Shown here piece by piece: positions 1-64,000 of a stretch of DNA of 64,000 nucleotides (position 1 is the stretch's first letter; each line of letters starts with the position of its first letter). Origin of the DNA: Candidatus Kuenenia stuttgartensis (GTDB lineage Bacteria; Planctomycetota; Planctomycetia; Pirellulales; UBA1268); the NCBI GenBank assembly GCA_945897435.1, contig CAMDFJ010000002.1:6031-70030 (forward strand). The letters are read 5' to 3'. The translations under genes were made by a program, and so were the position numbers. The notes under the pieces are model-generated. The model was given only the letters and a program-made list of their open reading frames with translations. It was not told the origin of the DNA and searched no databases.

Positions 1-294
1 CTTGGGGTCGTAGAACTCCCGGTGCCGCAGTGCCCAGTCGGCCGCCTTGTGGAAAATCTCCACGTCGGGAATCAAGGCAGCGTATCGCGGCTTGGTCTTC
101 AGCTTCCTGCGCAGGATGGCGATCTGCCCGTCCAACTGACGGATGCCTTCGGCGAGGAGTCTGGCATCCTGTTCCGGAACCTCGATTCCCGGTGGTGGGA
201 TCGGCCGCACTGCCTGCTGACCGAGGCTCGTGGCCTGGGCGTTTGCAACGGCCACCACGAAGAGAAGCCAGTGGAGCACGTGCCTCAGGGACAT
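1..294 (-). CDS. hypothetical secreted protein, N-terminal part only (gene runs off the left edge)
   Basis: Absent from the ORF track because it is edge-truncated. Hand translation of the minus strand from ATG at 294..292 gives 98 stop-free codons, MSLRHVLHWLLFVVAVANAQATSLGQQAVRPIPPPGIEVPEQDARLL... The N-terminus is signal-peptide-like, third codon positions are GC-rich, and GGGAGA lies ~7 nt upstream. Divergent from the 439..3504 gene. Confidence 0.55.
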   Translation of the reverse strand, partial: MSLRHVLHWLLFVVAVANAQATSLGQQAVRPIPPPGIEVPEQDARLLAEGIRQLDGQIAILRRKLKTKPRYAALIPDVEIFHKAADWALRHREFYDPK

Positions 295-438
295 GTCGGT
301 GTCTCCCGGAACTTTCAGTTCCCGATACCAGAACAAGGCTGCGGGATCGACTCGCAGCGAGTGGCTTCAACTCTTCGGCGGTATACACTGGCAGGGGTTT
401 TTTCTTCAAATTCGATCCGGGAACGGGGGAGTGCTGTC

Positions 439-3400
439 ATGAGGTTCGTCGTCCTGATCGCCTTGGCGGGGCTGCCGGTGTTCGCCCAGGCAGTGACGGC
501 CGCTGCCGCGACGGCCGACTCGCAGGAACCGCAGCCAACACTGAAGCTCGCCGGGGGTCTGGAGGCCTCGCTTTTCGCCGCCGAACCGCTGCTCTCGAGT
601 CCTTCCGACATCGACGTCGATGCGAAGGGCAGGATCTGGGTCTGCGAGGTGCTCAACTACCGCGCCAAGAAAGACACACGGGCCGAGGGAGATCGGATCC
701 TCGTCCTCGAGGACAGCGACGGTGACGGGAAGGCCGACCGGCAGACCGTGTTTCATCAGGGCCGTGACATCGACACCGCCCTTGGCATCTGCGTGATCGG
801 CGAGGGACCTGGCCGCAAGGTGATCGTGTCATGCTCGCCCGACGTCTTCGTCTTTCACGACGACGATGGAGACCTCAAGGCCGATCGCCGGGAATCGCTC
901 TTCAGCAAGACGGGCGATCCGCAGCATGATCACTCCGTGCACGCCTTCGTCGTCGGCCCGGATGGCCGCTGGTACTTCAACTTCGGCAACACCGGCCGGG
1001 CGGTGCATGACAAGGACGGCCAGCCCGTCAGAGACCGGTTCGGCAACGAGGTGATCGATTCAGGAAAACCATGGCGTCAGGGAATGGTGTTCCGCTGCAA
1101 GCCCGATGGCGGCGATTTCGAGGTGCTCGGCCACAACTTCCGCAACAACTACGAACTGGCCGTCGATGCCTTCGGCGATCTCTGGCAGAGCGACAACGAC
1201 GACGACGGTCACCGCAGCACGCGGATCAACTTCGTCATGGAATATGGCAACTTCGGCTACAAGGACGAGATCAGCGGGGCGGGCTGGCAGACCTATCGCA
1301 CAAACCTTGAGCCGGAATCGCCCCAACGGCACTGGCACCTCAACGATCCCGGCGTCGTGCCGAACCTTCTGCAGACGGGGGCTGGCTCGCCGGCCGGGAT
1401 CTGCGTCTACGAGGGAGGGCTCCTTCCGGAACGGTATCGGGGCTCGCTCCTCCACTGCGATGCCGGACAGAACCTCGTGCGGGCCTACCACCTGCGATCC
1501 GCCGGGGCCGGCTACGCCGCAGAGAGCGAAAACCTCCTCGACGGCTCGGCCGACAAGTGGTTTCGCCCCAGCGACGTCTGCGTCGCGCCCGATGGTTCCA
1601 TCATCGTCGCCGACTGGCACGACCCCGGCGTGGGCGGCCACGGCATGGGCGACACCGAGAAGGGGCGGATCTACCGGGTCGCTCCCCGAGGATCGAAGTG
1701 GTCGGTACCGGCGGCCGACCTGGGGAGCCTCGAGGGGGCCGTCCTGGCGCTCGCCAGCCCGAACCACTGCACGCGGGCGACCGCGCTCGAGCGGCTGGCG
1801 AAGGAGCCGGGGGCTGCCGCGGCGGTGCTCGACAGGGCACTCGCGAAGCCCAGCGACGACCGCCACGCCGCCCGGATGATCTGGGCCCTCGGCATGCTTC
1901 CCGGCCGCGGGCCGGCGACGATCCAGAAGCTCGTCGCCGCGAACGATCCCCGCCTGCGGATCATCGGCCTGCGGATCTGCCGGCTCACGAAGGGGGACGT
2001 GCTGGAGGTCGTCGAGAAGCTGGTGGAAGATCCGGTCGTGGCCGTCCGCCGCGAGGCTGCACTCGCGCTCCGCGGCATCGCGGGAGAGCGGGCCGATCGC
2101 GGCTGGGCCGCACTCGCCGCCAGGCACGAGATCGGCGACCGCTGGGAACTGGAGGCGGTCGGCATCGGCGCCGACAGTCCGACTGGAATCGGCGGCCCGA
2201 GCCTCTGGGATGACCGGCTTGCCGCCTGGCTTACGAAGGTGGGGGACGGATGGAAGTCGCCAGCGGGCCGGGAGGTCGTCTGGCGGAGTCGGGCCGTCGC
2301 CACGGCCGGCATGCTCTGCGAGCTCATCGGCGACCCTTCGATCAGCACGGCCGAGTCGCTCGCCCTGGTGCGGGCGCTCGACTTTCAGGATCAGGCCCGG
2401 GCCGCCGCCGAAATCGCCGGGCTCGTGGAAACCTTCTCCGCTCCCGAAGAAAAGCTCCGGGTGATCCTGCCAGAACTCGTGCAGCGGCTCGCACCTTCCG
2501 CGGCACGGCAGCCGGCGATCGCCGGACGCATCTCGGAGGCAGCCGACTTCGCAGCCGGAACCCAGGTCTTCGTAAACCTGGTGCGGCGGTTCGACCTCCG
2601 GGATCGCGTGCCCGATCTGGTGGCACTCGCCGGAGCGGGCGACGGCGATCCGTCGGTCGCGTCCGCAGCCGCCGCGGCCGCCCTCGATCTCGGCGGGATC
2701 GCGGCGTTTGAGCCTGCGCTTTCCGACAGCGGTGACGAGGCATCTCGTCTGGCAGCTGACCGGCTCCGCAACGCCCTCGGCATCGTGGGCAGCAAGGCGG
2801 TGGTCACCTTGCTCGAGGGGACGCTTGCCGATCCCGCCGCGTCGGATGCGACCCGCGGCTCCGCAGTGCGGGCCCTCGCCCGGTCGCGGCAGGGCACCGC
2901 GCGGCTCCTGACACTGGCGAAATCGGGCAAGCTCGTGGGGGCTTCCGCCCAGGCGGCGGGCGTGGCCATCTCGGCCTCACCCTGGGGCGATCTGCGAAAT
3001 GAGGCGGCGGGTGTGCTCCCGTTGCCGAAGGTTCGCGATGGCGGGCAGTTGCCCTCGGTCGCCGAACTGATGCGGCAGGAAGGCGACGCTTCACGCGGCC
3101 GGACGCTCTTCGCCGGGGCCGCCACCTGCGCCAAGTGCCACGTCGTCAACGGCACGGGCAAGGGCGTCGGTCCAGACCTCTCCGGGGTGGGAACCAAACT
3201 CTCACGGCAGGCCCTCTATGAGTCGATCCTCGCGCCCTCTGCGGCCATCAGCCACAATTACGAAACCTACACGGCGCTGCTCGACGACGGCCGCAGCCTG
3301 ACGGGGCTGCTCATTTCGCAGTCACCGGAGGAGGTGATCATCAGGGGCCCCGACGCGATCGATCTGACGACTCCCACGGCCACCATCGAGGAACTCGTCA

Positions 3401-3504
3401 GGCAGCCGGTGTCGCTCATGCCGGCCGATCTCGCAGCCACGCTGACGGCACAGGAACTCACCGATCTGGTCGCCTGGCTTGAAACGCTCCGGGGCACGAA
3501 CTGA
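439..3504 (+). CDS. PVC-type heme-binding CxxCH protein (membrane-bound dehydrogenase-like domain + HEAT-like repeats + C-terminal cytochrome c domain)
   Basis: Track ORF 22..3504 trimmed to the in-frame ATG at 439, where a signal peptide begins (MRFVVLIALAGLPVFAQA). N-terminal region LKLAGGLEASLFAAEPLLSSPSDIDVDAKGRIWVCEV is typical of this family. An alanine/leucine-rich repeat middle follows, then C-terminal CAKCH heme c motif followed by GPDLSGVG. Confidence 0.85.
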   Translation: MRFVVLIALAGLPVFAQAVTAAAATADSQEPQPTLKLAGGLEASLFAAEPLLSSPSDIDVDAKGRIWVCEVLNYRAKKDTRAEGDRILVLEDSDGDGKADRQTVFHQGRDIDTALGICVIGEGPGRKVIVSCSPDVFVFHDDDGDLKADRRESLFSKTGDPQHDHSVHAFVVGPDGRWYFNFGNTGRAVHDKDGQPVRDRFGNEVIDSGKPWRQGMVFRCKPDGGDFEVLGHNFRNNYELAVDAFGDLWQSDNDDDGHRSTRINFVMEYGNFGYKDEISGAGWQTYRTNLEPESPQRHWHLNDPGVVPNLLQTGAGSPAGICVYEGGLLPERYRGSLLHCDAGQNLVRAYHLRSAGAGYAAESENLLDGSADKWFRPSDVCVAPDGSIIVADWHDPGVGGHGMGDTEKGRIYRVAPRGSKWSVPAADLGSLEGAVLALASPNHCTRATALERLAKEPGAAAAVLDRALAKPSDDRHAARMIWALGMLPGRGPATIQKLVAANDPRLRIIGLRICRLTKGDVLEVVEKLVEDPVVAVRREAALALRGIAGERADRGWAALAARHEIGDRWELEAVGIGADSPTGIGGPSLWDDRLAAWLTKVGDGWKSPAGREVVWRSRAVATAGMLCELIGDPSISTAESLALVRALDFQDQARAAAEIAGLVETFSAPEEKLRVILPELVQRLAPSAARQPAIAGRISEAADFAAGTQVFVNLVRRFDLRDRVPDLVALAGAGDGDPSVASAAAAAALDLGGIAAFEPALSDSGDEASRLAADRLRNALGIVGSKAVVTLLEGTLADPAASDATRGSAVRALARSRQGTARLLTLAKSGKLVGASAQAAGVAISASPWGDLRNEAAGVLPLPKVRDGGQLPSVAELMRQEGDASRGRTLFAGAATCAKCHVVNGTGKGVGPDLSGVGTKLSRQALYESILAPSAAISHNYETYTALLDDGRSLTGLLISQSPEEVIIRGPDAIDLTTPTATIEELVRQPVSLMPADLAATLTAQELTDLVAWLETLRGTN

Positions 3505-3589
3505 ACCGGACTGAAAAGCGTCGCCGGGCAGGGCGGTAAAATTCTGGCAGGCTCTGGAAACCAGAACTTTCCAAAGTCTTTTCGACCAG

Positions 3590-3663
3590 TGGGCAGCACA
3601 GGATTCGAACCTGTGACCTCTACGGTGTGAACGTAGCGCTCTAACCAACTGAGCTAGCTGCCC
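3590..3663 (-). tRNA. tRNA-Val (anticodon CAC)
   Basis: The minus-strand sequence GGGCAGC-TA-GCTC-AGTTGGTTA-GAGC-G-CTACG-TTCACAC-CGTAG-AGGTC-ACAGG-TTCGAAT-CCTGT-GCTGCCC-A folds as a full cloverleaf by hand. No encoded CCA. Confidence 0.95.
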
Positions 3664-3726
3664 GGCGTGGGGTCCGACCACCGGTCTCGAATCGTAGCAT
3701 CGACCGCGCCGGACGTCATCCTGGCG

Positions 3727-4050
3727 TTATGCCAGCCGGTCTTCGCCCGCGTCGGCAGGCTGTTCGTCTGCGCCGGCCGCCCCGTCGGCGGTCCGATCGG
3801 AAGGGGGATCGAACCGCGGCGAGGCCATCTGCGGAAGGCCGCCGTCGTCTCCGCGACGGGAAACACGCTTCGAGGGGGCTGTGTCGAGATGGGAGGAAAG
3901 ATCCATCTCCCGCGAGAGGCTGGTCATCTGCCGGCGGAGTTCGCCGATGCTCTGTCCGACACTCCTGCCCACCTCGGGCAGCCGCTTGCCATAGAGCATC
4001 ACGGCGATCGCGCCGACGACGACGATTTCAACCGGCCCGAGTCCGAACAT
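3727..4050 (-). CDS. tatA: twin-arginine translocase TatA/TatE-family protein (long C-terminal tail)
   Basis: Track ORF 3727..4146 trimmed to ATG at 4050. MFGLGPVEIVVVGAIAVMLYGKRLPEVGRSVGQSIGELRRQ is the TatA TM helix, hinge and amphipathic helix. AGGAA lies 7 nt upstream of the ATG. Confidence 0.85.
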   Translation of the reverse strand: MFGLGPVEIVVVGAIAVMLYGKRLPEVGRSVGQSIGELRRQMTSLSREMDLSSHLDTAPSKRVSRRGDDGGLPQMASPRFDPPSDRTADGAAGADEQPADAGEDRLA

Positions 4051-4051
4051 C

Positions 4052-4107
4052 AGTATTCCTGGAGAATCCCTGGAAAATCCCTGGCAAATGCTTTGAGAAT
4101 CCCTGAA
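4052..4107 (-). promoter_or_regulatory. tatA leader with phased 11-nt CCAGGGATTYT repeats ending in the Shine-Dalgarno
   Basis: Minus strand reads TTCAGGGATTCTC-AAAGCATTTG-CCAGGGATTTT-CCAGGGATTCT-CCAGGAATACT-G-ATG. Three contiguous 11-nt units, the last carrying the SD, plus one more copy 22 nt upstream. Confidence 0.5.
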
Positions 4108-4152
4108 CGCGAAAAGGCCAGCAGAACCCGTTGCCGCCGTTGGCATGACGGA

Positions 4153-4338
4153 TCAGCGATGGCCGTCGCCTCGGCCGGCGGCATTCTCGTCTTCGATCCC
4201 CTGCACGCCGCGCTTGAACTCGACGATGCCCTCTCCCAGTGAACGCATCACCTTGGGAAGCCGCGAGCCGAAGAGCAGGAGGATCACGCCCGCCACGATG
4301 ATCAGTTCGACCGTACCGAGTCCCATGAAAGCAAACAT
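4153..4338 (-). CDS. tatA: twin-arginine translocase TatA-family protein (short paralogue)
   Basis: Track ORF 4153..4569 trimmed to ATG at 4338 (alternative ATG at 4326). MFAFMGLGTVELIIVAGVILLLFGSRLPKVMRSLGEGIVEFKRG is a canonical TatA core with an FG hinge. Confidence 0.85.
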   Translation of the reverse strand: MFAFMGLGTVELIIVAGVILLLFGSRLPKVMRSLGEGIVEFKRGVQGIEDENAAGRGDGHR

Positions 4339-4527
4339 CTGATGCACCTGAAGGCGTGGCGAGATCTCCACTTGCAGTCTAATCCGAGAGCCGAAGGAAG
4401 CAAATAAAGCCACCTTCGAGGGGCCGGTCTGCCAACTCAGACCGAGGCCGTTTTCGAAGTCGCCGGTGGCTACAGACACCACCGCGCCGGACTGCCACTT
4501 CCTGAGCCGAGACACTCTGGGGGAAAG

Positions 4528-4805
4528 GCCCGCAGACAGGCTGAAGCCTGTCCCACATCGGAAAGACACCAGGCCCGGAGGGCCGGGTCACCACCAGCCG
4601 GCGGAGCCGGCCAAGCAAACAACGGCAGGAGGCCGTGTGTGTGCGTGAAGTAGCCCGCAGACAGGCTGAAGCCTGTCCCACATCGGTCAGACGCCAAAGT
4701 CACACCAAGCCAACCACCCCGCGCCAGGCCCGGAGGGCCGGGTCCACTCCAGCGACCGGAGGTCGCCAAGGAAAATTCGGCAGGAGGCCGAGATTTTCCG
4801 TGAAC
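4528..4805. repeat. two tandem copies of a composite four-hairpin element (H4-H3-H2-H1 in plus-strand order)
   Basis: Plus-strand modules, copy a / copy b. H4 GCCCGCAGACAGGCTGAAGCCTGTCCCACATCGG at 4528-4561 / 4653-4686. H3 CAGGCCCGGAGGGCCGGGTC at 4570-4589 / 4725-4744. H2 CCAGCCGGCGGAGCCGGCCAAG at 4594-4615 versus CCAGCGACCGGAGGTCGCCAAG at 4749-4770. H1 ACGGCAGGAGGCCGT at 4622-4636 versus GGAAAATTCGGCAGGAGGCCGAGATTTTCC at 4770-4799. The element ends 1 nt before the stop codon at 4806-4808. Confidence 0.8.
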
Positions 4806-5384
4806 CTAGTAGTTGGCGTCGCAGCCCCCGTCGACATCGCCCACCATGTGCAGGTGGTCGTGGTCGATGTAGAGCACTTCCTGGCAGTCCTCGTCGACGA
4901 GCGTGTGGGGCACCGGCCAGCCGATCCGCTTCACTTCCTGGAAGTAGACCGTGCACTTGTAGTGGGCGTGGTGCAGCTGGGCCGGGCCGACCAGCGGGTA
5001 GTGCCGGGGCGGATCGAGGTAGTCGGAGATCTTGCACTTCGTGATCCGGACGTTGTTTCGCTGGATCTCGTAGAGGCAGGGCCAGTTGCCCTGCACGGGG
5101 CGGGCCTTCTCGAGCGCCCGCATCACCTCGTCGTCGCTCGGCTCGTCGAGGGCCTGGCAGGGGCCTCCCGGCGGGATCGGTCCGAGGATCGGCGACCGCT
5201 CATACCGCTCGTAGTTCCAGAACTGGTCTTCCTTGCTCTTCTGCAGGCCGACGGGAACCGGGATCGGGAAGGCGAGCGGACCGATGTTCGGGCCCTGCGA
5301 CGTGATCCAGAAGCAGCCGCTCTGCGAGACGCTGCCGGCGGCAACCAACAGGGCCATCGCGAACAATCTGGCTCGAACCTTCAT
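4806..5384 (-). CDS. hypothetical cysteine-rich lipoprotein
   Basis: Track ORF 4806..5564 trimmed to ATG at 5384, preceded by GAGGAG. MKVRARLFAMALLVAAGSVSQSGC looks like a lipoprotein signal with a lipobox-like SGC. GC-rich third positions. I recognise no domain. Confidence 0.7.
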   Translation of the reverse strand: MKVRARLFAMALLVAAGSVSQSGCFWITSQGPNIGPLAFPIPVPVGLQKSKEDQFWNYERYERSPILGPIPPGGPCQALDEPSDDEVMRALEKARPVQGNWPCLYEIQRNNVRITKCKISDYLDPPRHYPLVGPAQLHHAHYKCTVYFQEVKRIGWPVPHTLVDEDCQEVLYIDHDHLHMVGDVDGGCDANY

Positions 5385-5562
5385 GGCGATCTCCTCGGTC
5401 GGCCCGCTGGAAAGTGCTGGTGGATCTGACTGGGTTGGGCCTGCCGGTTGTATCGACCATGCCGCGGGGGAACTTGCGGATTTCTCCGACTGGGGCAGGG
5501 CAGCCGGGCACCGGGGCCGGCGCCCGATCCCGTCGGCCAGGGAGTCGGCACGAGGTGTCAAC

Positions 5563-5597
5563 AAAAAAACCCGCCCCCCCGAAACCGGGAGGGCGGG
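5563..5597 (-). terminator. intrinsic (Rho-independent) terminator downstream of the BON-domain gene
   Basis: Minus strand reads CCCGCCCUCCC-GGUUUC-GGGGGGGCGGG followed by UUUUUUU. This is an 11-bp GC stem with one G.U pair, a 6-nt loop and a 7-U tail, ~30 nt after the stop at 5631. Confidence 0.85.
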
Positions 5598-5630
5598 CCA
5601 TCTGTCTGCTTTTCGCCGCCGTCCAGCCGA

Positions 5631-6704
5631 CTAACGGTGGTGGCTGTGGACGTGACGCTCGTCGAAGTCGAGCCACCACCAGCCGTCGTCCCACTCGAGC
5701 GACACCCGCCGCCAGCCCAGTGGCACCTGCGGGTAGGGGTAGAACGGGCCGATGTACGGCCAGGCCGTGGGAGAATACTGGGTCGGATACTGCAGGGCAG
5801 CGTAGTTGGGATACGCCGCGTAGCTCGGCCAGGCGTAGTTGGGCATGTTGGGCCCGTCACCGCGGACGGGAACGGCCATTCCAGGGCCGCCCGGACCACC
5901 GGGACCGCCCATCGCGCCCATCGGCATCGGACCTCCCATACCGCCACCGGGCATGCCGCCTCCGGCCATGCCACCGGCCATGCCGGCCTGACCCGGAGGA
6001 CAGACTGCCTGGGACGACGGTCCCTCGATCATCCGCATGCTGCCCGGAACCATCTGCCCGTCGGCGACGCCGCCGCCATTCACGATCTGCTCGCCGACCA
6101 TCCCTTCGGAATAGCCACCGGCGACAGGCATGTCCATCTGACGCATCGCACTTGTTCGCATCGCCATCCGCTGGCCAGAGGCCGCTCGGGGGGCCGCCTG
6201 CATCGGCCTTGAAACCTGCGGATTGAGCGGCCTCGGGGACGGCCTCGCAGTGCGGGCGGTCGGGGCGACGGCCTGGGTGAGCTGGATCTCTTCCTCCTGC
6301 TCGGTAACGCCGGAATCGGTGTCTGCTTCGGCCTGATCGGCAGCCGCCGCCGGTGCCTCGGTAGGCAGGCCGACGAGGGACCGAACGGAATGCGGAAGCG
6401 CAAAGCGATCGCTGGACTGCGAGGGAGCCTTGATGCCGGTCGAGAGCCGATTCACGACCCGCTCCACGCCATCGACAGACTCGGCCGCAGCGACGGCAGC
6501 CTCGATCTGCTTGGGGTCGGATACGGTGCCCTCGAGCCAGACGGTGCCGGCCTTTGCCTTGACATTGACCCGGTAGCCCTTCATCGCACCGGAATCACGG
6601 AGTTTACCGGCGACTGTCGCCGCCAGGTCATCGGCTCGCAGGGCTGTCGTCATCAACGACGACAGCACGGCAGCCGCCAGGAACGCGGACCTCGAAATGG
6701 ACAT
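5631..6704 (-). CDS. BON domain-containing secreted protein with Met/Gly/Pro-rich low-complexity region
   Basis: Signal peptide MSISRSAFLAAAVLSSLMTTALRADD. BON-like segment KGYRVNVKAKAGTVWLEGTVSDPKQIEAAVAAAESVDGVERVVNRL. Then a GGMAGGGMPGGGMGGPMPMGAMGGPGGPGGPGM tract and an aromatic/His-rich C-terminus (WWWLDFDERHVHSHHR). Confidence 0.8.
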   Translation of the reverse strand: MSISRSAFLAAAVLSSLMTTALRADDLAATVAGKLRDSGAMKGYRVNVKAKAGTVWLEGTVSDPKQIEAAVAAAESVDGVERVVNRLSTGIKAPSQSSDRFALPHSVRSLVGLPTEAPAAAADQAEADTDSGVTEQEEEIQLTQAVAPTARTARPSPRPLNPQVSRPMQAAPRAASGQRMAMRTSAMRQMDMPVAGGYSEGMVGEQIVNGGGVADGQMVPGSMRMIEGPSSQAVCPPGQAGMAGGMAGGGMPGGGMGGPMPMGAMGGPGGPGGPGMAVPVRGDGPNMPNYAWPSYAAYPNYAALQYPTQYSPTAWPYIGPFYPYPQVPLGWRRVSLEWDDGWWWLDFDERHVHSHHR

Positions 6705-6863
6705 GAAAGACTCCTTTGGGCGGCATGGCAGATGGGGCCACTGCTGGAGTCTTTTTCGGCCGCCGGTCCTGTCGAAGGGGAGTTTTTTTCCGGTTTGCGC
6801 GAAAACGCCGCGCGTCCGGGTGGTCTGGGAGGGAAGGGAAGACAGGCCCGATCGAAAGGAGCG

Positions 6864-7133
6864 TCAGATCGAGCGGCCAGGGTCAAACACCGTGATCATG
6901 GTCATCAGCGTGAGCGTCACGGCACAGACCGCCGCCGACGCCGGTCCAAACTGGAGCGCAAACCCACAGAGCCCTCCGACGGTGGCCAGTGCCAGAACGA
7001 GCAGCCACTGACAGATCCGTTCGTGCCGCGTCCCCTCGCTGAGCCGCGTCATCCCGGCGGCCACAAGGCCGAGGATCTGGACGACGCCCATGGCACAGAG
7101 CAGGGGACTGACGGCAACGGCGAACAGGATCAT
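6864..7133 (-). CDS. small hypothetical membrane protein
   Basis: 89-aa ORF with two or three hydrophobic helices (MILFAVAVSPLLCAMGVVQILGLVAAG..., WLLVLALATVGGLCGFAL...). GC-rich third positions. No recognisable homology. Confidence 0.5.
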   Translation of the reverse strand: MILFAVAVSPLLCAMGVVQILGLVAAGMTRLSEGTRHERICQWLLVLALATVGGLCGFALQFGPASAAVCAVTLTLMTMITVFDPGRSI

Positions 7134-7299
7134 GGTGCTTTCCCGGGAGATGACTGAGGGCCGCAGGCACGGCAGTCTGGATCAGGGGGCACTGCCGCCC
7201 GGCCGGAAACGGTAGCGAACCATGCCGAGCGGGTGAATGCCGGCTCTGACGGCGAAATCAGGCTCCGCCGTCTCGAGCCGGGGCGTCACCGATCAGGAT

Positions 7300-9204
7300 T
7301 CACTCACCGCCAATCAGGGAATCGAGCTTCTTCTCGAGATCCGTGATGACGAGGTTTCGGTCGACCACTTTCCCCTCGGCGTCGAGCAGAAACATCGTGG
7401 GCAGCGTGAGCACGCCCAGTTCTTCGGCAAGCCGGCCATCGAGCCCACCAGCCTCGTGAAGCTGCGGCCAGGGGATCGGCTTGGCGGCCAGAAACTTGGC
7501 CAGTTGCTGCTTGTCGGAATCGAGTGCGATCCCCACGACGGCAAACTTCTTGGGGCCGTATTTCGCGTAGAGCTCGCGGATCTGGGCAATATCGACCTTG
7601 CAGGGCTCGCACCATGTCGCCCAGTAGTGAACCAGCAGCGGCTTTCCACGGAGCGCATCGAGCGACACCGGCTTGCCGTCGACCGACGTGCCCTTGAGCA
7701 CGAGCTGCTTGCCGACGCTTTCGAGCCGACGAGCCGCCCCGCGGGCCTTCTTCGCGGAGAGGGAGTCAGGAAACGCCTGCACGATCGCGGTGTAGCGTTC
7801 GAGGGCCGCCTTCTCCTCGCCGGAGAATTCGTCCGAGATTCCCATCTGGAGCATCGCCTCGGCGGCGTCGGCGGCCTTCGGATAGGTGTCGACAAACTGC
7901 TTCAGCTCCTCGAGCCAGGTCGCCTGCACCTTGCCGACGTCGGCACCCGGTTGCTGCATGTTGGCGGCATACCGGGCCGAAGCGATCCGAAAGGCCACGA
8001 ACGCGGCCAGGGATTCGTCCCCCCCGACCGACTTGGCCAGGGCTTCGAGCTTCCCGATGCCGTCCGGAAGCATCCCCTCCTGAACGCCAGCGGCGATGGT
8101 CTCGGCGAGCTGCCTCACCCAGAACGGTTTTTCGGATTCGTCGGCCGCGGCGACCACCTGCTCCAGCACGCCAACCTGCTCGCCGGCCACCTGGCCGCGG
8201 GCCTTCGGGTCGGCCGCCGAGAGCCGCCCCTCGATCTCCCGCAATTTGGCCAGCAGGGGCTTGAGCCGCTCGCTTTCCGCCGGGCCGCCGTCGGAGCCGC
8301 GTTCGCCCATGCGGGGCGAGAAGAACCCTATCGAATCAGCAATCTCGCCGTTGGCGCCGGGCAGCTGCGGCAGATCGACCGGCCGCCAGACATCGCCTGT
8401 TTTCATCAGTGAGCCGACATACACCTGCCCCGCCTTGCCGCCGCCATCACCGTCGACGAGGGCAACGACGTTGTCGTAGGCCAAAAGATCGGCGGAATAC
8501 CCCGTTGAACCAGCCGGCAGGACGCCCGGGTGCGGGGCGAGCATGTTGTTCCATTTGGCACCGGGGCCGATCTGCTTCTGACCGGCAGCCAAGCCGGCAA
8601 ACCCCTTTGCCGCGGCGGCTGCCCGGGCCGTCAACTGGGAGAGCAGCGGCTCCTCGATGCCGGCCTTTTCAAGATCCGCCTTCGCAGGAAGCAGCCTCGC
8701 AAACGCTGCCGCATCCTGGGATCCAAGGGCCTCGACGATCTCCGCCGTGGCCTCCTCGGCGGAGATCACCTTCCAGGCATCGAGAACCCCGTTTTCGTCC
8801 TGGTCGACGCCCCAGCGGGTCCCTGCCGCACCGAGCCAACGGGCCTGATCGGCCTTGGCATTGTGGTTGGAATCGATGTCGCGATAGACCTCGGAACCGT
8901 CTTTGTAATAGCTCCAACGATCGACCACGCGGTCGGCATTGGTGTCTGCGAACGACCGCAGCACCTCTCCTCGAGGCCCGCGAACCACCCAGGCGTTCAC
9001 CCCACCTTCCTTCTCCATCTTGATCGTGCAGTTTTTTGCCTGCTCGGGAGTCACGCGGTCATATTCCACGTTCTTCTGGAACGGGGCCAACCCCAAGGCG
9101 TAATCGACCGTGGGCTGGGCCTCCGCCGTGGCTGCGACCAGGGCAGAGAGGACTGTGAAAACTGCCGCGATGCGGCGGGCGAAAGAGCAGACCTTCATGG
9201 TCAT
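7300..9204 (-). CDS. TlpA-family thiol:disulfide oxidoreductase with long N-terminal TPR-like/secreted region
   Basis: Signal peptide (VFTVLSALVAATAEAQ). C-terminal redoxin domain with GKPLLVHYWATWCEPCKVDIAQI (WCxxC active site) and LPTMFLLDAEGKVV. Confidence 0.85.
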   Translation of the reverse strand: MTMKVCSFARRIAAVFTVLSALVAATAEAQPTVDYALGLAPFQKNVEYDRVTPEQAKNCTIKMEKEGGVNAWVVRGPRGEVLRSFADTNADRVVDRWSYYKDGSEVYRDIDSNHNAKADQARWLGAAGTRWGVDQDENGVLDAWKVISAEEATAEIVEALGSQDAAAFARLLPAKADLEKAGIEEPLLSQLTARAAAAAKGFAGLAAGQKQIGPGAKWNNMLAPHPGVLPAGSTGYSADLLAYDNVVALVDGDGGGKAGQVYVGSLMKTGDVWRPVDLPQLPGANGEIADSIGFFSPRMGERGSDGGPAESERLKPLLAKLREIEGRLSAADPKARGQVAGEQVGVLEQVVAAADESEKPFWVRQLAETIAAGVQEGMLPDGIGKLEALAKSVGGDESLAAFVAFRIASARYAANMQQPGADVGKVQATWLEELKQFVDTYPKAADAAEAMLQMGISDEFSGEEKAALERYTAIVQAFPDSLSAKKARGAARRLESVGKQLVLKGTSVDGKPVSLDALRGKPLLVHYWATWCEPCKVDIAQIRELYAKYGPKKFAVVGIALDSDKQQLAKFLAAKPIPWPQLHEAGGLDGRLAEELGVLTLPTMFLLDAEGKVVDRNLVITDLEKKLDSLIGGE

Positions 9205-9362
9205 GGTGCGGTTCCTTCCGGTTCGGGGACCCCAGAAACGTAGCCGGAAAGGGGTTCTGCGCCAGCGCCATTTTTCGCCGGCCCCGCCGGCCCCGGCCGA
9301 AGGCGGCCATCCCCTTTGAATTCGGCCCTCGCAGACCTACACTCGGCAGCGGATGGTTTCCG

Positions 9363-9436
9363 GCGCGCGTAGCTCAGTTGGTTAGAGCGCTACCCTGATA
9401 AGGTAGAGGTCCCAAGTTCGAATCTTGGCGCGCGCA
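9363..9436 (+). tRNA. tRNA-Ile (anticodon GAU)
   Basis: GCGCGCG-TA-GCTC-AGTTGGTTA-GAGC-G-CTACC-CTGATAA-GGTAG-AGGTC-CCAAG-TTCGAAT-CTTGG-CGCGCGC-A forms a complete cloverleaf by hand. Confidence 0.95.
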
Positions 9437-9444
9437 TATGGATG

Positions 9445-9570
9445 GAGGCCGCGGTCCCGGCCGCGGCAGAGGGCAGGCGAGGCCGCGGTCCCGGCCGCGG
9501 CGGTGAGGGCAGGAACTTCGCGGAAGGAAATGCCGTTGTACGGACACCATGTCCCGGCCGCGGCGGTAGC
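9445..9570 (+). repeat. tandem GC-hairpin repeats in the tRNA-Ile/tRNA-Ala spacer
   Basis: GAGGCCGCGGTCCCGGCCGCGGCAGAGGGCAGG at 9445-9477 and GAGGCCGCGGTCCCGGCCGCGGCGGTGAGGGCAGG at 9479-9513, plus a half copy GTCCCGGCCGCGGCGGTAGC at 9551-9570. Each full copy can form GCCGCGG-UCCCGG-CCGCGGC, a 7-bp stem. Confidence 0.75.
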
Positions 9571-9583
9571 TTCAGCCAAAAAT

Positions 9584-9657
<74 letters not shown>

Positions 9658-9817
9658 TTTTCTTCGGGGCCTGCAGGGCAGCCCGCGGAACGCACCACGA
9701 TCGGCTCTATGCAACGGTCAGGCGTTCCTGAATAATCGTTTTTCCGCCCGCATCCCGCCTTCTCCCCCCGAAGCCTGCTCGCCCCATGCGAGCCGGCCAA
9801 CCCCCGAGTCGCCACCC

Positions 9818-11668
9818 ATGTCCGCCACCGCCACTCCCGCCCCCTCTCCTGCCGTCGAGCGCCGCACCGACATTCGCAACATCGCGATCATCGCCCACGT
9901 CGATCACGGCAAGACGACGCTCGTCGACTGCCTGCTCCGCCAGAGCGGTCAGTTTCGGGCCAGCCAGCTCTCCGGGGAGCGAATTCTCGACTCGAACGAC
10001 CTCGAACGGGAGCGGGGCATCACGATCCTCGCCAAGAACATCGCCGTCGAGTGGAAGGGGGTGAAGATCAACATCATCGACACCCCGGGCCACGCCGACT
10101 TCGGCGGCGAGGTGGAGCGGGTGCTACGGATGGCAGACGGGGCGCTGGTGCTCGTCGATGCCGCGGAAGGCCCGATGCCACAGACCCGGTTCGTGCTCTC
10201 GAAGGCCCTCGAGGCGAGGCTTCAGCCGGTGGTGGTCGTCAACAAGATCGACCGGCCCGACGCCCGCCCGCTGGAGGTGCTCGACGAGGTCCTCGGCCTG
10301 TTTCTCGAACTCGGTGCCGATGACGAACTGGCCGATTTCCCCTTCGTCTATTCATCCTCCCGGGAGGGTTTTGCCACCCACGACCCGACGGTCCGGACCG
10401 GCTCGATGGAACCACTCCTCGACCTGGTTCTGGCGAAGATCCCTGGCCCAAAGGTCGCCCGCAACGCCCCGCTGCAGATGCTCGTCACCACGCTCGACTG
10501 GTCGGACTACGTCGGCCGGATCGCCATCGGCCGGATCGAGTCGGGCCGGATCACGAAGGGTGCTCCGGTGGTCCGGTCGAGGGCGGATGGCACGTTCGTG
10601 CCGTCCAAGATCGTCGGCCTGCAGGTCTTCGACAAACTCGGCCGGGTCGACGCCGAAGAGGCGACGGCGGGCGACATCGCGGCGATCAGCGGCGTCGAGA
10701 ACGTCGAGATCGGCGACACGATCTGCGACCCCAACGACCCCCGGCCCCTGGAGCGGCTCTCTGTCGACGAGCCCACGCTGTCGATGGTATTCGGGGTGAA
10801 CTCGTCTCCCCTGGCGGGCCGGTCGGGAAAATATCTCACCACCCGGCACCTTCGCGATCGCCTCACCAAGGAACTCGAGAAAAACGTCGCCCTGAAGGTC
10901 GAGCCGATCGAGGGGAGCGAGCAGTTCAGTGTTTCGGGCCGCGGCCTCCTGCACCTCTCTGTGCTGATCGAGACGATGCGCCGCGAGGGCTATGAACTCT
11001 CGGTCGGCAAGCCCCGCGTCATCCTCCACAAGGAGGGCGACAAGACGATGGAGCCCTTCGAGACGCTGGTCGTCGAGGTGCCCCACGACAAACTCGGCCC
11101 GGTGATGGAACTGACCGGAGCCCGCCGCGGCCAGCTCGTTCACATGGGCAACCGCGGCGAGTTTGCCCACGCGGTCTTTTCCATTCCCGCCCGCGGACTG
11201 ATCGGCCTGCGAACCCGAGTGCTCAACGCCACTCAGGGCACGGCGATCATGCACCACAGGTTCGAGAAGTGGAGCCCGATGGAGGGGGAAGTCGCCGGCC
11301 GTGCCAATGGCGTGCTGATCTCGATGGTGCCGGGGAAGGCGGTCGCCTTCGGCCTCGACGGGCTGCAGGAGCGGGCCGAACTGTTCATCGAGCCTGGCGA
11401 CGAGGTCTACGAGGGCATGGTCTGCGGCGAGAACGCCCGCAACGAGGACATGATCGTCAACCCGACCAAGGAAAAGAAACTCACGAACATGCGGGCCACT
11501 GGCAGCGACCGCAACATCCTGCTCAAGCCACCCCGGCGAATGTCGCTCGAGGAGTCGCTCGAATACATCGAAGACGACGAACTCGTCGAGGTCACGCCCG
11601 ACGTGATCCGGCTGCGAAAGATTCTCCTCTCCGAGCACGACCGCAAGCGACAGAGCCGAGGAAAGTAG
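9818..11668 (+). CDS. typA: translational GTPase TypA/BipA
   Basis: [19 protein letters not shown] (G1), [12 protein letters not shown] (G3), NKIDRP (G4), EF-G-like domain order and a length of 616 aa. Confidence 0.95.
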
Positions 11669-11687
11669 CCGGCCCCCGCGAGCACCT

Positions 11688-12449
11688 TCAAAACTCGTAG
11701 ACCTCGCCGGGGCGAACGAGTTCTACGTTCGGAAGCCGCATCGCCTCCAGTTCGGCTGCGATCTGGGCTGCATAGCGGGTCTTGCGGTGGACGATGATCC
11801 AGCGGGCGTCGGTGGAAAGTTTGCGGATCTCCTCGGCAAACGAGGTCGTGCAATGATGGCCCGTCATTCGGGCAAGGTCAGCCAGTGCCGCAGGGAAACT
11901 GACCTCGAGAAACACAGCCCGCAGGTTCCGCAGGCCGGCCAGCGTGTCCCAGAGCAGTTGCGTCGGGCCGGTATCCGAGGGAAATGCAACGGCCGATCTG
12001 CCGTCGTCGACGATCAGGCCGAGCGTATCGATGCCGTGGGATACAGGCACGGGCGTCAATCTGATTCCCGCCCGCTGCACCGCCACGAGTGGCTCGATCG
12101 CGGTCGTCTCCAGAAACCGGTCGTCAGGTCGGGAGAGTTCGAAGAAGTCGGGCCAGACACGACCATTGAAGATGTCCGCATGGATGAAGTCGAGCACCTT
12201 CTGGGAGGCGAGGAGTTCGATCGCATCAGGCCCCGGGGCGTAGACATTCTCCAGGAAGATCGGCAGCGAGGCGATGTGGTCGAGATGCTCGTGGGTGATG
12301 AAGACGTGCCGGATCGCCTCCTGACGGCGTAGGTCTGCCAGAAAACCGATCGATCCGGCATCGATGGCGATCGAGTCGTTCACCAGAAACGACACGAGAT
12401 ACTGATTGGCGGACGACGGAATGCTGGAGGGGAGAAGTTCGATCCGCAT
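11688..12449 (-). CDS. MBL-fold metallo-hydrolase, class-II 3',5'-cyclic-nucleotide phosphodiesterase-like
   Basis: VFITHEHLDHIASLP contains the HxHLDH core of the class-II cNMP phosphodiesterase signature. The N-terminal QYLVSFLVNDSIAIDAGS is typical of that family. Lies 46 nt downstream of the cNMP-binding channel gene on the same strand. Confidence 0.7.
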   Translation of the reverse strand: MRIELLPSSIPSSANQYLVSFLVNDSIAIDAGSIGFLADLRRQEAIRHVFITHEHLDHIASLPIFLENVYAPGPDAIELLASQKVLDFIHADIFNGRVWPDFFELSRPDDRFLETTAIEPLVAVQRAGIRLTPVPVSHGIDTLGLIVDDGRSAVAFPSDTGPTQLLWDTLAGLRNLRAVFLEVSFPAALADLARMTGHHCTTSFAEEIRKLSTDARWIIVHRKTRYAAQIAAELEAMRLPNVELVRPGEVYEF

Positions 12450-12495
12450 CTGGGTGGGTTCCTAGGCCTCTCGGGCCCGGCGGGGCCGGGCTCGA

Positions 12496-14028
12496 TCAGG
12501 TGGCGAAGAAATCTCGGATCTTGCAGAAGATGTCCTGCGGTTCGGGCACGGGACGACCGGCCCCGGCCATCGCCTTGCTCCGTTCCGCAAGCCGGATGCG
12601 GAGCGCCGAGCCCATCTCCTCGATCAGTCCGGGCTCGGCCTCGATCAATTCCCTGAACGACTGCTTGCCCACTTTGAGCAGCCGGGATTCCGACTTCGTC
12701 GTCACCGTGGCCACGCGGGGGGCTCCCGTCATCAGCGACATCTCGCCGAAGTAATCGCCCGGCCCGAGCGAGCCGAGCGGCACGGGCGGTCCATCCCCAT
12801 CGCGTGCCGTCACCTCGACCTCGCCGCCCATGATGACGTACATGCTCTGGCCATCCTCCCCCTGGCGGATGATCTGCTCGCCGGCCGCGTAGATCCGCTC
12901 GTCGTTGTGCTCGGCGATCAGCCGCACCTGCTGCGGCCCGAGCGACGCAAGCAGTCCGATCGATTCGAGGCATCGCACCCGCCTTTCGATCACCGCATCG
13001 GCCGGCTCCGGGGGAGGAGGCGGTGGCAGCGGCGTGAGTCGAATCGCCTGAGTGGCGACCGGGATCTCGATGCCATTGCGGGCGAGGGCGTACCAGATCC
13101 TGTCGCGGGCCATGCCGTCGACGCGGTCGCGCTTGTCGAACTCGGTGGTGAACAGCCGCACCCAGTGCTCGACGCCGCGTTCCTTGAAGTCGTTGGTCAC
13201 GACCGACGGGGCGGGTTTTTCCAGGACTCCGAAACTGCCGCGGATCGCCTCGAGAATGATGGCCTGTACCCGCTGGGGTGACACGTCGTAGGGGGTGACC
13301 ACGTAGAGCGACCGCCGCGACCAGGGATCGGGCTTGGTGAAATTGCGGATCGAGGCCTGGGCAAGCTGGCCGTTTGGGATGATCACGTAGGCCTCGTCGA
13401 GCGTGATCACCTTCGTGGCCCGCCAGTTGATCTCGACGACACGGCCGATATGGGCCGGGTTTGCATCGTATTGAATCCAGTCTCCGATCTCGAACGGGTG
13501 TTCGGCGTGGATCGCCAGGCCGGCGAACACGTTGCCCAGGGTGTCCTTGAGGGCGAAGCCGAGGGCGGCCGTGATCAGGGCCGATCCGGTCAGGAGTTCT
13601 CCGGCGTTGATGCCGGCCTCCCAGAGCACGATCAGGAGCGCGGCCGCAAACGTCAGCCAGCGGAGCACGTCCAGAAATATCTTCGGCATCGGGCTGGCAA
13701 ACCGTTCCCAGCCGCTGACCGCGAACACCATCAGCAGCGACTGCAGGAGCGAGGCGATCACGAAGAATCGCAGGATGTAGTGGGCCGGCGGAGCGGCTTC
13801 GGCCGTGACGGGCATCACGAAGGACAGACCCAGCATCGCGAGGGCGATGAAGAGCAAGGCGATCGGCCCCCAGGCGAGCCAGCGGCGGCCCCGGGGCGAA
13901 CTGGCCAGAAAAAAGGCCAGGGCTACCAGGGCGAGCACGATCTCCCGGGAGGCACCGACGTCGGTCCAGCCGGTCAGCGACCAGAGGGTGCGATCGAGGA
14001 CGTCGTTGGGAACTGAACTCGGCTGCAT
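12496..14028 (-). CDS. MscS-family mechanosensitive channel with C-terminal cyclic-nucleotide-binding domain (bCNG-type)
   Basis: Several N-terminal TM helices. MscS core [23 protein letters not shown]...[30 protein letters not shown]-terminal CAP_ED-like domain [24 protein letters not shown]...[19 protein letters not shown]. Confidence 0.85.
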
Positions 14029-14241
14029 GAATCGGCGTTACTGGCGGATTCGGGGGCGGGTTGGCCGCTCATTGTGCTGGCTGGGGCGAATCCCGGCAAA
14101 CGCCCTGTGGAGGAGATTGGCGGCCGATTCAGCCGCTCCCCGCCTGCAACCCCGAGGCATGGACGGCCGGGCCCCGACCCGGTATTCTTTCGGTCTTGCC
14201 GAGGTCTTCAATCGGTTCGTTTTCACGGCTTCAGGAACGGT

Positions 14242-14436
14242 ATGGTCAAGCTCACGGTTCGCGAACGGGAAAGCATCCAGGAGGCGGTTCGACGCTTCCG
14301 CAAGTTGGTCGAGCGGAGCGGCATCAAGAAGGAGATGCGTCGCCGCGAGTTCTTTGAGAAGCCGAGCGAGACCAAGCGTCGTGCCCGACTCCGTGCCGAA
14401 CGGCGGACCAAGCGGAATCGCCTGCTGGGCGTCTAG
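14242..14436 (+). CDS. rpsU: 30S ribosomal protein S21
   Basis: Track ORF 14074..14436 trimmed to ATG at 14242. [52 protein letters not shown] is a typical S21 sequence. Confidence 0.9.
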
Positions 14437-14533
14437 TCCCTGCTGGGCGTTGCGTCGCCGCCGCCGGGGCGAGCGGCTTTCCTGCGGTCGAGGAGGCAGA
14501 TTCTCCTCCAGACGAAATCCTGAGACGCAGTTC

Positions 14534-15757
14534 TTAGAAGTTGTGCGTCAGCCTGAAGAAGGCACCGTCGTAACTGAGGCTCGAACTGGTCAGGGGAACC
14601 CGGTCCGGACCGACGCTCGCGACGCCTGTCGGGATCGTCTCTGAATAGCCCAGCTGGCCCCAGTACATCAGCATCCAACCGGCCGAGAACGAGGTTCGCT
14701 GCGTCATCTGCCAGGTCGCTCCGAGCGTGATGTCGAAATTGGGGATCACCAGATTTCCCCCAGCGGTCTGGGTCTGGACGTTGGTCAGTGAATCCTGAGT
14801 ATTGACCCGTGTATCGACGTTCTGCACGCCGCCGACGAGCAGGGCGGCGGCCCCGGAACCGAACACGCTCCATCTCGCATCGGCCCCGAGATAGCGACGT
14901 CCCTGGAGGGCGAGTCTGGGTCCGATCCCGGAAAAGCCTCTGGCGGTTGTCAGGAAGATCGTGTTTTGCAGGCCAAGAGCCGACTGGTCGTTGAACACGT
15001 TCGTCGAGACGCCGACATCGGCAAACCGCAGGCCGATGGCCGTGGCAGCCTCCCAGCGGGAACCGCCGTTGGCCGGACCGCAGCGGTCCGGATTGATGCG
15101 ACCGGCGACTTCGAGGTCGTAGACGTCGAGTTGGACGCCTGCAGTGGATCGGATCGACTGTCCTGCCGCGGCTGCGGAGGTGTCGTAGGGGCCGAAAAAC
15201 GCCGTGCCGTTTCCGCTGGCGATCGGGGCGTTGCAGACGCCACCAACCGTGGGGGACGAGGCGTCGATCGTCAGGTAGCCAAATCGCAGCATCCAGTCTT
15301 CGTTGAGGCGATAGCCGATGAAGCCCCGCACGCCGCTCGCATAGCCGAAGTCATAGTTCAGTGCGGTGTTGGCGAGCGTGTTGCCGCCCGAAATCGTGGA
15401 CTGGTAGACGGCAGTCGCATTGCTGAACGTCGGCCGCAGCAGAAGATATTCGGCGCCGACCGTCAGACGGTCCCGAAGGAGAAACCAGGATCGCTCGTCG
15501 CCGCTCGATGGCAGAGACGTGTCGTCGCTTACCTCCTCGACGAACGAACCATCCACGCCGTCGGCAAAGGCAATCGCCGCAGACCCCGGATCCTCGATCA
15601 GGATCGACTGGTCAGGAGGCTTGATCTGGTCGTCGCCGGCCGCACTGCCCCGCAGCAGTCCTGTCGAGAGGATCGCGAATCCGAGCATTGCCGTCGCGGC
15701 AGTACCACAAATCTGCTTCCGGAAGGACTGGCGGATGATGGATGGAAAACCCTTCAT
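14534..15757 (-). CDS. outer-membrane beta-barrel protein (BBP7/Lpg1974-like)
   Basis: N-terminal signal/anchor, alternating beta-strand-like pattern throughout, and a C-terminal aromatic OMP signature (...YDGAFFRLTHNF). The family name is my best recollection and is not verified. Confidence 0.65.
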   Translation of the reverse strand: MKGFPSIIRQSFRKQICGTAATAMLGFAILSTGLLRGSAAGDDQIKPPDQSILIEDPGSAAIAFADGVDGSFVEEVSDDTSLPSSGDERSWFLLRDRLTVGAEYLLLRPTFSNATAVYQSTISGGNTLANTALNYDFGYASGVRGFIGYRLNEDWMLRFGYLTIDASSPTVGGVCNAPIASGNGTAFFGPYDTSAAAAGQSIRSTAGVQLDVYDLEVAGRINPDRCGPANGGSRWEAATAIGLRFADVGVSTNVFNDQSALGLQNTIFLTTARGFSGIGPRLALQGRRYLGADARWSVFGSGAAALLVGGVQNVDTRVNTQDSLTNVQTQTAGGNLVIPNFDITLGATWQMTQRTSFSAGWMLMYWGQLGYSETIPTGVASVGPDRVPLTSSSLSYDGAFFRLTHNF

Positions 15758-15802
15758 GCCGGTCTTATCGGCGGCAGAGTGCCGATAGATCCAGCAAAAT
15801 CG

Positions 15803-16669
15803 TCAGACTTTGCCCGTCTTGCGCCGAACCCCAAGCCGGAAGGCTGCGAGGGCGGCACCGGCCGCCACGACAGAGACAATTCCCGCCGGTTCGGGCACGG
15901 GCTGAATGGCAGCCGCCGTCTGGATCCCAAATTCCCGGCCTCCTGCATAGAACGGCACCCGCGGGACCGTGGCCAGATCGTAGGTGGGGGCCGGTTCGAG
16001 AAGCGAGACGCCGACAGGTTCACCTGAACGGGTGAACTGCACCTCCTCACCCAACAGTTCCTGCCCCACGAGCAGCGTGACCGTGCCGTATTGCTTGTTC
16101 CTGACAGACATCGCAGACAGGCCACCGAAGGGCTGGAACAGGTTTTGGTTCATCGTGTACTCGCCCGCTCGGGCCGAGGTGAAGAGCCGCATGCTGGCCG
16201 ACTTCCCGGGGAGGACGGCGTCGTTGAACTGAAGCTGGCAGACGAGGCTGCTCTCGTCCCAATTCCAGGCCGCGGCACCAGGCGTTTCCATCCACTCGAC
16301 GCCGGAGACGCGGGCATCCGAAGTCGAAAGGTCGAGATTGGCGCCGACGATGCTGTCGCTCTGGGAGAGGTTGGTGATCCGCAGGAAAGGATTGGCCTCA
16401 GCCACAAGCCGGTCGAAGAAGTTTTGTTGACCGCTGAGCGTGTTGACCACCGGATCGTTCCGGTTGTCGAGCCAGACGAGATTTGAGGCGATCTCGAGAC
16501 GAAACCGCTCCGCGTTGATCGTCTCGGCCATGGCCCGCGTCCCGGATGCGGCGTTCGCGACGACCATGGCGATACCGGCCACGATCAGGGCAAGACGGCG
16601 GAGAAGGGCGGGACGGAAACCCGAGGCACTCGTGCGACTGCAGGCTGACTGACGGGCGATCGTGTGCAT
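15803..16669 (-). CDS. PEP-CTERM sorting-domain protein
   Basis: The C-terminus IQPVPEPAGIVSVVAAGAALAAFRLGVRRKTGKV has the PEP motif, a TM helix and a basic tail. N-terminal signal-like segment. Confidence 0.8.
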   Translation of the reverse strand: MHTIARQSACSRTSASGFRPALLRRLALIVAGIAMVVANAASGTRAMAETINAERFRLEIASNLVWLDNRNDPVVNTLSGQQNFFDRLVAEANPFLRITNLSQSDSIVGANLDLSTSDARVSGVEWMETPGAAAWNWDESSLVCQLQFNDAVLPGKSASMRLFTSARAGEYTMNQNLFQPFGGLSAMSVRNKQYGTVTLLVGQELLGEEVQFTRSGEPVGVSLLEPAPTYDLATVPRVPFYAGGREFGIQTAAAIQPVPEPAGIVSVVAAGAALAAFRLGVRRKTGKV

Positions 16670-16955
16670 GGCTGGTTCGGGGCATTGCCAGAGAGTTCCT
16701 CATGGCGAGCCCGACCGGCTGGGAGTCAGGTCGAAAACCTGACGACGAAGGCACGTGAGTGCGAAGAGAGCAGGGGACAGGAGGCCAGAACGGGGAACAA
16801 AAAACCAAACCAACAATCGACAGAAGGCTGTCCAGAGAACTCGGCTCAACTTCGACCACGTACCCGGAAACCGGGTCGGACGCGGTCTGAGGAACTCACG
16901 AGCGGACTGCCTATTTCGAGAAATCCCGGGAAACCCTCCCGGCGACTTTTGAATA

Positions 16956-17963
16956 TTAGCCAGGGCTGTCCTGGATCGTCAAGTTTTGGGCAGAAAAATT
17001 TTTTGGGCCGGCATTCGGCCAGTCCAAAGCCACGTCCAGCCAGGCGGAATCGTGGGTCGGCCAGCCGGTGCTGACCCGTTCAACACCAGTTTCCGCCACG
17101 GTCCGGACGGTTTCCAGCCGGATGCCTCCGGAGGCCTCGAGGATCACCCCTGGGGCGGAACGATTCCTTTCTGCCACGGCCTCACGCAGGAGGTGGGGCG
17201 GCATATTATCGAGCAGAACGATGTCGGGACGGGCGGCCAAAACCTGCCCCAGTTGGCCGAGTGAATCGACTTCCACCTCCACAATCATCGCCCCGGCCCG
17301 CCCGGGAGGGAATGTTTCCGCCAGGAATCGACGGGCCATTTCCACCGCTGCGGCCGGGCCGACGCCAGTCGCCGCCAGTGCCGCCAGATGGTTGTCCTTG
17401 ATCAGAATCGCATCGTAGAGGCCGGTGCGATGGTTCCAGCCACCGCCGAGTCGCGTTGCCAGCTTGTCGAGCAGACGCCAGCCCGGCACGGTCTTTCGGG
17501 TGTCGTAGACCCGGCAGCGGGTTCCCGAGACCGCATCGACCAGCCTTCTGGTCGACGTCGCCACGCCCGACATCCGGCCGATCAGGTTGAGGATCGTCCG
17601 CTCGGCGACGAGCAGACTCCGGCTCGAGCCCGCAATCCGGGCCACCACCGTGCCCGCCTCGACGATCCCGCCATCCGCCACAAGGCCATGCCACCGCAGA
17701 TCCTCGTCCACGACCCGGGCCACGACCTCCGCTGCATCGAGCCCCGCCACGACACCAGATCGCCGGGCCACGACATCCAGTTCGGCCACTGCCCCCGGCT
17801 CGATGACGCAGAGGCTCGTCCAGTCGCACTCATGCCCGAGATCCTCGGCCAGCCACTGCCGGGCCAGCCCCTCGACATGCCCTGCCAGCCACGGGTTCCA
17901 GGCCGATTGCCGAAACTCCGGGCAAACCTCCGGAACCTGCGAAAGCTGTTCGGGTGTCATCAT
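16956..17963 (-). CDS. nadC: nicotinate-nucleotide diphosphorylase (carboxylating)
   Basis: ERTILNLIGRMSGVAT, YDTRKTVPGWR, GGGWNHRTGLYDAILIKDNH and LEASGGI motifs of quinolinate phosphoribosyltransferase. Confidence 0.9.
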   Translation of the reverse strand: MMTPEQLSQVPEVCPEFRQSAWNPWLAGHVEGLARQWLAEDLGHECDWTSLCVIEPGAVAELDVVARRSGVVAGLDAAEVVARVVDEDLRWHGLVADGGIVEAGTVVARIAGSSRSLLVAERTILNLIGRMSGVATSTRRLVDAVSGTRCRVYDTRKTVPGWRLLDKLATRLGGGWNHRTGLYDAILIKDNHLAALAATGVGPAAAVEMARRFLAETFPPGRAGAMIVEVEVDSLGQLGQVLAARPDIVLLDNMPPHLLREAVAERNRSAPGVILEASGGIRLETVRTVAETGVERVSTGWPTHDSAWLDVALDWPNAGPKNFSAQNLTIQDSPG

Positions 17964-18049
17964 GGTGGCTCGGGCGGGGACGGGGGCGGCAGCGAAGCCG
18001 TGGCTCGCCTATCCTACAGATGCGGCGGCACCTGGAAACCATCACGCTC

Positions 18050-18472
18050 ATGATCACCAGCGACGGCAAAGACAGCCTGCCAGATTCTCCAAAGGCGGCC
18101 CCGAGCGCCGCCCTGATCCCGGCCAACCTCGAGCGGCCCATCGCCGCGGCCGTGGCCGCCTGCCTGCTGGCGGCAGTCGGATGGCTCGCCCTGTCTGGGG
18201 GATTCTCGGGCGGCCTCGTCGACCACGACGCCCCCCCGGCGGCCAGACCGAGATTCACGCTCGACATCAACGAGGCCGACGCGATCGAGCTTGCCCAGCT
18301 CCCGGGCCTGGGGCCGGCGACGGCGCAGCGGATCGTCGACCACCGCACGAATGAGGGCCATTTTCGCTCCCTGGAGTCGCTCCTCGACGTGCCCGGTGTC
18401 GGAGAGGCAACGCTCGAGCGGATCCGACCTCACCTGCGGCCGATCGTTTCGCCGCCAGCCTCCCGCCACTGA
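18050..18472 (+). CDS. comEA: ComEA-family helix-hairpin-helix DNA-binding protein
   Basis: One TM segment (IAAAVAACLLAAVGWLAL), then INEADAIELAQLPGLGPATAQRIVDHRTNEGHFRSLESLLDVPGVGEATLERI (tandem HhH). The start is uncertain (ATG at 18050 or 18020; the track start 17954 overlaps nadC). Confidence 0.75.
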   Translation: MITSDGKDSLPDSPKAAPSAALIPANLERPIAAAVAACLLAAVGWLALSGGFSGGLVDHDAPPAARPRFTLDINEADAIELAQLPGLGPATAQRIVDHRTNEGHFRSLESLLDVPGVGEATLERIRPHLRPIVSPPASRH

Positions 18473-18498
18473 GGGCTCCCGTCGCCCCTTCCGCTGCC

Positions 18499-20562
<2,064 letters not shown>

Positions 20563-20629
20563 ACCCCGGAGATCTCGAGCCGTTCGTGCCGCCGTCACGG
20601 CCGGCCGGCCGCGGTCGCTCATTCAGCCG

Positions 20630-21583
20630 TCACTGCTGCTGGATTTCCATGTCGTCGGCATAGACCGGGGCCGTTCGCAGCACCGAATGGGCCGGCACGT
20701 CGAGCGGCGCCAACTGATCATGCCAGGAGAGCGACGGCAGCCGGTCGAGCGTGCGGGTGGCGACACGAACCTCGATCTTCTCGTCGCCGGCGCCCCGGTA
20801 GGTTCCCTTGTTTGGCGGCACGTCACTGAAGTCCCGGCCAACGGCTGTTTTCACGAAGTCCCGGTTCACGGGGCACCCATTCGTCGGGTCGAATCCGGTC
20901 CAGCCCACGTCCGGCAGCCAGACCTCGCACCAGGCGTGACTCTGCGACTCCTTGTTGGGGCGATGGATGTAGCCGCTCACGTAACGGGCCGGCACGCCGA
21001 AGGATCGGAGGACGGCGATCATCAGATGGGTGAAGTCCTGGCAGACGCCCTTGCCGTGCTGGAGCAGATGGTCGATCGGCGATGTGGCATCGGTCACGTC
21101 GCGGGCATACTCGAATCGGCTGCGGATGTGCTCGGCGACCTGACAGACCCAGATGCCGACCCGCACCCGTGGCGGCGGCCTGAGTTGGAGGAGCAGGGGT
21201 TCGAGCAGGGCCGAGCCGCGCACCGGACCGCGGAGCGGGAGATAGTCGACCGCCTCCAGCGGTAGGTTCCACGCATCTGCCGGCTCCTGCTCGGGGAAGA
21301 TCACCTGACTGGCGAGCGGCCCGACGCCCCCCTCGTCGGTCTCCACCACGCTGGCGGCGAGGATCCGGAGCATCTTCGGCGGGCGAAGCAGGTTGAAGTG
21401 GTGGACACGGTTTCCGAAGCCGTCGACGTAGCTGGCGATGCTGGCCGGACGTCCGAGGCTGATCTGGAACGAGTGGCAGCGCTGGCTGGCGTCGCTGATG
21501 GGCTCCATCCGCAGCTCGCAGAGCCACTCGCTGACCGGCTGCGAATATTCGATCGCCGTTTCGTGCTGTATTTCCAGAATCAT
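20630..21583 (-). CDS. transglutaminase-family protein (Bact_transglu_N + transglutaminase core)
   Basis: Track ORF trimmed to ATG at 21583 (MILEIQHETAIEYSQPVSEW). Cys-His-Asp catalytic context GVCQDFTHLMIAVLRSFGVPARYVSGY...SHAWCEVW...GFDPTNG. Confidence 0.85.
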   Translation of the reverse strand: MILEIQHETAIEYSQPVSEWLCELRMEPISDASQRCHSFQISLGRPASIASYVDGFGNRVHHFNLLRPPKMLRILAASVVETDEGGVGPLASQVIFPEQEPADAWNLPLEAVDYLPLRGPVRGSALLEPLLLQLRPPPRVRVGIWVCQVAEHIRSRFEYARDVTDATSPIDHLLQHGKGVCQDFTHLMIAVLRSFGVPARYVSGYIHRPNKESQSHAWCEVWLPDVGWTGFDPTNGCPVNRDFVKTAVGRDFSDVPPNKGTYRGAGDEKIEVRVATRTLDRLPSLSWHDQLAPLDVPAHSVLRTAPVYADDMEIQQQ

Positions 21584-21611
21584 TGCGGCTCCCGGGCGGT
21601 GTCTGAGTCGA

Positions 21612-22574
21612 TCATTGAAGGGAGTATTGCTGCTGGAGCAGGCTGCCTGTCCGCCAGCAGCGGAGGAGGGCGTCTCCGAGGAAGGCATGCAGTCGCTCGC
21701 CGTCAAGCGTGCCGCAGTCGAGGTAGACGAGATCCGACAGGAGCCGGCCGACCGTCTTCACCAGCTCGTCGTCGCGGCGGTCGGGCAGCCGGCCGCTGAT
21801 CTCGGTGAGTGACGCCATGATCCTGGCCAGGCAGAAGCGGACCGAATGGGGAAACTCGGGGTTGACGAGCAGGAATTCCACCACCCGCTCAGGTTCGACG
21901 CGGCTGATGTAGAGCCGCTGATAGGCCTCGTAGGCGGCACAATTCTTGAGCACCGCGCCCCATTGCAGATTGCTGATCGGCAGGTCGGCCGCCTCGCCCC
22001 GCTCCAGCAGGCCGAATTTCGAGTCGAGGATTCGGAGCACCTGCTCGGCCCGCTCCAGATAGCGACCGAGCTGGATGAAGTGCCAGCCCTCGTCGTGCGT
22101 CAGCGTCGCCTCGCAGACGCCGTGGAACAGCAGCACGCCGATCCTCGTCTCGTCGCAGAAGTCGTGGGGCGATTCGGCCACACGGGCCCTGAGGGCGGTG
22201 TCGGAGAGACGCCAATGGAGCTTGTTGAGCTCCCGCCACATGGCCGGACTGATCGAGCCGCGAATGCTGCGGGCGTTGTTGCGGGAGCGGTTGACGGAGG
22301 CGATCACGCTGCCGGCGTTTGTTGAATCGACCAGCAGCCAGCGTTGCACTGCAGCCACCGGATGCTCCGAATCCCTCAGCTGTGGCGGCGGCTGTCGCAG
22401 CCGGCTGAGCAGGGCATTCCACTCCAGCTCCACCGGGTTGGCAAGCACGCCGTGAAGGTCGAGATCGAGCTGGAACGTCACATCGACGGCCCGCGCGAGA
22501 TACTCGGCCCGCTCGAGATAGCGGCTCATCCAGAACATCGCGTCGGCGACCCTGCTCAACATGCGCTGCCTCAC
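21612..22574 (-). CDS. alpha-E domain-containing protein
   Basis: The N-terminus [28 protein letters not shown] and a second YLERAEQ repeat are the hallmark ER motifs of the alpha-E family. Overlaps the upstream ATP-grasp gene by 4 nt. Confidence 0.85.
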
Positions 22575-24085
22575 ATCCTCTGGCTGTCGGCGAGGATCCA
22601 GGTGTCCTTGCTGCCGCCCCCCTGGGAACTGTTGACCACCAGACTGCCTTTCGGCAGCGCCACGCGGGTCAGCCCGCCGGGCGTGACGGTGATCCGCTCT
22701 CCGCAGAGCACGAAGGGACGGAGATCGACATGCCGGCCCTCGAGCCTGCCGTCGACGAAGGTGGGGTGGGTGGAGAGCTGGATCGTCGGCTGGGCGATGA
22801 AGTCACGTGGGCTGGCCTCGATCTGGGCCCGAAACTCCTCCCGCTGCTCGCGTGTCGACGCCGGGCCGATGAGCATCCCGTAGCCGCCCGATTCGTTGAC
22901 CCGCTTGACGACGAGTGATTCGAGATTGGCGAGCACGTGGCTGCGGTGGGATGGAACCTCCGGCCGGAACGTCTCGACGTTGTTGAGCAGCGGCTCCTGC
23001 TTGAGGTAGTAGCGGATCATGTCGGGCACGAACGGATAGACTCCCTTGTCGTCGGCGATTCCGGTGCCGATGCTGTTGGCCAGGGCCACCGTTCCTGCCC
23101 GGTAGGCGTTCACCAGCCCCGGCACGCCGAGGGCGCTGTCGGGCCGGAAGGTGAGCGGGTCGAGGAAGTCGTCGTCGATCCGACGGTAGATGACATCGAC
23201 CTTCTGCAGCCCGCGGGTGGTTCGCATGAAGACACGGTTGCCGTCGACCAGCAGGTCGCGACCCTCGACGAGTTCGATGCCCATCCTCTGGGCGAGGAAG
23301 CTGTGCTCGAAGTAGGCGGAGTTGTACATCCCCGGGCTGAGCAGCACGGCGGTCGGCTGCGATGCCGACTCGGGGGCGATGTACTGCAGCACGTCGAGCA
23401 ATGCGGCCGGGTAGTCGTCATTTGGAAGGACGTCGTAGTCGTTGAACAGCGAGGGAAAGACCCGCTTGATGACCTGACGATTCTGCAGCATGTAGCTCAC
23501 CCCGGAGGGGGTGCGGGCGTTGTCCTCGAGCACCAGATATTCGCCGTCGGCGGCCCGAATCAGGTCGGTGCCGCAGACGTGCACGTAGATCCGCCGGGGC
23601 ACGTTCACGCCGACGAACTCGCGTCGAAAAAAGCCGCCCTGGAGCACGAGCCTGGCAGGCACGACGCCGTCACGGAGGATGTGCTGCTCGTGGTAGACAT
23701 CCCAGAGGAACAGATTGATCGCACTGATCCGCTGGGTGAGCCCGACCTCGATCTGCCGCCACTCTGCCGCCGGAATGATCCGCGGCACGGGATCCATCGG
23801 CCAGACCCGCTCGATTCCCTCCTCGGCCCGGTAGACCGTGAAGCCGACGCCGTCCTGCCGCATCGAGAGGTCCGTCATCGCCTTGCCACGGCGAAAGTCC
23901 TCCGGGGTTGCCTGCCGGACACGGTCGTAGAGCGGCTGGTAGTGAGGCCGCGGACAACCATCCCGACCGACCATCTCGTCGTAGGCTGCACCCAGTTCGT
24001 ACTCCGCGAGCAGATGCTCAGCCGGGCCCGACGCCGCTCGATCGTGGTTCATGAGGACCGCCGTCCGTGTTCCAATTCGAACCAC
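22571..24085 (-). CDS. circularly permuted type-2 ATP-grasp protein
   Basis: [31 protein letters not shown] and [20 protein letters not shown] are characteristic of the CP_ATPgrasp_2 family. First gene of a three-gene minus-strand operon. The start is uncertain (24085 or ATG at 24052). Confidence 0.9.
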
Positions 24086-24291
24086 TCACGTCCCGCATCA
24101 CTCGGACAACATTGCCGACAAACTGCGCAGTGGATGCCCCGCCTCAGGGCACGCCCCTCAGACCGTTGAACGCTCTCAGGCCTTTTTTCCTCGGCGGCCG
24201 GGCTGAACCCTATACTCTGCTCGAATCGTCGGGAACGCGCTGCACCATACCAGCAACTCCCGCGCCACAGTCTCAAAGCCTCGAGGAATGC

Positions 24292-25080
24292 ATGACGTAT
24301 TGCGTTGGAATCCGGACCCACGAAGGACTCGTGATGGCGTCCGATTCACGGACCAACTCTGGCATCGATCAGGTCGAGATCTGCAGGAAAATGCATAATT
24401 TCGTGATTCCGGGCGACCGGATGGTCACGATCCTCTCGAGCGGCAGCCTTTCCCTCACCCAATCCGTGATGACGCGGCTGGAACAGGAGTTTCACGCCGA
24501 CGAAGGGATCGTCAAGGCTGCGACATTCTACGACGCCGTGCGTTGTGTCGGCCGGCACGTCCGAGAGGTGTCGGCACTCGACCGCGAATACATGGAGCGT
24601 GACAAAGTCGCCTTTTCGGTCAATCTGCTCGTGGGCGGACAGGTTCGCGGCGAGGCCCCGCAACTCTATCTGATCTACGCCCAGGGCAATCCGCTCCGCT
24701 GCACGCGACTCTCGCCCTTCCTGCAGATCGGCGAGGCCAAGTATGGCAGGCCGATCCTCGATCGAGGTATCCGCTTTGGCGTGACCACGCTCGATCAGGC
24801 GGTGAAATATGCGATCATCTCGATCGATTCCACGATGCGGTCGAACGTCGCCGTCGGACCTCCGATCGACCTCCTCGTCTACGCCAACGACGACCTCGCC
24901 GTCACCCGCTACCGCCGGCTCGATGCCACGGATTCAGACCTGGTCGAGGTCCGATCGAGCTGGGAACGGGAACTGCGGGCCGCAATCGGAAAACTGCCGC
25001 AGATCGACGTTCCCTCGCTCCCAGCGGACAGACAGGCGACGGTCGCCCACACCCGCGGGCAGAACGACCTCGCCGGCTGA
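24292..25080 (+). CDS. proteasome-type Ntn-hydrolase, Anbu-like (peptidase T1 family)
   Basis: Track ORF 24067..25080 trimmed to ATG at 24292. MTYCVGIRTHEGLVMASDSRTN places Thr directly after Met, the Ntn nucleophile position. About 260 aa. Divergent from the ATP-grasp/alpha-E/transglutaminase operon. Confidence 0.8.
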   Translation: MTYCVGIRTHEGLVMASDSRTNSGIDQVEICRKMHNFVIPGDRMVTILSSGSLSLTQSVMTRLEQEFHADEGIVKAATFYDAVRCVGRHVREVSALDREYMERDKVAFSVNLLVGGQVRGEAPQLYLIYAQGNPLRCTRLSPFLQIGEAKYGRPILDRGIRFGVTTLDQAVKYAIISIDSTMRSNVAVGPPIDLLVYANDDLAVTRYRRLDATDSDLVEVRSSWERELRAAIGKLPQIDVPSLPADRQATVAHTRGQNDLAG

Positions 25081-25089
25081 CGAGGTTTG

Positions 25090-25338
25090 TCAGGCAGCCT
25101 TCCGCAGCGTGTCGAGGGAGCGGCCGAGTCTGCGACGGCCGCCGTTCGCCGCGGTCGATTCGATCACCGCCGTCTCCTTGGGCTCCACGTGAACCGTCAG
25201 TCGCTCGCGGAGCGACTGGGCCAGGGCCGGTCCGAGGTCCTCCTCACGGGTCCGCGTTCCGACGTCCTCGACCGCGTCCGCCAGACCGAGCACCACCGCC
25301 TGCCGAACCCCTTCCCTCAGCCAATGAAAGAAACTCAT
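25090..25338 (-). CDS. hypothetical small protein
   Basis: In-frame ATG at 25338 inside track ORF 25090..25932. MSFFHWLREGVRQAVVLGLADAVEDVG... is 82 aa with GC-rich third positions. Downstream of and co-oriented with the FHA-PP2C gene. No recognised domain. Confidence 0.45.
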   Translation of the reverse strand: MSFFHWLREGVRQAVVLGLADAVEDVGTRTREEDLGPALAQSLRERLTVHVEPKETAVIESTAANGGRRRLGRSLDTLRKAA

Positions 25339-25481
25339 CGCACGTTCTCCCAAGATGGTCCAAGATCTTCCGTCTGCCCGGCAGCCGCATCGACCCGGCC
25401 GCTCAGGAAGAGGTATCGGTCCTCCCGGCTGCCGGCGTGCAGCGTTGCACGACAGAGGACAGGGCCCGGCCTCTGGGCTGA

Positions 25482-27182
25482 CTATGCCGACGGCGATCCT
25501 TTGGCCGACCGGCCGACACAGACAAGGCACATGTCGTCGCTGCGCATCTGCCCCGCCGCATGCTTTTCCACATCCCCCAGAATCCGCCGTCCGGTCTCCT
25601 CGGCATTCTTTGCCGGTCCCGCCAGAACGCGGGCGAGCCGCCCGAGCCCATAGGTTTTCTGCTCGTGATCCATCGCCTCGCTGATGCCGTCGGTGAAGAG
25701 GGCGATGCTCTCTCCGGGGGCGATATCGACGTCGATCGCGGCATAGGCCTGATCTGGCTCGACGCCCAGCGGCAGGCCCGCCTCCTCCATGCCGAGTGGT
25801 CGCACGCCGCCGGCGGCATCGCGAAGCATCACGGGGAGGTGACCGGCGTTCACGATCGTGAACCGGTGCATCCGCGGATCGAGCACGGCCACGACGAGAG
25901 TCGCAAAACGGTCGTCCCAGCCGCCACGGCAAAAACTGTTGTTGATCCGCGCAACGGCCTCGGCAACGTTCGGCTCCATCGCAAGGCAGTAGCGGACGTC
26001 GGCGGAAAGCGTCGCCATGACAAGCGCAGCCGAGACGCCCTTGCCCGAAACATCTGCCAGCACGATCGCCATCCGCCCGTCGGGCAGGGGGACATAGCCG
26101 AAGAAATCGCCGCCGATCTGCTGGGCCGGCTCGTAAAAATCGAACACCTCGTAGCCCTCGATCCGCGGCGGCCGCGACGGGAGCAGTCCCTGCTGAACGC
26201 GATGGGCGAGTTCGAGATCCCGCTTCAACTGCTCCTGACCGAGCCGTTCGTCATAGACGAGAGCCTGACCGATCGACTGGGCTGCCTGACCGGCGATTCC
26301 GGCGAGCACGGCCAGATCCTCCTTGCGGAAGTCCCGACGGACATCGCTGGAATCGAGCTGCAGCACTCCGATCACCTCCCCTCCAGCCCCCACCACGGGA
26401 ACGCACATCACCGAACGGATGCGGCAGTCGACCACGCTCTGGTTGGCGCTGAAACGGCTGTCGGCTGACACATCAGCCGAGAGGATGGCACGGCGGCTGC
26501 GAACCACCCCGTCCATCAGCGAGAGACTCAGCCTCAGCGGCCCCGGCTCAGGCTGCCCCTTGAGCTTTCTGGCCCGGAGCACGAGCCGCTTCGAGGTCGG
26601 GTCGACCAGCAGCACGAACCCCCTGTCGGCCTGGGGAAAAATGTCGAACATTCCATCGAGCAGTCGTGGCAGCACCTCGTCGAGCGACAGCGATCCGCCG
26701 ATGGCCCGATTGAGCCCGAGGATCGCCCGCAGCCGTGCCGAGACATCGGGGCCACTCGCTTCGTCGAGCGTGTGATGCGGAAGCTCGACCTGGGAAATGA
26801 TTTTTGAGCCGGAGGCGTCCGACTCCTCATAGTCCGGAAGAAAGCCGGTATCCGCACCGATCTCGACCCGATCCGCCGAGAGCGGCGTGTTGCTCCAGAA
26901 GACCAGCTTTTGGTCGCAGATCAGCACCTCGTCGCCTTCGAACAGCACCCGCTTGCCGATCAGCTGCTTGCCGTTGACGAACGTGCCGTTTCGGCTGCGG
27001 AGATCCTCGATCACCGTCTCGCTTCCCTGCCGGGTCACGACCGCATGCTGACGGCTGACGGCGGACACGTCGAGGACGATCTCGCAGGCCGGATGCCGGC
27101 CGATCACCGTCCGATCCTTGACGATCCTGTGCCGCTCCCCCTTGTGCGGTCCGGTCTGTAATTCGAGCGATCGATGAGGCAC
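25482..27182 (-). CDS. FHA - GAF - PP2C/SpoIIE-type serine phosphatase
   Basis: N-terminal FHA (VIGRHPACEIVLDVSAVSRQHAVV...LRSRNGTFVNG), a central GAF-like region, and a C-terminal PPM/SpoIIE region (GGDFFGYVPLPDGRMAIVLADVSGKGVSAAL...TDGISEA...DDMCLV). Confidence 0.85.
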   Translation of the reverse strand: MPHRSLELQTGPHKGERHRIVKDRTVIGRHPACEIVLDVSAVSRQHAVVTRQGSETVIEDLRSRNGTFVNGKQLIGKRVLFEGDEVLICDQKLVFWSNTPLSADRVEIGADTGFLPDYEESDASGSKIISQVELPHHTLDEASGPDVSARLRAILGLNRAIGGSLSLDEVLPRLLDGMFDIFPQADRGFVLLVDPTSKRLVLRARKLKGQPEPGPLRLSLSLMDGVVRSRRAILSADVSADSRFSANQSVVDCRIRSVMCVPVVGAGGEVIGVLQLDSSDVRRDFRKEDLAVLAGIAGQAAQSIGQALVYDERLGQEQLKRDLELAHRVQQGLLPSRPPRIEGYEVFDFYEPAQQIGGDFFGYVPLPDGRMAIVLADVSGKGVSAALVMATLSADVRYCLAMEPNVAEAVARINNSFCRGGWDDRFATLVVAVLDPRMHRFTIVNAGHLPVMLRDAAGGVRPLGMEEAGLPLGVEPDQAYAAIDVDIAPGESIALFTDGISEAMDHEQKTYGLGRLARVLAGPAKNAEETGRRILGDVEKHAAGQMRSDDMCLVCVGRSAKGSPSA

Positions 27183-27421
27183 GAAATCCTCGGAAGAGCA
27201 GGCCAGGCTCGGGGGCCACCGAGACTGGAGAACGAAACACCGGAATTGCCTTGCAGCCGTTCTGCAGGTACGCTCCGAAACCGACCTTCTGCAGCATACC
27301 CGCTCCAGAAGATTGCTTGCGACGCGGGCAGCAGGCGGCTCTGTCGCAGGAACGCGGCAGACGTCCGGCCGGCATCGCTTCGCAGGCCCTCGGCTTCGAA
27401 GGTTCGCGACGGAAGTCCCTT

Positions 27422-27492
27422 TGGGGAATGGTGTAACGGTAGCACGACTGGCTCTGAACCAGTTAGTCTAGGTTCGAATCCTAGTTCCCCAG
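27422..27492 (+). tRNA. tRNA-Gln (anticodon CUG)
   Basis: TGGGGAA-TG-GTGT-AACGGTA-GCAC-G-ACTGG-CTCTGAA-CCAGT-TAGT-CTAGG-TTCGAAT-CCTAG-TTCCCCA-G. The U1:A72 pair and G73 are typical of bacterial tRNA-Gln. Confidence 0.95.
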
Positions 27493-27516
27493 TTTTTTCC
27501 TAGTTCCCCAGTTTTT
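27480..27516 (+). repeat. tandem duplication of the tRNA-Gln 3' end
   Basis: CCTAGTTCCCCAGTTTTT occurs at 27480-27497 (the last 13 nt of the tRNA plus a T-run) and again at 27499-27516. Confidence 0.7.
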
Positions 27517-27517
27517 A

Positions 27518-27605
27518 ACCTCACGCGCCGGTGGGCTTGCCGGGACATTGCCGGCGAGATGGTCTGTCCGGCTTTGACCTCACCCGCCGGTGGGCTTGCC
27601 GGGAC
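27518..27605 (+). repeat. pair of ~29-bp direct repeats upstream of the receiver-cyclase gene
   Basis: AACCTCACGCGCCGGTGGGCTTGCCGGGAC at 27518-27546 and ACCTCACCCGCCGGTGGGCTTGCCGGGAC at 27577-27605, 59 bp apart. The second copy ends 13 nt before the ATG at 27619. Confidence 0.7.
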
Positions 27606-27618
27606 CCATCTCCTCCCC

Positions 27619-28716
27619 ATGCATGAGGCTGTATCGATCGATCCTCCGCCTCACAGGGTGCTTCTCGTCGACGATCAGCCGATGATCGGCGAGGCTGTCC
27701 GGCGGATGCTGGCCGACGAACGGGATATCAGCTTCGAGTTCTGCGGCGAGGCCGAACAATCGATCGCCGTGGCCTCCGTGTTCGGCCCCAGCGTGATCCT
27801 GCAGGACCTGGTGATGCCGGGCATCAATGGCCTCGACATGGTCCGCCGCTTCCGGGCGATGCCGGCCACCTCCCAGGTTCCAATCATCGTGCTTTCAGGC
27901 CGTGAGGAGGCTGTCGTCAAGGCCCAACTGCTCGACGCCGGCGCCAACGACTACCTGGTGAAACTCCCCGATCAGATCGAATTGATCGCCCGGATTCGGG
28001 TCCACTCCGACGCCTATCGGCGGATGCTGGAACGCGACGCTGCCTTCGCCGCCCTGGAAAAGTCGCTGGCAGACCTCGAACGCGAGAGGCAGAAGTCGGA
28101 ACGACTGCTGCTCAACATCCTCCCGAAGACGATCGCCGACCGCCTCAAGGACGGCGACGGCTCGATCGCCGAAAGCTTCGAACGCGTCACCGTCCTGTTC
28201 GCCGATCTCTGCGGTTTCACCGAGTTTTCCCAGCATGTCGAGGCCCGTCAGGTCGTCGAGATGCTCGACGAAGTCTTTTCCTCGTTCGACCACCTCGCCC
28301 AGGCTCACGGTGTCGAGAAGATCAAGACGATCGGCGACGCCTACATGGCCGTGGCCGGCCTGCCCGTGCCCCGCGACGATCACGCCCAGGCCGTCGCCGC
28401 CATGGCCCTGGGGATGCTCGAGTCGTTTCGCGGCGTGATGCAGAGCCGCGGCCTCTCGATGGAGGTGCGGATCGGGATCCATTCGGGGCCCGTGGCGGCC
28501 GGCGTGATCGGCCGCCACAAGTTTTCCTACGACCTCTGGGGAGACACGGTGAACCTCGCCAGCCGGATGGAGTCGCATGGCGAACCGTCGCGGATCCACG
28601 TCTCTCAGGTGACCCGTGGCCTTCTCGAGCCGTCGTTCGTCTTCGCCGATCGCGGTGAGATCACGATCAAGGGGAAGGGGACGATGCAAACGTCGTTTCT
28701 GCTCGGCCGCGGCTGA
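27619..28716 (+). CDS. response-regulator receiver fused to class III adenylate cyclase
   Basis: Track ORF trimmed to ATG at 27619. Receiver: RVLLVDDQPMIGEAV...ILQDLVMPGINGLDM...LSGREE...GANDYLVK. Cyclase: VTVLFADLCGFTEF, KIKTIGDAYMAVAGLP, YDLWGDTVNLASRMES. The Lys and Asp at the purine-specifying positions suggest ATP. Confidence 0.85.
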   Translation: MHEAVSIDPPPHRVLLVDDQPMIGEAVRRMLADERDISFEFCGEAEQSIAVASVFGPSVILQDLVMPGINGLDMVRRFRAMPATSQVPIIVLSGREEAVVKAQLLDAGANDYLVKLPDQIELIARIRVHSDAYRRMLERDAAFAALEKSLADLERERQKSERLLLNILPKTIADRLKDGDGSIAESFERVTVLFADLCGFTEFSQHVEARQVVEMLDEVFSSFDHLAQAHGVEKIKTIGDAYMAVAGLPVPRDDHAQAVAAMALGMLESFRGVMQSRGLSMEVRIGIHSGPVAAGVIGRHKFSYDLWGDTVNLASRMESHGEPSRIHVSQVTRGLLEPSFVFADRGEITIKGKGTMQTSFLLGRG

Positions 28717-28775
28717 CGCCATTCAACAGCCGCCGCAGCTTGTTCCTTCCTGACTCAGACCCTCAAACCAGAGAT

Positions 28776-28856
28776 CAGGCCCGGACGACAGGGCAGGAAC
28801 CAGCGACCGGAGATCGCCGAGGAACATTCGGCAGGATGCCGAGATTTTCGATGAAC
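28776..28856. repeat. third copy of the composite hairpin element (H3-H2-H1), abutting the corA stop codon
   Basis: Gapless 81-nt hand alignment with 4725-4805. About 51 of the 57 stop-proximal nt are identical, and about 66 of 81 overall. Plus strand: CAGGCCCGGACGACAGGGCAGG AA CCAGCGACCGGAGATCGCCGAG GAACATTCGGCAGGATGCCGAGATTTTCG ATGAAC, followed directly by the corA stop at 28857. Confidence 0.75.
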
Positions 28857-30011
28857 TCAGTGCCAACGTTTGAGCCAGCCCCTGCGCCAGAAAAACACCA
28901 CCATCCCCGAGACGGTCAGCAGCATGATGCCGACGGCGACGATCGCGCCGTAGCGATAGGTGAGCAGGGGCATGTTCCAGGGAGAACTCGTGTCGAAGTT
29001 CATCCCGTAGTATCCGGTGATGAACGTCAGCGGCATGAAGATCGTGGCGATGACGGTGAGGAGTTTCATCACGTCATTCATCCGGTTGTTGAGGCTGGCC
29101 AGGTAGATGTCCCTCAGGTCGCTGCCGATCTCCCGATAGCTCTCCATCAGGTCGAGCAGTTCCATGGTGTGGTCGTAGGAGTCGCGGAAGTGGGCCCGGG
29201 CATGGTCGCCGACGAGAGGGGTGGGTTCCCTGCCGAGGGCGTGGAGCAGGTCCCGGGTCGGCCAGAGCGCCCGCCGCAGCGTCATCAGGTCGTTTCGCAC
29301 ATCGTGGATTCCGACCAGCGAGGTCCTCGAAGGACGATCGAGGGCCTCCTCCTCGAGTGATTCGAGCCGGTCGCCGAACCGCTCCAGCACCGGGAAATAT
29401 CCGTCGATCAGCACGTCCAGCAGGAAGGCGCAGAGGGCGTCACAGCCCTCCCGGCCGATGTGGGTGCGGCCATGGCGAATCCGGTCGCGGACGAGGTCGA
29501 AGGGATCGGGGGCGGACTGTTCCCGGAATGTGATCAGATAGCGGTCGCCGAGGAAGATGCCTACGGGATCGGTGACGATCGCATCCCCGTCGAACCGCAC
29601 GGTGCGGGCCGCCACCAGCACCTGATGGCCGAACACCTCCACCTTCGGCCGCTCATCCGGCGTGACGGCGTCCTCGAGGGCGAGTTCTTCGATCTCGAAG
29701 ACGTCGCCGATCAGCCTGTTGGTGGCCAGATCCTCGAGCCCCTCGATGTCGATCCAGACGACCGGCCACTTCTCTCTGGCGACCGTCAACTGCTCGGGAC
29801 GGATGATGGTGGTCTCCTCGACCTGCGTCCCGTCGCAGCAGAGCATCCGCAGGATGGCGGGACGCTCGAGGGCGGACTCTTCCCCGTCGTCATTGCCGCT
29901 CAGCGTCATCAGGGGCGTTGCCGCCGACGGGGCGGACGATCCATCGACTGGTGGATTTTTTGGATAGGCGTGACGATGGCGGCGACGGCGACGCTGTTTC
30001 CGATGTGACAT
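28857..30011 (-). CDS. corA: magnesium/cobalt transporter CorA
   Basis: The C-terminal two TM helices carry FMPLTFITGYYGMNF (the YGMNF signature). The N-terminal soluble domain is of CorA size. The start is uncertain because the first ~30 residues are very basic. Confidence 0.85.
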   Translation of the reverse strand: MSHRKQRRRRRHRHAYPKNPPVDGSSAPSAATPLMTLSGNDDGEESALERPAILRMLCCDGTQVEETTIIRPEQLTVAREKWPVVWIDIEGLEDLATNRLIGDVFEIEELALEDAVTPDERPKVEVFGHQVLVAARTVRFDGDAIVTDPVGIFLGDRYLITFREQSAPDPFDLVRDRIRHGRTHIGREGCDALCAFLLDVLIDGYFPVLERFGDRLESLEEEALDRPSRTSLVGIHDVRNDLMTLRRALWPTRDLLHALGREPTPLVGDHARAHFRDSYDHTMELLDLMESYREIGSDLRDIYLASLNNRMNDVMKLLTVIATIFMPLTFITGYYGMNFDTSSPWNMPLLTYRYGAIVAVGIMLLTVSGMVVFFWRRGWLKRWH

Positions 30012-30143
30012 CTCTCGAACCCTATCCCAAGCCTTGTCTCAGACACCTGAACTGAACGTTGCCGAAAGATGATAGCGACCGTCTGGCCGTGATACTTCAG
30101 CCGTGTCGATCGCCAGCCCCGCGGCCTGCTAGGCTTTCCCCCA

Positions 30144-30527
30144 ATGTCGCAGTCCCCAGAACACTCTCCGGTTGGCGAGGCCATGGTCTGGGCATCCCGC
30201 ATCATGGCGATAGGACTGACGATGTTTCTCCCGGGCGTGGCGGGAAACTGGCTGGACGCCCGCCTGGGAACGCAACTGCTCGGCCCTGCCGGCCTGGTGA
30301 TCGGATTCTCGACCGGGATCTTCTGGTTGGCCCAGCTGGGCCGACAGTCGCAGCGTCGCCGAAGGGAGAGACTCGCCGCGGCTACGACCCGGAAAACGGT
30401 TCAGACCGCCGGATTGGCCGCGAGCCACTGCGGCGAACAGGACCGGACTTGGCGCCCAACCGGCCTTCATGGCACCGTACGCAGCCCCACCGACCCCCGA
30501 AGCCCGCCGGACCGTTCCGGACCCTGA
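30144..30527 (+). CDS. atpZ: AtpZ/AtpI-family small membrane protein (ATPase_gene1-like)
   Basis: MVWASRIMAIGLTMFLPGVAGNWLDARLGTQLLGPAGLVIGFSTGIFWL forms two TM helices with the G..G..LD motif, at the head of the atp operon. The long basic C-terminal tail is unusual. Confidence 0.7.
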   Translation: MSQSPEHSPVGEAMVWASRIMAIGLTMFLPGVAGNWLDARLGTQLLGPAGLVIGFSTGIFWLAQLGRQSQRRRRERLAAATTRKTVQTAGLAASHCGEQDRTWRPTGLHGTVRSPTDPRSPPDRSGP

Positions 30528-30529
30528 CA

Positions 30530-30961
30530 TTGGCCCATCCTCCATCCAACGAACAGCGAAACAACGACCGGCGGCGGGGCACATGGCTTGGTGCCTTCAC
30601 GCTGCTCGGGGTCCTCGCCGCGGCGGTGGCGGTCGCCCTTGCCATTGGCGGCGGGCCGCGCTGGAAGGAGGCTGTGGCTTTTGCGGCGGGGGTGAGCCTC
30701 GTTGCAGCGGCGGCTGGCTGGCTGGTGGCCCGACTCGGTCCCCGGGACCCGGCCCTTGCGGTGGCCTCGAATCTGGCGGCTGTCACGCTGCGGATCGTCC
30801 CCCCGCTGGTGGCCCTCGGCTGGCTCAACAGCGGGGGAAAAGGCCTGCTGGCGGCCGGCGCCGGAGGGCTGCTGGTCGCTTTTTATCTGACCCTCCTTGC
30901 CACCGACATCGTTCTGAACATCATGATGGCTCCGCAGGCTCCAGTCTCGCGCACGAGGTGA
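30530..30961 (+). CDS. atpI: ATP synthase protein I-like membrane protein (non-ATG start inferred)
   Basis: The frame of track ORF 30059..30961 encodes four hydrophobic helices only in its last ~140 codons (WLGAFTLLGVLAAAVAVALAIGG...LLVAFYLTLLATDIVLNIMM). There is no in-frame ATG. TTG at 30530 lies 2 nt after the atpZ stop. Confidence 0.5.
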   Translation: MAHPPSNEQRNNDRRRGTWLGAFTLLGVLAAAVAVALAIGGGPRWKEAVAFAAGVSLVAAAAGWLVARLGPRDPALAVASNLAAVTLRIVPPLVALGWLNSGGKGLLAAGAGGLLVAFYLTLLATDIVLNIMMAPQAPVSRTR

Positions 30962-30965
30962 TCCC

Positions 30966-31985
30966 ATGTCGGCAAATCCCATCTACCACCTCAAGGACTG
31001 CTATTTCTTCGAGGTGCCCAAGGCAATGTGGCGGCAGGGCTGGAAGACCCTTGACGACGTGCCCGCATTTTTGCGAACCGCCCATCCCGAGGTGGGCGAC
31101 GTGCGGGAGTTCAATGCGGCGATGGACGGGAAAATCCTGATCCCGCAGCCGTTCGCCCAGTTGGAGAGCCTCTATTCGGTCAAGTCTGGGTTTGGAATCT
31201 CCAAGTACATGATCCTCGAACTGATCGTGGCGGCGGCCCTGTTTTTGATCTTCACCTGGGTCGCCGCACGGCTCCGCTCGGGCGGTGCACCGAGGGGCCG
31301 GATGCTCAACCTCTTCGAGTCGATGCTGGTGTTCGTCCGAGATCAGATCGCGCGGCCCGCGATCGACGACCCGCATGCCCACGACCATGCCGCCGAAGAC
31401 GGGCACCAGGGGCATGGCGGCCATGGACACGCCGCCGCCCATGCCCTTCCGGCCCACGAAGGCGACGCCTACGTGCCGCTGCTCTGGACGCTGTTCTTCT
31501 TCGTGCTCGGCTGCAACCTGTTTGGAATGGTGCCCTGGGCTGGATCGCCGACCGCGTCGTTCTCCGTCACCCTGGCCCTGGCCGGCGTCGCCTTCGCCTC
31601 GGTCGTGCTGGCTGGCATGTGGAAATTCGGATTCCTCGGCTTTTTCTTCAATCAGGTGCCGTCGATGGATCTGCCGGTCTTCCTCAGCCCGCTCAAGCTG
31701 CTGATTTTCCTGATCGAGATCCTCGGCCTCTGCATCAAGCACCTGATCCTCGCGGTCCGACTGCTGGCCAACATGGTCGCCGGCCACCTCGTGCTGCTCG
31801 GCATCATGGGGATGATCGGTGCTGCAGCCTCGTATTCGACCGGCATGTGGGCCACGGTGACCGGGATCAGCGTGATCAGCGCGACGCTTTTCAGCGTGCT
31901 GGAACTGTTCGTCGCCTTTCTGCAGGCCTACATTTTCACCTTCCTTTCGGCCCTGTTCATCGGAGCTTCCGTCCACCACCACTGA
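30966..31985 (+). CDS. atpB: F0F1 ATP synthase subunit a
   Basis: LAVRLLANMVAGHLVL holds the essential Arg region, and FVAFLQAYIFTFLSALFIG is a typical C-terminus. The protein has an ~90-aa N-terminal extension before the first TM helix. Confidence 0.9.
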   Translation: MSANPIYHLKDCYFFEVPKAMWRQGWKTLDDVPAFLRTAHPEVGDVREFNAAMDGKILIPQPFAQLESLYSVKSGFGISKYMILELIVAAALFLIFTWVAARLRSGGAPRGRMLNLFESMLVFVRDQIARPAIDDPHAHDHAAEDGHQGHGGHGHAAAHALPAHEGDAYVPLLWTLFFFVLGCNLFGMVPWAGSPTASFSVTLALAGVAFASVVLAGMWKFGFLGFFFNQVPSMDLPVFLSPLKLLIFLIEILGLCIKHLILAVRLLANMVAGHLVLLGIMGMIGAAASYSTGMWATVTGISVISATLFSVLELFVAFLQAYIFTFLSALFIGASVHHH

Positions 31986-32160
31986 TACCCCGCGGGCCCC
32001 AAAAAAGCCCCGGCCGCAAAACTGGCCTTCAAATTCCACCCGATTACCGTAGAACACGCATTCCCCGAATGCCCTTCGGTCCGAGAGCACGATTCACGTT
32101 TGGTTTTCAATCCCCTACCGGAACTCGTTCCGGATTCCCCGTTGCAAGGAGCATGATCCC

Positions 32161-32484
32161 GTGATGATCCGATCGATTCTTTCCGCCCGCTCGCTGTCCG
32201 TCCTGGCTGCCGTTGCGCTCACCTTCTTCGTCGCTGACATCGCCAACGCCCAGGAGGCTGCCGCAGCCGGCCGTTCGCTCATCGACCTGACGAGCGCTTT
32301 CAGTGTTGCCCTCGTCGTCATCGGTGCCGCCCTCGGCATCAGCAAACTGGCCGCATCGGCCTACGAGAGCATGGCCCGCCAGCCCGAGGTTTCGGGCAAC
32401 ATCCAGACGGCCATGATCATCGCGGCCGCCCTGATCGAAGGCTTCACGTTCTACGCGCTGTTCATCTGCTCGCAGAAGGCCTGA
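32161..32484 (+). CDS. atpE: F0F1 ATP synthase subunit c with N-terminal signal-peptide-like extension
   Basis: Helical hairpin VALVVIGAALGISKLAASAYESMARQPEVSGNIQTAMIIAAALIEGFTFYALFI, with an ARQPE loop and a carboxylate E in helix 2. AAGGAG at 32146-32151. Start GTG at 32161 or ATG at 32164. Confidence 0.9.
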   Translation: MMIRSILSARSLSVLAAVALTFFVADIANAQEAAAAGRSLIDLTSAFSVALVVIGAALGISKLAASAYESMARQPEVSGNIQTAMIIAAALIEGFTFYALFICSQKA

Positions 32485-32654
32485 CTTTCGTCGATCCGCG
32501 TGGCCCTCTCCGGGCCCCGCGGCGACTGCCCTGCAGGTTGGTGCGGCGGAGGAGATGTCCCCGCCGTGCCGACCGGCACGGGGGCAGACGAACACCGTTG
32601 CCAGAGATACGTTTCCGAACAGGTTTCCGAACGATTCATTTCGAGGATTTCGAC

Positions 32655-33374
32655 GTGACAAGGCTTCCCCGTCATGCTGCTCTGACCGCCCTCTTTCTGG
32701 CGATCTTCGTCCTCCCAATCCTCCCGGGCGGTGGTGGAAAGACCCTTGGCGCAGACCACGCCACCGGACATGACGGACATGACGGACATGGGCACACCGA
32801 ACACCATGTCGAGATCGGCCATAAACCTCCCAGCGGAATGACGGCGGCTGAATTCGAGAGCCCGGCCGAGTTTCGCAGGGATCTCGCGATCTGGTCGGCG
32901 GCCGTGTTTCTCACGCTGCTGGGTCTGCTCACCAAGTTTGCCTGGAAGCCGATCATGCAGGCGCTCGACACCCGCGAGCAGGGAATCGCCGACCTGATCG
33001 CGGCGACGAAGGCAGCAAACGACGACGCCAAGCAGATGCTCGTCTCCTACGAGCGGCGGCTCGCCGAAGCCTCGGACGAGGTCCGCGGCATGCTCGAGGA
33101 GGCCCGCCGTGATGCAGACGTCACCCGGCAGTCGATCGTGGCCGAGGCCCGCAAGGCTGCCGAGGAAGAACAGTCCCGCGCCAAGCGTGAAATCGGCCAG
33201 GCCCGCGACGAGGCGCTCGCCCAGATCGCCGAGAAAGCCGGGGATCTGGCCGTCGAGGTGGCGGGCAAGTTTCTTCGCGAAAAGATCGGCAAGGATGAGC
33301 ATGCCCGTCTGATTCGGGATTCCGTCGCCAGCCTCGCATCCCAGCCTCGCGTCGGTGGCCCAAGCCTCAACTGA
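32655..33374 (+). CDS. atpF: F0F1 ATP synthase subunit b
   Basis: Track ORF 32538..33374 trimmed to GTG at 32655 (GAGGA 7 nt upstream). A long charged coiled coil is typical of subunit b (KPIMQALDTREQGIADLIAATKAANDDAKQML...AEEEQSRAKREI). An extra N-terminal hydrophobic segment and a His-rich tract are present. Confidence 0.8.
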   Translation: MTRLPRHAALTALFLAIFVLPILPGGGGKTLGADHATGHDGHDGHGHTEHHVEIGHKPPSGMTAAEFESPAEFRRDLAIWSAAVFLTLLGLLTKFAWKPIMQALDTREQGIADLIAATKAANDDAKQMLVSYERRLAEASDEVRGMLEEARRDADVTRQSIVAEARKAAEEEQSRAKREIGQARDEALAQIAEKAGDLAVEVAGKFLREKIGKDEHARLIRDSVASLASQPRVGGPSLN

Positions 33375-34013
33375 CCGGTACTTTTTCTCGAGACACAAGC
33401 CAGACACTCCACGTCATGCCCGACACGGCCACACAAGCGTCCGACCCAGCCAGTCTTCCGACCGACACGGGAGTGGCACGTCTGGCAAGGGTCTATGCCC
33501 AGGCGATCGTTGATGCGGCCGACAGCAAGGGATGCCGCGGCGAAGTGCTTGCCGAACTCGGATCGATGGTCCACGAGGTGCTTGCGAAGGTGCCATCGGC
33601 AGCGGCCGTGTTTGCCTCGCCGAGGATCAGCCCGGACGAGAAGTCGGCGATGATCGACAAGATCTGCGGCGAGAAACTGCTCCCCACGACGCTCCACAGC
33701 CTTCACATTCTCGCCCGCCACGGCCGTCTCGGACTGCTCCGCGAGGTGGTCGACGCTGCTGCCGTCCTCTGCGACGAGCGTGACGGCCTGCGACGGGCCA
33801 CGTTCACCACAGTCGTTCCACTCGACAGCGCCGAGCAGGAGCGACTCGCCGCCGAGGTGGGCCGCCTCATCGGTTTCAGGCTGGCACCCACGTTCACCGT
33901 CAATCCAGACGTCATCGGCGGACTCGTCGTCCGCATCGATGACACCGTCTATGACCATTCCGTTGCCACGAGTCTCGAGCGACTCGGCGACCGGCTGAAG
34001 CAGAGGAGTATCA

Positions 34014-35564
<1,551 letters not shown>

Positions 35565-35653
35565 GCGAGGCCTGTCGGGGCGGACCCGGCAGAGAGTTGA
35601 CGAATCGACTGACACACTGACCAACACCGGGGCGACCAGCAGGGCGACACACG

Positions 35654-36538
35654 ATGGCTAAGGCACGGGCACTCGACCGACGCCGCCGTTCCGTGAGGAA
35701 CATCCGCAAGATCACGCGCACGATGGAACTGATCGCGACCGCGAGGTTCAAGAAGGCGATGGACCGGTCGATCGCGGCGCGGGACTACACGAACCGGCTG
35801 GCAAAAATTCTGGAAAATATCGCCGGCGTGGGGGCCGGGGTGGCCCATCCTCTGCTCGAGGTTCGGCCCACGACGCGGTCGGCAGTCCTCGTCCTCACAG
35901 GCAACCGCGGCCTCTGCGGCGGCTACAACTCGAACATCGTGCGGCAGTCACTGGCCCTGCTCGGGCAGTGGCGGAGCGAGCGGGTCGAAACCCACGTGGC
36001 CGTCTCGGGCAAGCGGGGGATTTCAGCCCTCAAGTTTCGCGGCATCCCGATGGAGGAGCGCTACACGAACTTCGAGGACAAGCCCGAGTTCGAAGCGGTG
36101 GCGCCGATCGGACGGGCCTACCTTGCCGCCTACTCGGCCGGCGAGATCGACCGCCTCGACGTCGTCTACACGAAGTTCGAGAGCATCTCCAGGCAGTCGG
36201 CGGTCACCGAGATGCTGCTGCCGCTCAAGGCCCCCGAACCGGCGGGGGCCGCCTCCGGCCCGATCCAACTCGCCTCCCAGGAATATGATTTTTATCCCTC
36301 CGCAGAGAGCATTCTCGAAGAGATCCTGCCGGCGAGTTTCCTCTCCAGACTGTTCAAGTGCTTCCTCGACGCTGCGGTCAGCGAGCAGGTGGCCCGAATG
36401 GTGGCGATGAAGTCGGCCAGCGAAAATGCCGGTGGCCTGATCAAGGATCTCTCCCGCCGCTACAACCGGGCCCGACAGTCGCAGATCACCGGCGAGATCA
36501 TGGAGATTCTCGGCGGCGTCGAGGCGTTGAAGCAGTGA
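35654..36538 (+). CDS. atpG: F0F1 ATP synthase subunit gamma
   Basis: RNIRKITRTMELIATARFKKA, TGNRGLCGGYN, and C-terminal YNRARQSQITGEIMEILGG. Confidence 0.95.
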   Translation: MAKARALDRRRRSVRNIRKITRTMELIATARFKKAMDRSIAARDYTNRLAKILENIAGVGAGVAHPLLEVRPTTRSAVLVLTGNRGLCGGYNSNIVRQSLALLGQWRSERVETHVAVSGKRGISALKFRGIPMEERYTNFEDKPEFEAVAPIGRAYLAAYSAGEIDRLDVVYTKFESISRQSAVTEMLLPLKAPEPAGAASGPIQLASQEYDFYPSAESILEEILPASFLSRLFKCFLDAAVSEQVARMVAMKSASENAGGLIKDLSRRYNRARQSQITGEIMEILGGVEALKQ

Positions 36539-36553
36539 ACGAGAGACGAATGA

Positions 36554-38104
<1,551 letters not shown>

Positions 38105-38157
38105 CATTTTCCAGAGTCGGGAACGGCTGATCCGTATACTTCCGCAAAGCACCCCCC

Positions 38158-38583
38158 ATGGCAGAAACCAAGCACTCTGGCATCCGCTGCGTCATCGTCA
38201 CCCCGGAGTCGACGATCCTCGACATCCGGGCCCGTTCCGTGTCGCTGCCGCTGTTCGACGGCCAGCGGGGCGTCGCCCGCGGCCATGCCCCGTTCATCGG
38301 ACGCCTCGGAGCCGGCGAGGTGAGGATCGTGCCCGAGCAGGGTGCGGAGGGAGGCCCCCGGCTGTTCTTCGCGGAGGGTGGCTTCGTCGAGGTCGGCCAC
38401 GACGCCGTGACGATCATCACGCAGCGTGCCATCCCCGGCGACAAACTCAGCGCTGCCGAGGCGAAAGCGGAACTGGAGCGGCTTCGGTCAGCCCCGGCGA
38501 TCGGCGACGAGGCGATCGAGGAGCGTCTGAAGGCCGAGGAGATCGCCCGGGCCCTGGCACGGGCAGCCGCCCACGCCCGGTAG
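38158..38583 (+). CDS. atpC: F0F1 ATP synthase subunit epsilon
   Basis: Size and position after atpD. An N-terminal beta-sandwich-like region (IRCVIVTPESTILD...VSLPLFDGQRGV) and a C-terminal helical AEAKAELERL. Confidence 0.9.
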   Translation: MAETKHSGIRCVIVTPESTILDIRARSVSLPLFDGQRGVARGHAPFIGRLGAGEVRIVPEQGAEGGPRLFFAEGGFVEVGHDAVTIITQRAIPGDKLSAAEAKAELERLRSAPAIGDEAIEERLKAEEIARALARAAAHAR

Positions 38584-38593
38584 GAGCCGTTCA

Positions 38594-39973
38594 ATGGCCA
38601 CCTCCGCAGACGGGCCAGCGGCGTTCATCGTCCTCGACCGGCCGGAGTCTCTTGCGATCGCCAGGCTGATCCTGACGGTGGTTACGATGCTGTCGCTGTC
38701 CCGGGGAACGGTCGCCGCCCAGGAGCGTCCGAAGGCGTTCGTCGGGGCGACCCTGCTGCCAATCTCGGGTCCGCCCATCGCCAGCGGAGTGATCGTCGTC
38801 CGCGATGGCAAGATCAGCGCGATCGGGCCGGAGGCATCGACATCGGTTCCGGAAGATTCGGAGCGGATCGATCTGAAGGGCAGGGTGATCATGCCCGGAC
38901 TCGTCGACACGCACAGCCACGTCGGTGGCGGCAGCGGTGCAGACTCGAGCGGTCCGATCCAGGCCGACGTGAGAATCCTCGATTCGATCAACGTCCGCGA
39001 CGCCGGCTTCCGAAAGGCCCGAGCCGGAGGCCTGACCACGCTCAACATCATGCCGGGCTCCGGACACCTCGCCAGCGGGCAGACGGTCTATGTCAAGCTT
39101 CGTGACGCCGAGACGATCGAGGACATCATCTACCGCGATGCGGCGGGAAACATGCTCTGCGGGCTGAAGATGGCCAACGGAACCAACTCCCAGCGGAATC
39201 CGCCGTTTCCCGGCACGCGGGCCAAGTCGGCGGCCCTCGTGCGACAGAAGTTCCTCAAGGCCGACGAATACCGCCAGAAACTCCGGCTCGCGGCCGAGGA
39301 CTCCGAGAAGCGGCCTGATCGGGACCTGGAGATGGAATCGCTCGTCGAGGTCCTCGATGGAACCCGCGTGGTGCATCATCATGTCCACCGGGCAGACGAC
39401 ATCCTGACCGTGCTGCGACTACGCGAGGAGTTTGGTTTCGAGGTCGTCCTCCATCATGCCAGCGAGGCATGGAAGGTGGCCGACCAGATTGCCCGGGCGG
39501 GCGTTCCCTGTTCGGTGATCGTCGTTGACAGCCCCGGTGGGAAACTCGAAATGATGGACTTCTCACTGGCGACGGGAGCGGTGCTGGAGAGGGCCGGCGT
39601 CGCCTGTGCGATCCACACCGACGACCCCGTCACCGACTCGCGGCTTTTCCTCAGAACAGCTGCCCTGGCGGTACGGGCCGGGATGACGCGGGCAAAGGCC
39701 CTCGAGTCGGTCACCCTGGCCGGAGCCAAAATGCTTCGGCTGGAGGATCGGATCGGGTCGCTCGACGTCGGCAAGGACGCCGATCTGATCGTCCTTTCAG
39801 GCGATCCGCTCTCGGTGCAGACGAAGGTGCTGCACACGTACGTCGAAGGGCGGAAGGTCTTCGACAGGGAGAATCCGGAGGACCGGCTGTTTGCAGTCGG
39901 CGGCTTCGGTGGCAGCCGCGACCAATTCGCCGAGGCCTGCTGCACGGCTCCCGCAGTCGAGGCCAGCCGATGA
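38594..39973 (+). CDS. secreted amidohydrolase-family protein
   Basis: Hydrophobic N-terminus, VIMPGLVDTHSHVGG (HxH metal site), and ...HTDDPV..., DADLIVLSGDPL typical of the amidohydrolase superfamily. The start is uncertain. Confidence 0.8.
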   Translation: MATSADGPAAFIVLDRPESLAIARLILTVVTMLSLSRGTVAAQERPKAFVGATLLPISGPPIASGVIVVRDGKISAIGPEASTSVPEDSERIDLKGRVIMPGLVDTHSHVGGGSGADSSGPIQADVRILDSINVRDAGFRKARAGGLTTLNIMPGSGHLASGQTVYVKLRDAETIEDIIYRDAAGNMLCGLKMANGTNSQRNPPFPGTRAKSAALVRQKFLKADEYRQKLRLAAEDSEKRPDRDLEMESLVEVLDGTRVVHHHVHRADDILTVLRLREEFGFEVVLHHASEAWKVADQIARAGVPCSVIVVDSPGGKLEMMDFSLATGAVLERAGVACAIHTDDPVTDSRLFLRTAALAVRAGMTRAKALESVTLAGAKMLRLEDRIGSLDVGKDADLIVLSGDPLSVQTKVLHTYVEGRKVFDRENPEDRLFAVGGFGGSRDQFAEACCTAPAVEASR

Positions 39974-41193
39974 AGCAGCTTTCCCTCGCTTCGACCATCG
40001 CCCTCCTGCTGGCGGTCCTCCCGCCGAGGGCCTCCGCCGCCGAGGCCCTCGCCATCCGGGGTGATCTCGTCTACACGATGGCCGGCCCGGCGATCCGCGA
40101 CGGAGTGGTGCTGATCGCTGACGGACGCATCCGTGCCGTCGGTCCGGCCGGGGAGGTCCTGGTTCCCGACGGCACCAGACTGATCCAAGCCGCTGTCGTC
40201 ACGCCGGGCCTGATCGACGCCCACACCGTCGTCGGATTGAGCGGCTACCTGAATCAGGAGCAGGATCAGGACCAGCTCGACGACGGCGACCCGATCCAGC
40301 CGGAACTCCGGGCCATCGATGCCTACAACCCGCGGGAGCGGCTCCTCGAATGGGTTCGCGGGTTCGGCATCACGACGATCCACACAGGTCACGCTCCAGG
40401 CGCACTCATCTCCGGCCAGACAATGGTGACGAAGACCGCCGGCGACGCGATGCTCCGGCCGGTTGCAATGGTCGCGGTCACGCTGGGCGATGCCGGCCGG
40501 GCGGGCGAGGGGGAGAAAAAGTCACCCGGAACCCGGAGCAAATCGGTGGCCATGCTCCGCGCCGAACTCCTTCGCGGCCAGGCGTACCTTCGGAAGCGGC
40601 AGCTCGAGGACGAGACGAAGCGACCCGACAAGGACCTTCGGCTCGAGGCCATCGCCAACGTGCTCGATGGTACCTGGCCGCTGCTCGTCACCGTCGATCG
40701 GGCCACCGACATCGCCTCGGCTCTGCGGATCGCCGAGGAGTTCAAGTTGCGGATCGTGCTCGACTCCGCCGCCGAGGCCTATCTGCTCAGCGACAGGATC
40801 AGGGCGGCCGGCGTGCCTGTCATCCTCCACCCAACCATGCGCCGTGCCGGGACGGGAGAAACCGAGAACCTCGCAATGGACACCGCAGCCAGACTCCGCC
40901 GGGCCGGGATTCCTTTCGCCCTGCAGAGCGGCTACGAGTCGTACGTGCCGAAGACACGAGTCGTCCTCTTTGAGGCCGGCGTCGCCCTCGCCAACGGCCT
41001 CTCAACCGAGGAGGCACTGGCCTCGATCACGATCGACGCGGCCGGAATCCTCGGAGTCGCCGACCGCGTCGGCTCGCTCGCCGTCGGCAAGGATGGCGAT
41101 GTCGCGACCTACGACGGCGATCCCTTCGAATTCACGACCCACTGCACGGCCGTCGTGATCGACGGCGACGTCGTCAGCGACGACCCCCGCTGA
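39970..41193 (+). CDS. secreted amidohydrolase-family protein (paralogue)
   Basis: ATGA start/stop overlap with the preceding gene. Signal peptide MKQLSLASTIALLLAVLPPRASAAEA. VVTPGLIDAHTVVG, and DGDVATYDGDPFE parallels the DADLIVLSGDPL motif of the neighbour. Confidence 0.8.
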   Translation: MKQLSLASTIALLLAVLPPRASAAEALAIRGDLVYTMAGPAIRDGVVLIADGRIRAVGPAGEVLVPDGTRLIQAAVVTPGLIDAHTVVGLSGYLNQEQDQDQLDDGDPIQPELRAIDAYNPRERLLEWVRGFGITTIHTGHAPGALISGQTMVTKTAGDAMLRPVAMVAVTLGDAGRAGEGEKKSPGTRSKSVAMLRAELLRGQAYLRKRQLEDETKRPDKDLRLEAIANVLDGTWPLLVTVDRATDIASALRIAEEFKLRIVLDSAAEAYLLSDRIRAAGVPVILHPTMRRAGTGETENLAMDTAARLRRAGIPFALQSGYESYVPKTRVVLFEAGVALANGLSTEEALASITIDAAGILGVADRVGSLAVGKDGDVATYDGDPFEFTTHCTAVVIDGDVVSDDPR

Positions 41194-41211
41194 GGCCAGG
41201 CCCGCGGAAGA

Positions 41212-42213
41212 CTATATCTGGTAGTCGGATTCCGGAGTCTGAACCTCGCCCCGCATCCGGAGCTTGGGGCGTTCGAGGACGACGGTGGTATGCGGATCGA
41301 TCGACCGCGTCAGCCAGACGTTGCTGCCGATCACCGAGTCGTGGCCGATCCTCGTGGCACCCCCGAGCACAGTGGCGTTGGCGTAGATCACGACCCGATC
41401 CTCGATCGTCGGGTGCCGCTTGGTGCCGCGGACGAGGTTGCCCTCACCGTCAGTCTGGAAGGAGAGGGCGCCGAGCGTGACACCCTGATAGAGCTTGACG
41501 TGTCTGCCAATCTCGCAAGTCTCTCCGATCACCACTCCGGTGCCGTGATCGATGAAGAAGTGATCGCCGATCGTGGCGCCAGGGTGGATGTCGATGCCGG
41601 TGTTTGCATGGGCCCATTCGGCCATCATCCGGGGGATGAGCGGCACTTCGAGACGGTGCAGGAGGTGGGCGAGACGGTGGATGGTCACGGCCTCCAGTCC
41701 CGGATAGCAGAAGATCACCTCATCGAGGGTTCGCACTGCCGGATCACCGTCGTAGGCGGCCTGTACGTCGGTCGCCAACACCCGCCGCAGCTCCGGAATC
41801 CGCTCCAGAAACTCGATCGCCTTTGCCTGTCCGAGGGCCTCGAAGTCGGCCTCATCGGTGCAGTGCTGTACAGCATCCGAAACTCCGGGGAGTTCGACTC
41901 CCTGCTCGGCCGCCGCCCGCTGGGCGGTGAGGCTGTGTCGCACGGCCCGACCTATCTGCGTGGTCAGTTTGTCGTGCAGCCCGTCGACGAGGTCACCCAC
42001 ATGGTAGGTGACGTTGCCCATGTGAAGATTTTCCCGCCTCCGGTAGCCGGGGTAGAGAATCTCCTTCAGGTCCTCGCAGGCGGCAATGATCGACTCGTAA
42101 TTCGGCAGCGGGCAGTGGCCGAGATAGTTGATCGTGGGGACGTCCTGATACGTCTCCACGATCCGCCTCGTGAGCTCGGGCAGCTGCTCCTTGAGTCGCA
42201 CGTCTGTGGACAT
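41212..42213 (-). CDS. cysE: serine O-acetyltransferase (EpsC-type, long N-terminal domain)
   Basis: Track ORF trimmed to ATG at 42213. Hexapeptide-repeat core [43 protein letters not shown]...[20 protein letters not shown]. Confidence 0.85.
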
Positions 42214-42493
42214 ATTTCGCGATCGTACGAGTGGGACCGCGGGACCGGCAACAGCGCCGACGGTCAAAACCCGCAGGGTCAGAACCTGACACAGGCTACG
42301 GTCGGCCTGCCGAACGGCTGAAATTGAGGGATATTCCGGTTTTCCCAACAGATTCAGGCCGGCGCCGACGTCTCGGGAGTCGGGGCAGACTCTGCGGGCC
42401 GGCTCCCGGCCCCCCGGCCCGCAGCATGGGCACCCAGGACGGGCTGCCATGCCCCGAGATCCGGCGCTACTGGCAAGCGGAGGCCGGCCTCTG

Positions 42494-42521
42494 CCGGATG
42501 TGGGACAGGCTTCAGCCTGTC
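42494..42521. repeat. isolated inverted copy of the H4 palindromic element
   Basis: The plus strand CCGGATGTGGGACAGGCTTCAGCCTGTC matches the reverse complement of the 4528-4561 and 4653-4686 element (GACAGGC-NNNN-GCCTGTC followed by CCCACATC). Confidence 0.7.
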
Positions 42522-42551
42522 ATGCCCCAACTCGCCAAACCCGTTCGGGGG

Positions 42552-43277
42552 TCAGGCCGGCGATTCGCCGCAGGCTGCAATCGCATCCACCAGATTCAGG
42601 CCGCCGTCGTAGAGGGCGCGGCCGACGATGCAGCCCTCCGCGCCGATGCTCGCCACCTCGCGGAGGTCGCTGGCCGTGGCGATTCCCCCCGAGGCGACGA
42701 CCGGCAGCGGGGTGGCTGCGATCATCTCTTTCAGGGCAGGCAGATTCGGCCCCTGAAGCATGCCATCGGTGGCGATGTCGGTGTAGACGATCCCGGCGAG
42801 ATCGAGGTCGGCATGCCTTCGGGCCACCTCCACCGCGGCGAGGCGACTCGTCTCGAGCCAGCCGCGAACGGCGACCATTCCGTTGCGGGCGTCGAGCCCG
42901 AGCACGATCTGGCCGGGCAGGCCGGCAGCCAGTGCGACGAGGAGTTCGGGCTCTTCGATCGCGACGCTGCCGACGACGAGTCGGGCGACGCCCGCGGCCG
43001 CATAGGCCTGCGCCGTCTCGAGTCTGCGGATGCCGCCGCCCACCTGACAGGGCACTCCGGCGGCCGAGACCATCCGACCGATGAGTCCGGCCTGAACCGC
43101 GTCGCCAGCCTTGGCGCCGTCGAGATCGACGATGTGCAGCCGTCGCGCACCCTGATCCACGAAACGCCGGGCCATTGCCACGGGATCGTCGGAGAAGACC
43201 GTCTCGCGTGCGTAGTCGCCCTGTAGAAGCCGAACGCACCTGCCATCCCGAAGATCGATCGCCGGCCAGAGTTGCAT
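42552..43277 (-). CDS. hisA: 1-(5-phosphoribosyl)-5-[(5-phosphoribosylamino)methylideneamino]imidazole-4-carboxamide isomerase
   Basis: MQLWPAIDLRDGRCVRLLQGDY, LHIVDLDGAKAG, VQVGGGIR, ...ASGGIA... are HisA motifs. Follows hisH. Confidence 0.92.
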   Translation of the reverse strand: MQLWPAIDLRDGRCVRLLQGDYARETVFSDDPVAMARRFVDQGARRLHIVDLDGAKAGDAVQAGLIGRMVSAAGVPCQVGGGIRRLETAQAYAAAGVARLVVGSVAIEEPELLVALAAGLPGQIVLGLDARNGMVAVRGWLETSRLAAVEVARRHADLDLAGIVYTDIATDGMLQGPNLPALKEMIAATPLPVVASGGIATASDLREVASIGAEGCIVGRALYDGGLNLVDAIAACGESPA

Positions 43278-43291
43278 CGGGCGGTTCCTGG

Positions 43292-43894
43292 TTAGTTGAG
43301 AAACGCCTGTAGCAGCCGCATGCCGGCCGCCTGGCTCTTCTCGGGATGAAACTGGGTGGCGAACAGCCGGCCCCGACGCACAGCCGAGCAGAAGGGACCG
43401 CCATAGTCGGTCGTCGCAGCGATCACCGTCGGATCATCGGGACGGGCCAGATAGGCGTGGACGAAGTAGAAGTAGTCGCCGTCCGCCAGAAGATTTCCCG
43501 GGCCGGCATCGCCCTGCCAGGAGACGGTGTTCCATCCCATGTGGGGAACCTTCATGCCGGTCGGCAGGGAAAACCGCACGACCTCTCCCGGCAGTACGCC
43601 GAGTCCGGCCACGGGGCCGCCTTCGTGCCCAGTGGAGAAGAGGAGTTGCAGCCCCATGCAGATGCCGAAGAAGGGCTTGTCGGCCGCGATGTGCCCGAGG
43701 ATCGGCTCGATCAGGCCACGGGTTCGCAGCTCACGCATGGCGTCGGCGAACGCCCCGACACCAGGGAGCACGAGCCGATCCGCCCGGGCCACGGCTTCGG
43801 GATCGTCGCTGATCACGGCACTCGCGCCGATCCGCTCGAAGGCCTTTTGGACGCTGCGGAGATTGCCGCTGCCATAGTCGACGATCGTGACCAT
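43292..43894 (-). CDS. hisH: imidazole glycerol phosphate synthase, glutamine amidotransferase subunit
   Basis: Track ORF trimmed to ATG at 43894. MVTIVDYGSGNLRSVQKAFE, LPGVGAF, PFFGICMGLQLL (catalytic Cys), VPHMGWN, FATQFHPEKS. Confidence 0.92.
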   Translation of the reverse strand: MVTIVDYGSGNLRSVQKAFERIGASAVISDDPEAVARADRLVLPGVGAFADAMRELRTRGLIEPILGHIAADKPFFGICMGLQLLFSTGHEGGPVAGLGVLPGEVVRFSLPTGMKVPHMGWNTVSWQGDAGPGNLLADGDYFYFVHAYLARPDDPTVIAATTDYGGPFCSAVRRGRLFATQFHPEKSQAAGMRLLQAFLN

Positions 43895-43973
43895 GCCCCC
43901 GAGTGTAGATCGGCGGCCCGCAAAGACAACGAGCCCAGGTCCGGGCGCGGACAAACAGCCTGCCGTCGCCTGT

Positions 43974-44825
43974 TCAGGGCGCGGCGGGAGGATCTGCCAC
44001 CGGGCCGCCACCCGCACCGGCCGCCTCGGGATAGATGACAAACTCGATCCGCCGGTTGCGGGCCCGGCCCGCGGCCGTGGCGTTCGAGACCACCGGATGA
44101 TTGGGACCGTGGGCGACGAGAAACAGCTGCGACTGCTTGAGCGATGTCCTGTCGATGAAGAAGTCGAAGACCGCCGAGGCGCGGGCCGCGCTCAGCTGAT
44201 GGGGCGAACCCCATGATGCGTTGTGGAGCGGCTCGGTGTCGGTGTGCCCCTCGATACCGAGGAAGTGTCCGGGATAGACCCGCTCGACCTCCGTGGAGAC
44301 GAGCGTCAGGATCGCGGCGCCGCCGGGAAGGAGGTTCGCCGTGTCGCCTTCGAACAGGCGGTCGGCCGGGATCTCCACTCGCACCACGCTGCCGTCCGCC
44401 CGAACATCGGCATCGGGCAACGCCAGCCGGGCCATCGCGGCCTGCATGGCGGCCGGCGTCATCACGCCTGGAGCCGCCTGGACGACACCACTGGCCGCAG
44501 CGGGCGGTCCGGCCACCGAACGCGCGACGGCGAGCTGGGAGGATGTGCTCGCCAGCTGTTCCCGCAGAGCCGTGATCTCCTCCTGCATCAGCTGCGTCTC
44601 CTGCCTGCTGCGGGTCAGGCCCGCCTCAAGCTGGCGGGGGTCACTGTCGACAAACGACGGCTGCAGGTTCAGCGCCGGTGACGGAAGCGTGTGAGCCGGC
44701 GCTGCAACCCCCGGAGGAGGCTCGAGGCTGGTGGGGCCGGTGCTCGACGGCTTCCTGAAGGGATTCGCCGCGCAGCCGGCGGCGTTCATGACGCCGATCA
44801 CGATCAGAATGACGGGCAATCGCAT
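43974..44825 (-). CDS. OmpA/MotB-domain lipoprotein
   Basis: Track ORF trimmed to ATG at 44825 (MRLPVILIVIGVMNAAGC lipobox). C-terminal OmpA-like domain GHTDTEPL...LSAARASAVFDFF...GRARNRRIEFVI. Confidence 0.8.
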   Translation of the reverse strand: MRLPVILIVIGVMNAAGCAANPFRKPSSTGPTSLEPPPGVAAPAHTLPSPALNLQPSFVDSDPRQLEAGLTRSRQETQLMQEEITALREQLASTSSQLAVARSVAGPPAAASGVVQAAPGVMTPAAMQAAMARLALPDADVRADGSVVRVEIPADRLFEGDTANLLPGGAAILTLVSTEVERVYPGHFLGIEGHTDTEPLHNASWGSPHQLSAARASAVFDFFIDRTSLKQSQLFLVAHGPNHPVVSNATAAGRARNRRIEFVIYPEAAGAGGGPVADPPAAP

Positions 44826-44929
44826 GCGACGGTTCCGTTGCCGGCCGAGGGCGGGAGGGCCGGGATCGTAGGAAACGCCGGCAAGCCGGGCAATGCCGTC
44901 TGACGGCCGCGGAACCTGCCCATCGCAGG

Positions 44930-46054
44930 TCAGTCCGCGAAGACTCGATCCCGCACCATTCGCCAGAGAAACAGCGTGATGGCCGTGAGGATGACGACCG
45001 CCGCGACGACGGCCGCCAGTTGGGCAGGCTCCCCGAAGTGCACACCGGCCAGCCGCCACAACGGCAGCCAGCCGATGACCACGAGGACGGCGGCCAGGCA
45101 GAGGCTCGGACCGAATGGCAGTTCGCTTTCACGGTTTCGTGCGAGCTGATAGAGCCCATGAACAAGCCCGATGAACGCCGCCAGGAAAAACGTCAGCACG
45201 CAGGCCTGCCAGCCGAGCCATGCGCCAATCATCGACATCAGCGTGACATCGCCGAGCCCCATTGCCTCGCGGCCCAGGGCACGCGAGGCACCGGCTCGGG
45301 TGGCCCAGACAATCCCTCCCGAGACGAGCATTCCGATCAGCGCGGCCTGCAGGCCCAACAGCCGGTCCCCGCCTGCCATGAATGCGGTACCAATCGCCAG
45401 AAGCCCGACGACGAGGATCATATTTCGTGGCTCTTCGAGCCAGGTCCGGCGGCCCTGAGTCTCGAAGAATGGCGCCGTGCAGACGGTCCACCAGCAGGCG
45501 AAGGCCGACAGCGAAATCAGCAGGCCGGCGAGTGGAAACGCGGGCCAGATTCCGGGCCGCGCATGAAGGCCTCCGAATGGGCCAAGCACGTCGGCCTCGA
45601 GCAGCGGCCCGGCAAACGACCGTGGCACCTCGACCACCACCGGCAGGAGCCCATCCGGCCAGGCCCAGGCCCAGAGCAAACCCAACAGGGCCCCGGGGAC
45701 GGTGATCCAGTCGGGGATCAGCCGTTGCCGCATGTCGACCCAGCTGGCCGCGGCAAGAAACCAGAACAACAGCAGATGCCCGGCGGCGCGAATCCCGAGC
45801 GACAGCGTGGACACCTGGCCCGCGTCGACACCAGGTGACAGCTGACCCCGCAGCCACACCTCCCACCACCAGACCGCCACGGCGGCGGCCGCAGCGACAG
45901 CCTCGATAGACCGCGGCAGGAGGGTTTCCTCCGGGAGCGGTTCGCCGGTCGCCCTGAACCAGGCAGAGACGGCCCGCGTCAGCATCCGTCCGGCGACCAG
46001 CCCGGCGAGGGCGACGACTGGCAGGCACCACGGGCTCGCAAGCGACTCTTTCAC
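44930..46054 (-). CDS. A24-family prepilin peptidase
   Basis: Polytopic membrane protein with RLIPDWITVPG and AMGLGDVTLMSMIGAWLGW (GxGD aspartyl protease motif). The start is inferred at GTG 46054, which forms a GTGA overlap with the aroK stop. Confidence 0.75.
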   Translation of the reverse strand: MKESLASPWCLPVVALAGLVAGRMLTRAVSAWFRATGEPLPEETLLPRSIEAVAAAAAVAVWWWEVWLRGQLSPGVDAGQVSTLSLGIRAAGHLLLFWFLAAASWVDMRQRLIPDWITVPGALLGLLWAWAWPDGLLPVVVEVPRSFAGPLLEADVLGPFGGLHARPGIWPAFPLAGLLISLSAFACWWTVCTAPFFETQGRRTWLEEPRNMILVVGLLAIGTAFMAGGDRLLGLQAALIGMLVSGGIVWATRAGASRALGREAMGLGDVTLMSMIGAWLGWQACVLTFFLAAFIGLVHGLYQLARNRESELPFGPSLCLAAVLVVIGWLPLWRLAGVHFGEPAQLAAVVAAVVILTAITLFLWRMVRDRVFAD

Positions 46055-46608
46055 GACAGCCTCGTTTGGGAGCCATGGCCCGCGTCCCAGTCCACCAGCC
46101 AGGCCGCGAGACCGGCAACGAGTTCCTCGGGGGCCGCGTCTGCGGCGTCGATGCAGACGTCGGCACATTCTCGATAGAGCGGATCTCGTAGCAGGAGAGC
46201 CGGCTCGACCTCTGCCAGCGGATCGTCGCCGGCCAGAGCGGGCCGCCGGTCGCGGGTCGTGGGGTCGGCAGCCAGCCGGCCGCGAATCACCGCCGCCGGG
46301 GCCTTCAGCCAGACAACCGGCCGCCCCAGGGTCTTCAGCAACTGCCTGTTGCCGGCATCGAGCACAGCCCCGCCACCCGTGGCGATGACACCGTGAAAAT
46401 CCCGCAGGAGTTCCCCGAGCACTGCGGACTCCTCCGCGCGAAATGCCGCCTCACCCCGATCCCGTACGAGCGCCGCGATCGTGCGGCCGACTCGCTCCTC
46501 GAGCACCAGGTCGGCATCCCGCCAATCGCAGCCGAGAAGGTCGGCCAGACCCCTAGCGAGCGTCGACTTGCCGGTGCCGCGATACCCGATCAGCGTGAGT
46601 TTCGGCAT
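46051..46608 (-). CDS. aroK: shikimate kinase
   Basis: LIGYRGTGKSTLARGLA (P-loop), DADLVLEERVGRTIA, ...IATGGG... Confidence 0.9.
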   Translation of the reverse strand: MPKLTLIGYRGTGKSTLARGLADLLGCDWRDADLVLEERVGRTIAALVRDRGEAAFRAEESAVLGELLRDFHGVIATGGGAVLDAGNRQLLKTLGRPVVWLKAPAAVIRGRLAADPTTRDRRPALAGDDPLAEVEPALLLRDPLYRECADVCIDAADAAPEELVAGLAAWLVDWDAGHGSQTRLS

Positions 46609-46659
46609 GGCAGATCCCGTTCGGACTTTGGCAGGGAGAGGCTTGGATGCGACCCGCGG

Positions 46660-48162
46660 TCAGCCGGGTTCCTTGGCCGAGGCAGTGGCCCGCTTGAGGG
46701 CCTCCCGCATCACCTGCGGGGAAGGGTCGTTTCCTTGCCAGATGCGGAACTGGATCGTGGCCTGCCTGACGAACATCTCCACGCCCGTCACTGTTCGACA
46801 GCCGACAGTTCTCGCCTCCTTGATCAGAAGCGTGTTCTCAGGATTGTACACCGTGTCGAAGACCACCATGTAGGGCCGCAGATGCTCTCGATCGAACGGT
46901 GTCTCATCGACATTCGGATGCATGCCCACCGGAGTGGCGTTGACGACGCAGTCGTAGGGCATCCGGTGGCGGGCCGCCCAGTCAACCGCCTTGCAGCCGA
47001 CGTCGGATGCGATCCTGCGGGCCCTGTCGATCGTCCGCGCGGCCACGGTCACATCGACGCCACGCGTCCGGAGGCCGAAGGCCACGGCCCGGGCGGCTCC
47101 GCCGGCGCCGAGCACGATCGCCGACTTGACCCCGAGTCCGTCCGGCGTCTGCGGAGCGTCCTGTTCCCTGAGCGCCGCCGCCAGGCTTTCGACTGCGGCG
47201 GCTGCATCGGTGTTGTATGCGGCTGTCTGACCGTCGGGCAGGAATTGGAGCGTGTTCGCGGCGCCGATCGCCTTCACGAACTGGTCCTGCTGGGTCGCAT
47301 GCCCGAGCACCGACTCCTTGTGGGGAATGGTCACACTCAGGCCGGACAGCGGCCAGCGGGCGGCCGTGGAGAGAAACTCGTCGATCTGCTCGGCGGGCAC
47401 GCGAAACGGCAGGTAGACCGCATCGATACCGGCATCGTGCAGGGCGGCGTTGTGGACGGCCGGGCTGAGACTGTGGGCCACCGGATCGGCCACCACGCCG
47501 TAGATTCTCGTCGCCGGCGTGATCGAGTCGTAGCGGTAGACATCTCGCATCTGCCGCCAGCCGATCTGTCCGGGGGCGAGTACACGGTCGTCGTGAAAGG
47601 TGGCGAAGGTGAACGGACAGCCGAAACTGCCACCAAGGACCCGGGTCGGCAGTCCGATGTCGCCCATGCAGATCCCGACCGTGGGAATCCTGCTCGCCCG
47701 GACCATCTCCAGCATCCGCAGGCTGTCGTTCGGGTGATTCGCCATCGTGGCGATCTTGACGATGTCGGCGTCGAGCCCGGCCAGCCTGCGGTGCAGGGAG
47801 GCCAGATCTGGCGGGGTCTTGCGGAAGTCGTGGTGGCTGACGATCCGCTTCGTGGTGCCGTATCGCGGCACCTGCATCGCGATATCGTCCTCGAGGTCGA
47901 TGAAGTCGGCGGCTTCGACGATCGCCGTTCGGAGAACGAGCAGCCGCTCCTCCTCCGAACGCTCCCAGCGGCCCCCATCGGCGGCCCGCCGGCAGGTGAC
48001 GATCGCAGGGCAGGGCCGTTCCGCGAGCAGCCGCTTCACCTGTACGGCTCCCTGGATGTAATCGAGGCGGAGCTCGACGAGCCCGATCCCCTGTTCCGCC
48101 AGATGCTTGTGCTCGGCGATGACGTGCCTGTGCCGGCCCCGTCCGATACTGACGCAGATCAT
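46660..48162 (-). CDS. aroDE: bifunctional 3-dehydroquinate dehydratase (type I) / shikimate dehydrogenase
   Basis: The N-terminal AroD half has MICVSIGRGRH...LVELRLDY...HHDF...KIATMA. The AroE half has YGVVADPVAHSLSPAVHNAA...NTL...VLGAGGAARAV...NATPVGM. A single 500-aa ORF. Confidence 0.9.
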   Translation of the reverse strand: MICVSIGRGRHRHVIAEHKHLAEQGIGLVELRLDYIQGAVQVKRLLAERPCPAIVTCRRAADGGRWERSEEERLLVLRTAIVEAADFIDLEDDIAMQVPRYGTTKRIVSHHDFRKTPPDLASLHRRLAGLDADIVKIATMANHPNDSLRMLEMVRASRIPTVGICMGDIGLPTRVLGGSFGCPFTFATFHDDRVLAPGQIGWRQMRDVYRYDSITPATRIYGVVADPVAHSLSPAVHNAALHDAGIDAVYLPFRVPAEQIDEFLSTAARWPLSGLSVTIPHKESVLGHATQQDQFVKAIGAANTLQFLPDGQTAAYNTDAAAAVESLAAALREQDAPQTPDGLGVKSAIVLGAGGAARAVAFGLRTRGVDVTVAARTIDRARRIASDVGCKAVDWAARHRMPYDCVVNATPVGMHPNVDETPFDREHLRPYMVVFDTVYNPENTLLIKEARTVGCRTVTGVEMFVRQATIQFRIWQGNDPSPQVMREALKRATASAKEPG

Positions 48163-48207
48163 GTGGTGGCTTTCGGGTGCTGGTGGGATCTTTGGCCGGG
48201 ACGCCTG

Positions 48208-49974
48208 TCAGGTCCGACGAAACTGTCTGTCGAGTTCCTGCCGCGAGAATGTCAGCGACGTCGGCCGGCCGTGCGGGCAGTGGTGGGAGTCCCTCACCCT
48301 GCGCCGATCGCGGACCAGGGCGTCGACCTCTCCCTGCGAGAGCCGATCACCCGCTTTGATGGCCGCCTTGCAGGCCATTCCATGGAGCACCTCGTCGACG
48401 AGCATACCCGGCCCGGCGGCGTCGGCCGCCGCCGCAAGCCGGTCGATCACCTCCCGCACGAGAATTGCGGCCGAAGCGGCACCCGCGAGCACGGGTTTCG
48501 AGGTCACGATCACGGTCGTGCCGCCAAAGGGCTCCACCCGCATGCCGGCCTGGGAGAGCGCATCGCCGTGCTCCTGGACGATCTCCAGTTCAGCAGCTGA
48601 CAGCTCCAGTCGCTCGGGGATCAGAAGCGGCTGCACCTCGAGAGATCCGGCCGCGACCGCGGCCTTGAGTCCTTCGTAGAGCACCCGCTCGTGGAGCGCA
48701 TGCTGATCAATGACCTCGATCCCTTCGGTGCTCTCGACGACGATGTACCGGTCGTGCATCTGCACGGCCATCTCCCCGGTCGCCTCCTGCGGCTCCCAGG
48801 GAGGTCTGACGGTGGGGCTGCCGGCCTCGGTCTTTGCCGAACGATCCGGCGGGTCAGGCTGGATTTTCCAGCCGCCCGACCAGCCGGCCGCTGAACCCGG
48901 AGAAGGGAGTCGACCGGCAGCGGAATCGGAGGGAGCGACACTCCATGGCTGCTCGACCGCGGGTGGCAGCAGGGCTGCCCGCATGTCGCGGGCCAGAAAC
49001 GCGGACCGCAGTGCCGACAACACGATCCTGTAGAGTCGCGACGGCTCTCGAAAACGGACCTCCATCTTGGCCGGATGGACATTCACGTCGACCGCGTCTG
49101 GGGGCAGATTGAATTCCAGAAACACGATCGGCTGCCGGCCGGAAAGGAGCAGGCCGCGATAGGCCTCCTGCACGGCATGCAGGATCGGTCGGTCGCGGAA
49201 GGGCCGTCCGGACACGAACAGGTGCTGCAGCCGGGTGCTCGCCATGTCGTCATCGGGCCGGCCCACGAGACCGCCGACGGTGATCTCGCCGTCGCTGGCG
49301 TCGACTGCGAGCAGCCGGTCGGCCAGCTGTCGGCCATAGAGCCCGGCAATTCTGGCTCGCCAGTCGTCGGCTGCCGGCAGGTCGTGAACCAGGCGGCCGT
49401 TATGGGTGAGCGTCATCGCCACATCAGGGTGGGCAAGAGCGGTTCGGACGAAGGCCTCCGAGGCGTGCGACCATTCGGTCGATGCGGCCCTGAGAAAGGC
49501 CCGCCGCGCCGGCACATGGCCGAACAGCTGGTGCACCTCGACCGTGGTACCGACCGCGCATCCCGCCGGCGCGACCGCCCCCACACGTCCACCGTCCACC
49601 TCGATCGACGCCCCGGCGGCGGCCGCAGCCGTCCTCGAGCGGATCAGGAGCCGCGACACCTCTCCGATCGACGCCAACGCCTCCCCCCGAAAACCGAGGG
49701 TCGTGATCCGCTCGAGATCGTCGGCGGTGCGGAGCTTGCTGGTGGCGTGGGGAGAGACGGCCAGCGGAAGATCCTCGGCCTCGATCCCACCACCGTCGTC
49801 GACGATGCGGACGAGGGCGACGCCACCCTGTTCGAGCGACAGATCGATCCTGCTGGGCTTCGCGTCGAGCGCATTCTCGAGCAGCTCCTTGACGACGCTG
49901 GCCGGACGCTCGACCACCTCGCCGGCGGCGATCCGATTGACGACCGAAATTGGCAGTTGGTGGATGCGTCCCAT
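48208..49974 (-). CDS. mutL: DNA mismatch repair protein MutL
   Basis: Track ORF trimmed to ATG at 49974. IHQLPISVVNRIAAGEVVERPASVVKELLENALDA, GFRGEALASI, and C-terminal ...HGRPT.... Confidence 0.9.
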   Translation of the reverse strand: MGRIHQLPISVVNRIAAGEVVERPASVVKELLENALDAKPSRIDLSLEQGGVALVRIVDDGGGIEAEDLPLAVSPHATSKLRTADDLERITTLGFRGEALASIGEVSRLLIRSRTAAAAAGASIEVDGGRVGAVAPAGCAVGTTVEVHQLFGHVPARRAFLRAASTEWSHASEAFVRTALAHPDVAMTLTHNGRLVHDLPAADDWRARIAGLYGRQLADRLLAVDASDGEITVGGLVGRPDDDMASTRLQHLFVSGRPFRDRPILHAVQEAYRGLLLSGRQPIVFLEFNLPPDAVDVNVHPAKMEVRFREPSRLYRIVLSALRSAFLARDMRAALLPPAVEQPWSVAPSDSAAGRLPSPGSAAGWSGGWKIQPDPPDRSAKTEAGSPTVRPPWEPQEATGEMAVQMHDRYIVVESTEGIEVIDQHALHERVLYEGLKAAVAAGSLEVQPLLIPERLELSAAELEIVQEHGDALSQAGMRVEPFGGTTVIVTSKPVLAGAASAAILVREVIDRLAAAADAAGPGMLVDEVLHGMACKAAIKAGDRLSQGEVDALVRDRRRVRDSHHCPHGRPTSLTFSRQELDRQFRRT

Positions 49975-50073
49975 GATGCGGATCAGCGTCGGCGAAAAAC
50001 CACGTGCCAGCCGGTGTTGGGCTGGCTCTGAAACCAGCCTTTCCGAGCCCGATGGCACTTGATCCACGGCCTG

Positions 50074-51573
50074 CTAACTGAGCTGAAACTCCTTGATCTT
50101 CCGATACAGGGTTCGCTCGCCGATGCCGAGCAGTTCGGCGGCCTGTTCCCTGTTTCCACCGGTGAGCTTCAGGGTTTCGCCGATGAACAATCGCTCGACC
50201 TCCTCCAGGGGGCGGCCCACGAGCGCCGCCAGACCGCCCTGCATGTCGGCTGCCGGCAGGGGCGTCAACGGGGCGACGACCGGTTCGATTTCCAGCGGCA
50301 GATCGTCGACGTCGAGCATCTCGTCGCAGTCGACCACCACCATGCTCTCGATCACGTTTCGCAGTTGCCGCACATTGCCTGGCCAGTCGAAGGCGACGAG
50401 TTTCAGCCGGGCGGGCAGCGCCATGCCCTTGATCGTCTTGCCATGCCGTCGGGAAAACTGCTTCACGAAGTGGTCGATCAGCAGGGGGATGTCGGCCGCC
50501 CTTTCCTTGAGCGTCGGAATGGCGATCGTGACAACCTTCAGGCGGTGGTAGAGGTCGCTGCGGAATCCACCGGCCGCGATCGCCTCCTCGAGGTTGCGAT
50601 TCGTCGCCGAGAGAATCCGGACGTTGACGCGGACCGGCGTGTTCGAACCGACACGGGTGATTTCGCCCGATTCAAGCACCCGCAGGAGCTTGATCTGGGT
50701 CGCCAACGGCATGTCGCCGACCTCGTCGAGAAACAGCGTCCCGCCGTTGGCGTATTCGAATTTTCCGATGCGATCGCTCGAGGCGTCGGTGAACGCCCCG
50801 CGGACGTGGCCGAAGAGTTCACTTTCGAGGATGTTCTCACTCAGTGCGGCGCAGTTGAGGGCGACGAACGGCCGGCTCTTCCGCGGGCTGTTCTGATGGA
50901 TCGCCTGGGCGACGAGTTCCTTGCCGGTGCCGGTCTCCCCCTGAATCAGGACGGTGGCGTCGGTCGGCGCGATCCGCTTGAGACGTTCGATGAGCGACAG
51001 CATCTGCGGACTCGATCCGACGACACCCTCGAAGCCAAACTTCTCATCGAGTCGACGGTTGAGCTCAACGTTCTGCCGCCGCAGCCTGAGCCCTTCGGAG
51101 GCCTTCTCGACCGCCGCCCGAAGGTGCCCGAGATCGAGCGGTTTCTGCAGATAGGTGTAGGCTCCCTGCTGCATCGCCGCCACCGCCGAGGGCACCGTGC
51201 CGTGGCCGGTGACGACGATCACGTCCGTCTCTGGAGAGGCCTTCTTGGCACGGGCGAGGATTTCGAGGCCGCCGATGTCGTTCATCATCAGGTCGGTGAC
51301 CACGATGTCGAACGTGTCCTGCTCGATCTTGCGGGCCCCCTCTGCGCCGCTGCCGGCGACCACGCACTGATACCCAAGCCGTCCCAGCCCCTCGCCCATG
51401 GTGCGGGCGTGCACGATGTCGTTGTCAACAACGAGCACCCGCACGAGCCCCTGCGAGCCGGACTGGGCTGCGGGGGGCGGTTCGACTGGGCTCGGCGACC
51501 CGGATTCTCGTTGCGGCATGCCACCGATGGTACGAATCACCGCGGCACGCCGTCCAGTTCCTCGGAGGACCAT
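50074..51573 (-). CDS. sigma-54-dependent response regulator (NtrC family: receiver + AAA+ + Fis-type HTH)
   Basis: Receiver VLVVDNDIV...[21 protein letters not shown]+ region [47 protein letters not shown]-terminal [24 protein letters not shown]. Alternative start at ATG 51519. Confidence 0.9.
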
Positions 51574-51587
51574 CGCCCCTGAGGGGA

Positions 51588-52352
51588 TCAGGTGGACGCC
51601 AATGCGGGTTTTCCTGCCGTCGGCAGCCGGGGCGGCGCCGGCAACCAGATCGCCACCTTTGTGCCCCGGCCCGGCGCACTCTCGATGTCGATGGTTCCGC
51701 CGTGGGCCTCGATGATCTTGCGGGCCGTCGGCAGTCCGAGGCCCGATCCGCCCTGTTTGGTCGTGTAGAACGCCCGGAACGCCTTGGCGAGCGTCTCCGG
51801 GTCCATGCCGCTGCCGGTGTCGATCAGCTCGATCACCACGCCCAGCCCCGAAGGACGGCTGCGGACGACGAGCTGCCCCCCGGTCTCCATCGCCTGCACC
51901 GCGTTGATCAGCAGGTTGAGCATCGCCGATCGAAAGGTTTCCCTGTCGAGACGGACCTTGGGGAGTTCGGGGTCGAGATAGCGGACAATTTCGACGCCGG
52001 CATCCGCCGTCTGCGGGGTGAAGAAGTCGAGCAGTTGGCCCAGCTCCTCATTCAGGCTGCCAGGTTCGAGGTTCAACGACTCCTGCCGGGCGAAGTCAAG
52101 GAAGTCGCCGAGCAGTTTCTGCAGCCGGTCGCACTCCTGACGCACGAGTTCGATCTTGGCCTTCGCTCGACGGTCGCGTTGCTTCGTCGGTGAATCGGGA
52201 TCGGTGTTCTCGAAGTCCTCGGCGAGGAGTTCCATGTTGAGGCGAATCGTGGAAAGCGGGTTTCGGATCTCGTGGGCGAGTGCGCCCACGAGAGCCGCGA
52301 ACTCCGCATATGTTTCCGCCCGCGCTCGGGACGACTCGTCTCCGGACGACAT
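51588..52352 (-). CDS. soluble histidine kinase (HisKA + HATPase_c only)
   Basis: H-box [12 protein letters not shown] starts ~25 residues from the N-terminus. N-box [10 protein letters not shown]1 IDTGSGM, G2 GGSGLGL. No TM segment or sensor domain is visible. Confidence 0.85.
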
Positions 52353-52409
52353 GGCCCACTCCGCCGCGATGCGAATTCCCCGTTCGGTTTCCGAAGCACA
52401 GCCAGCGGA

Positions 52410-54548
52410 TCAGGAGTTGGTCTCGCCGCCGGCATTTTCGGCCAGCTCGCGCATCGCAACCTTGCGGCTCAGCTTGACGCGATCCTGGTCGTCGACCGCG
52501 ATCACCTTGACCCGCATCATGTCGCCGACCCGGCAGACGTCGGCAACGCTGCCCACGTAGTCGTCGGACAGCTCGCTGATGTGACAGAGGCCGTCCTTGC
52601 CGGGCACCAGTTCGACGAAGGCTCCGAAGTCCTTGATGCTCGTGACACGGCCCTCGTAGATCCGACCGACCTGGATCGAGGCCGTCAACGCCTCGACCTT
52701 GGCCATCGCCGCCATCGCCCCTTCTGCATCGTGGCTGGCGACGGTCACCGTGCCATCGTCCTCGACCTCGATGCTCGCCCCGGTCGACTCCTGAATGGCG
52801 CGGATCGTCTTGCCGCCAGGACCGATCAGGAGCCCGATCTTCTCGGGGTTGATATGGGTTCGCAGCAGACGCGGTGCCCAGATGGAGATCTCCTGACGCG
52901 GGCGACGAATCGCCGAGAGCATCGAGCGGAGGATCTCCAGCCGTGCCTCACGCGACTGCCGCAGCGTCGCCTCGATGATCGCCGGCGAGATGCCGTCGAT
53001 CTTGAGGTCGAGCTGGATGCCGGTGATGCCGTTCTGCGAGCCGGCGATCTTGAAGTCCATGTCGCCGTAGTGGTCTTCGTCGCCGATGATGTCGGTGAGC
53101 AGCACCCAGTGGTCCTCGGACTGCTTCACGAGACCGACCGAGATGCCCGCCACCGGATTGGTGATCGGCACACCGGCCGCCATCAGGCCGAGGGTCGCAC
53201 CGCAGACCGACGCCATCGAGCTCGAACCGTTCGACTCGAGGATGTCGGAGATCACGCGGATGGTGTAGGGAAACACGTCTGGCTCGGGGAGCACGGGCTT
53301 GACGCTGCGTTCGGCCAACGCGCCGTGGCCGATCTCGCGACGGCCCGGACCACGGATGGGACGAACCTCGCCGACCGAGAACGACGGGAAGTAGTAGTCG
53401 AGCATGAACTTTTTCGAATACTCGTCGATCAGTCCGTCGACCCGCTGTTCGTCCTTGCCGGTGCCCAGAGTGACCGTGATCAGGGCCTGGGTCTCGCCAC
53501 GCTGGAAGAGGGAAGAGCCGTGCACGCGGGGCAGGAGATCGACGTCGCAGGAGATCTGCCGCAGCGAGCGGTGATCGCGACCATCGGGACGCTTTCCTTC
53601 GAGAATCAGCTCGCGAACAGCCCGTTCTTCGAGGCCGTGCCAGACGTGGGCGAAGTCGGCATCACTGACGCCGCCGGCCTCGCCGGGCTTGAAGCCGAAG
53701 GCAGGCTCGGTCGGAGCGACTCCGGCCTTGGCCCGTTCCCGCAATGCCTTCACGGCCTGGCCACGGTCGTGCTTCACCGGAATCGCCTTGGCGTTCTTGA
53801 GTTCGCCAAGGAAGTCGCGGGTCAGACTGTCGCGGAGCTTCGAGTAGTCGGCCAGCACGTACTCCTTCTTCGGCTTGCCACCCTGGCGGACAAGCTCATG
53901 CTGCATCGCGCAGAGTTCGCGGACGATCCGATGGGCCTCGTTGATCGCCTCGAACATCCGGTCTTCCGGCATCTCGCGGGCGAAACCCTCGATCATCAGC
54001 ACGGCCGTCTCGCTGCCCGAGATCACGAGGTCGAGGTCGCTCTCCTCGAGCTGATCCTGCGTGGGAAACGGGATGAACTTTCCCTCAACCTGGGCCAGCC
54101 GCACGCTGCCAAGCGGGCCGCGGAAGGGCAGCGGAGAGATGCAGAGGGCGGCAGAGGCACCATTCATCGCCAGCACGTCGCCGTCATTCTGCTTGTCGCT
54201 CGAGAGCACGGAGGCCTGAATCTGGACCTCGTCGAAGAACCCGTCGGGAAAGAGCGGACGAATGGGGCGATCCATGAGCCGGCTGGTGAGCGTTTCCTTC
54301 ATGGTCGGCCGGCCCTCACGCTTGAGGAACCCGCCGGGAAATTTGCCCGCTGCCGCGGATCGCTCACGGTAGTCACAGGTGAGCGGGAAAAAGTCGATGC
54401 CCGGGCGGGGAGCGCCCGTGGCTGCGGCGACGATCACGCTCGTATCGCCATACCGCACGAGCACGCTGCCTGCCGCCTGCTTGGCGAGAATTCCGGTCTC
54501 CATGCTGAGCACGTGATCGCCGATCTGCCGTTCAACTCGAACCTTCAT
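52410..54548 (-). CDS. pnp: polyribonucleotide nucleotidyltransferase (PNPase)
   Basis: Track ORF trimmed to ATG at 54548 (MKVRVERQIGDHVLSMETG). Two RNase PH domains, then KH (IGLLIGPGGKTIRAIQ) and S1 (GRIYEGRVTSIKDFGAFVEL) domains. Confidence 0.95.
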   Translation of the reverse strand: MKVRVERQIGDHVLSMETGILAKQAAGSVLVRYGDTSVIVAAATGAPRPGIDFFPLTCDYRERSAAAGKFPGGFLKREGRPTMKETLTSRLMDRPIRPLFPDGFFDEVQIQASVLSSDKQNDGDVLAMNGASAALCISPLPFRGPLGSVRLAQVEGKFIPFPTQDQLEESDLDLVISGSETAVLMIEGFAREMPEDRMFEAINEAHRIVRELCAMQHELVRQGGKPKKEYVLADYSKLRDSLTRDFLGELKNAKAIPVKHDRGQAVKALRERAKAGVAPTEPAFGFKPGEAGGVSDADFAHVWHGLEERAVRELILEGKRPDGRDHRSLRQISCDVDLLPRVHGSSLFQRGETQALITVTLGTGKDEQRVDGLIDEYSKKFMLDYYFPSFSVGEVRPIRGPGRREIGHGALAERSVKPVLPEPDVFPYTIRVISDILESNGSSSMASVCGATLGLMAAGVPITNPVAGISVGLVKQSEDHWVLLTDIIGDEDHYGDMDFKIAGSQNGITGIQLDLKIDGISPAIIEATLRQSREARLEILRSMLSAIRRPRQEISIWAPRLLRTHINPEKIGLLIGPGGKTIRAIQESTGASIEVEDDGTVTVASHDAEGAMAAMAKVEALTASIQVGRIYEGRVTSIKDFGAFVELVPGKDGLCHISELSDDYVGSVADVCRVGDMMRVKVIAVDDQDRVKLSRKVAMRELAENAGGETNS

Positions 54549-54809
54549 GATGATTTCCTTTCCCTTGCCTTCGTGACCCGGCGACTTCCGCCGAACCGTA
54601 GGACGTCTGCCAACTTCTAGAACCGGCGGTCCCCGGGCCGCGGACATTCCGGACCCCGTCGAACCGATCGAAGCGACGACACCGGTGGCCTGCACAGGCT
54701 TGCTTGAAGAGTGCAGGGAACCTGGACCGCCCGAAGGCGGTCTCCACCCGTCATCCGCGAACCCGAGGGCCTCGCGGGAACGTGGTGGCAATGACGCGCA
54801 CCACCGACG
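54549..54809 (-). promoter_or_regulatory. structured rpsO-pnp intergenic leader
   Basis: Minus-strand hairpins seen by hand: GTGGTG-N11-CACCAC, GACCGCC-TTCG-GGCGGTC (7 bp with a UUCG tetraloop), and CCTGCAC-N15-GTGCAGG. A 261-nt spacer between two co-oriented genes. Confidence 0.4.
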
Positions 54810-55079
54810 CTACTTGCGGATCTCCAGCCGCTTGATGATGTCGAGATACCGCTGCGGCGCGACGCGCTTGAGATAATCGAGAAGCCGGCGACGACGACTG
54901 ACCATCATCAGAAGGCCACGCCGACTGGCATGGTCCTTCGAGTGGGTCTTGAAGTGCTCGGTGAGGTGCGAAATTCGTCCGGAAAGCAGTGCGATCTGGA
55001 TCTCCGCAGAACCGGTGTCGGCAGTCCCTCGCCGATAGGCACCGATCAATTCCTTCTTTCGATCTTTCGTAAGCGACAT
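54810..55079 (-). CDS. rpsO: 30S ribosomal protein S15
   Basis: Track ORF trimmed to ATG at 55079. MSLTKDRKKELIGAYRRGTADTGSAEIQIALLSGRISHLTEHFKTHSKDHASRRGLLMMVSRRRRLLDYL. Confidence 0.93.
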   Translation of the reverse strand: MSLTKDRKKELIGAYRRGTADTGSAEIQIALLSGRISHLTEHFKTHSKDHASRRGLLMMVSRRRRLLDYLKRVAPQRYLDIIKRLEIRK

Positions 55080-55299
55080 CAGCCGAAATCCACCCGTTGA
55101 TCGGGCGACCTGGTATGTGACAGGCAAGAACGAAACCGGTGATCGAGGGTGCCCTGTGCACCCAACTCCATTTTCCACCGGCCCGCATGCCGCAAGGGCT
55201 CGAGCCTCCGGGGGGTAGCCCCGAATGATCTGAAAAGTCTATCGGCCTTCGACCGCATTGCAACTGCGAGCGGTATTCGCGGGCAAAACCGGCCCGCCA

Positions 55300-56355
55300 T
55301 CATCGCCGGGCGTGGGAGTGCTGTCCGGCCGCCCGTCGTCCGGCGCCGGTCGGGTGGTGGACCACGTTCCAGGCGATGCCCAGCTTTTCCATTGCCAGGA
55401 TCGCCCAGTAGGTGACGTCGACCTCCCACCAGCGATGTCCATGCTTCGCCATCCGCTGAAAGGCGTGGTGGTTGTTGTGCCAGCCCTCGCCGAAAGCGAG
55501 CAGGCCGACCCACCAGAGATTGCGGGAATCGTCCGAGGTTTCGTAGTTGCGGTAGCCCCAGATGTGGGTCGCCGAGTTCACCAGCCAGGTGACGTGAAAC
55601 ACGATCACCATCCTCACGGCCAGGCCCCAGAGCAGCCAGGAAACTCCGGTATACGGTCCGTAGAGCCAGGTCCCGAGGCCGAGCAATGTCAGGCCGATCA
55701 GGACGTGCCAAAGCAGGAAGGTGCGGTCGAGAAACCGCATCGCTGGATCGCGTTCCAGATCGGGGGCCCAACGCTTGACGTGGGCCGCAAGCGCCACCGG
55801 ATCGCGACGCGGAAACATCCACAGGATGTGGGACCAAAGCCCTCCCTCTCGGGGAGTATGGGGATCTCCCTCCTGATCGCTGAACGCATGGTGCTTGCGG
55901 TGGTTCGCCACCCAGGTGATCGCCGAGCCTTCGCCCGAGATGCCGCCGAGTAGCGCGTAGAAGAATCGCACCCCTGGCGTGGTGGAGAAACTGCCGTGGG
56001 TCAACAGGCGGTGATACCCGAGACAGACACCGAGACTGCCCGTAACCCAGTAGAGCGTCAGACAGATGGCGAGCCCCGACCAGGTGAAAAAGAAGGGGGC
56101 GACAACCGCCGCCAGATGGATGCCGCAGATCCAGAGCACGACGGGCCAGTCGAGGTCGAGCCAGCTGGTGAATGCGGGGTTTGCGGCGGGGCTTGGCCGG
56201 CGGACAGCAGCCAGGTGGCTCGTGCCGCTGCCGCCGTTTACGCCCGAGTCGATCCCTGACTCGGCGTCGATGGCCACAGGGTCATGGATCGCCGACCGCC
56301 CGAAGGCGAAGGCATCGTCATCGACGGACGCTACGGCGGACGGGGCGGTACTCAT
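55300..56355 (-). CDS. acyl-CoA (delta-9-type) fatty acid desaturase
   Basis: Three His boxes, HRLLTH, HRKHHAFSD and GEGWHNNHHAF, with intervening TM helices. Confidence 0.88.
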   Translation of the reverse strand: MSTAPSAVASVDDDAFAFGRSAIHDPVAIDAESGIDSGVNGGSGTSHLAAVRRPSPAANPAFTSWLDLDWPVVLWICGIHLAAVVAPFFFTWSGLAICLTLYWVTGSLGVCLGYHRLLTHGSFSTTPGVRFFYALLGGISGEGSAITWVANHRKHHAFSDQEGDPHTPREGGLWSHILWMFPRRDPVALAAHVKRWAPDLERDPAMRFLDRTFLLWHVLIGLTLLGLGTWLYGPYTGVSWLLWGLAVRMVIVFHVTWLVNSATHIWGYRNYETSDDSRNLWWVGLLAFGEGWHNNHHAFQRMAKHGHRWWEVDVTYWAILAMEKLGIAWNVVHHPTGAGRRAAGQHSHARR

Positions 56356-56545
56356 GGACGGATTCCTTCCAGGTGTCGACAGGGCGGGTTGACTGGCGTC
56401 AACGGATGTCGGGGATCGGCTCTCATGGCGAGATGCGTCAGGTCGCGGCCTCAGCCGCCACCCGATGCGGGATACTCTGACCTATTTCGGCATTTCCGCC
56501 AGCCAGCCAGGGTCAGTGGCCGGTCGAAGAAATGTCAAAAGATCG

Positions 56546-57841
56546 TCAAAAATTGTTCCCGTCCTCGAATGCAGCCGCTGGCAGGACCCCCAAAAGCCAG
56601 CCCGTGGCGGGGGATGCGGGCACCATTTCCCGGCCCGCAGGGGAAACCATCCAGGAGAGTCGCTGGGGCGGCACCCGGGTCGCGGACTCTTCCAGCACCG
56701 GCAGTCCCAGCGAGCGGAGCACGACGCCGTCGGCGGCCATCCCGCGCACGGCCAGGCCGCTGCCGTCGAGGAGCACCCGAAACGATCCCGCATCGTAGGT
56801 TCGCAATGGATCGCGGCCGAGCGTTCTGAAGGCGGACGCGGCCCGACACCCGAGTGCCGCGACCGCCGCCTCGACCAATGGCTGTGGCACCCAGCCTCCG
56901 GAGAGCATCACGCCGAGATCGCAGGAGACGAGGCGACCTGCCTCGAAACGCAGGGCATCGACCGCGACATCCGCCTCGCCCGTGATCCGGGAAGGCCCAC
57001 CAGCGGACGCCGCCTGGAGATCGATCCGCTCGAGCCTGCCGGCAATGTCGCCGCTCCAGGAGCCAGCTCGACAGGCCGCCGTAAGCCGTCCCCTGATGAG
57101 CGTGTCATTTCCAGCGGCCAGACCGGTGTTCAGGAACATGGAGCCCGAGGGCTGCAAAACTGCCGCCACCACTGCGGCCGGCAGCGGCAGATCGACCACC
57201 GCCCGTACGTCGAATGACCGCGTGCCATGGGCCGTTTCCTCGTGACCTTCCGCGGAGGCGACACCTGCAGGAGTCTGAATCCGAATCTCTTCCGCAGTCG
57301 CAGGCTCGCGCCGCAGTCGCATGGCCCGACCTCCCGCTGCTGCAACGCACTCGGCATGCAGGCCCGACGCGGCCACCTCGCGATGACCGGCGGGACCGTC
57401 ATCGGGCAGGATCCATCGCAGGTCGGCGACGTCGACGACCCAGTCGTGCTCAAAACGCTCCGGCTGCGCGAGCCAATCCCTTGCCAGCCGAGCACATGCG
57501 GCTGCGGCTGCGGGCGTGCAGTCGACCCGCGCTGCCGAGAGCCGCGTCTCGCCAGCCGACCATTCCACGTCGAGCGAGGGCAGGGCCAGCAGAACGGCCC
57601 CCGCGGGATCGAGCAGTTCGAGTCCGCGCAGCCGCAGTGCACGCGGCCGCAGGTGGTCCACGCCGGCGATCTCGAGGGGGATTCCCAGCAGTTCCTCCGC
57701 CGCCCGCTCCACAGCCTCGACATGCTGCTGCGAACTTCTCCAGACGGCAGCCGCCAGCAGTCCGAAGCAGGGCAGCACGGCGGCGAGCAGGAATAGCGTT
57801 CGCACCAGATGCACGCGCTGCGTGGAGTGCTCGATGAACAT
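56546..57841 (-). CDS. hypothetical membrane-anchored protein
   Basis: Longest ORF in this interval. N-terminal TM anchor LVRTLFLLAAVLPCFGLLAAAVW. GC-rich third positions. No domain recognised. Confidence 0.6.
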   Translation of the reverse strand: MFIEHSTQRVHLVRTLFLLAAVLPCFGLLAAAVWRSSQQHVEAVERAAEELLGIPLEIAGVDHLRPRALRLRGLELLDPAGAVLLALPSLDVEWSAGETRLSAARVDCTPAAAAACARLARDWLAQPERFEHDWVVDVADLRWILPDDGPAGHREVAASGLHAECVAAAGGRAMRLRREPATAEEIRIQTPAGVASAEGHEETAHGTRSFDVRAVVDLPLPAAVVAAVLQPSGSMFLNTGLAAGNDTLIRGRLTAACRAGSWSGDIAGRLERIDLQAASAGGPSRITGEADVAVDALRFEAGRLVSCDLGVMLSGGWVPQPLVEAAVAALGCRAASAFRTLGRDPLRTYDAGSFRVLLDGSGLAVRGMAADGVVLRSLGLPVLEESATRVPPQRLSWMVSPAGREMVPASPATGWLLGVLPAAAFEDGNNF

Positions 57842-57943
57842 CCCTGTCCATTCCCTGCAGTGTGAGTGGCTGTCGCCGAATTGCCGGCCGAGGCGATTCC
57901 TGTCCTGTCGCGAACATTCGTCCGGGAACGGCGATCCCGGGGC

Positions 57944-59083
57944 TCAGCGTGCCCGTGCCATCTCGTGGTACAGCCGCCAACGAGCCTGCATCTCCTCGAC
58001 GCTGTCACCGCCAAACTTGTCGACGAGCGCGGCAGCAACCTCGAATGCGACCACGCTTTCGACGATCACGCTGGCGGCGCTCACCGCACAGACGTCACTT
58101 CGTTCGTAGGCCGCCTCCTCGGGCTGCTTGGTCCGAAGATTGACCGAACCGAGCGGCTTGCGAAGCGTACTGATCGGCTTCATCGCGGCCCGGACGACGA
58201 GCGGCTGGCCGTTGGTCATCCCAGCCTCGAGTCCGCCGGCGTTGTTGGTGGGCCGGGTGAAACCGAGAGTGGTGCCCTCGCGGGCGCTGGCGTCATAGTG
58301 GATGGCGTCGTGAACGAGCGAGCCGCGACGCCGGGCCGCCTCGAATCCGAGGCCGATCTCGACCCCCTTGATCGCCTGCACCGCCATCACCGCCTGGGCA
58401 AGCCGTCCATCGAGTTTACGATCCCATTGGGCATGCGTTCCGAGCCCGATCGGCAGGCCATCGACCCGAACCTCCACCACGCCGCCGAGCGTATCTCCCT
58501 CCTTGCCGACGCGGTCGATGAGGGCCATCACCTCGGGATCGCGGTCGGGATGAAGGGAGTAGATCTCGCTCGAATCGCGAATCGTTCGCAGTTCCGCGAT
58601 CGACCCGCTGCGGTCACCGAGAACCACCCCACCGAGTTCGGTCACCCAACCGCCGACCTCGATGCCAAACACGGCGAGCAGCTGCCGGGCCAATCCGCCG
58701 GCGGCAACTCTGGCAGCCGTCTCGCGGGCGCTGGCCCGCTCGAGCACGGCCCGGACCCCGCCGAGATACTTGATGGCCCCCGGCAGATCGGCATGGCCCG
58801 GCCGCGGACGGTCGACGTCTTCCAGTTTTTCAAGCTTGGCGTCTTTGTTGATCACCTCGAGGGCAAGCGGGCTGCCGAGCGTCACGCCATGCCAGAGTCC
58901 GGAAAGAAACCTGACAGAGTCGGTCTCGATCCGCTGCCGCCCCCCTCGGCCGTAACCTCCCTGTCGGCGGACGAGTTCAGCGTCGATCGCGGAGGTGTCG
59001 ACGGCGAGGCCGGCAGGGAAACCGTCCACGAGGGCGAGCAGGGCGGGACCGTGCGATTCTCCGGCAGTCCAGTAACGCAGCAT
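57944..59083 (-). CDS. aroC: chorismate synthase
   Basis: MLRYWTAGESHGPALLALVDGFPAGL, RRQGGYGRGGRQRIE, RPGHADL, RSDVCAVSAASVI. Confidence 0.95.
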   Translation of the reverse strand: MLRYWTAGESHGPALLALVDGFPAGLAVDTSAIDAELVRRQGGYGRGGRQRIETDSVRFLSGLWHGVTLGSPLALEVINKDAKLEKLEDVDRPRPGHADLPGAIKYLGGVRAVLERASARETAARVAAGGLARQLLAVFGIEVGGWVTELGGVVLGDRSGSIAELRTIRDSSEIYSLHPDRDPEVMALIDRVGKEGDTLGGVVEVRVDGLPIGLGTHAQWDRKLDGRLAQAVMAVQAIKGVEIGLGFEAARRRGSLVHDAIHYDASAREGTTLGFTRPTNNAGGLEAGMTNGQPLVVRAAMKPISTLRKPLGSVNLRTKQPEEAAYERSDVCAVSAASVIVESVVAFEVAAALVDKFGGDSVEEMQARWRLYHEMARAR

Positions 59084-59177
59084 GAGCGGGTACGAGGGGA
59101 TGGCCCCGGGGGGCAGGAGGGCTCAGTTTTTGGATTCGAACCCAGCCGATTCTAGTTCCAAAACGCCGCCCCCCCTA

Positions 59178-59219
59178 GGTCATTTCAATGAGGTCATTCC
59201 AATGAAGCCATTCCAAACG
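59178..59219. repeat. three tandem 14-bp units spanning the purC stop codon
   Basis: Plus strand GGTCATTTCAATGA (59178-59191), GGTCATTCCAATGA (59192-59205), AGCCATTCCAAACG (59206-59219). The purC stop is at 59194-59196. Confidence 0.6.
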
Positions 59220-60159
59220 GCTCTGGGCCGATATTCAGGATGCGAGTTCTGGCGTCTCCCCCTGGCGTCTCCCCGGTGAGCAATCGGCAGGCGTCGAGAT
59301 ATTTCTCTCGGGTGCGGAGAACGACCTCCTCCGGCAGGGCGGGCGGCGGGCTCGACTTGTCCCAGCCGCTGACCTCCAGCCAATCGCGAACGAACTGCTT
59401 GTCGAACGAGTCGGGGACCCGGCCGGGAGAGATCGCCGCGGCCGGCCAAAACCGGGAACTGTCCGGCGTCAGAACCTCGTCAACGAGCAGCAGCGAACCG
59501 TCGGAGGCCAGCCCCCACTCGAACTTCGTGTCGGCCACGACGATGCCAGATTTCGCCGCCTGCTCGGCGCCCCGACGAAAGACGTCGAGACTCCGGTCCC
59601 GGAGGGTTGCCGCCAGTTCGGCACCGATCGACCCGACCATCCGCTCGAACGAGACGTTCTCGTCGTGCCCCGCTGCGGCCTTTGTGGCGGGGGTGAAGAT
59701 CGGCTCCGGGAGCCTCGAACCCGCGGCCAGGCCGGCCGGCAGCCTGATACCGCAGACCGTGCCGTCTGCTCGATATTCGGCCAGGCCCGATCCCGCCAGC
59801 CAGCCGCGGACGACGCACTCGAAGGGGATCACGTCGGCCTGTCGGACGAGCATCGTCCGGCCGCGAAGTGGGCCGCGATCGATCGAGGCCGGGAGCCCCA
59901 TCGCATCGACGTCGGTCGTGATCAGATGATGCGAGACCGGACGCGAACCTCGGGCGAGCCAATCGAACCAGAACGCTGAGATCGCGGTGAGCACCTTCCC
60001 CTTGTCAGGAATTGGCGTCGGCAGCACCCAGTCGAAGGCACTGATCCGATCGGTGCTCACGATGAGCATCGCATCGTCGAATCTGTAGCAGTCGCGAACC
60101 TTGCCGCGATACAGCCTGCCGATGCCGAGGTTCGTTTCCGTGACGGCGTCCTGTGTCAT
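59194..60159 (-). CDS. purC: phosphoribosylaminoimidazole-succinocarboxamide synthase
   Basis: LYRGKVRDCY, STDRISAFD, LLLVDEVLTPDSSRFW, DKQFVRDW are SAICAR synthetase motifs (long form). Confidence 0.93.
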   Translation of the reverse strand: MTQDAVTETNLGIGRLYRGKVRDCYRFDDAMLIVSTDRISAFDWVLPTPIPDKGKVLTAISAFWFDWLARGSRPVSHHLITTDVDAMGLPASIDRGPLRGRTMLVRQADVIPFECVVRGWLAGSGLAEYRADGTVCGIRLPAGLAAGSRLPEPIFTPATKAAAGHDENVSFERMVGSIGAELAATLRDRSLDVFRRGAEQAAKSGIVVADTKFEWGLASDGSLLLVDEVLTPDSSRFWPAAAISPGRVPDSFDKQFVRDWLEVSGWDKSSPPPALPEEVVLRTREKYLDACRLLTGETPGGDARTRILNIGPEPFGMASLE

Positions 60160-60209
60160 GGCCGATGTTTTAGGGAAACCTCCCGTTATTTTCTGGCCCT
60201 GACGTCAGA

Positions 60210-63200
60210 TCAGCAGAAATCCCGCGACATTCTCGGGAGCGATGCGATCGCGGAAGGGGTGGGGGAAACCGCCGGGCCTTCCTGCGGGACGGCCGTTTCC
60301 AGGCCCGTCGCCACGACATGCACGACAGGCCCGCGACGCTGCACCCGTCCCTGCACGACGAGCACCGCCGCGCGGCGGGCCAGATGACCGGAACGCTCCC
60401 AGACATCGGGCCTGACCACGACATTCACGGCGCCGGTCTCATCCTCGATCGTCAGAAAGATCGTCCCCTTGGCCGTGGCGGGCCGTTGCCGGGTGAGCAC
60501 GATGCCGGCCACCCGCACGCGGCGTCCCTCGGGAGCAGCCGTCGCGGCCACGGCCGTGACGATCCCCTGGGATGTCAGCCGCCCCCGCTCGAACTCGATC
60601 GGATGAGCGGCGAGCGAAAGACCCGCAGTGCGGTAGTCGGCGATCACCTCGTCCTGCCGCGACATGCTGGGCAGCGCCGGTGCGTCGAGTTGATCGTCGT
60701 CCTCGAGTCCCTCGAGCAGCGGCCGGCTCTGCGGTCGTTCGAGACAACGCATGCACTCCCAAACGGCACGCCGCCGGTCGAGCCCCAGCGAGGCGAGGGC
60801 CCCCGCCCGCGCCAGATGGAGCAGCGACTCGCGATCGAGGCCCGCCCGGCCCGCCAGTTCGTGGGGTGATGCGAAACAGCCGTCGGCCCGCGCCGCCTCG
60901 ATCCGCCGTCCCGCCGCCTCGCCGAGGCCGTAGACCTGCTCCAGCCCGAGCCGGATGGCAGGCTGAAACGAGGCTCTGGGGGACCAATTCGCGGCCCCGT
61001 GGGCCGTTTTGAATCCCCGCGCCGGCGGTTCCCGCACAGGCTCGAGCGTCGCATGCCAGTGGCTGGCATGCACATCGACCGGCAGCACCTTCACACCGTG
61101 GTTCCGGGCATCCCGGACGAGCTGGGCGGGGGAGTAGAACCCCATCGGCTGGCTGCCGAGCAGGGCGGCCGTGAAGGCCGCTGGATAATGGCACTTCAGC
61201 CATGCCGACACATAGACGAGCAGGGCGAAGCTCGCCGCGTGCGACTCCGGAAAGCCGTATTCGCCGAAGCCGCGAATCTGCGTGAAGACCTGCTCGGCGA
61301 ACTGCCGCGAGAGTCCGCGGGCAAGCATGCCGTCGACGAGGCGGCGATGAAACTCGTCGATCACACCCGGCCGCCGCCAGGCTCCCATCGCCCTGCGAAG
61401 CTGATCGGCCTCGCCAGGCGTGAAGCCGGCGGCAACGACGGCCAGTCGCATCGCCTGTTCCTGAAAGAGCGGTACTCCGAGCGTTTTTTCAAGGACCTCC
61501 CGAATGGCATCGTTGGGATACGCGACCGTCTCCTCACCCGATCGTCGCCGTAGGTAGGGATGCACCATGTCACCCTGAATGGGCCCCGGCCGCACGATCG
61601 CCACCTCGATCACAAGATCGTAGAAGCAGGCCGGTCTCAGCCGCGGCAGCATGCTCATCTGGGCCCGGCTCTCGATCTGAAACACGCCGACGGTATCGGC
61701 CCGCGACACCATCTCGTAGACGGCGGCGTCTTCCGGGGGCACCGTGGCCAGCGTGAGCCTCGGCCCACCGGCCGACTCCACCAGCTCGAATGCCCGGCGG
61801 ATCGCCGACAGCATGCCGAGGGCGAGACAGTCGACCTTGAGGATGCCGAGCTCATCGAGATCGTTCTTGTCCCATTGGATCACGGTGCGGCCGGCCATGG
61901 CCGCCGGCTGGATCGGCACCAGATCGCAGAGATCACCGCGGGTCATCACCATGCCGCCGACATGCTGGCCGAGATGCCGCGGAAAGCCGACGAGCTGGCC
62001 GACGAGGGCCGTGATTCGGGTGCAGGTCTCATCGGCCGGGTCGAGCCCCGCCTCGCCGAGCCTCGTCGGCAGATCCTCCGGGTGATCTCCCACATCGATC
62101 ATGCCCGCGATGGCATTCACCCGATCGAGCGAAAGCCCGACTGCCTTGGCCACGTCGCGGACGGCTGAACGCAGCCGGTAGCAGATCACCTCGGCTGTCA
62201 TCGCCGCCCTCTGCCGTCCGTAGGTGTCGTAGATGTACTGGATCACCTCCTCGCGGCGGCTGTGCTCGAAGTCGATGTCGATGTCGGGGGCCTCGCACCG
62301 CTCGCGACTGATGAACCGCTCGAAGAGCAGATCCATCCGCTCGGGATCGACCGACGTGATTCCCAGGCAGTAGCAGATTGCCGAGTTGGCTGCCGAGCCC
62401 CGCCCCTGGCAGAGGATGCCGCGTCGCCTGGCAAACCGCACGATGTCGAACACCGTGAGGAAGTAGGCCTCGTAGCCGAGTTCGCCGACGAGGGCGAGCT
62501 CGTGGGTGACGAGGGCCCGCACCTTCTCGGGAATGCCGGATGGATACCGTTTGGCCGCCCCCCTCCAGGTCAGTTGTGCCAGGTGTTCCAGCGGCGTCAG
62601 CCCCTCCGGCACGTCCGCCGACGGATACTCATACCGCAGTTCATCGAGTGAAAAGCCGCATCGTGCGGCAACCTCGGCCGAGCGTTCCACGGCCCCGGGC
62701 AGGCTGAAAAACCGCTCGGCGATCCGCCGACGATCCTGCAGATGCCGCTCACCGTTTGAGAGCAGCCGACCGCGAATTGCCTCGATGGTATCGCCATGCC
62801 GCACGGCGGAGAGGGTGTCGAAAAGAGGCATGCGACCACGCTCGTGGTAGCGGACGTCCCCGGCCGCAACGAGAGACACTCCGCTCTGGCGACCGATGGC
62901 GGCATACCAGGCCAGCCGCTCCTCGTCGTCTCCCTCGAGCGCGATCTCCGCAATCCCGTACAGACGCTCACCAAACACGTCCCGCCACTGCATCACAGCC
63001 TCAACCGCCTCGCGATCAGAGGGGCCGGGATCGCCCCGGCCGGAATCGCGGGGATGCCTCTCGCTGCGACCGTGCATGACCGCCGAGAGCGGCAGACCGG
63101 CCAGCAGCCCCTCGGCATGCGCCGCGATGTCGTCGTAGGAAAGCAGGCAGGCTCCGGCCGGATCGGCCGCCTGCGAAAAGCCCCGAGTGAGCAGCCTGCA

Positions 63201-63488
63201 GAGGTTGCCATAGCCTGTTCGATTGGCCACCCAGACCACGAGCGGCGCGGCGTCGACGGGCTCCAGATGGCAGCCGACAACAAGCCGGATACCTGCCTCC
63301 TTCGCCGCCCCATGGGCCCGCACGATGCCGGCGATCGTGCCCCGGTCGGTGATCGCGATCGCCTCGTAGCCGAGCGAGTGGGCCCGCTGCACCAGTTCCC
63401 CGGGATGCGAGCCGCTCTGCAGAAATGAAAAGTTGCTGGTGCAGTGGAGCTCTGCATACCGCAGATCGTCCTGATGCCTTCCGATCAT
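60210..63488 (-). CDS. dnaE2: error-prone DNA polymerase DnaE2 (ImuC)
   Basis: Track ORF trimmed to ATG at 63488. YAELHCTSNFSFLQSGSHPGELV (PHP domain), GRGSAANSAICYCLGIT, DIDIDFEH, about 1090 aa, directly downstream of imuB (11-nt gap). Confidence 0.93.
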   Translation of the reverse strand: MIGRHQDDLRYAELHCTSNFSFLQSGSHPGELVQRAHSLGYEAIAITDRGTIAGIVRAHGAAKEAGIRLVVGCHLEPVDAAPLVVWVANRTGYGNLCRLLTRGFSQAADPAGACLLSYDDIAAHAEGLLAGLPLSAVMHGRSERHPRDSGRGDPGPSDREAVEAVMQWRDVFGERLYGIAEIALEGDDEERLAWYAAIGRQSGVSLVAAGDVRYHERGRMPLFDTLSAVRHGDTIEAIRGRLLSNGERHLQDRRRIAERFFSLPGAVERSAEVAARCGFSLDELRYEYPSADVPEGLTPLEHLAQLTWRGAAKRYPSGIPEKVRALVTHELALVGELGYEAYFLTVFDIVRFARRRGILCQGRGSAANSAICYCLGITSVDPERMDLLFERFISRERCEAPDIDIDFEHSRREEVIQYIYDTYGRQRAAMTAEVICYRLRSAVRDVAKAVGLSLDRVNAIAGMIDVGDHPEDLPTRLGEAGLDPADETCTRITALVGQLVGFPRHLGQHVGGMVMTRGDLCDLVPIQPAAMAGRTVIQWDKNDLDELGILKVDCLALGMLSAIRRAFELVESAGGPRLTLATVPPEDAAVYEMVSRADTVGVFQIESRAQMSMLPRLRPACFYDLVIEVAIVRPGPIQGDMVHPYLRRRSGEETVAYPNDAIREVLEKTLGVPLFQEQAMRLAVVAAGFTPGEADQLRRAMGAWRRPGVIDEFHRRLVDGMLARGLSRQFAEQVFTQIRGFGEYGFPESHAASFALLVYVSAWLKCHYPAAFTAALLGSQPMGFYSPAQLVRDARNHGVKVLPVDVHASHWHATLEPVREPPARGFKTAHGAANWSPRASFQPAIRLGLEQVYGLGEAAGRRIEAARADGCFASPHELAGRAGLDRESLLHLARAGALASLGLDRRRAVWECMRCLERPQSRPLLEGLEDDDQLDAPALPSMSRQDEVIADYRTAGLSLAAHPIEFERGRLTSQGIVTAVAATAAPEGRRVRVAGIVLTRQRPATAKGTIFLTIEDETGAVNVVVRPDVWERSGHLARRAAVLVVQGRVQRRGPVVHVVATGLETAVPQEGPAVSPTPSAIASLPRMSRDFC

Positions 63489-63499
63489 GCCTGTCTCCT

Positions 63500-64000
63500 T
63501 CAGCCGAACATCCCGTGCAGAAACCAGCCGCCGTCCCGCAGCCTGCGGAAGAGCCAGAACCGCCCTCCGGACGTCGTCTCGACCACGTAGTAATCGCGGC
63601 GCACGATCGGCCCTCGCCACCAGGCCGTCTCGATTCGTTCGGGACCGTGGGCCCGTACGACATCGTGAACCTGCGAGCCGAACCGAAATCGCACCGGGGG
63701 GCCGTCGGGCATGACCGACACGGCCTCCAGGAGCACCGGTCGGGGTGAGAGCCAGATCGGCCGTCGCTCCGACGGGATGCCCGGCCGCCGCTGTGGTGTG
63801 GCATTCGATCGGGCGGCCGCTGCCGACCGGCGGATTCGTGTTGCGGAGGGTGGCACGCCCACCCAGGCGTGTTCGGGCTGCGCATCGGCAATGGGTCTGG
63901 GCTCGAAGACGGCGCTACGACCAAGTCGGCCCGAAAGCCTGTCGAGCAGCATGCCGACCTCGGTGGCCGCAGACTCCGTCGCTTCACCAAAAAGCATCCG
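63500..64000 (-). CDS. imuB: ImuB-like Y-family polymerase homologue, C-terminal part only (gene runs off the right edge)
   Basis: The reading frame is open to the window edge. The C-terminus ...ERIETAWWRGPIVRRDYYVVETTSGGRFWLFRRLRDGGWFLHGMFG is as I remember ImuB tails. Position immediately upstream of dnaE2. Confidence 0.7.
   Translation of the reverse strand, partial: RMLFGEATESAATEVGMLLDRLSGRLGRSAVFEPRPIADAQPEHAWVGVPPSATRIRRSAAAARSNATPQRRPGIPSERRPIWLSPRPVLLEAVSVMPDGPPVRFRFGSQVHDVVRAHGPERIETAWWRGPIVRRDYYVVETTSGGRFWLFRRLRDGGWFLHGMFG

Follow-up and report, generated by a model that had tools for sequence, protein, structure and literature searches.

Results

A tandem hairpin cluster follows the stop codon of a lipoprotein-like gene

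Positions 4528–4805 of the analyzed window (the whole stretch of DNA, 64 kb) are occupied by a hairpin cluster that consists, on the minus strand, of two head-to-tail units, A and B, each with the hairpins H1, H2, and H3 followed by H4 (Table 1). Unit A starts at the first base 3′ of the TAG stop codon of a lipoprotein-like gene, and its H3 and H4 are set apart by a 45-nt spacer. No family was found in Pfam for the encoded lipoprotein-like protein. On the other side, ~190 nt of nonrepeat spacer separate the cluster from the start codon of tatA. A repeat finder detected both parts of the duplication, the H1–H3 part as an 81-nt pair (78% identity, spacing 155) and the H4 part as a 44-nt pair (93% identity, spacing 125). 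The H2 stems of units A and B differ in three pairs, each of which is changed on both arms with pairing intact in both copies. A preliminary description of the locus had reported a tandem array of four hairpins with compensatory changes in H2 that ends exactly at a stop codon. The anatomy and the H2 changes were borne out by the sequence, the repeat finder, and the covariation analysis, and unit A indeed begins one base past the TAG.

The three copies of the H1–H3 module announced for the window were recovered as the only strong matches of a covariance model (R1), with the next best match in the window at 17.5 bits. The third copy, unit C, has a degenerate H3 and lies directly 3′ of the TGA of a corA gene; in locus L013, the module is likewise found in this position behind the orthologous corA, and an exact-protein look-up with the CorA sequence retrieved no record. 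An 18-mer from H4 occurs three times in the 64-kb window versus 0.02 occurrences expected. Both strands were predicted to fold more stably than shuffled sequences, with z = −3.95 for the minus strand and z = −3.82 for the plus strand, values that do not separate the two strands.

Table 1. Coordinates of the hairpin repeats in the window and of the genes next to them
Feature	Position	Strand	Description
tatA, downstream gene	4153–4338	−	61 aa; Pfam TatA_B_E
Unit B H4, GTGG-tagged REP hairpin	4535–4556	−	
Unit B, three-hairpin module	4563–4650	−	CUUCAC spacer and H1–H3; covariance model R1 91.5 bits
Unit B H3	4584–4572	−	
Unit B H2	4611–4597	−	GCCGGC-UCC-GCCGGC
Unit B H1	4644–4615	−	
Unit A H4, GTGG-tagged REP hairpin	4660–4681	−	GUGG-GACAGGC-UUCA-GCCUGUC
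Unit A, three-hairpin module	4718–4805	−	GUUCAC spacer and H1–H3; covariance model R1 93.9 bits
Unit A H3	4739–4727	−	GGCCC-UCC-GGGCC
Unit A H2	4766–4752	−	GCGACC-UCC-GGUCGC
Unit A H1	4799–4770	−	GGAAAAU(C)UCGGC-CUCCU-GCCGAAUUUUCC
Lipoprotein-like host gene	4806–5384	−	192 aa; signal peptide followed by Cys; ends in DANY-TAG; stop codon 4806–4808
Unit C, third copy of the module	28769–28856	−	degenerate H3; directly 3′ of corA; covariance model 64.8 bits
corA gene	28857–30011	−	TGA 28857–28859; Pfam match to CorA
Solo GTGG-tagged REP hairpin, H4 type	42500–42521	+	intergenic

The H1–H3 module is a member of a dispersed family with covarying stems

A pattern scan of one genome per species, in which the top of H1, the loops, and the flanks were fixed while the stems were left free, yielded 50 stretches, mostly from MAGs of freshwater Pirellulales/Planctomycetia with source sites that include Lake Mendota and Lac Pavin. 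Approximately 41 of these stretches contain true copies, and several loci have two or three tandem units. With the covariance model R1, 65 matches were obtained in 41 MAG loci (E up to 0.001). The scan of relatives suggested in the preliminary description thus uncovered a dispersed family with covarying stems.

An alignment of 44 distinct copies over 88 nt defined a common plan that reads, from the 5′ end, N-TWCAC, H1, UUG, H2, UGG, ~8 nt, H3, and CUGG, with UGG after each of the three hairpins. The consensus H1 comprises 12 bp interrupted by a one-base bulge, with CGGC/GCCG as its invariant upper stem and an AUCCU loop; H2 has 6 bp and a UCC loop, and the H3 loop is (C/A)UCC(G/A). All three stems covary strongly and are kept by compensatory change: the covariation score was 0.347 versus 0.104 in shuffled alignments (0 of 500 reached 0.347) and at most 0.096 in slid controls, and both-sided changes were found in 16 of the 26 pairs. 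RNAalifold recovered the same helices. The H1–H3 loops, described before as mostly CCUCC, have this sequence in the lineage of the window only; in the family as a whole the H1 loop is AUCCU, and just UCC is common to the loops. After removal of alignment artifacts at the bulge and in outer H3, G-U and A-C pairs were about equally frequent in the covarying stems. Sense-strand MFE folds contained 154 G-U pairs versus 83 in their counterparts, at equal energies, and the excess stems from G/U-rich linkers.

A search of the window against Rfam returned only tRNAs at gathering thresholds; when positions 4300–4900 were searched with E up to 10, the best scores were 12 bits where 88.5 are required and 10 bits where 218 are required. 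The H1–H3 module has no match in Rfam, and no description of it was found in literature searches.

The module is phased to the stop codon of the upstream gene

In 23 of 47 arrays, the module begins immediately 3′ of the stop codon that closes a long, high-GC3 ORF of the same strand, always with a fixed gap of one base between the stop codon and TWCAC, and two more arrays start within 2 nt. TAG, TGA, and TAA are all represented among the abutted stop codons. The chance expectation for exact abutment is 0.02, or 0.2 when only intergenic positions are considered (P below 1e-40). Roughly half of the arrays lack direct contact with a stop codon. By crude gene calls, an upstream gene could be assigned to 41 arrays and lies on the strand of the element in approximately 38 of them; copies inside genes are essentially absent. 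Downstream genes are convergent about as often as codirectional. Exceptions are L010, where three arrays lie antisense inside a codirectional gene cluster, and L095, L102, and L121 with antisense units distant from any stop codon. Of the two strands discussed in the preliminary description, the minus strand, on which the cluster would form a 3′ UTR, is favored by both the co-orientation with the upstream gene and the abutment of stop codons.

In 17 of 18 independent host gene families, a C directly precedes the stop codon, versus a background of 33% (P = 1e-7). The host genes encode a class II tRNA synthetase, Rho, PurH, DnaB, ribonucleotide reductase, a TrxB-like reductase, CorA, a Rieske protein, an outer-membrane protein, and several DUFs. 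As these are unrelated housekeeping genes, the family does not define a regulon.

Several other element types were considered for the stop-proximal position and rejected. An integron attC site was dismissed because the GTTRRRY core is missing and the hosts are long housekeeping genes, and a SECIS or PYLIS element because stop codons of all three kinds occur. Indels, together with stems that covary as structure, spoke against a read-through peptide. Base pairing between the stop-codon region and the 3′ flank was inconsistent across copies.

H4 is a GTAG-type REP hairpin

When H4 is read with UUCA as its loop, the four bases 5′ of the GAC(A/G)GGC stem are GTAG at 17 sites of the fetched loci and GTGG at 12; the H4 copies of the window have the GTGG tag. 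H4 is composed of this unpaired tag, a 7-bp stem, and a loop of 4 to 6 nt. In ~0.76 Mb of fetched loci, 24 distinct tagged sites of the H4 type were found, and the window has three. With its tag and its dispersed, extragenic stem-loops, H4 is a GTAG/GTGG-tagged REP hairpin. At 4 of the 24 sites, a long ORF terminates at the TAG of the tag.

GTAG-tagged REPs are known to occur in the PVC superphylum; such REPs are reported to supply the stop codon in many cases and to sit within 20 bp of gene 3′ ends (Di Nocera et al. 2013, PMC3733652). REP-class elements thus offer a precedent for stop-codon contact, and since stop codons are abutted by REPs of the same genomes as well, such contact is not specific to the H1–H3 module. 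The statement that the cluster belongs to no described class accordingly stands for H1–H3 and not for H4, nor for the cluster as a whole, which resembles REP/BIME/NIME mosaics including their contact with stop codons (PMC3733652).

No match to approximate RAYT and IS608 TnpA queries was obtained by tblastn, either in the window or in 139 loci (~1 Mb). A CGTC-type REP tag for the H1–H3 module was considered and dropped, as the flanks occur in mirrored order.

Orthologous lipoprotein loci reveal a native stop codon and a rapid turnover of modules

In lake metagenomes, 80 orthologous lipoprotein loci with 81 to 91% protein identity were compared. Regardless of whether repeats follow, all orthologues share the DANF/Y-stop terminus at an identical residue, and the stop codon is thus native and not supplied by the element. 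In most GC-rich orthologues, an H1-type hairpin with an AUCC(A)U loop and compensated outer stems lies directly 3′ of the stop codon, while low-GC relatives have a canonical hairpin and T-run terminator there instead (L114, L119, L123–L126). The R1 subtype is present in just a few orthologues.

Contigs that encode an identical 192-aa lipoprotein were used for a comparison between strains. The spacer between the lipoprotein gene and tatA has 467 nt and contains units A and B in the window and in L131. In L133 and L139 it has 341 nt and contains unit A only, one unit less, which is bounded by the repeated REP. A single unit, in which an A-type H1/H2 is joined to a B-type H3–H4 junction, was found in L134 and L138, where the contig does not span the spacer. 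L132 has a spacer of 554 nt with an inverted REP and an extra insert of ~150 nt that carries a further repeat type; the same arrangement is seen in L135–L137, the contigs of which end inside the ~150-nt insert. Hence, arrays gain, lose, recombine, and invert modules between strains.

The hairpins themselves also vary among the strains with identical protein. H1 shows a compensated U-A to C-G change, and its loops read CCUCCU, CAUCCU, CUUCGU, or CAUUCU; AUCGU, UUCGU, and AUCAU were observed in other copies of the family. The UCC/GGA loop can hence be dispensed with on a very short evolutionary time scale. In L013 and L033, copies at different loci of one genome are nearly identical, whereas the orthologous copies of L018 and L033, both located after dnaB, differ in the stems of H1 and H2. 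The greater likeness within a genome than between orthologues indicates replacement or gene conversion among copies.

Discussion

The cluster as a probable mosaic of short hairpin repeats

We consider it reasonably probable that the cluster is a REP/BIME/NIME-like mosaic of short noncoding hairpin repeats in the 3′ UTR of the lipoprotein gene. Its two repeat types would be the ~88-nt three-hairpin module H1–H3 and the GTAG/GTGG-tagged REP hairpin H4, and its host an uncultured freshwater planctomycete of the Pirellulales type. The cluster would be transcribed as the tail of the upstream mRNA, in which the GC-rich hairpins may act as 3′-end barriers to exonucleases or to read-through, as proposed for REPs. 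At the DNA level, the copies may be spread and homogenized by a RAYT/HUH-type enzyme acting on single-stranded hairpins and/or by recombination and gene conversion. The conserved loops and flanks would then reflect recent common ancestry or recognition by the spreading machinery rather than a dedicated regulatory code.

H4 shares with the GTAG REPs the unpaired tag, the short GC-rich stem-loop, and the dispersed, extragenic location downstream of ORFs, and the whole cluster resembles them in its location at a gene 3′ end and its variation between isolates (PMC3733652). The H1–H3 module differs from GTAG REPs by the lack of a GTAG or CGTC tag and by three different hairpins in fixed order; its units are arranged head-to-tail, whereas REP dimers are mostly head-to-head or tail-to-tail (PMC3733652). 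The single tagged palindrome that characterizes the REP superfamilies is not found in H1–H3, which has TWCAC at its 5′ end and UGG after its hairpins. Nor were features of MITEs observed: neither the ends of a unit nor those of the cluster are linked by an inverted repeat, and what distinguishes filled from empty variants is a unit with the repeated REP at its borders and not a short target duplication.

The BIMEs of enterobacteria and the NIMEs of Neisseria are mosaic intergenic repeat clusters that change by recombination between modules. The cluster is similar to both in that it is assembled from few types of short modules that follow genes, differ in number and order, show polymorphism between strains, and recombine. 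BIMEs, however, have REPs in alternating orientation and linker motifs that bind IHF or gyrase, whereas the units described here are direct repeats that are unrelated to BIMEs in sequence, and the first unit is phased to a stop codon. In the BOX elements of Streptococcus pneumoniae, modules follow the order A-B-C in variable number, with stable predicted RNA folds; the module shares the modular order, the variable number, and the stable predicted folds, without a sequence relationship. MIRUs of Mycobacterium are head-to-tail units that are oriented as the flanking genes, touch or overlap stop codons, and carry small ORFs bridging stop and start codons within operons. The module is alike in its head-to-tail units, orientation, and stop-codon contact, again with no sequence relationship, but it differs from MIRUs in having no conserved reading frame and stems that covary as structure.

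Alternative explanations

Points against the mosaic reading are the transposase searches without a match, the missing tag, terminal inverted repeats, and target duplication of the module, and a head-to-tail order that is unusual for REPs (PMC3733652). In addition, the persistent H1-like hairpin after the lipoprotein stop codon, with its compensated stems, could point to selection for an RNA function at this site. Indeed, the one-base spacing, the C before the stop codon, and the long persistence of H1 after the lipoprotein gene are sharper than predicted for elements that are simply tolerated in 3′ UTRs. The module may instead be a selected cis-acting RNA element of the 3′ UTR with a function linked to translation termination or a particular RNA-binding protein, mobility being secondary; H1 would then lie at the mRNA-channel entrance of the terminating ribosome and modulate termination, recycling, mRNA decay, or downstream events. 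Such a function would fit the position of TWCAC one base after all three kinds of stop codon in 23 arrays, the almost strict orientation with the upstream gene, the preference for C at −1, and the H1-type hairpin that was kept after the lipoprotein gene across many lineages, with its AUCC(A)U loop and compensated outer stems. Protein-binding hairpins, too, typically have a conserved bulge and upper stem. We nevertheless regard this explanation as unlikely, as UCC loops are replaced by CUUCGU or AUUCU between strains with identical host protein, the unit number is free to vary between these strains, approximately half of the arrays are located away from a stop codon, and antisense copies exist; moreover, the host genes have no common function, and stop codons are also abutted by REPs. 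That H1–H3 is both mobile and functional, namely a 3′-UTR device that needs the one-base stop spacing and whose bulged H1 is read by the ribosome or a dedicated protein, appears rather unlikely to us. The role of such a device would be to set termination/recycling efficiency or the fate of the mRNA 3′ end, or to provide coupling to the next gene. In a DNA-level variant, the target of an HUH-type enzyme possibly happens to be C-TRR, making stop codons its preferred landing site; the phasing might also be explained by a C-TRR preference of an IS200/RAYT-like enzyme combined with purifying selection.

The remaining two explanations concern transcript ends and small RNAs. The hairpin array might represent the U-tract-less "tandem hairpin" terminator of the lineage, devoid of mobile-element character, given that it takes the place of the canonical terminators of the low-GC relatives and that a same-strand hairpin with a T-run lies up to 230 nt downstream in only 4 of 36 arrays, some of them doubtful and with a baseline that is low as well. 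This is improbable, since near-identical 88-nt copies at unrelated loci and the shuffling of modules are impossible to obtain by convergence. Furthermore, the organism does use canonical terminators, as exemplified by a GC hairpin with T7 after the gene at 5631–6863, and the module is present at just 2 of ~42 genes in the window. No T-run was found 3′ of H1–H4, and the only matches of H1–H4 in a scan for Rho-independent terminators were the A/T-rich lower stems of H1. A plus-strand sRNA of the CsrB/RsmZ type that titrates CsrA, as proposed in the preliminary description, is highly improbable. The likeness to such sRNAs is given by several GGA-containing hairpin loops within ~230 nt of the plus strand: there are six GGA loops in 4528–4805, those of H2 and H3 being of the CGGAG type, whereas the H1 loop is CAGGAGG in the window and CAGGAUG in most family members, the latter resembling the CsrB repeat. 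A 74-aa CsrA homologue is also encoded in a related MAG (L038, 488–712), so the argument that the absence of any csrA would eliminate a sponge does not apply, although no CsrA homologue was found within the 64-kb window. Rather than forming an independent transcription unit at one or a few loci, however, the family is antisense to, and placed and oriented by, the stop codon of the opposite-strand gene at dozens of unrelated loci. No sigma-70-like promoter was found on either strand of 4100–5500, where the sole terminator-like match on the plus strand is the H1 hairpin itself (4776–4792). Copy number varies between strains, and the GGA motif is lost in strain variants (e.g. ACGAAG on the plus strand in L132–L138) and in other copies. 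In addition, the CsrA of Planctomycetes is thought to be under the control of FliW rather than of sRNAs, and sRNA antagonists of CsrA are tied to BarA-UvrY in gamma-proteobacteria (PMC4682653). The complementary idea of anti-SD-like loops in the minus-strand transcript is weak, as the part common to the family is UCC, not CCUCC, and even UCC is lost in some copies. Covariation together with GGA/UCC loops alone does not identify a regulatory sRNA.

Implications

With H1–H3, an undescribed family of hairpin repeats from uncultured freshwater Planctomycetes is added to the REP/BIME-type elements, and this family provides an unusually clean case of stop-codon phasing. Were the phasing due to the specificity of insertion, it would show how elements of this kind find the ends of genes; were it due to selection, it would point to a role of stop-adjacent hairpins in the biology of mRNA 3′ ends. 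Should H1–H3 be a functional device, it would represent a class of termination-phased RNA elements that spreads between genes. Repeats of the kind found in the cluster are a plausible cause of contig breaks in MAGs, and the strain-level variation of the spacer makes these loci useful markers in lake metagenomes.

Further repeats and host genes of the clusters

Within or adjoining the clusters, i.e., the mosaics of R1 modules (~88-nt three-hairpin repeats) and REP hairpins 3' of genes, a further repeated module was observed. Its copy in L037, one of the loci fetched from related genomes and lake metagenomes, is located directly 5' of the following gene, abutting its Shine-Dalgarno sequence and ATG. 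A small repeat occurs in two copies 3' of the tRNA-Gln gene with a period of 59 nt, and its reverse complement is found twice in L013, where the CorA orthologue is followed by an R1 module and the two copies come immediately after this module. The closest lipoprotein orthologues without an R1 module (L051 and L052) have a long near-perfect inverted repeat with arms of ~30 bp (GTGTCAAAAAGGTGTCAGGACTCTTTTCCGG ... CCGGAAAAGAGTCCTGACACCTTTTTGAC) directly after the lipoprotein stop; this is a hairpin element different from the R1 module at the same site.

In L024, the host gene of an R1 module codes for a ribonucleotide reductase large subunit containing an intein with a LAGLIDADG domain. L038 encodes a CsrA homologue, and an R1 module is located 1.6 kb away, upstream of a 992-aa ORF; the ORFs on either side of the homologue have the motif GEIEAAVCD.ISRFQQE in common.

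Positions of the additional features
Feature	Locus	Position	Strand	Sequence or product
Further module	L132	about 2215-2330		GGTCGGCG(G/A)A(A/T)GCTCGAGGAGC(A/G)TTTGGACCGAG
Further module	L135-L137, L033, L037			as in L132
Small repeat	window	27514-27546, 27573-27605		CCTCACGCGCCGGTGGGCTTGCCGGG
Small repeat, reverse complement	L013	2409-2465		
Ribonucleotide reductase large subunit with intein	L024	2933-6541		
CsrA homologue	L038	488-712	minus	74 aa, MLVLTRKNRESVVIG...
tRNA-Gln end duplication	window	27421-27515		cctagttccccagtttttt then cctagttccccagttttt
tRNA-Ile(GAT), tRNA-Ala(TGC)	window	9363-9657		adjacent
Intrinsic terminator	window	just downstream of stop at 5631	minus	hairpin GGCCCGCCCTCCCGG...GGGGGGGCGGG, then T7

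tRNA genes and transcription termination

The 3'-terminal 13 nt of tRNA-Gln together with a T-run are present in a second copy directly 3' of the gene, which looks like an att-site scar left by an integrating element. The 64-kb window contains an adjacent tRNA-Ile/tRNA-Ala pair and no rRNA gene. Unlinked rRNA genes are common in Planctomycetes, and this finding is consistent with such an arrangement. The gene at 5631-6863 is followed by a canonical intrinsic terminator; therefore, ordinary terminators are also in use by the organism.

Follow-up and report, generated by a model that had tools for sequence, protein, structure and literature searches.

The genes for a circularly permuted ATP-grasp (cpATP-grasp) amidoligase, an Alpha-E protein, a transglutaminase-like (TGL) enzyme and Anbu – a proteasome-like Ntn hydrolase – were described as a four-gene association in 2008–2009, and Anbu structures were published in 2017–2018. 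The comparative-genomic link, and with it a predicted peptide-ligation or tagging and processing system, goes back to Valas & Bourne 2008 (PMC3235984) and, as summarised in PMC3495828, PMC5666114 and PMC6376114, to Iyer et al. 2009; our preliminary description of the locus analyzed here had stated both correctly. For the ATP-grasp/Alpha-E/TGL trio, the literature offers a tag-ligase/tag-peptidase model (PMC3495828). Anbu assembles into a dodecamer with an open ring instead of the closed 20S barrel, Thr1 of Pa-Anbu binds proteasome inhibitors, and a peptide-synthesis role was judged less likely by Fuchs et al. (PMC5666114). Purified Anbu proteins displayed zero peptidase activity on standard proteasome substrates, stable complexes of the four proteins were not detected, and the Yersinia bercovieri ATP-grasp orthologue released phosphate from ATP (PMC6376114). 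Expression of the cluster requires NtrC/sigma-54 in Burkholderia cenocepacia (PMC5491218), the cluster is the most strongly induced in Pseudomonas putida under nitrogen limitation, with its four genes induced together (PMC3235984), and an RpoN site is reported on the Bradyrhizobium ATP-grasp gene (PMC13207237). Our literature search found no paper resolving the function of the cluster and nothing newer to alter the preliminary statement that function and substrate are experimentally unresolved.

We observed that positions 20630-25080 of a 64-kb stretch of DNA (the window) contain a planctomycete (Pirellulales-type) copy of the Anbu gene cluster, an ordinary member of its kind. Reading-frame calls and Pfam searches identified all four genes, intact and side by side, and upheld the reading frames and family assignments of the preliminary description. 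The cpATP-grasp, Alpha-E and TGL genes form a tight minus-strand operon, and Anbu is a separate, divergent transcription unit; the co-linear order ATP-grasp > Alpha-E > TGase > Anbu does not occur in the window, where Anbu lies on the opposite strand. Reading frames and Pfam matches in the window identified no AAA+ gene adjacent to the cluster. We likewise found no small tag-like conserved reading frame in the cluster or its leader and no transporter or precursor gene next to it. PADLOC models of anti-phage defence proteins gave zero matches to the four proteins at E <= 0.01. This kind of cluster is already known; what is lineage-specific here is its control region.

The first operon gene encodes a cpATP-grasp amidoligase (COG2308; 22571..24052, minus strand). 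Its reading frame (22571..24085) matched CP_ATPgrasp_2 (PF14403) over the full model (1-374/374; E 3.6e-165) and also CP_ATPgrasp_1 (E 8e-148; family identifiers PF14403/PF04174), and the product is 53-60% identical to Anbu-linked orthologues from Proteobacteria and Acidobacteria. The closest solved structure is 3N6X (E 7.6e-166, residues 23-489), whose deposited name, ‘putative glutathionylspermidine synthase’, comes from structural genomics and does not reflect an assay. At ATG 24052, GTGGTTCAT is common to the window and a related locus (L004), and the two sequences part upstream of this codon; GTG 24085 appears the less likely start. Amide-bond formation by this enzyme is predicted, the chemistry seen in the Y. 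bercovieri orthologue being only the release of phosphate from ATP.

The second gene encodes Alpha-E (COG2307, PF04168; 21612..22562, minus strand), an all-helical ligase partner whose reading frame (21612..22574) matched the Pfam model with E 7e-82. We identified the ER motif YLERAE twice in the protein (residues 15-20 and 168-173), with E17/R18 and E170/R171 invariant among 40 homologues. More than 100 close homologues share a length of 316 amino acids, which corresponds to a start at ATG 22562; this codon is preceded by a GAGG Shine-Dalgarno-like motif and lies 8 nt past the ATP-grasp stop. An AF2 model (pLDDT 88) contains 14 helices, and no solved structural relative was found.

The last operon gene, convergent with uvrB, encodes a Cys-His-Asp enzyme of the transglutaminase-like (papain) fold that carries a Bact_transglu_N domain (20630..21583, minus strand). 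Pfam models for Bact_transglu_N (PF08379; E 3e-19) and Transglut_core (PF01841; E 9e-24) matched the reading frame 20630..21706, and the Cys (GVCQDF), His (SHAWCEV) and Asp (GFDPTN) aligned with PDB 3ISR (E 1.7e-13), so that both domains are present and the triad is intact. The start is most likely ATG 21583, not TTG 21706: from there the product begins MILEIQ where the Bact_transglu_N match starts, with GGGAG upstream and 28 nt past the Alpha-E stop. Gaps of 8 and 28 nt are still tight, so the earlier view of the genes as translationally close stands, while the 4-nt overlap (GTGA) proposed for ATP-grasp and Alpha-E holds only if Alpha-E starts at GTG 22574, which is unlikely.

Anbu itself is encoded on the plus strand (24292..25080), without a propeptide. 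The reading frame 24067..25080 matched the Pfam Proteasome model (E 5e-9), and from ATG 24292 the product reads MTYCVGIR...ASDSRTN...CRKMH. The preliminary description had staked its interpretation on the family of this product, and PDB sequence comparison placed it decisively with Anbu: it aligned with five crystallised Anbu proteins over their full length (residues 1-240) (about E 3e-53 to 3e-67; 5LOY 2.8e-67, 5NYJ 1.8e-55, then 5NYF, 5LOX and 5NYW down to 3.3e-53), and the next PDB match, a proteasome beta subunit, reached only 8.8e-3. Consistent with the nucleophile position assigned to Thr in the MT... start, Thr1 (directly after the initiator Met), Asp17 and Lys32 aligned column for column with the Anbu-1 consensus structure. 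The S1 pocket of Anbu-1 is amphiphilic (T20, F30, T48, L52, S55) and that of Anbu-2 basic and Arg-rich, and planctomycetes were placed under Anbu-2 (PMC5666114). In our alignment, the pocket of the window’s Anbu reads T20-C30-S48-L52-T55, without Arg. By sequence the protein is Anbu-1-like, which makes this clade an Anbu-1-type exception.

Of the 131 informative loci in our synteny survey, 104, from at least five phyla and in four different orientations, have the four genes next to each other, so that adjacency survives rearrangement. The 15 informative planctomycete loci all shared the divergent layout, as did Acidobacteriaceae; the proteobacterial genes are co-linear, and in cyanobacteria Anbu is convergent or alone. 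The divergence singled out as worth noting in the preliminary description is thus real, but it is a trait of the clade rather than a peculiarity of this genome. Flanking genes vary among planctomycete loci – some have a PP2C phosphatase gene and others do not, and the uvrB flank is found only in L018 and L085.

With the ATP-grasp start at ATG 24052, the intergenic region from there to ATG 24292 measures 239 bp; the 206 bp given earlier needs the unlikely GTG 24085. Three blocks within the region are conserved in 18/18 planctomycete loci. We identified a predicted sigma-54 (-24/-12) promoter, TGGCGCGGGAGTTGCT (24252..24267, minus strand), pointing towards the ATP-grasp operon with a predicted start near 24241. 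TGGCGCGGGAGTTGCT is the only one-mismatch match to TGGCAC-N5-TTGCW in the 64-kb window and the best site there, against a background of 0.7% per 360 nt for sites with at most one mismatch. In all 18 planctomycete loci its GG/GC cores and spacing are kept, and its distance to the Anbu ATG is nearly constant. Sites with 0-1 mismatches also precede ATP-grasp in many proteobacterial loci; Planctomycetes and Proteobacteria are both enriched in such upstream sites, which cyanobacteria and Acidobacteria lack. The window encodes an NtrC-family enhancer-binding protein (50074-51573, minus strand; Sigma54_activat, E 4e-72), and no rpoN gene lies within its 64 kb. By analogy, the promoter fits the published NtrC/sigma-54 control in nitrogen limitation in Proteobacteria, from which nitrogen control of this operon would be an extrapolation.

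Two tandem 17-bp dyads (TGC-N11-GCA; 24113-24129 and 24135-24151) lie 22 bp apart, centre to centre. Both dyads, at exactly this spacing, occur in 18/18 loci amid diverged sequence; within the window taken alone the pair is not significant. As candidate sites, the dyads may bind an enhancer-binding protein or another dimeric regulator; or they may form leader-RNA hairpins, for which RNA-structure support is weak. Their position at about +90 to +128 from the predicted sigma-54 start is an unusual geometry: no conserved enhancer-like sites were found upstream of the promoter, and the only conserved dyads sit downstream.

On the plus strand, a sigma-70-like element (24191..24218; predicted start near 24225) points at Anbu. 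It reads TTGACG-N16-TAGTCT in relatives and TCGGCG-N16-TACTCT in the window, or TATACT at 24211-24216. The element is conserved in 18/18 loci, yet weak by consensus: its -10 fits 3/6 positions only, the window’s -35 is degenerate, and a promoter scanner run on the window did not call it. We infer a promoter function towards Anbu from this conserved sequence. No sigma-54 site accompanies Anbu, and the arrangement suggests that Anbu is here uncoupled from the sigma-54 promoter. What had been called a shared control region is better described as two distinct, interdigitating predicted promoters of different sigma types.

The explanation that we favor, with somewhat better than even confidence, is an Anbu cluster with a nitrogen-responsive sigma-54 ligase operon, an amide-tagging ATP-grasp/Alpha-E pair, a trimming TGL enzyme and a separately expressed Anbu. 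The sigma-54 promoter beside the Anbu start codon would drive the ligase operon, which an enhancer-binding protein, with the paired dyads as its likely binding sites, would switch on, probably in nitrogen limitation as in Proteobacteria. ATP-grasp and Alpha-E would then turn a carboxylate into an activated acyl-phosphate at the expense of ATP and form an amide or isopeptide bond by which proteins or peptides gain an amino acid or a short peptide, and the TGL enzyme may hydrolyse or trim that bond. Anbu, which its own sigma-70-like promoter would make present independently of the ligase, would degrade or process the marked substrates through its N-terminal Thr.

A more specific reading of the control region, which we regard as rather unlikely, makes it a face-to-face switch. 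The sigma-54 promoter (start ~24241, leftward) would cover the Anbu start (~24225, rightward) with its footprint, and the phased dyads would serve both promoters; the protease would be pre-made, and an enhancer-binding protein, bound downstream of the ligase promoter, would turn on the ligase. On this reading, the two units could not be initiated at once on one template, and ligase module and protease would be expressed reciprocally or sequentially. If true, the region would amount to a naturally occurring face-to-face promoter switch with a downstream enhancer, and it would argue for tagging, not proteolysis, as the regulated step of the Anbu pathway.

Several observations count against the favored tagging mechanism. 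Purified Anbu did not cleave standard proteasome substrates, stable complexes of the four proteins were not detected, in 27 of 131 informative loci Anbu stands without any partner gene within 5 kb, and no substrate, tag or product of the cluster is known in any organism. Within the locus, the dyads lie downstream, the sigma-70-like element is weak, the window lacks an rpoN gene, and nitrogen control is extrapolated.

An alternative is a role in small-molecule nitrogen metabolism, which we consider improbable. The ATP-grasp would make, and the Cys-His-Asp enzyme hydrolyse, a metabolite amide conjugate (e.g., gamma-glutamyl or polyamine), like glutathionylspermidine synthetase/amidase, with Anbu acting as an amidase or in bulk proteolysis that supplies amino acids in nitrogen starvation. 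Consistent with such a role, the cluster has no tag gene or small conserved reading frame, it belongs, together with urease, nitrate reductase and transporters for polyamines and amino acids, to the NtrC regulon (PMC5491218), and Piasecka et al. raised non-peptide amidase and ammonia-yielding functions (PMC6376114). The name of 3N6X points the same way, but it is a label and no assay stands behind it; no known metabolite ligase has an equivalent of Alpha-E, and the multi-subunit open ring, proteasome-like S1 pockets and inhibitor binding of Anbu argue for polypeptide substrates (PMC5666114).

Less probable still is that Anbu is a stand-alone, ATP-independent protease, its divergent adjacency being inherited gene order and the units regulated separately. 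The separate promoters of different sigma type, with no sigma-54 site for Anbu, would agree with this, as would the undetected physical interaction with the operon proteins (PMC6376114) and the occurrence of the trio without Anbu, e.g., in B. cenocepacia I35_5080-83 (PMC5491218). In 27 of the 131 informative loci, moreover, none of the three partners lies within 5 kb of Anbu. Against it stand the joint induction of the four genes in P. putida (PMC3235984), the persistence of adjacency across four or more different rearrangements in several phyla, and the helical-turn-quantised spacing of the three non-coding blocks, as expected of one integrated control region.

Very improbable is a RiPP-like pathway in which the ATP-grasp modifies a small precursor peptide from the long leader and the two hydrolases process it: other ATP-grasp enzymes cyclise ribosomal peptides and ~190 nt separate the sigma-54 start from the ATP-grasp ATG, but this leader (131 to 241 nt across loci) lacks a conserved small reading frame and is conserved as short DNA-motif-like blocks without codon periodicity, and neither a transporter nor a precursor gene is adjacent; the pathway is largely refuted here.

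The analogy behind the tagging hypothesis is the Pup-proteasome system of Actinobacteria, in which an ATP-dependent amide ligase acting via an acyl-phosphate, a tag-reversing hydrolase and a Thr1 protease of the proteasome family are genomically linked. The ligase fold there is glutamine-synthetase-like (PafA/Dop), as opposed to ATP-grasp in the Anbu cluster, and the cluster in the window has neither a Pup-like tag gene nor an AAA+ unfoldase. For the control region, a possible parallel comes from Caulobacter, where ftr enhancers in the divergent flaN/flbG units sit downstream of a transcription start. In the control of Caulobacter flagellar promoters, one enhancer-binding protein, FlbD, acts at dyads to activate sigma-54 promoters and repress another promoter (PMC3930126); the genes are unrelated to those of the window, and the parallel would be one of control-region layout only.

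The TTL ligases and TGL peptidases of tubulin, and glutathionylspermidine synthetase/amidase, likewise pair an ATP-grasp ligase with a papain-like Cys hydrolase undoing the same amide bond (PMC3495828; the 3N6X label). Their substrates are known (glutathione/spermidine; tubulin tails), and neither includes Alpha-E or Anbu. B. cenocepacia I35_5080-5083 (DUF404/407, DUF403 and two transglutaminase-domain proteins) has the ATP-grasp/Alpha-E/transglutaminase core and NtrC/sigma-54 control in nitrogen limitation; as listed in PMC5491218, it has no Anbu and a second, large transglutaminase-domain protein. The Acidobacteriaceae loci (L009-L017, L096-L099) encode the closest Anbu relatives outside Planctomycetes (54-58% identity) and, as in the window, place Anbu divergent from the trio. 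They differ in an extra ~200-aa transglutaminase-like gene between ATP-grasp and Anbu, and their intergenic region, unlike that of the window, has neither a sigma-54 site nor dyads. The canonical operon of Proteobacteria (P. aeruginosa PA1733 cluster, Y. bercovieri, P. putida) is co-linear, running from ATP-grasp through Alpha-E and TGase to Anbu, whereas Anbu in the window is divergent and has a sigma-70-like element to itself but no sigma-54 site. The two nevertheless comprise the same four families (ATP-grasp 53-57% and Anbu 42-49% identical) and share the catalytic residues, the Anbu-1-type S1 pocket and a sigma-54 promoter upstream of ATP-grasp.

We found that the locus is the known Anbu cluster – a widespread set of four gene families linked by comparative genomics in 2008–2009, whose substrate and role the locus does not reveal. 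The cluster was described by Valas & Bourne in 2008 (PMC3235984) and, as summarized in PMC3495828, PMC5666114, and PMC6376114, by Iyer et al. in 2009, with structures following in 2017–2018. Its identity as an Anbu system is close to certain: each protein-level feature that could be checked agrees, and the only expected feature that the locus lacks is 'four genes in one co-linear operon'.

The open reading frames of the preliminary description are present in the window, and Pfam places their products in the four families. The longest minus-strand ORFs encode an ATP-grasp ligase (22571..24085; CP_ATPgrasp_2 matched over the whole model at E 3.6e-165, CP_ATPgrasp_1 also matched), an Alpha-E protein (21612..22574; Alpha-E, E 7e-82), and a transglutaminase-like protein (20630..21706; Bact_transglu_N and Transglut_core), with Anbu on the plus strand (longest ORF 24067..25080; Proteasome, E 5e-9). 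NCBIfam has no model for three of the four proteins and gives only sub-threshold archaeal-proteasome matches for Anbu.

The Anbu product from ATG 24292 begins MTYCVG. Its placement in the Anbu family is upheld by a PDB search: five crystallised Anbu proteins align with it along their entire length (E 2.8e-67 to 3.3e-53), and its best non-Anbu match, a true proteasome beta subunit, reaches just 8.8e-3. Aligned to these structures, the product has Thr1, Asp17, and Lys32 at the catalytic positions. Residues T20-C30-S48-L52-T55 give it an amphiphilic S1 pocket of the Anbu-1 type, unlike the Arg-rich Anbu-2 type under which Fuchs et al. placed planctomycetes (PMC5666114). The locus documents an Anbu-1-type cluster in Planctomycetes, which is, locally, new here.

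The ligase has a near relative in PDB 3N6X (E 7.6e-166), deposited by structural genomics under the name 'putative glutathionylspermidine synthase', and the transglutaminase-like protein retains Cys, His, and Asp in alignment with 3ISR. Alpha-E carries two copies of an ER motif, both invariant across 40 homologues. No sequence relative of Alpha-E was found in the PDB, and a Foldseek search of its confident AlphaFold2 model (pLDDT 88, pTM 0.89, 14 helices) against solved structures returned nothing similar (best E 0.42, TM 0.29). Alpha-E, as modelled, therefore remains an orphan fold, and the fold search yielded no clue to mechanism. A DUF403 mention in a HEPN paper proved to be a substring of DUF4037 rather than the Alpha-E family.

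Comparison with homologues shifts several gene starts. The ATP-grasp gene most likely begins at ATG 24052, where GTGGTTCAT is common to the window and one homologous locus (L004) that diverges directly upstream; this start makes the spacer to Anbu 239 bp rather than the 206 bp originally reported. For Alpha-E, over 100 close homologues share a length of 316 aa, which corresponds to ATG 22562; this codon has GAGG just before it and lies 8 nt past the ATP-grasp stop. The 4-nt overlap of these two genes (GTGA) given in the preliminary description thus holds for the longest ORF only. For the transglutaminase-like gene, the most probable start is ATG 21583, 28 nt past the Alpha-E stop, with GGGAG upstream and a product (MILEIQ) whose first residue is that of the Bact_transglu_N match. 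Even with corrected starts, the minus-strand trio is a compact operon.

The trio is flanked by a convergent uvrB, and on the other side a convergent FHA-GAF-PP2C gene comes after Anbu. The region downstream of Anbu (25482-30011) encodes this FHA-GAF-SpoIIE/PP2C phosphatase (minus), a response-regulator adenylate/guanylate cyclase (plus), and CorA (minus). Among the planctomycete relatives, CorA adjoins Anbu in ten (L001, L002, L004, L005, L018, L084-L086, L088, L091) and the cyclase in six (L001, L004, L005, L018, L085, L091), and the phosphatase is absent from five (L002, L005, L086, L088, L091). Elsewhere, the window that holds this cyclase also encodes an MscS-type mechanosensitive channel fused to a cyclic-nucleotide-binding domain (12496-14028, minus), and two long ORFs have no Pfam match at E <= 0.001 (46393-48600, plus, 735 aa; 15803-16669, minus, 288 aa).

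The closest genomic loci come from Pirellulales/Planctomycetia MAGs (Anbu identity ~76-82%), and metagenomes supplied ten further relatives. We placed the four genes by tblastn in 160 fetched loci, 131 of them informative; the sample comprises the best 80 matches per collection, so the following counts are not natural frequencies. The trio precedes a co-linear Anbu in 62 loci (mostly Proteobacteria), Anbu is divergent in 27 (mostly Planctomycetes and Acidobacteriaceae), convergent in 12 (mostly cyanobacteria), and co-linear but first in three (Abditibacteriaceae among them), and it stands alone within ±5 kb in the remaining 27 (mostly Verrucomicrobia and some cyanobacteria). The divergent placement singled out in the preliminary description is real; it is no peculiarity of this locus, being a trait of the whole clade, found in 15/15 informative planctomycete loci. 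This clade-wide layout is likewise new here, and Valas & Bourne had noted in 2008 that Anbu sometimes lies outside the operon yet in the same predicted regulon (PMC3235984). Genes outside the module differ among planctomycete relatives; the conserved unit is therefore the four-gene module, an association that outlasts several independent rearrangements.

The Acidobacteriaceae loci, also divergent and next-closest in Anbu (54-58%), carry one extra small transglutaminase-like gene of ~200 aa between ATP-grasp and Anbu, about 350-950 bp upstream of the latter (L009-L017, L096, L097, L099). An Abditibacteriaceae locus (L008, 187-4013) has Anbu first, then same-strand ATP-grasp, Alpha-E, and transglutaminase genes, and an Armatimonadales locus (L019, 6943-8110) has only a short transglutaminase-like gene immediately upstream of Anbu. 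Genes for ATP-grasp and Alpha-E abut in all loci except three of burkholderial type (L060, L063, L069), where ~1.7 kb is inserted between them.

Alignment of 18 planctomycete loci identified three conserved blocks – A, B, and C – amid otherwise diverged sequence between the ATP-grasp and Anbu genes. Block C, GCAAnTnnCGCGCC on the plus strand and TGGCGCGnnAnTTGC on the minus strand, is a predicted sigma-54 -24/-12 promoter with exact spacing. The window version, TGGCGCGGGAGTTGCT (24252-24267, minus), has one mismatch to consensus, is the sole such match within 64 kb, and is oriented toward the ATP-grasp operon; transcription from it is predicted to begin near 24241. Sites with <=2 mismatches lie upstream of ATP-grasp in 8/8 planctomycete-type loci scanned, window included, against a background in random 360-nt samples of loci of 5% (0.7% for <=1 mismatch). 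Sites with 0-1 mismatches occur in many co-linear proteobacterial loci; the scan found none in cyanobacterial or acidobacterial loci and none facing Anbu. The intergenic region of acidobacterial divergent loci contains neither a sigma-54 site nor the dyads of block A, so the control region is planctomycete-specific. Also new here is that this conserved region places the ligase module, not Anbu, under predicted sigma-54 control.

Block A comprises two 17-bp dyads, TGC-N11-GCA (24113-24129 and 24135-24151), with a spacing of exactly 22 bp in 18/18 loci. Since 22% of Markov resamples contain a dyad pair spaced within 45 bp, the pair is not statistically unusual in the window alone, and the evidence for the dyads is their conservation only. 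RNAalifold lends weak support to a leader-RNA hairpin (-14 kcal/mol over 18 leaders, no covariation term; one base pair with GC/CG swaps, possibly from one or two events), which on this modelling is not preferable to a DNA operator. An Rfam search of 20000-26000 at E <= 1 gave no match.

Block B is a conserved sigma-70-like element facing Anbu on the plus strand (24191-24218), TCGGCG-N16-TACTCT in the window and TTGACG-N16-TAGTCT in the alignment, with a predicted start near 24225. Its -10 is a poor match, and a promoter/terminator scan of 20400-25500 made no sigma-70 call, block B included; its one terminator-like match, inside the Anbu gene, is below chance expectation. The nine-base TAGTCTGCG (24213-24220), containing the generally rare CTAG, is near-invariant in 17 relatives. 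It is conserved beyond the needs of a -10 hexamer and may be a binding site besides or instead of a promoter element.

Spacers between the blocks are near constant (54-58 bp and 50-52 bp), and exceptional ones are 10-13 bp longer, about one helical turn, which points to helical phasing of blocks that work jointly. With the predicted starts face to face and overlapping by about 6-17 nt, two polymerases should be mutually exclusive on one template. The conserved promoter and dyad blocks offer mutable targets for studying ligase–protease coordination.

The window encodes an NtrB/NtrC-like pair (50074-52352, minus) – a HisKA/HATPase kinase (51588-52352) and an activator (50074-51573) with receiver, Sigma54_activat, and HTH_8 domains – so the organism possesses at least one sigma-54 activator. 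In the sigma-54-contact loop of this activator, GAFTDA replaces the usual GAFTGA. This protein is one candidate, presumably among several, for the dyad binder at the Anbu locus; no rpoN gene was found within the window.

The locus thus has four intact enzymes or partners, a trio operon, a conserved neighbourhood, and a conserved sigma-54 motif. We propose that an enhancer-binding protein would switch on the ligase module via sigma-54, probably at nitrogen scarcity; that ATP-grasp and Alpha-E would form an amide or isopeptide bond on proteins or peptides, which the Cys-His-Asp enzyme would reverse or trim; and that Anbu, from its own promoter, would degrade or process the marked substrates. In a published model, ATP-grasp adds peptide tags and the transglutaminase-like peptidase takes them off (PMC3495828). 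The ATP-grasp of Y. bercovieri releases phosphate from ATP, but Anbu was inactive on standard substrates and formed no stable complex with other cluster proteins (PMC6376114); proteasome inhibitors bind Pa-Anbu at Thr1 (PMC5666114). In P. putida, this cluster is the most strongly induced under nitrogen limitation (PMC3235984). We lean slightly towards this explanation as a whole, identity and mechanism together.

An unlikely alternative is that the enzymes serve small-molecule amide metabolism in nitrogen scavenging. We give a little less credence to Anbu being functionally independent of the neighbouring trio: an association kept through four different rearrangements across phyla speaks well for a common pathway. 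A precursor peptide encoded in the leader is highly improbable and largely excluded, the small ORFs there and in the intergenic region being non-conserved and GC-driven. An anti-phage role is unsupported, PADLOC having given no defence-system match. In agreement with the preliminary description, a literature search gave nothing after 2021 that assigns the cluster a function, and neither PA1730-PA1733 nor more recent publications on Anbu yielded a functional study. For the Anbu problem, the locus is no more tractable than the proteobacterial loci already studied.

The control region invites comparison with known systems. The predicted sigma-54 promoter adjoins the Anbu ATG, and the path from it to the ATP-grasp ATG crosses block B, then A. 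If the dyads are a sigma-54 enhancer, they would lie downstream of the predicted start, near +90 to +128, a reversal of the customary enhancer arrangement. Natural downstream enhancers occur in the Caulobacter FlbD/ftr system. That system is a partial precedent, its enhancer-binding protein activating sigma-54 promoters and repressing another (PMC3930126). In B. cenocepacia the cluster depends on NtrC and sigma-54 (PMC5491218), and an RpoN site lies at the Bradyrhizobium ATP-grasp gene (PMC13207237); judged by its promoter motif, the planctomycete locus suggests that the ligase module is under sigma-54 control outside Proteobacteria too and that Anbu can be regulated separately.
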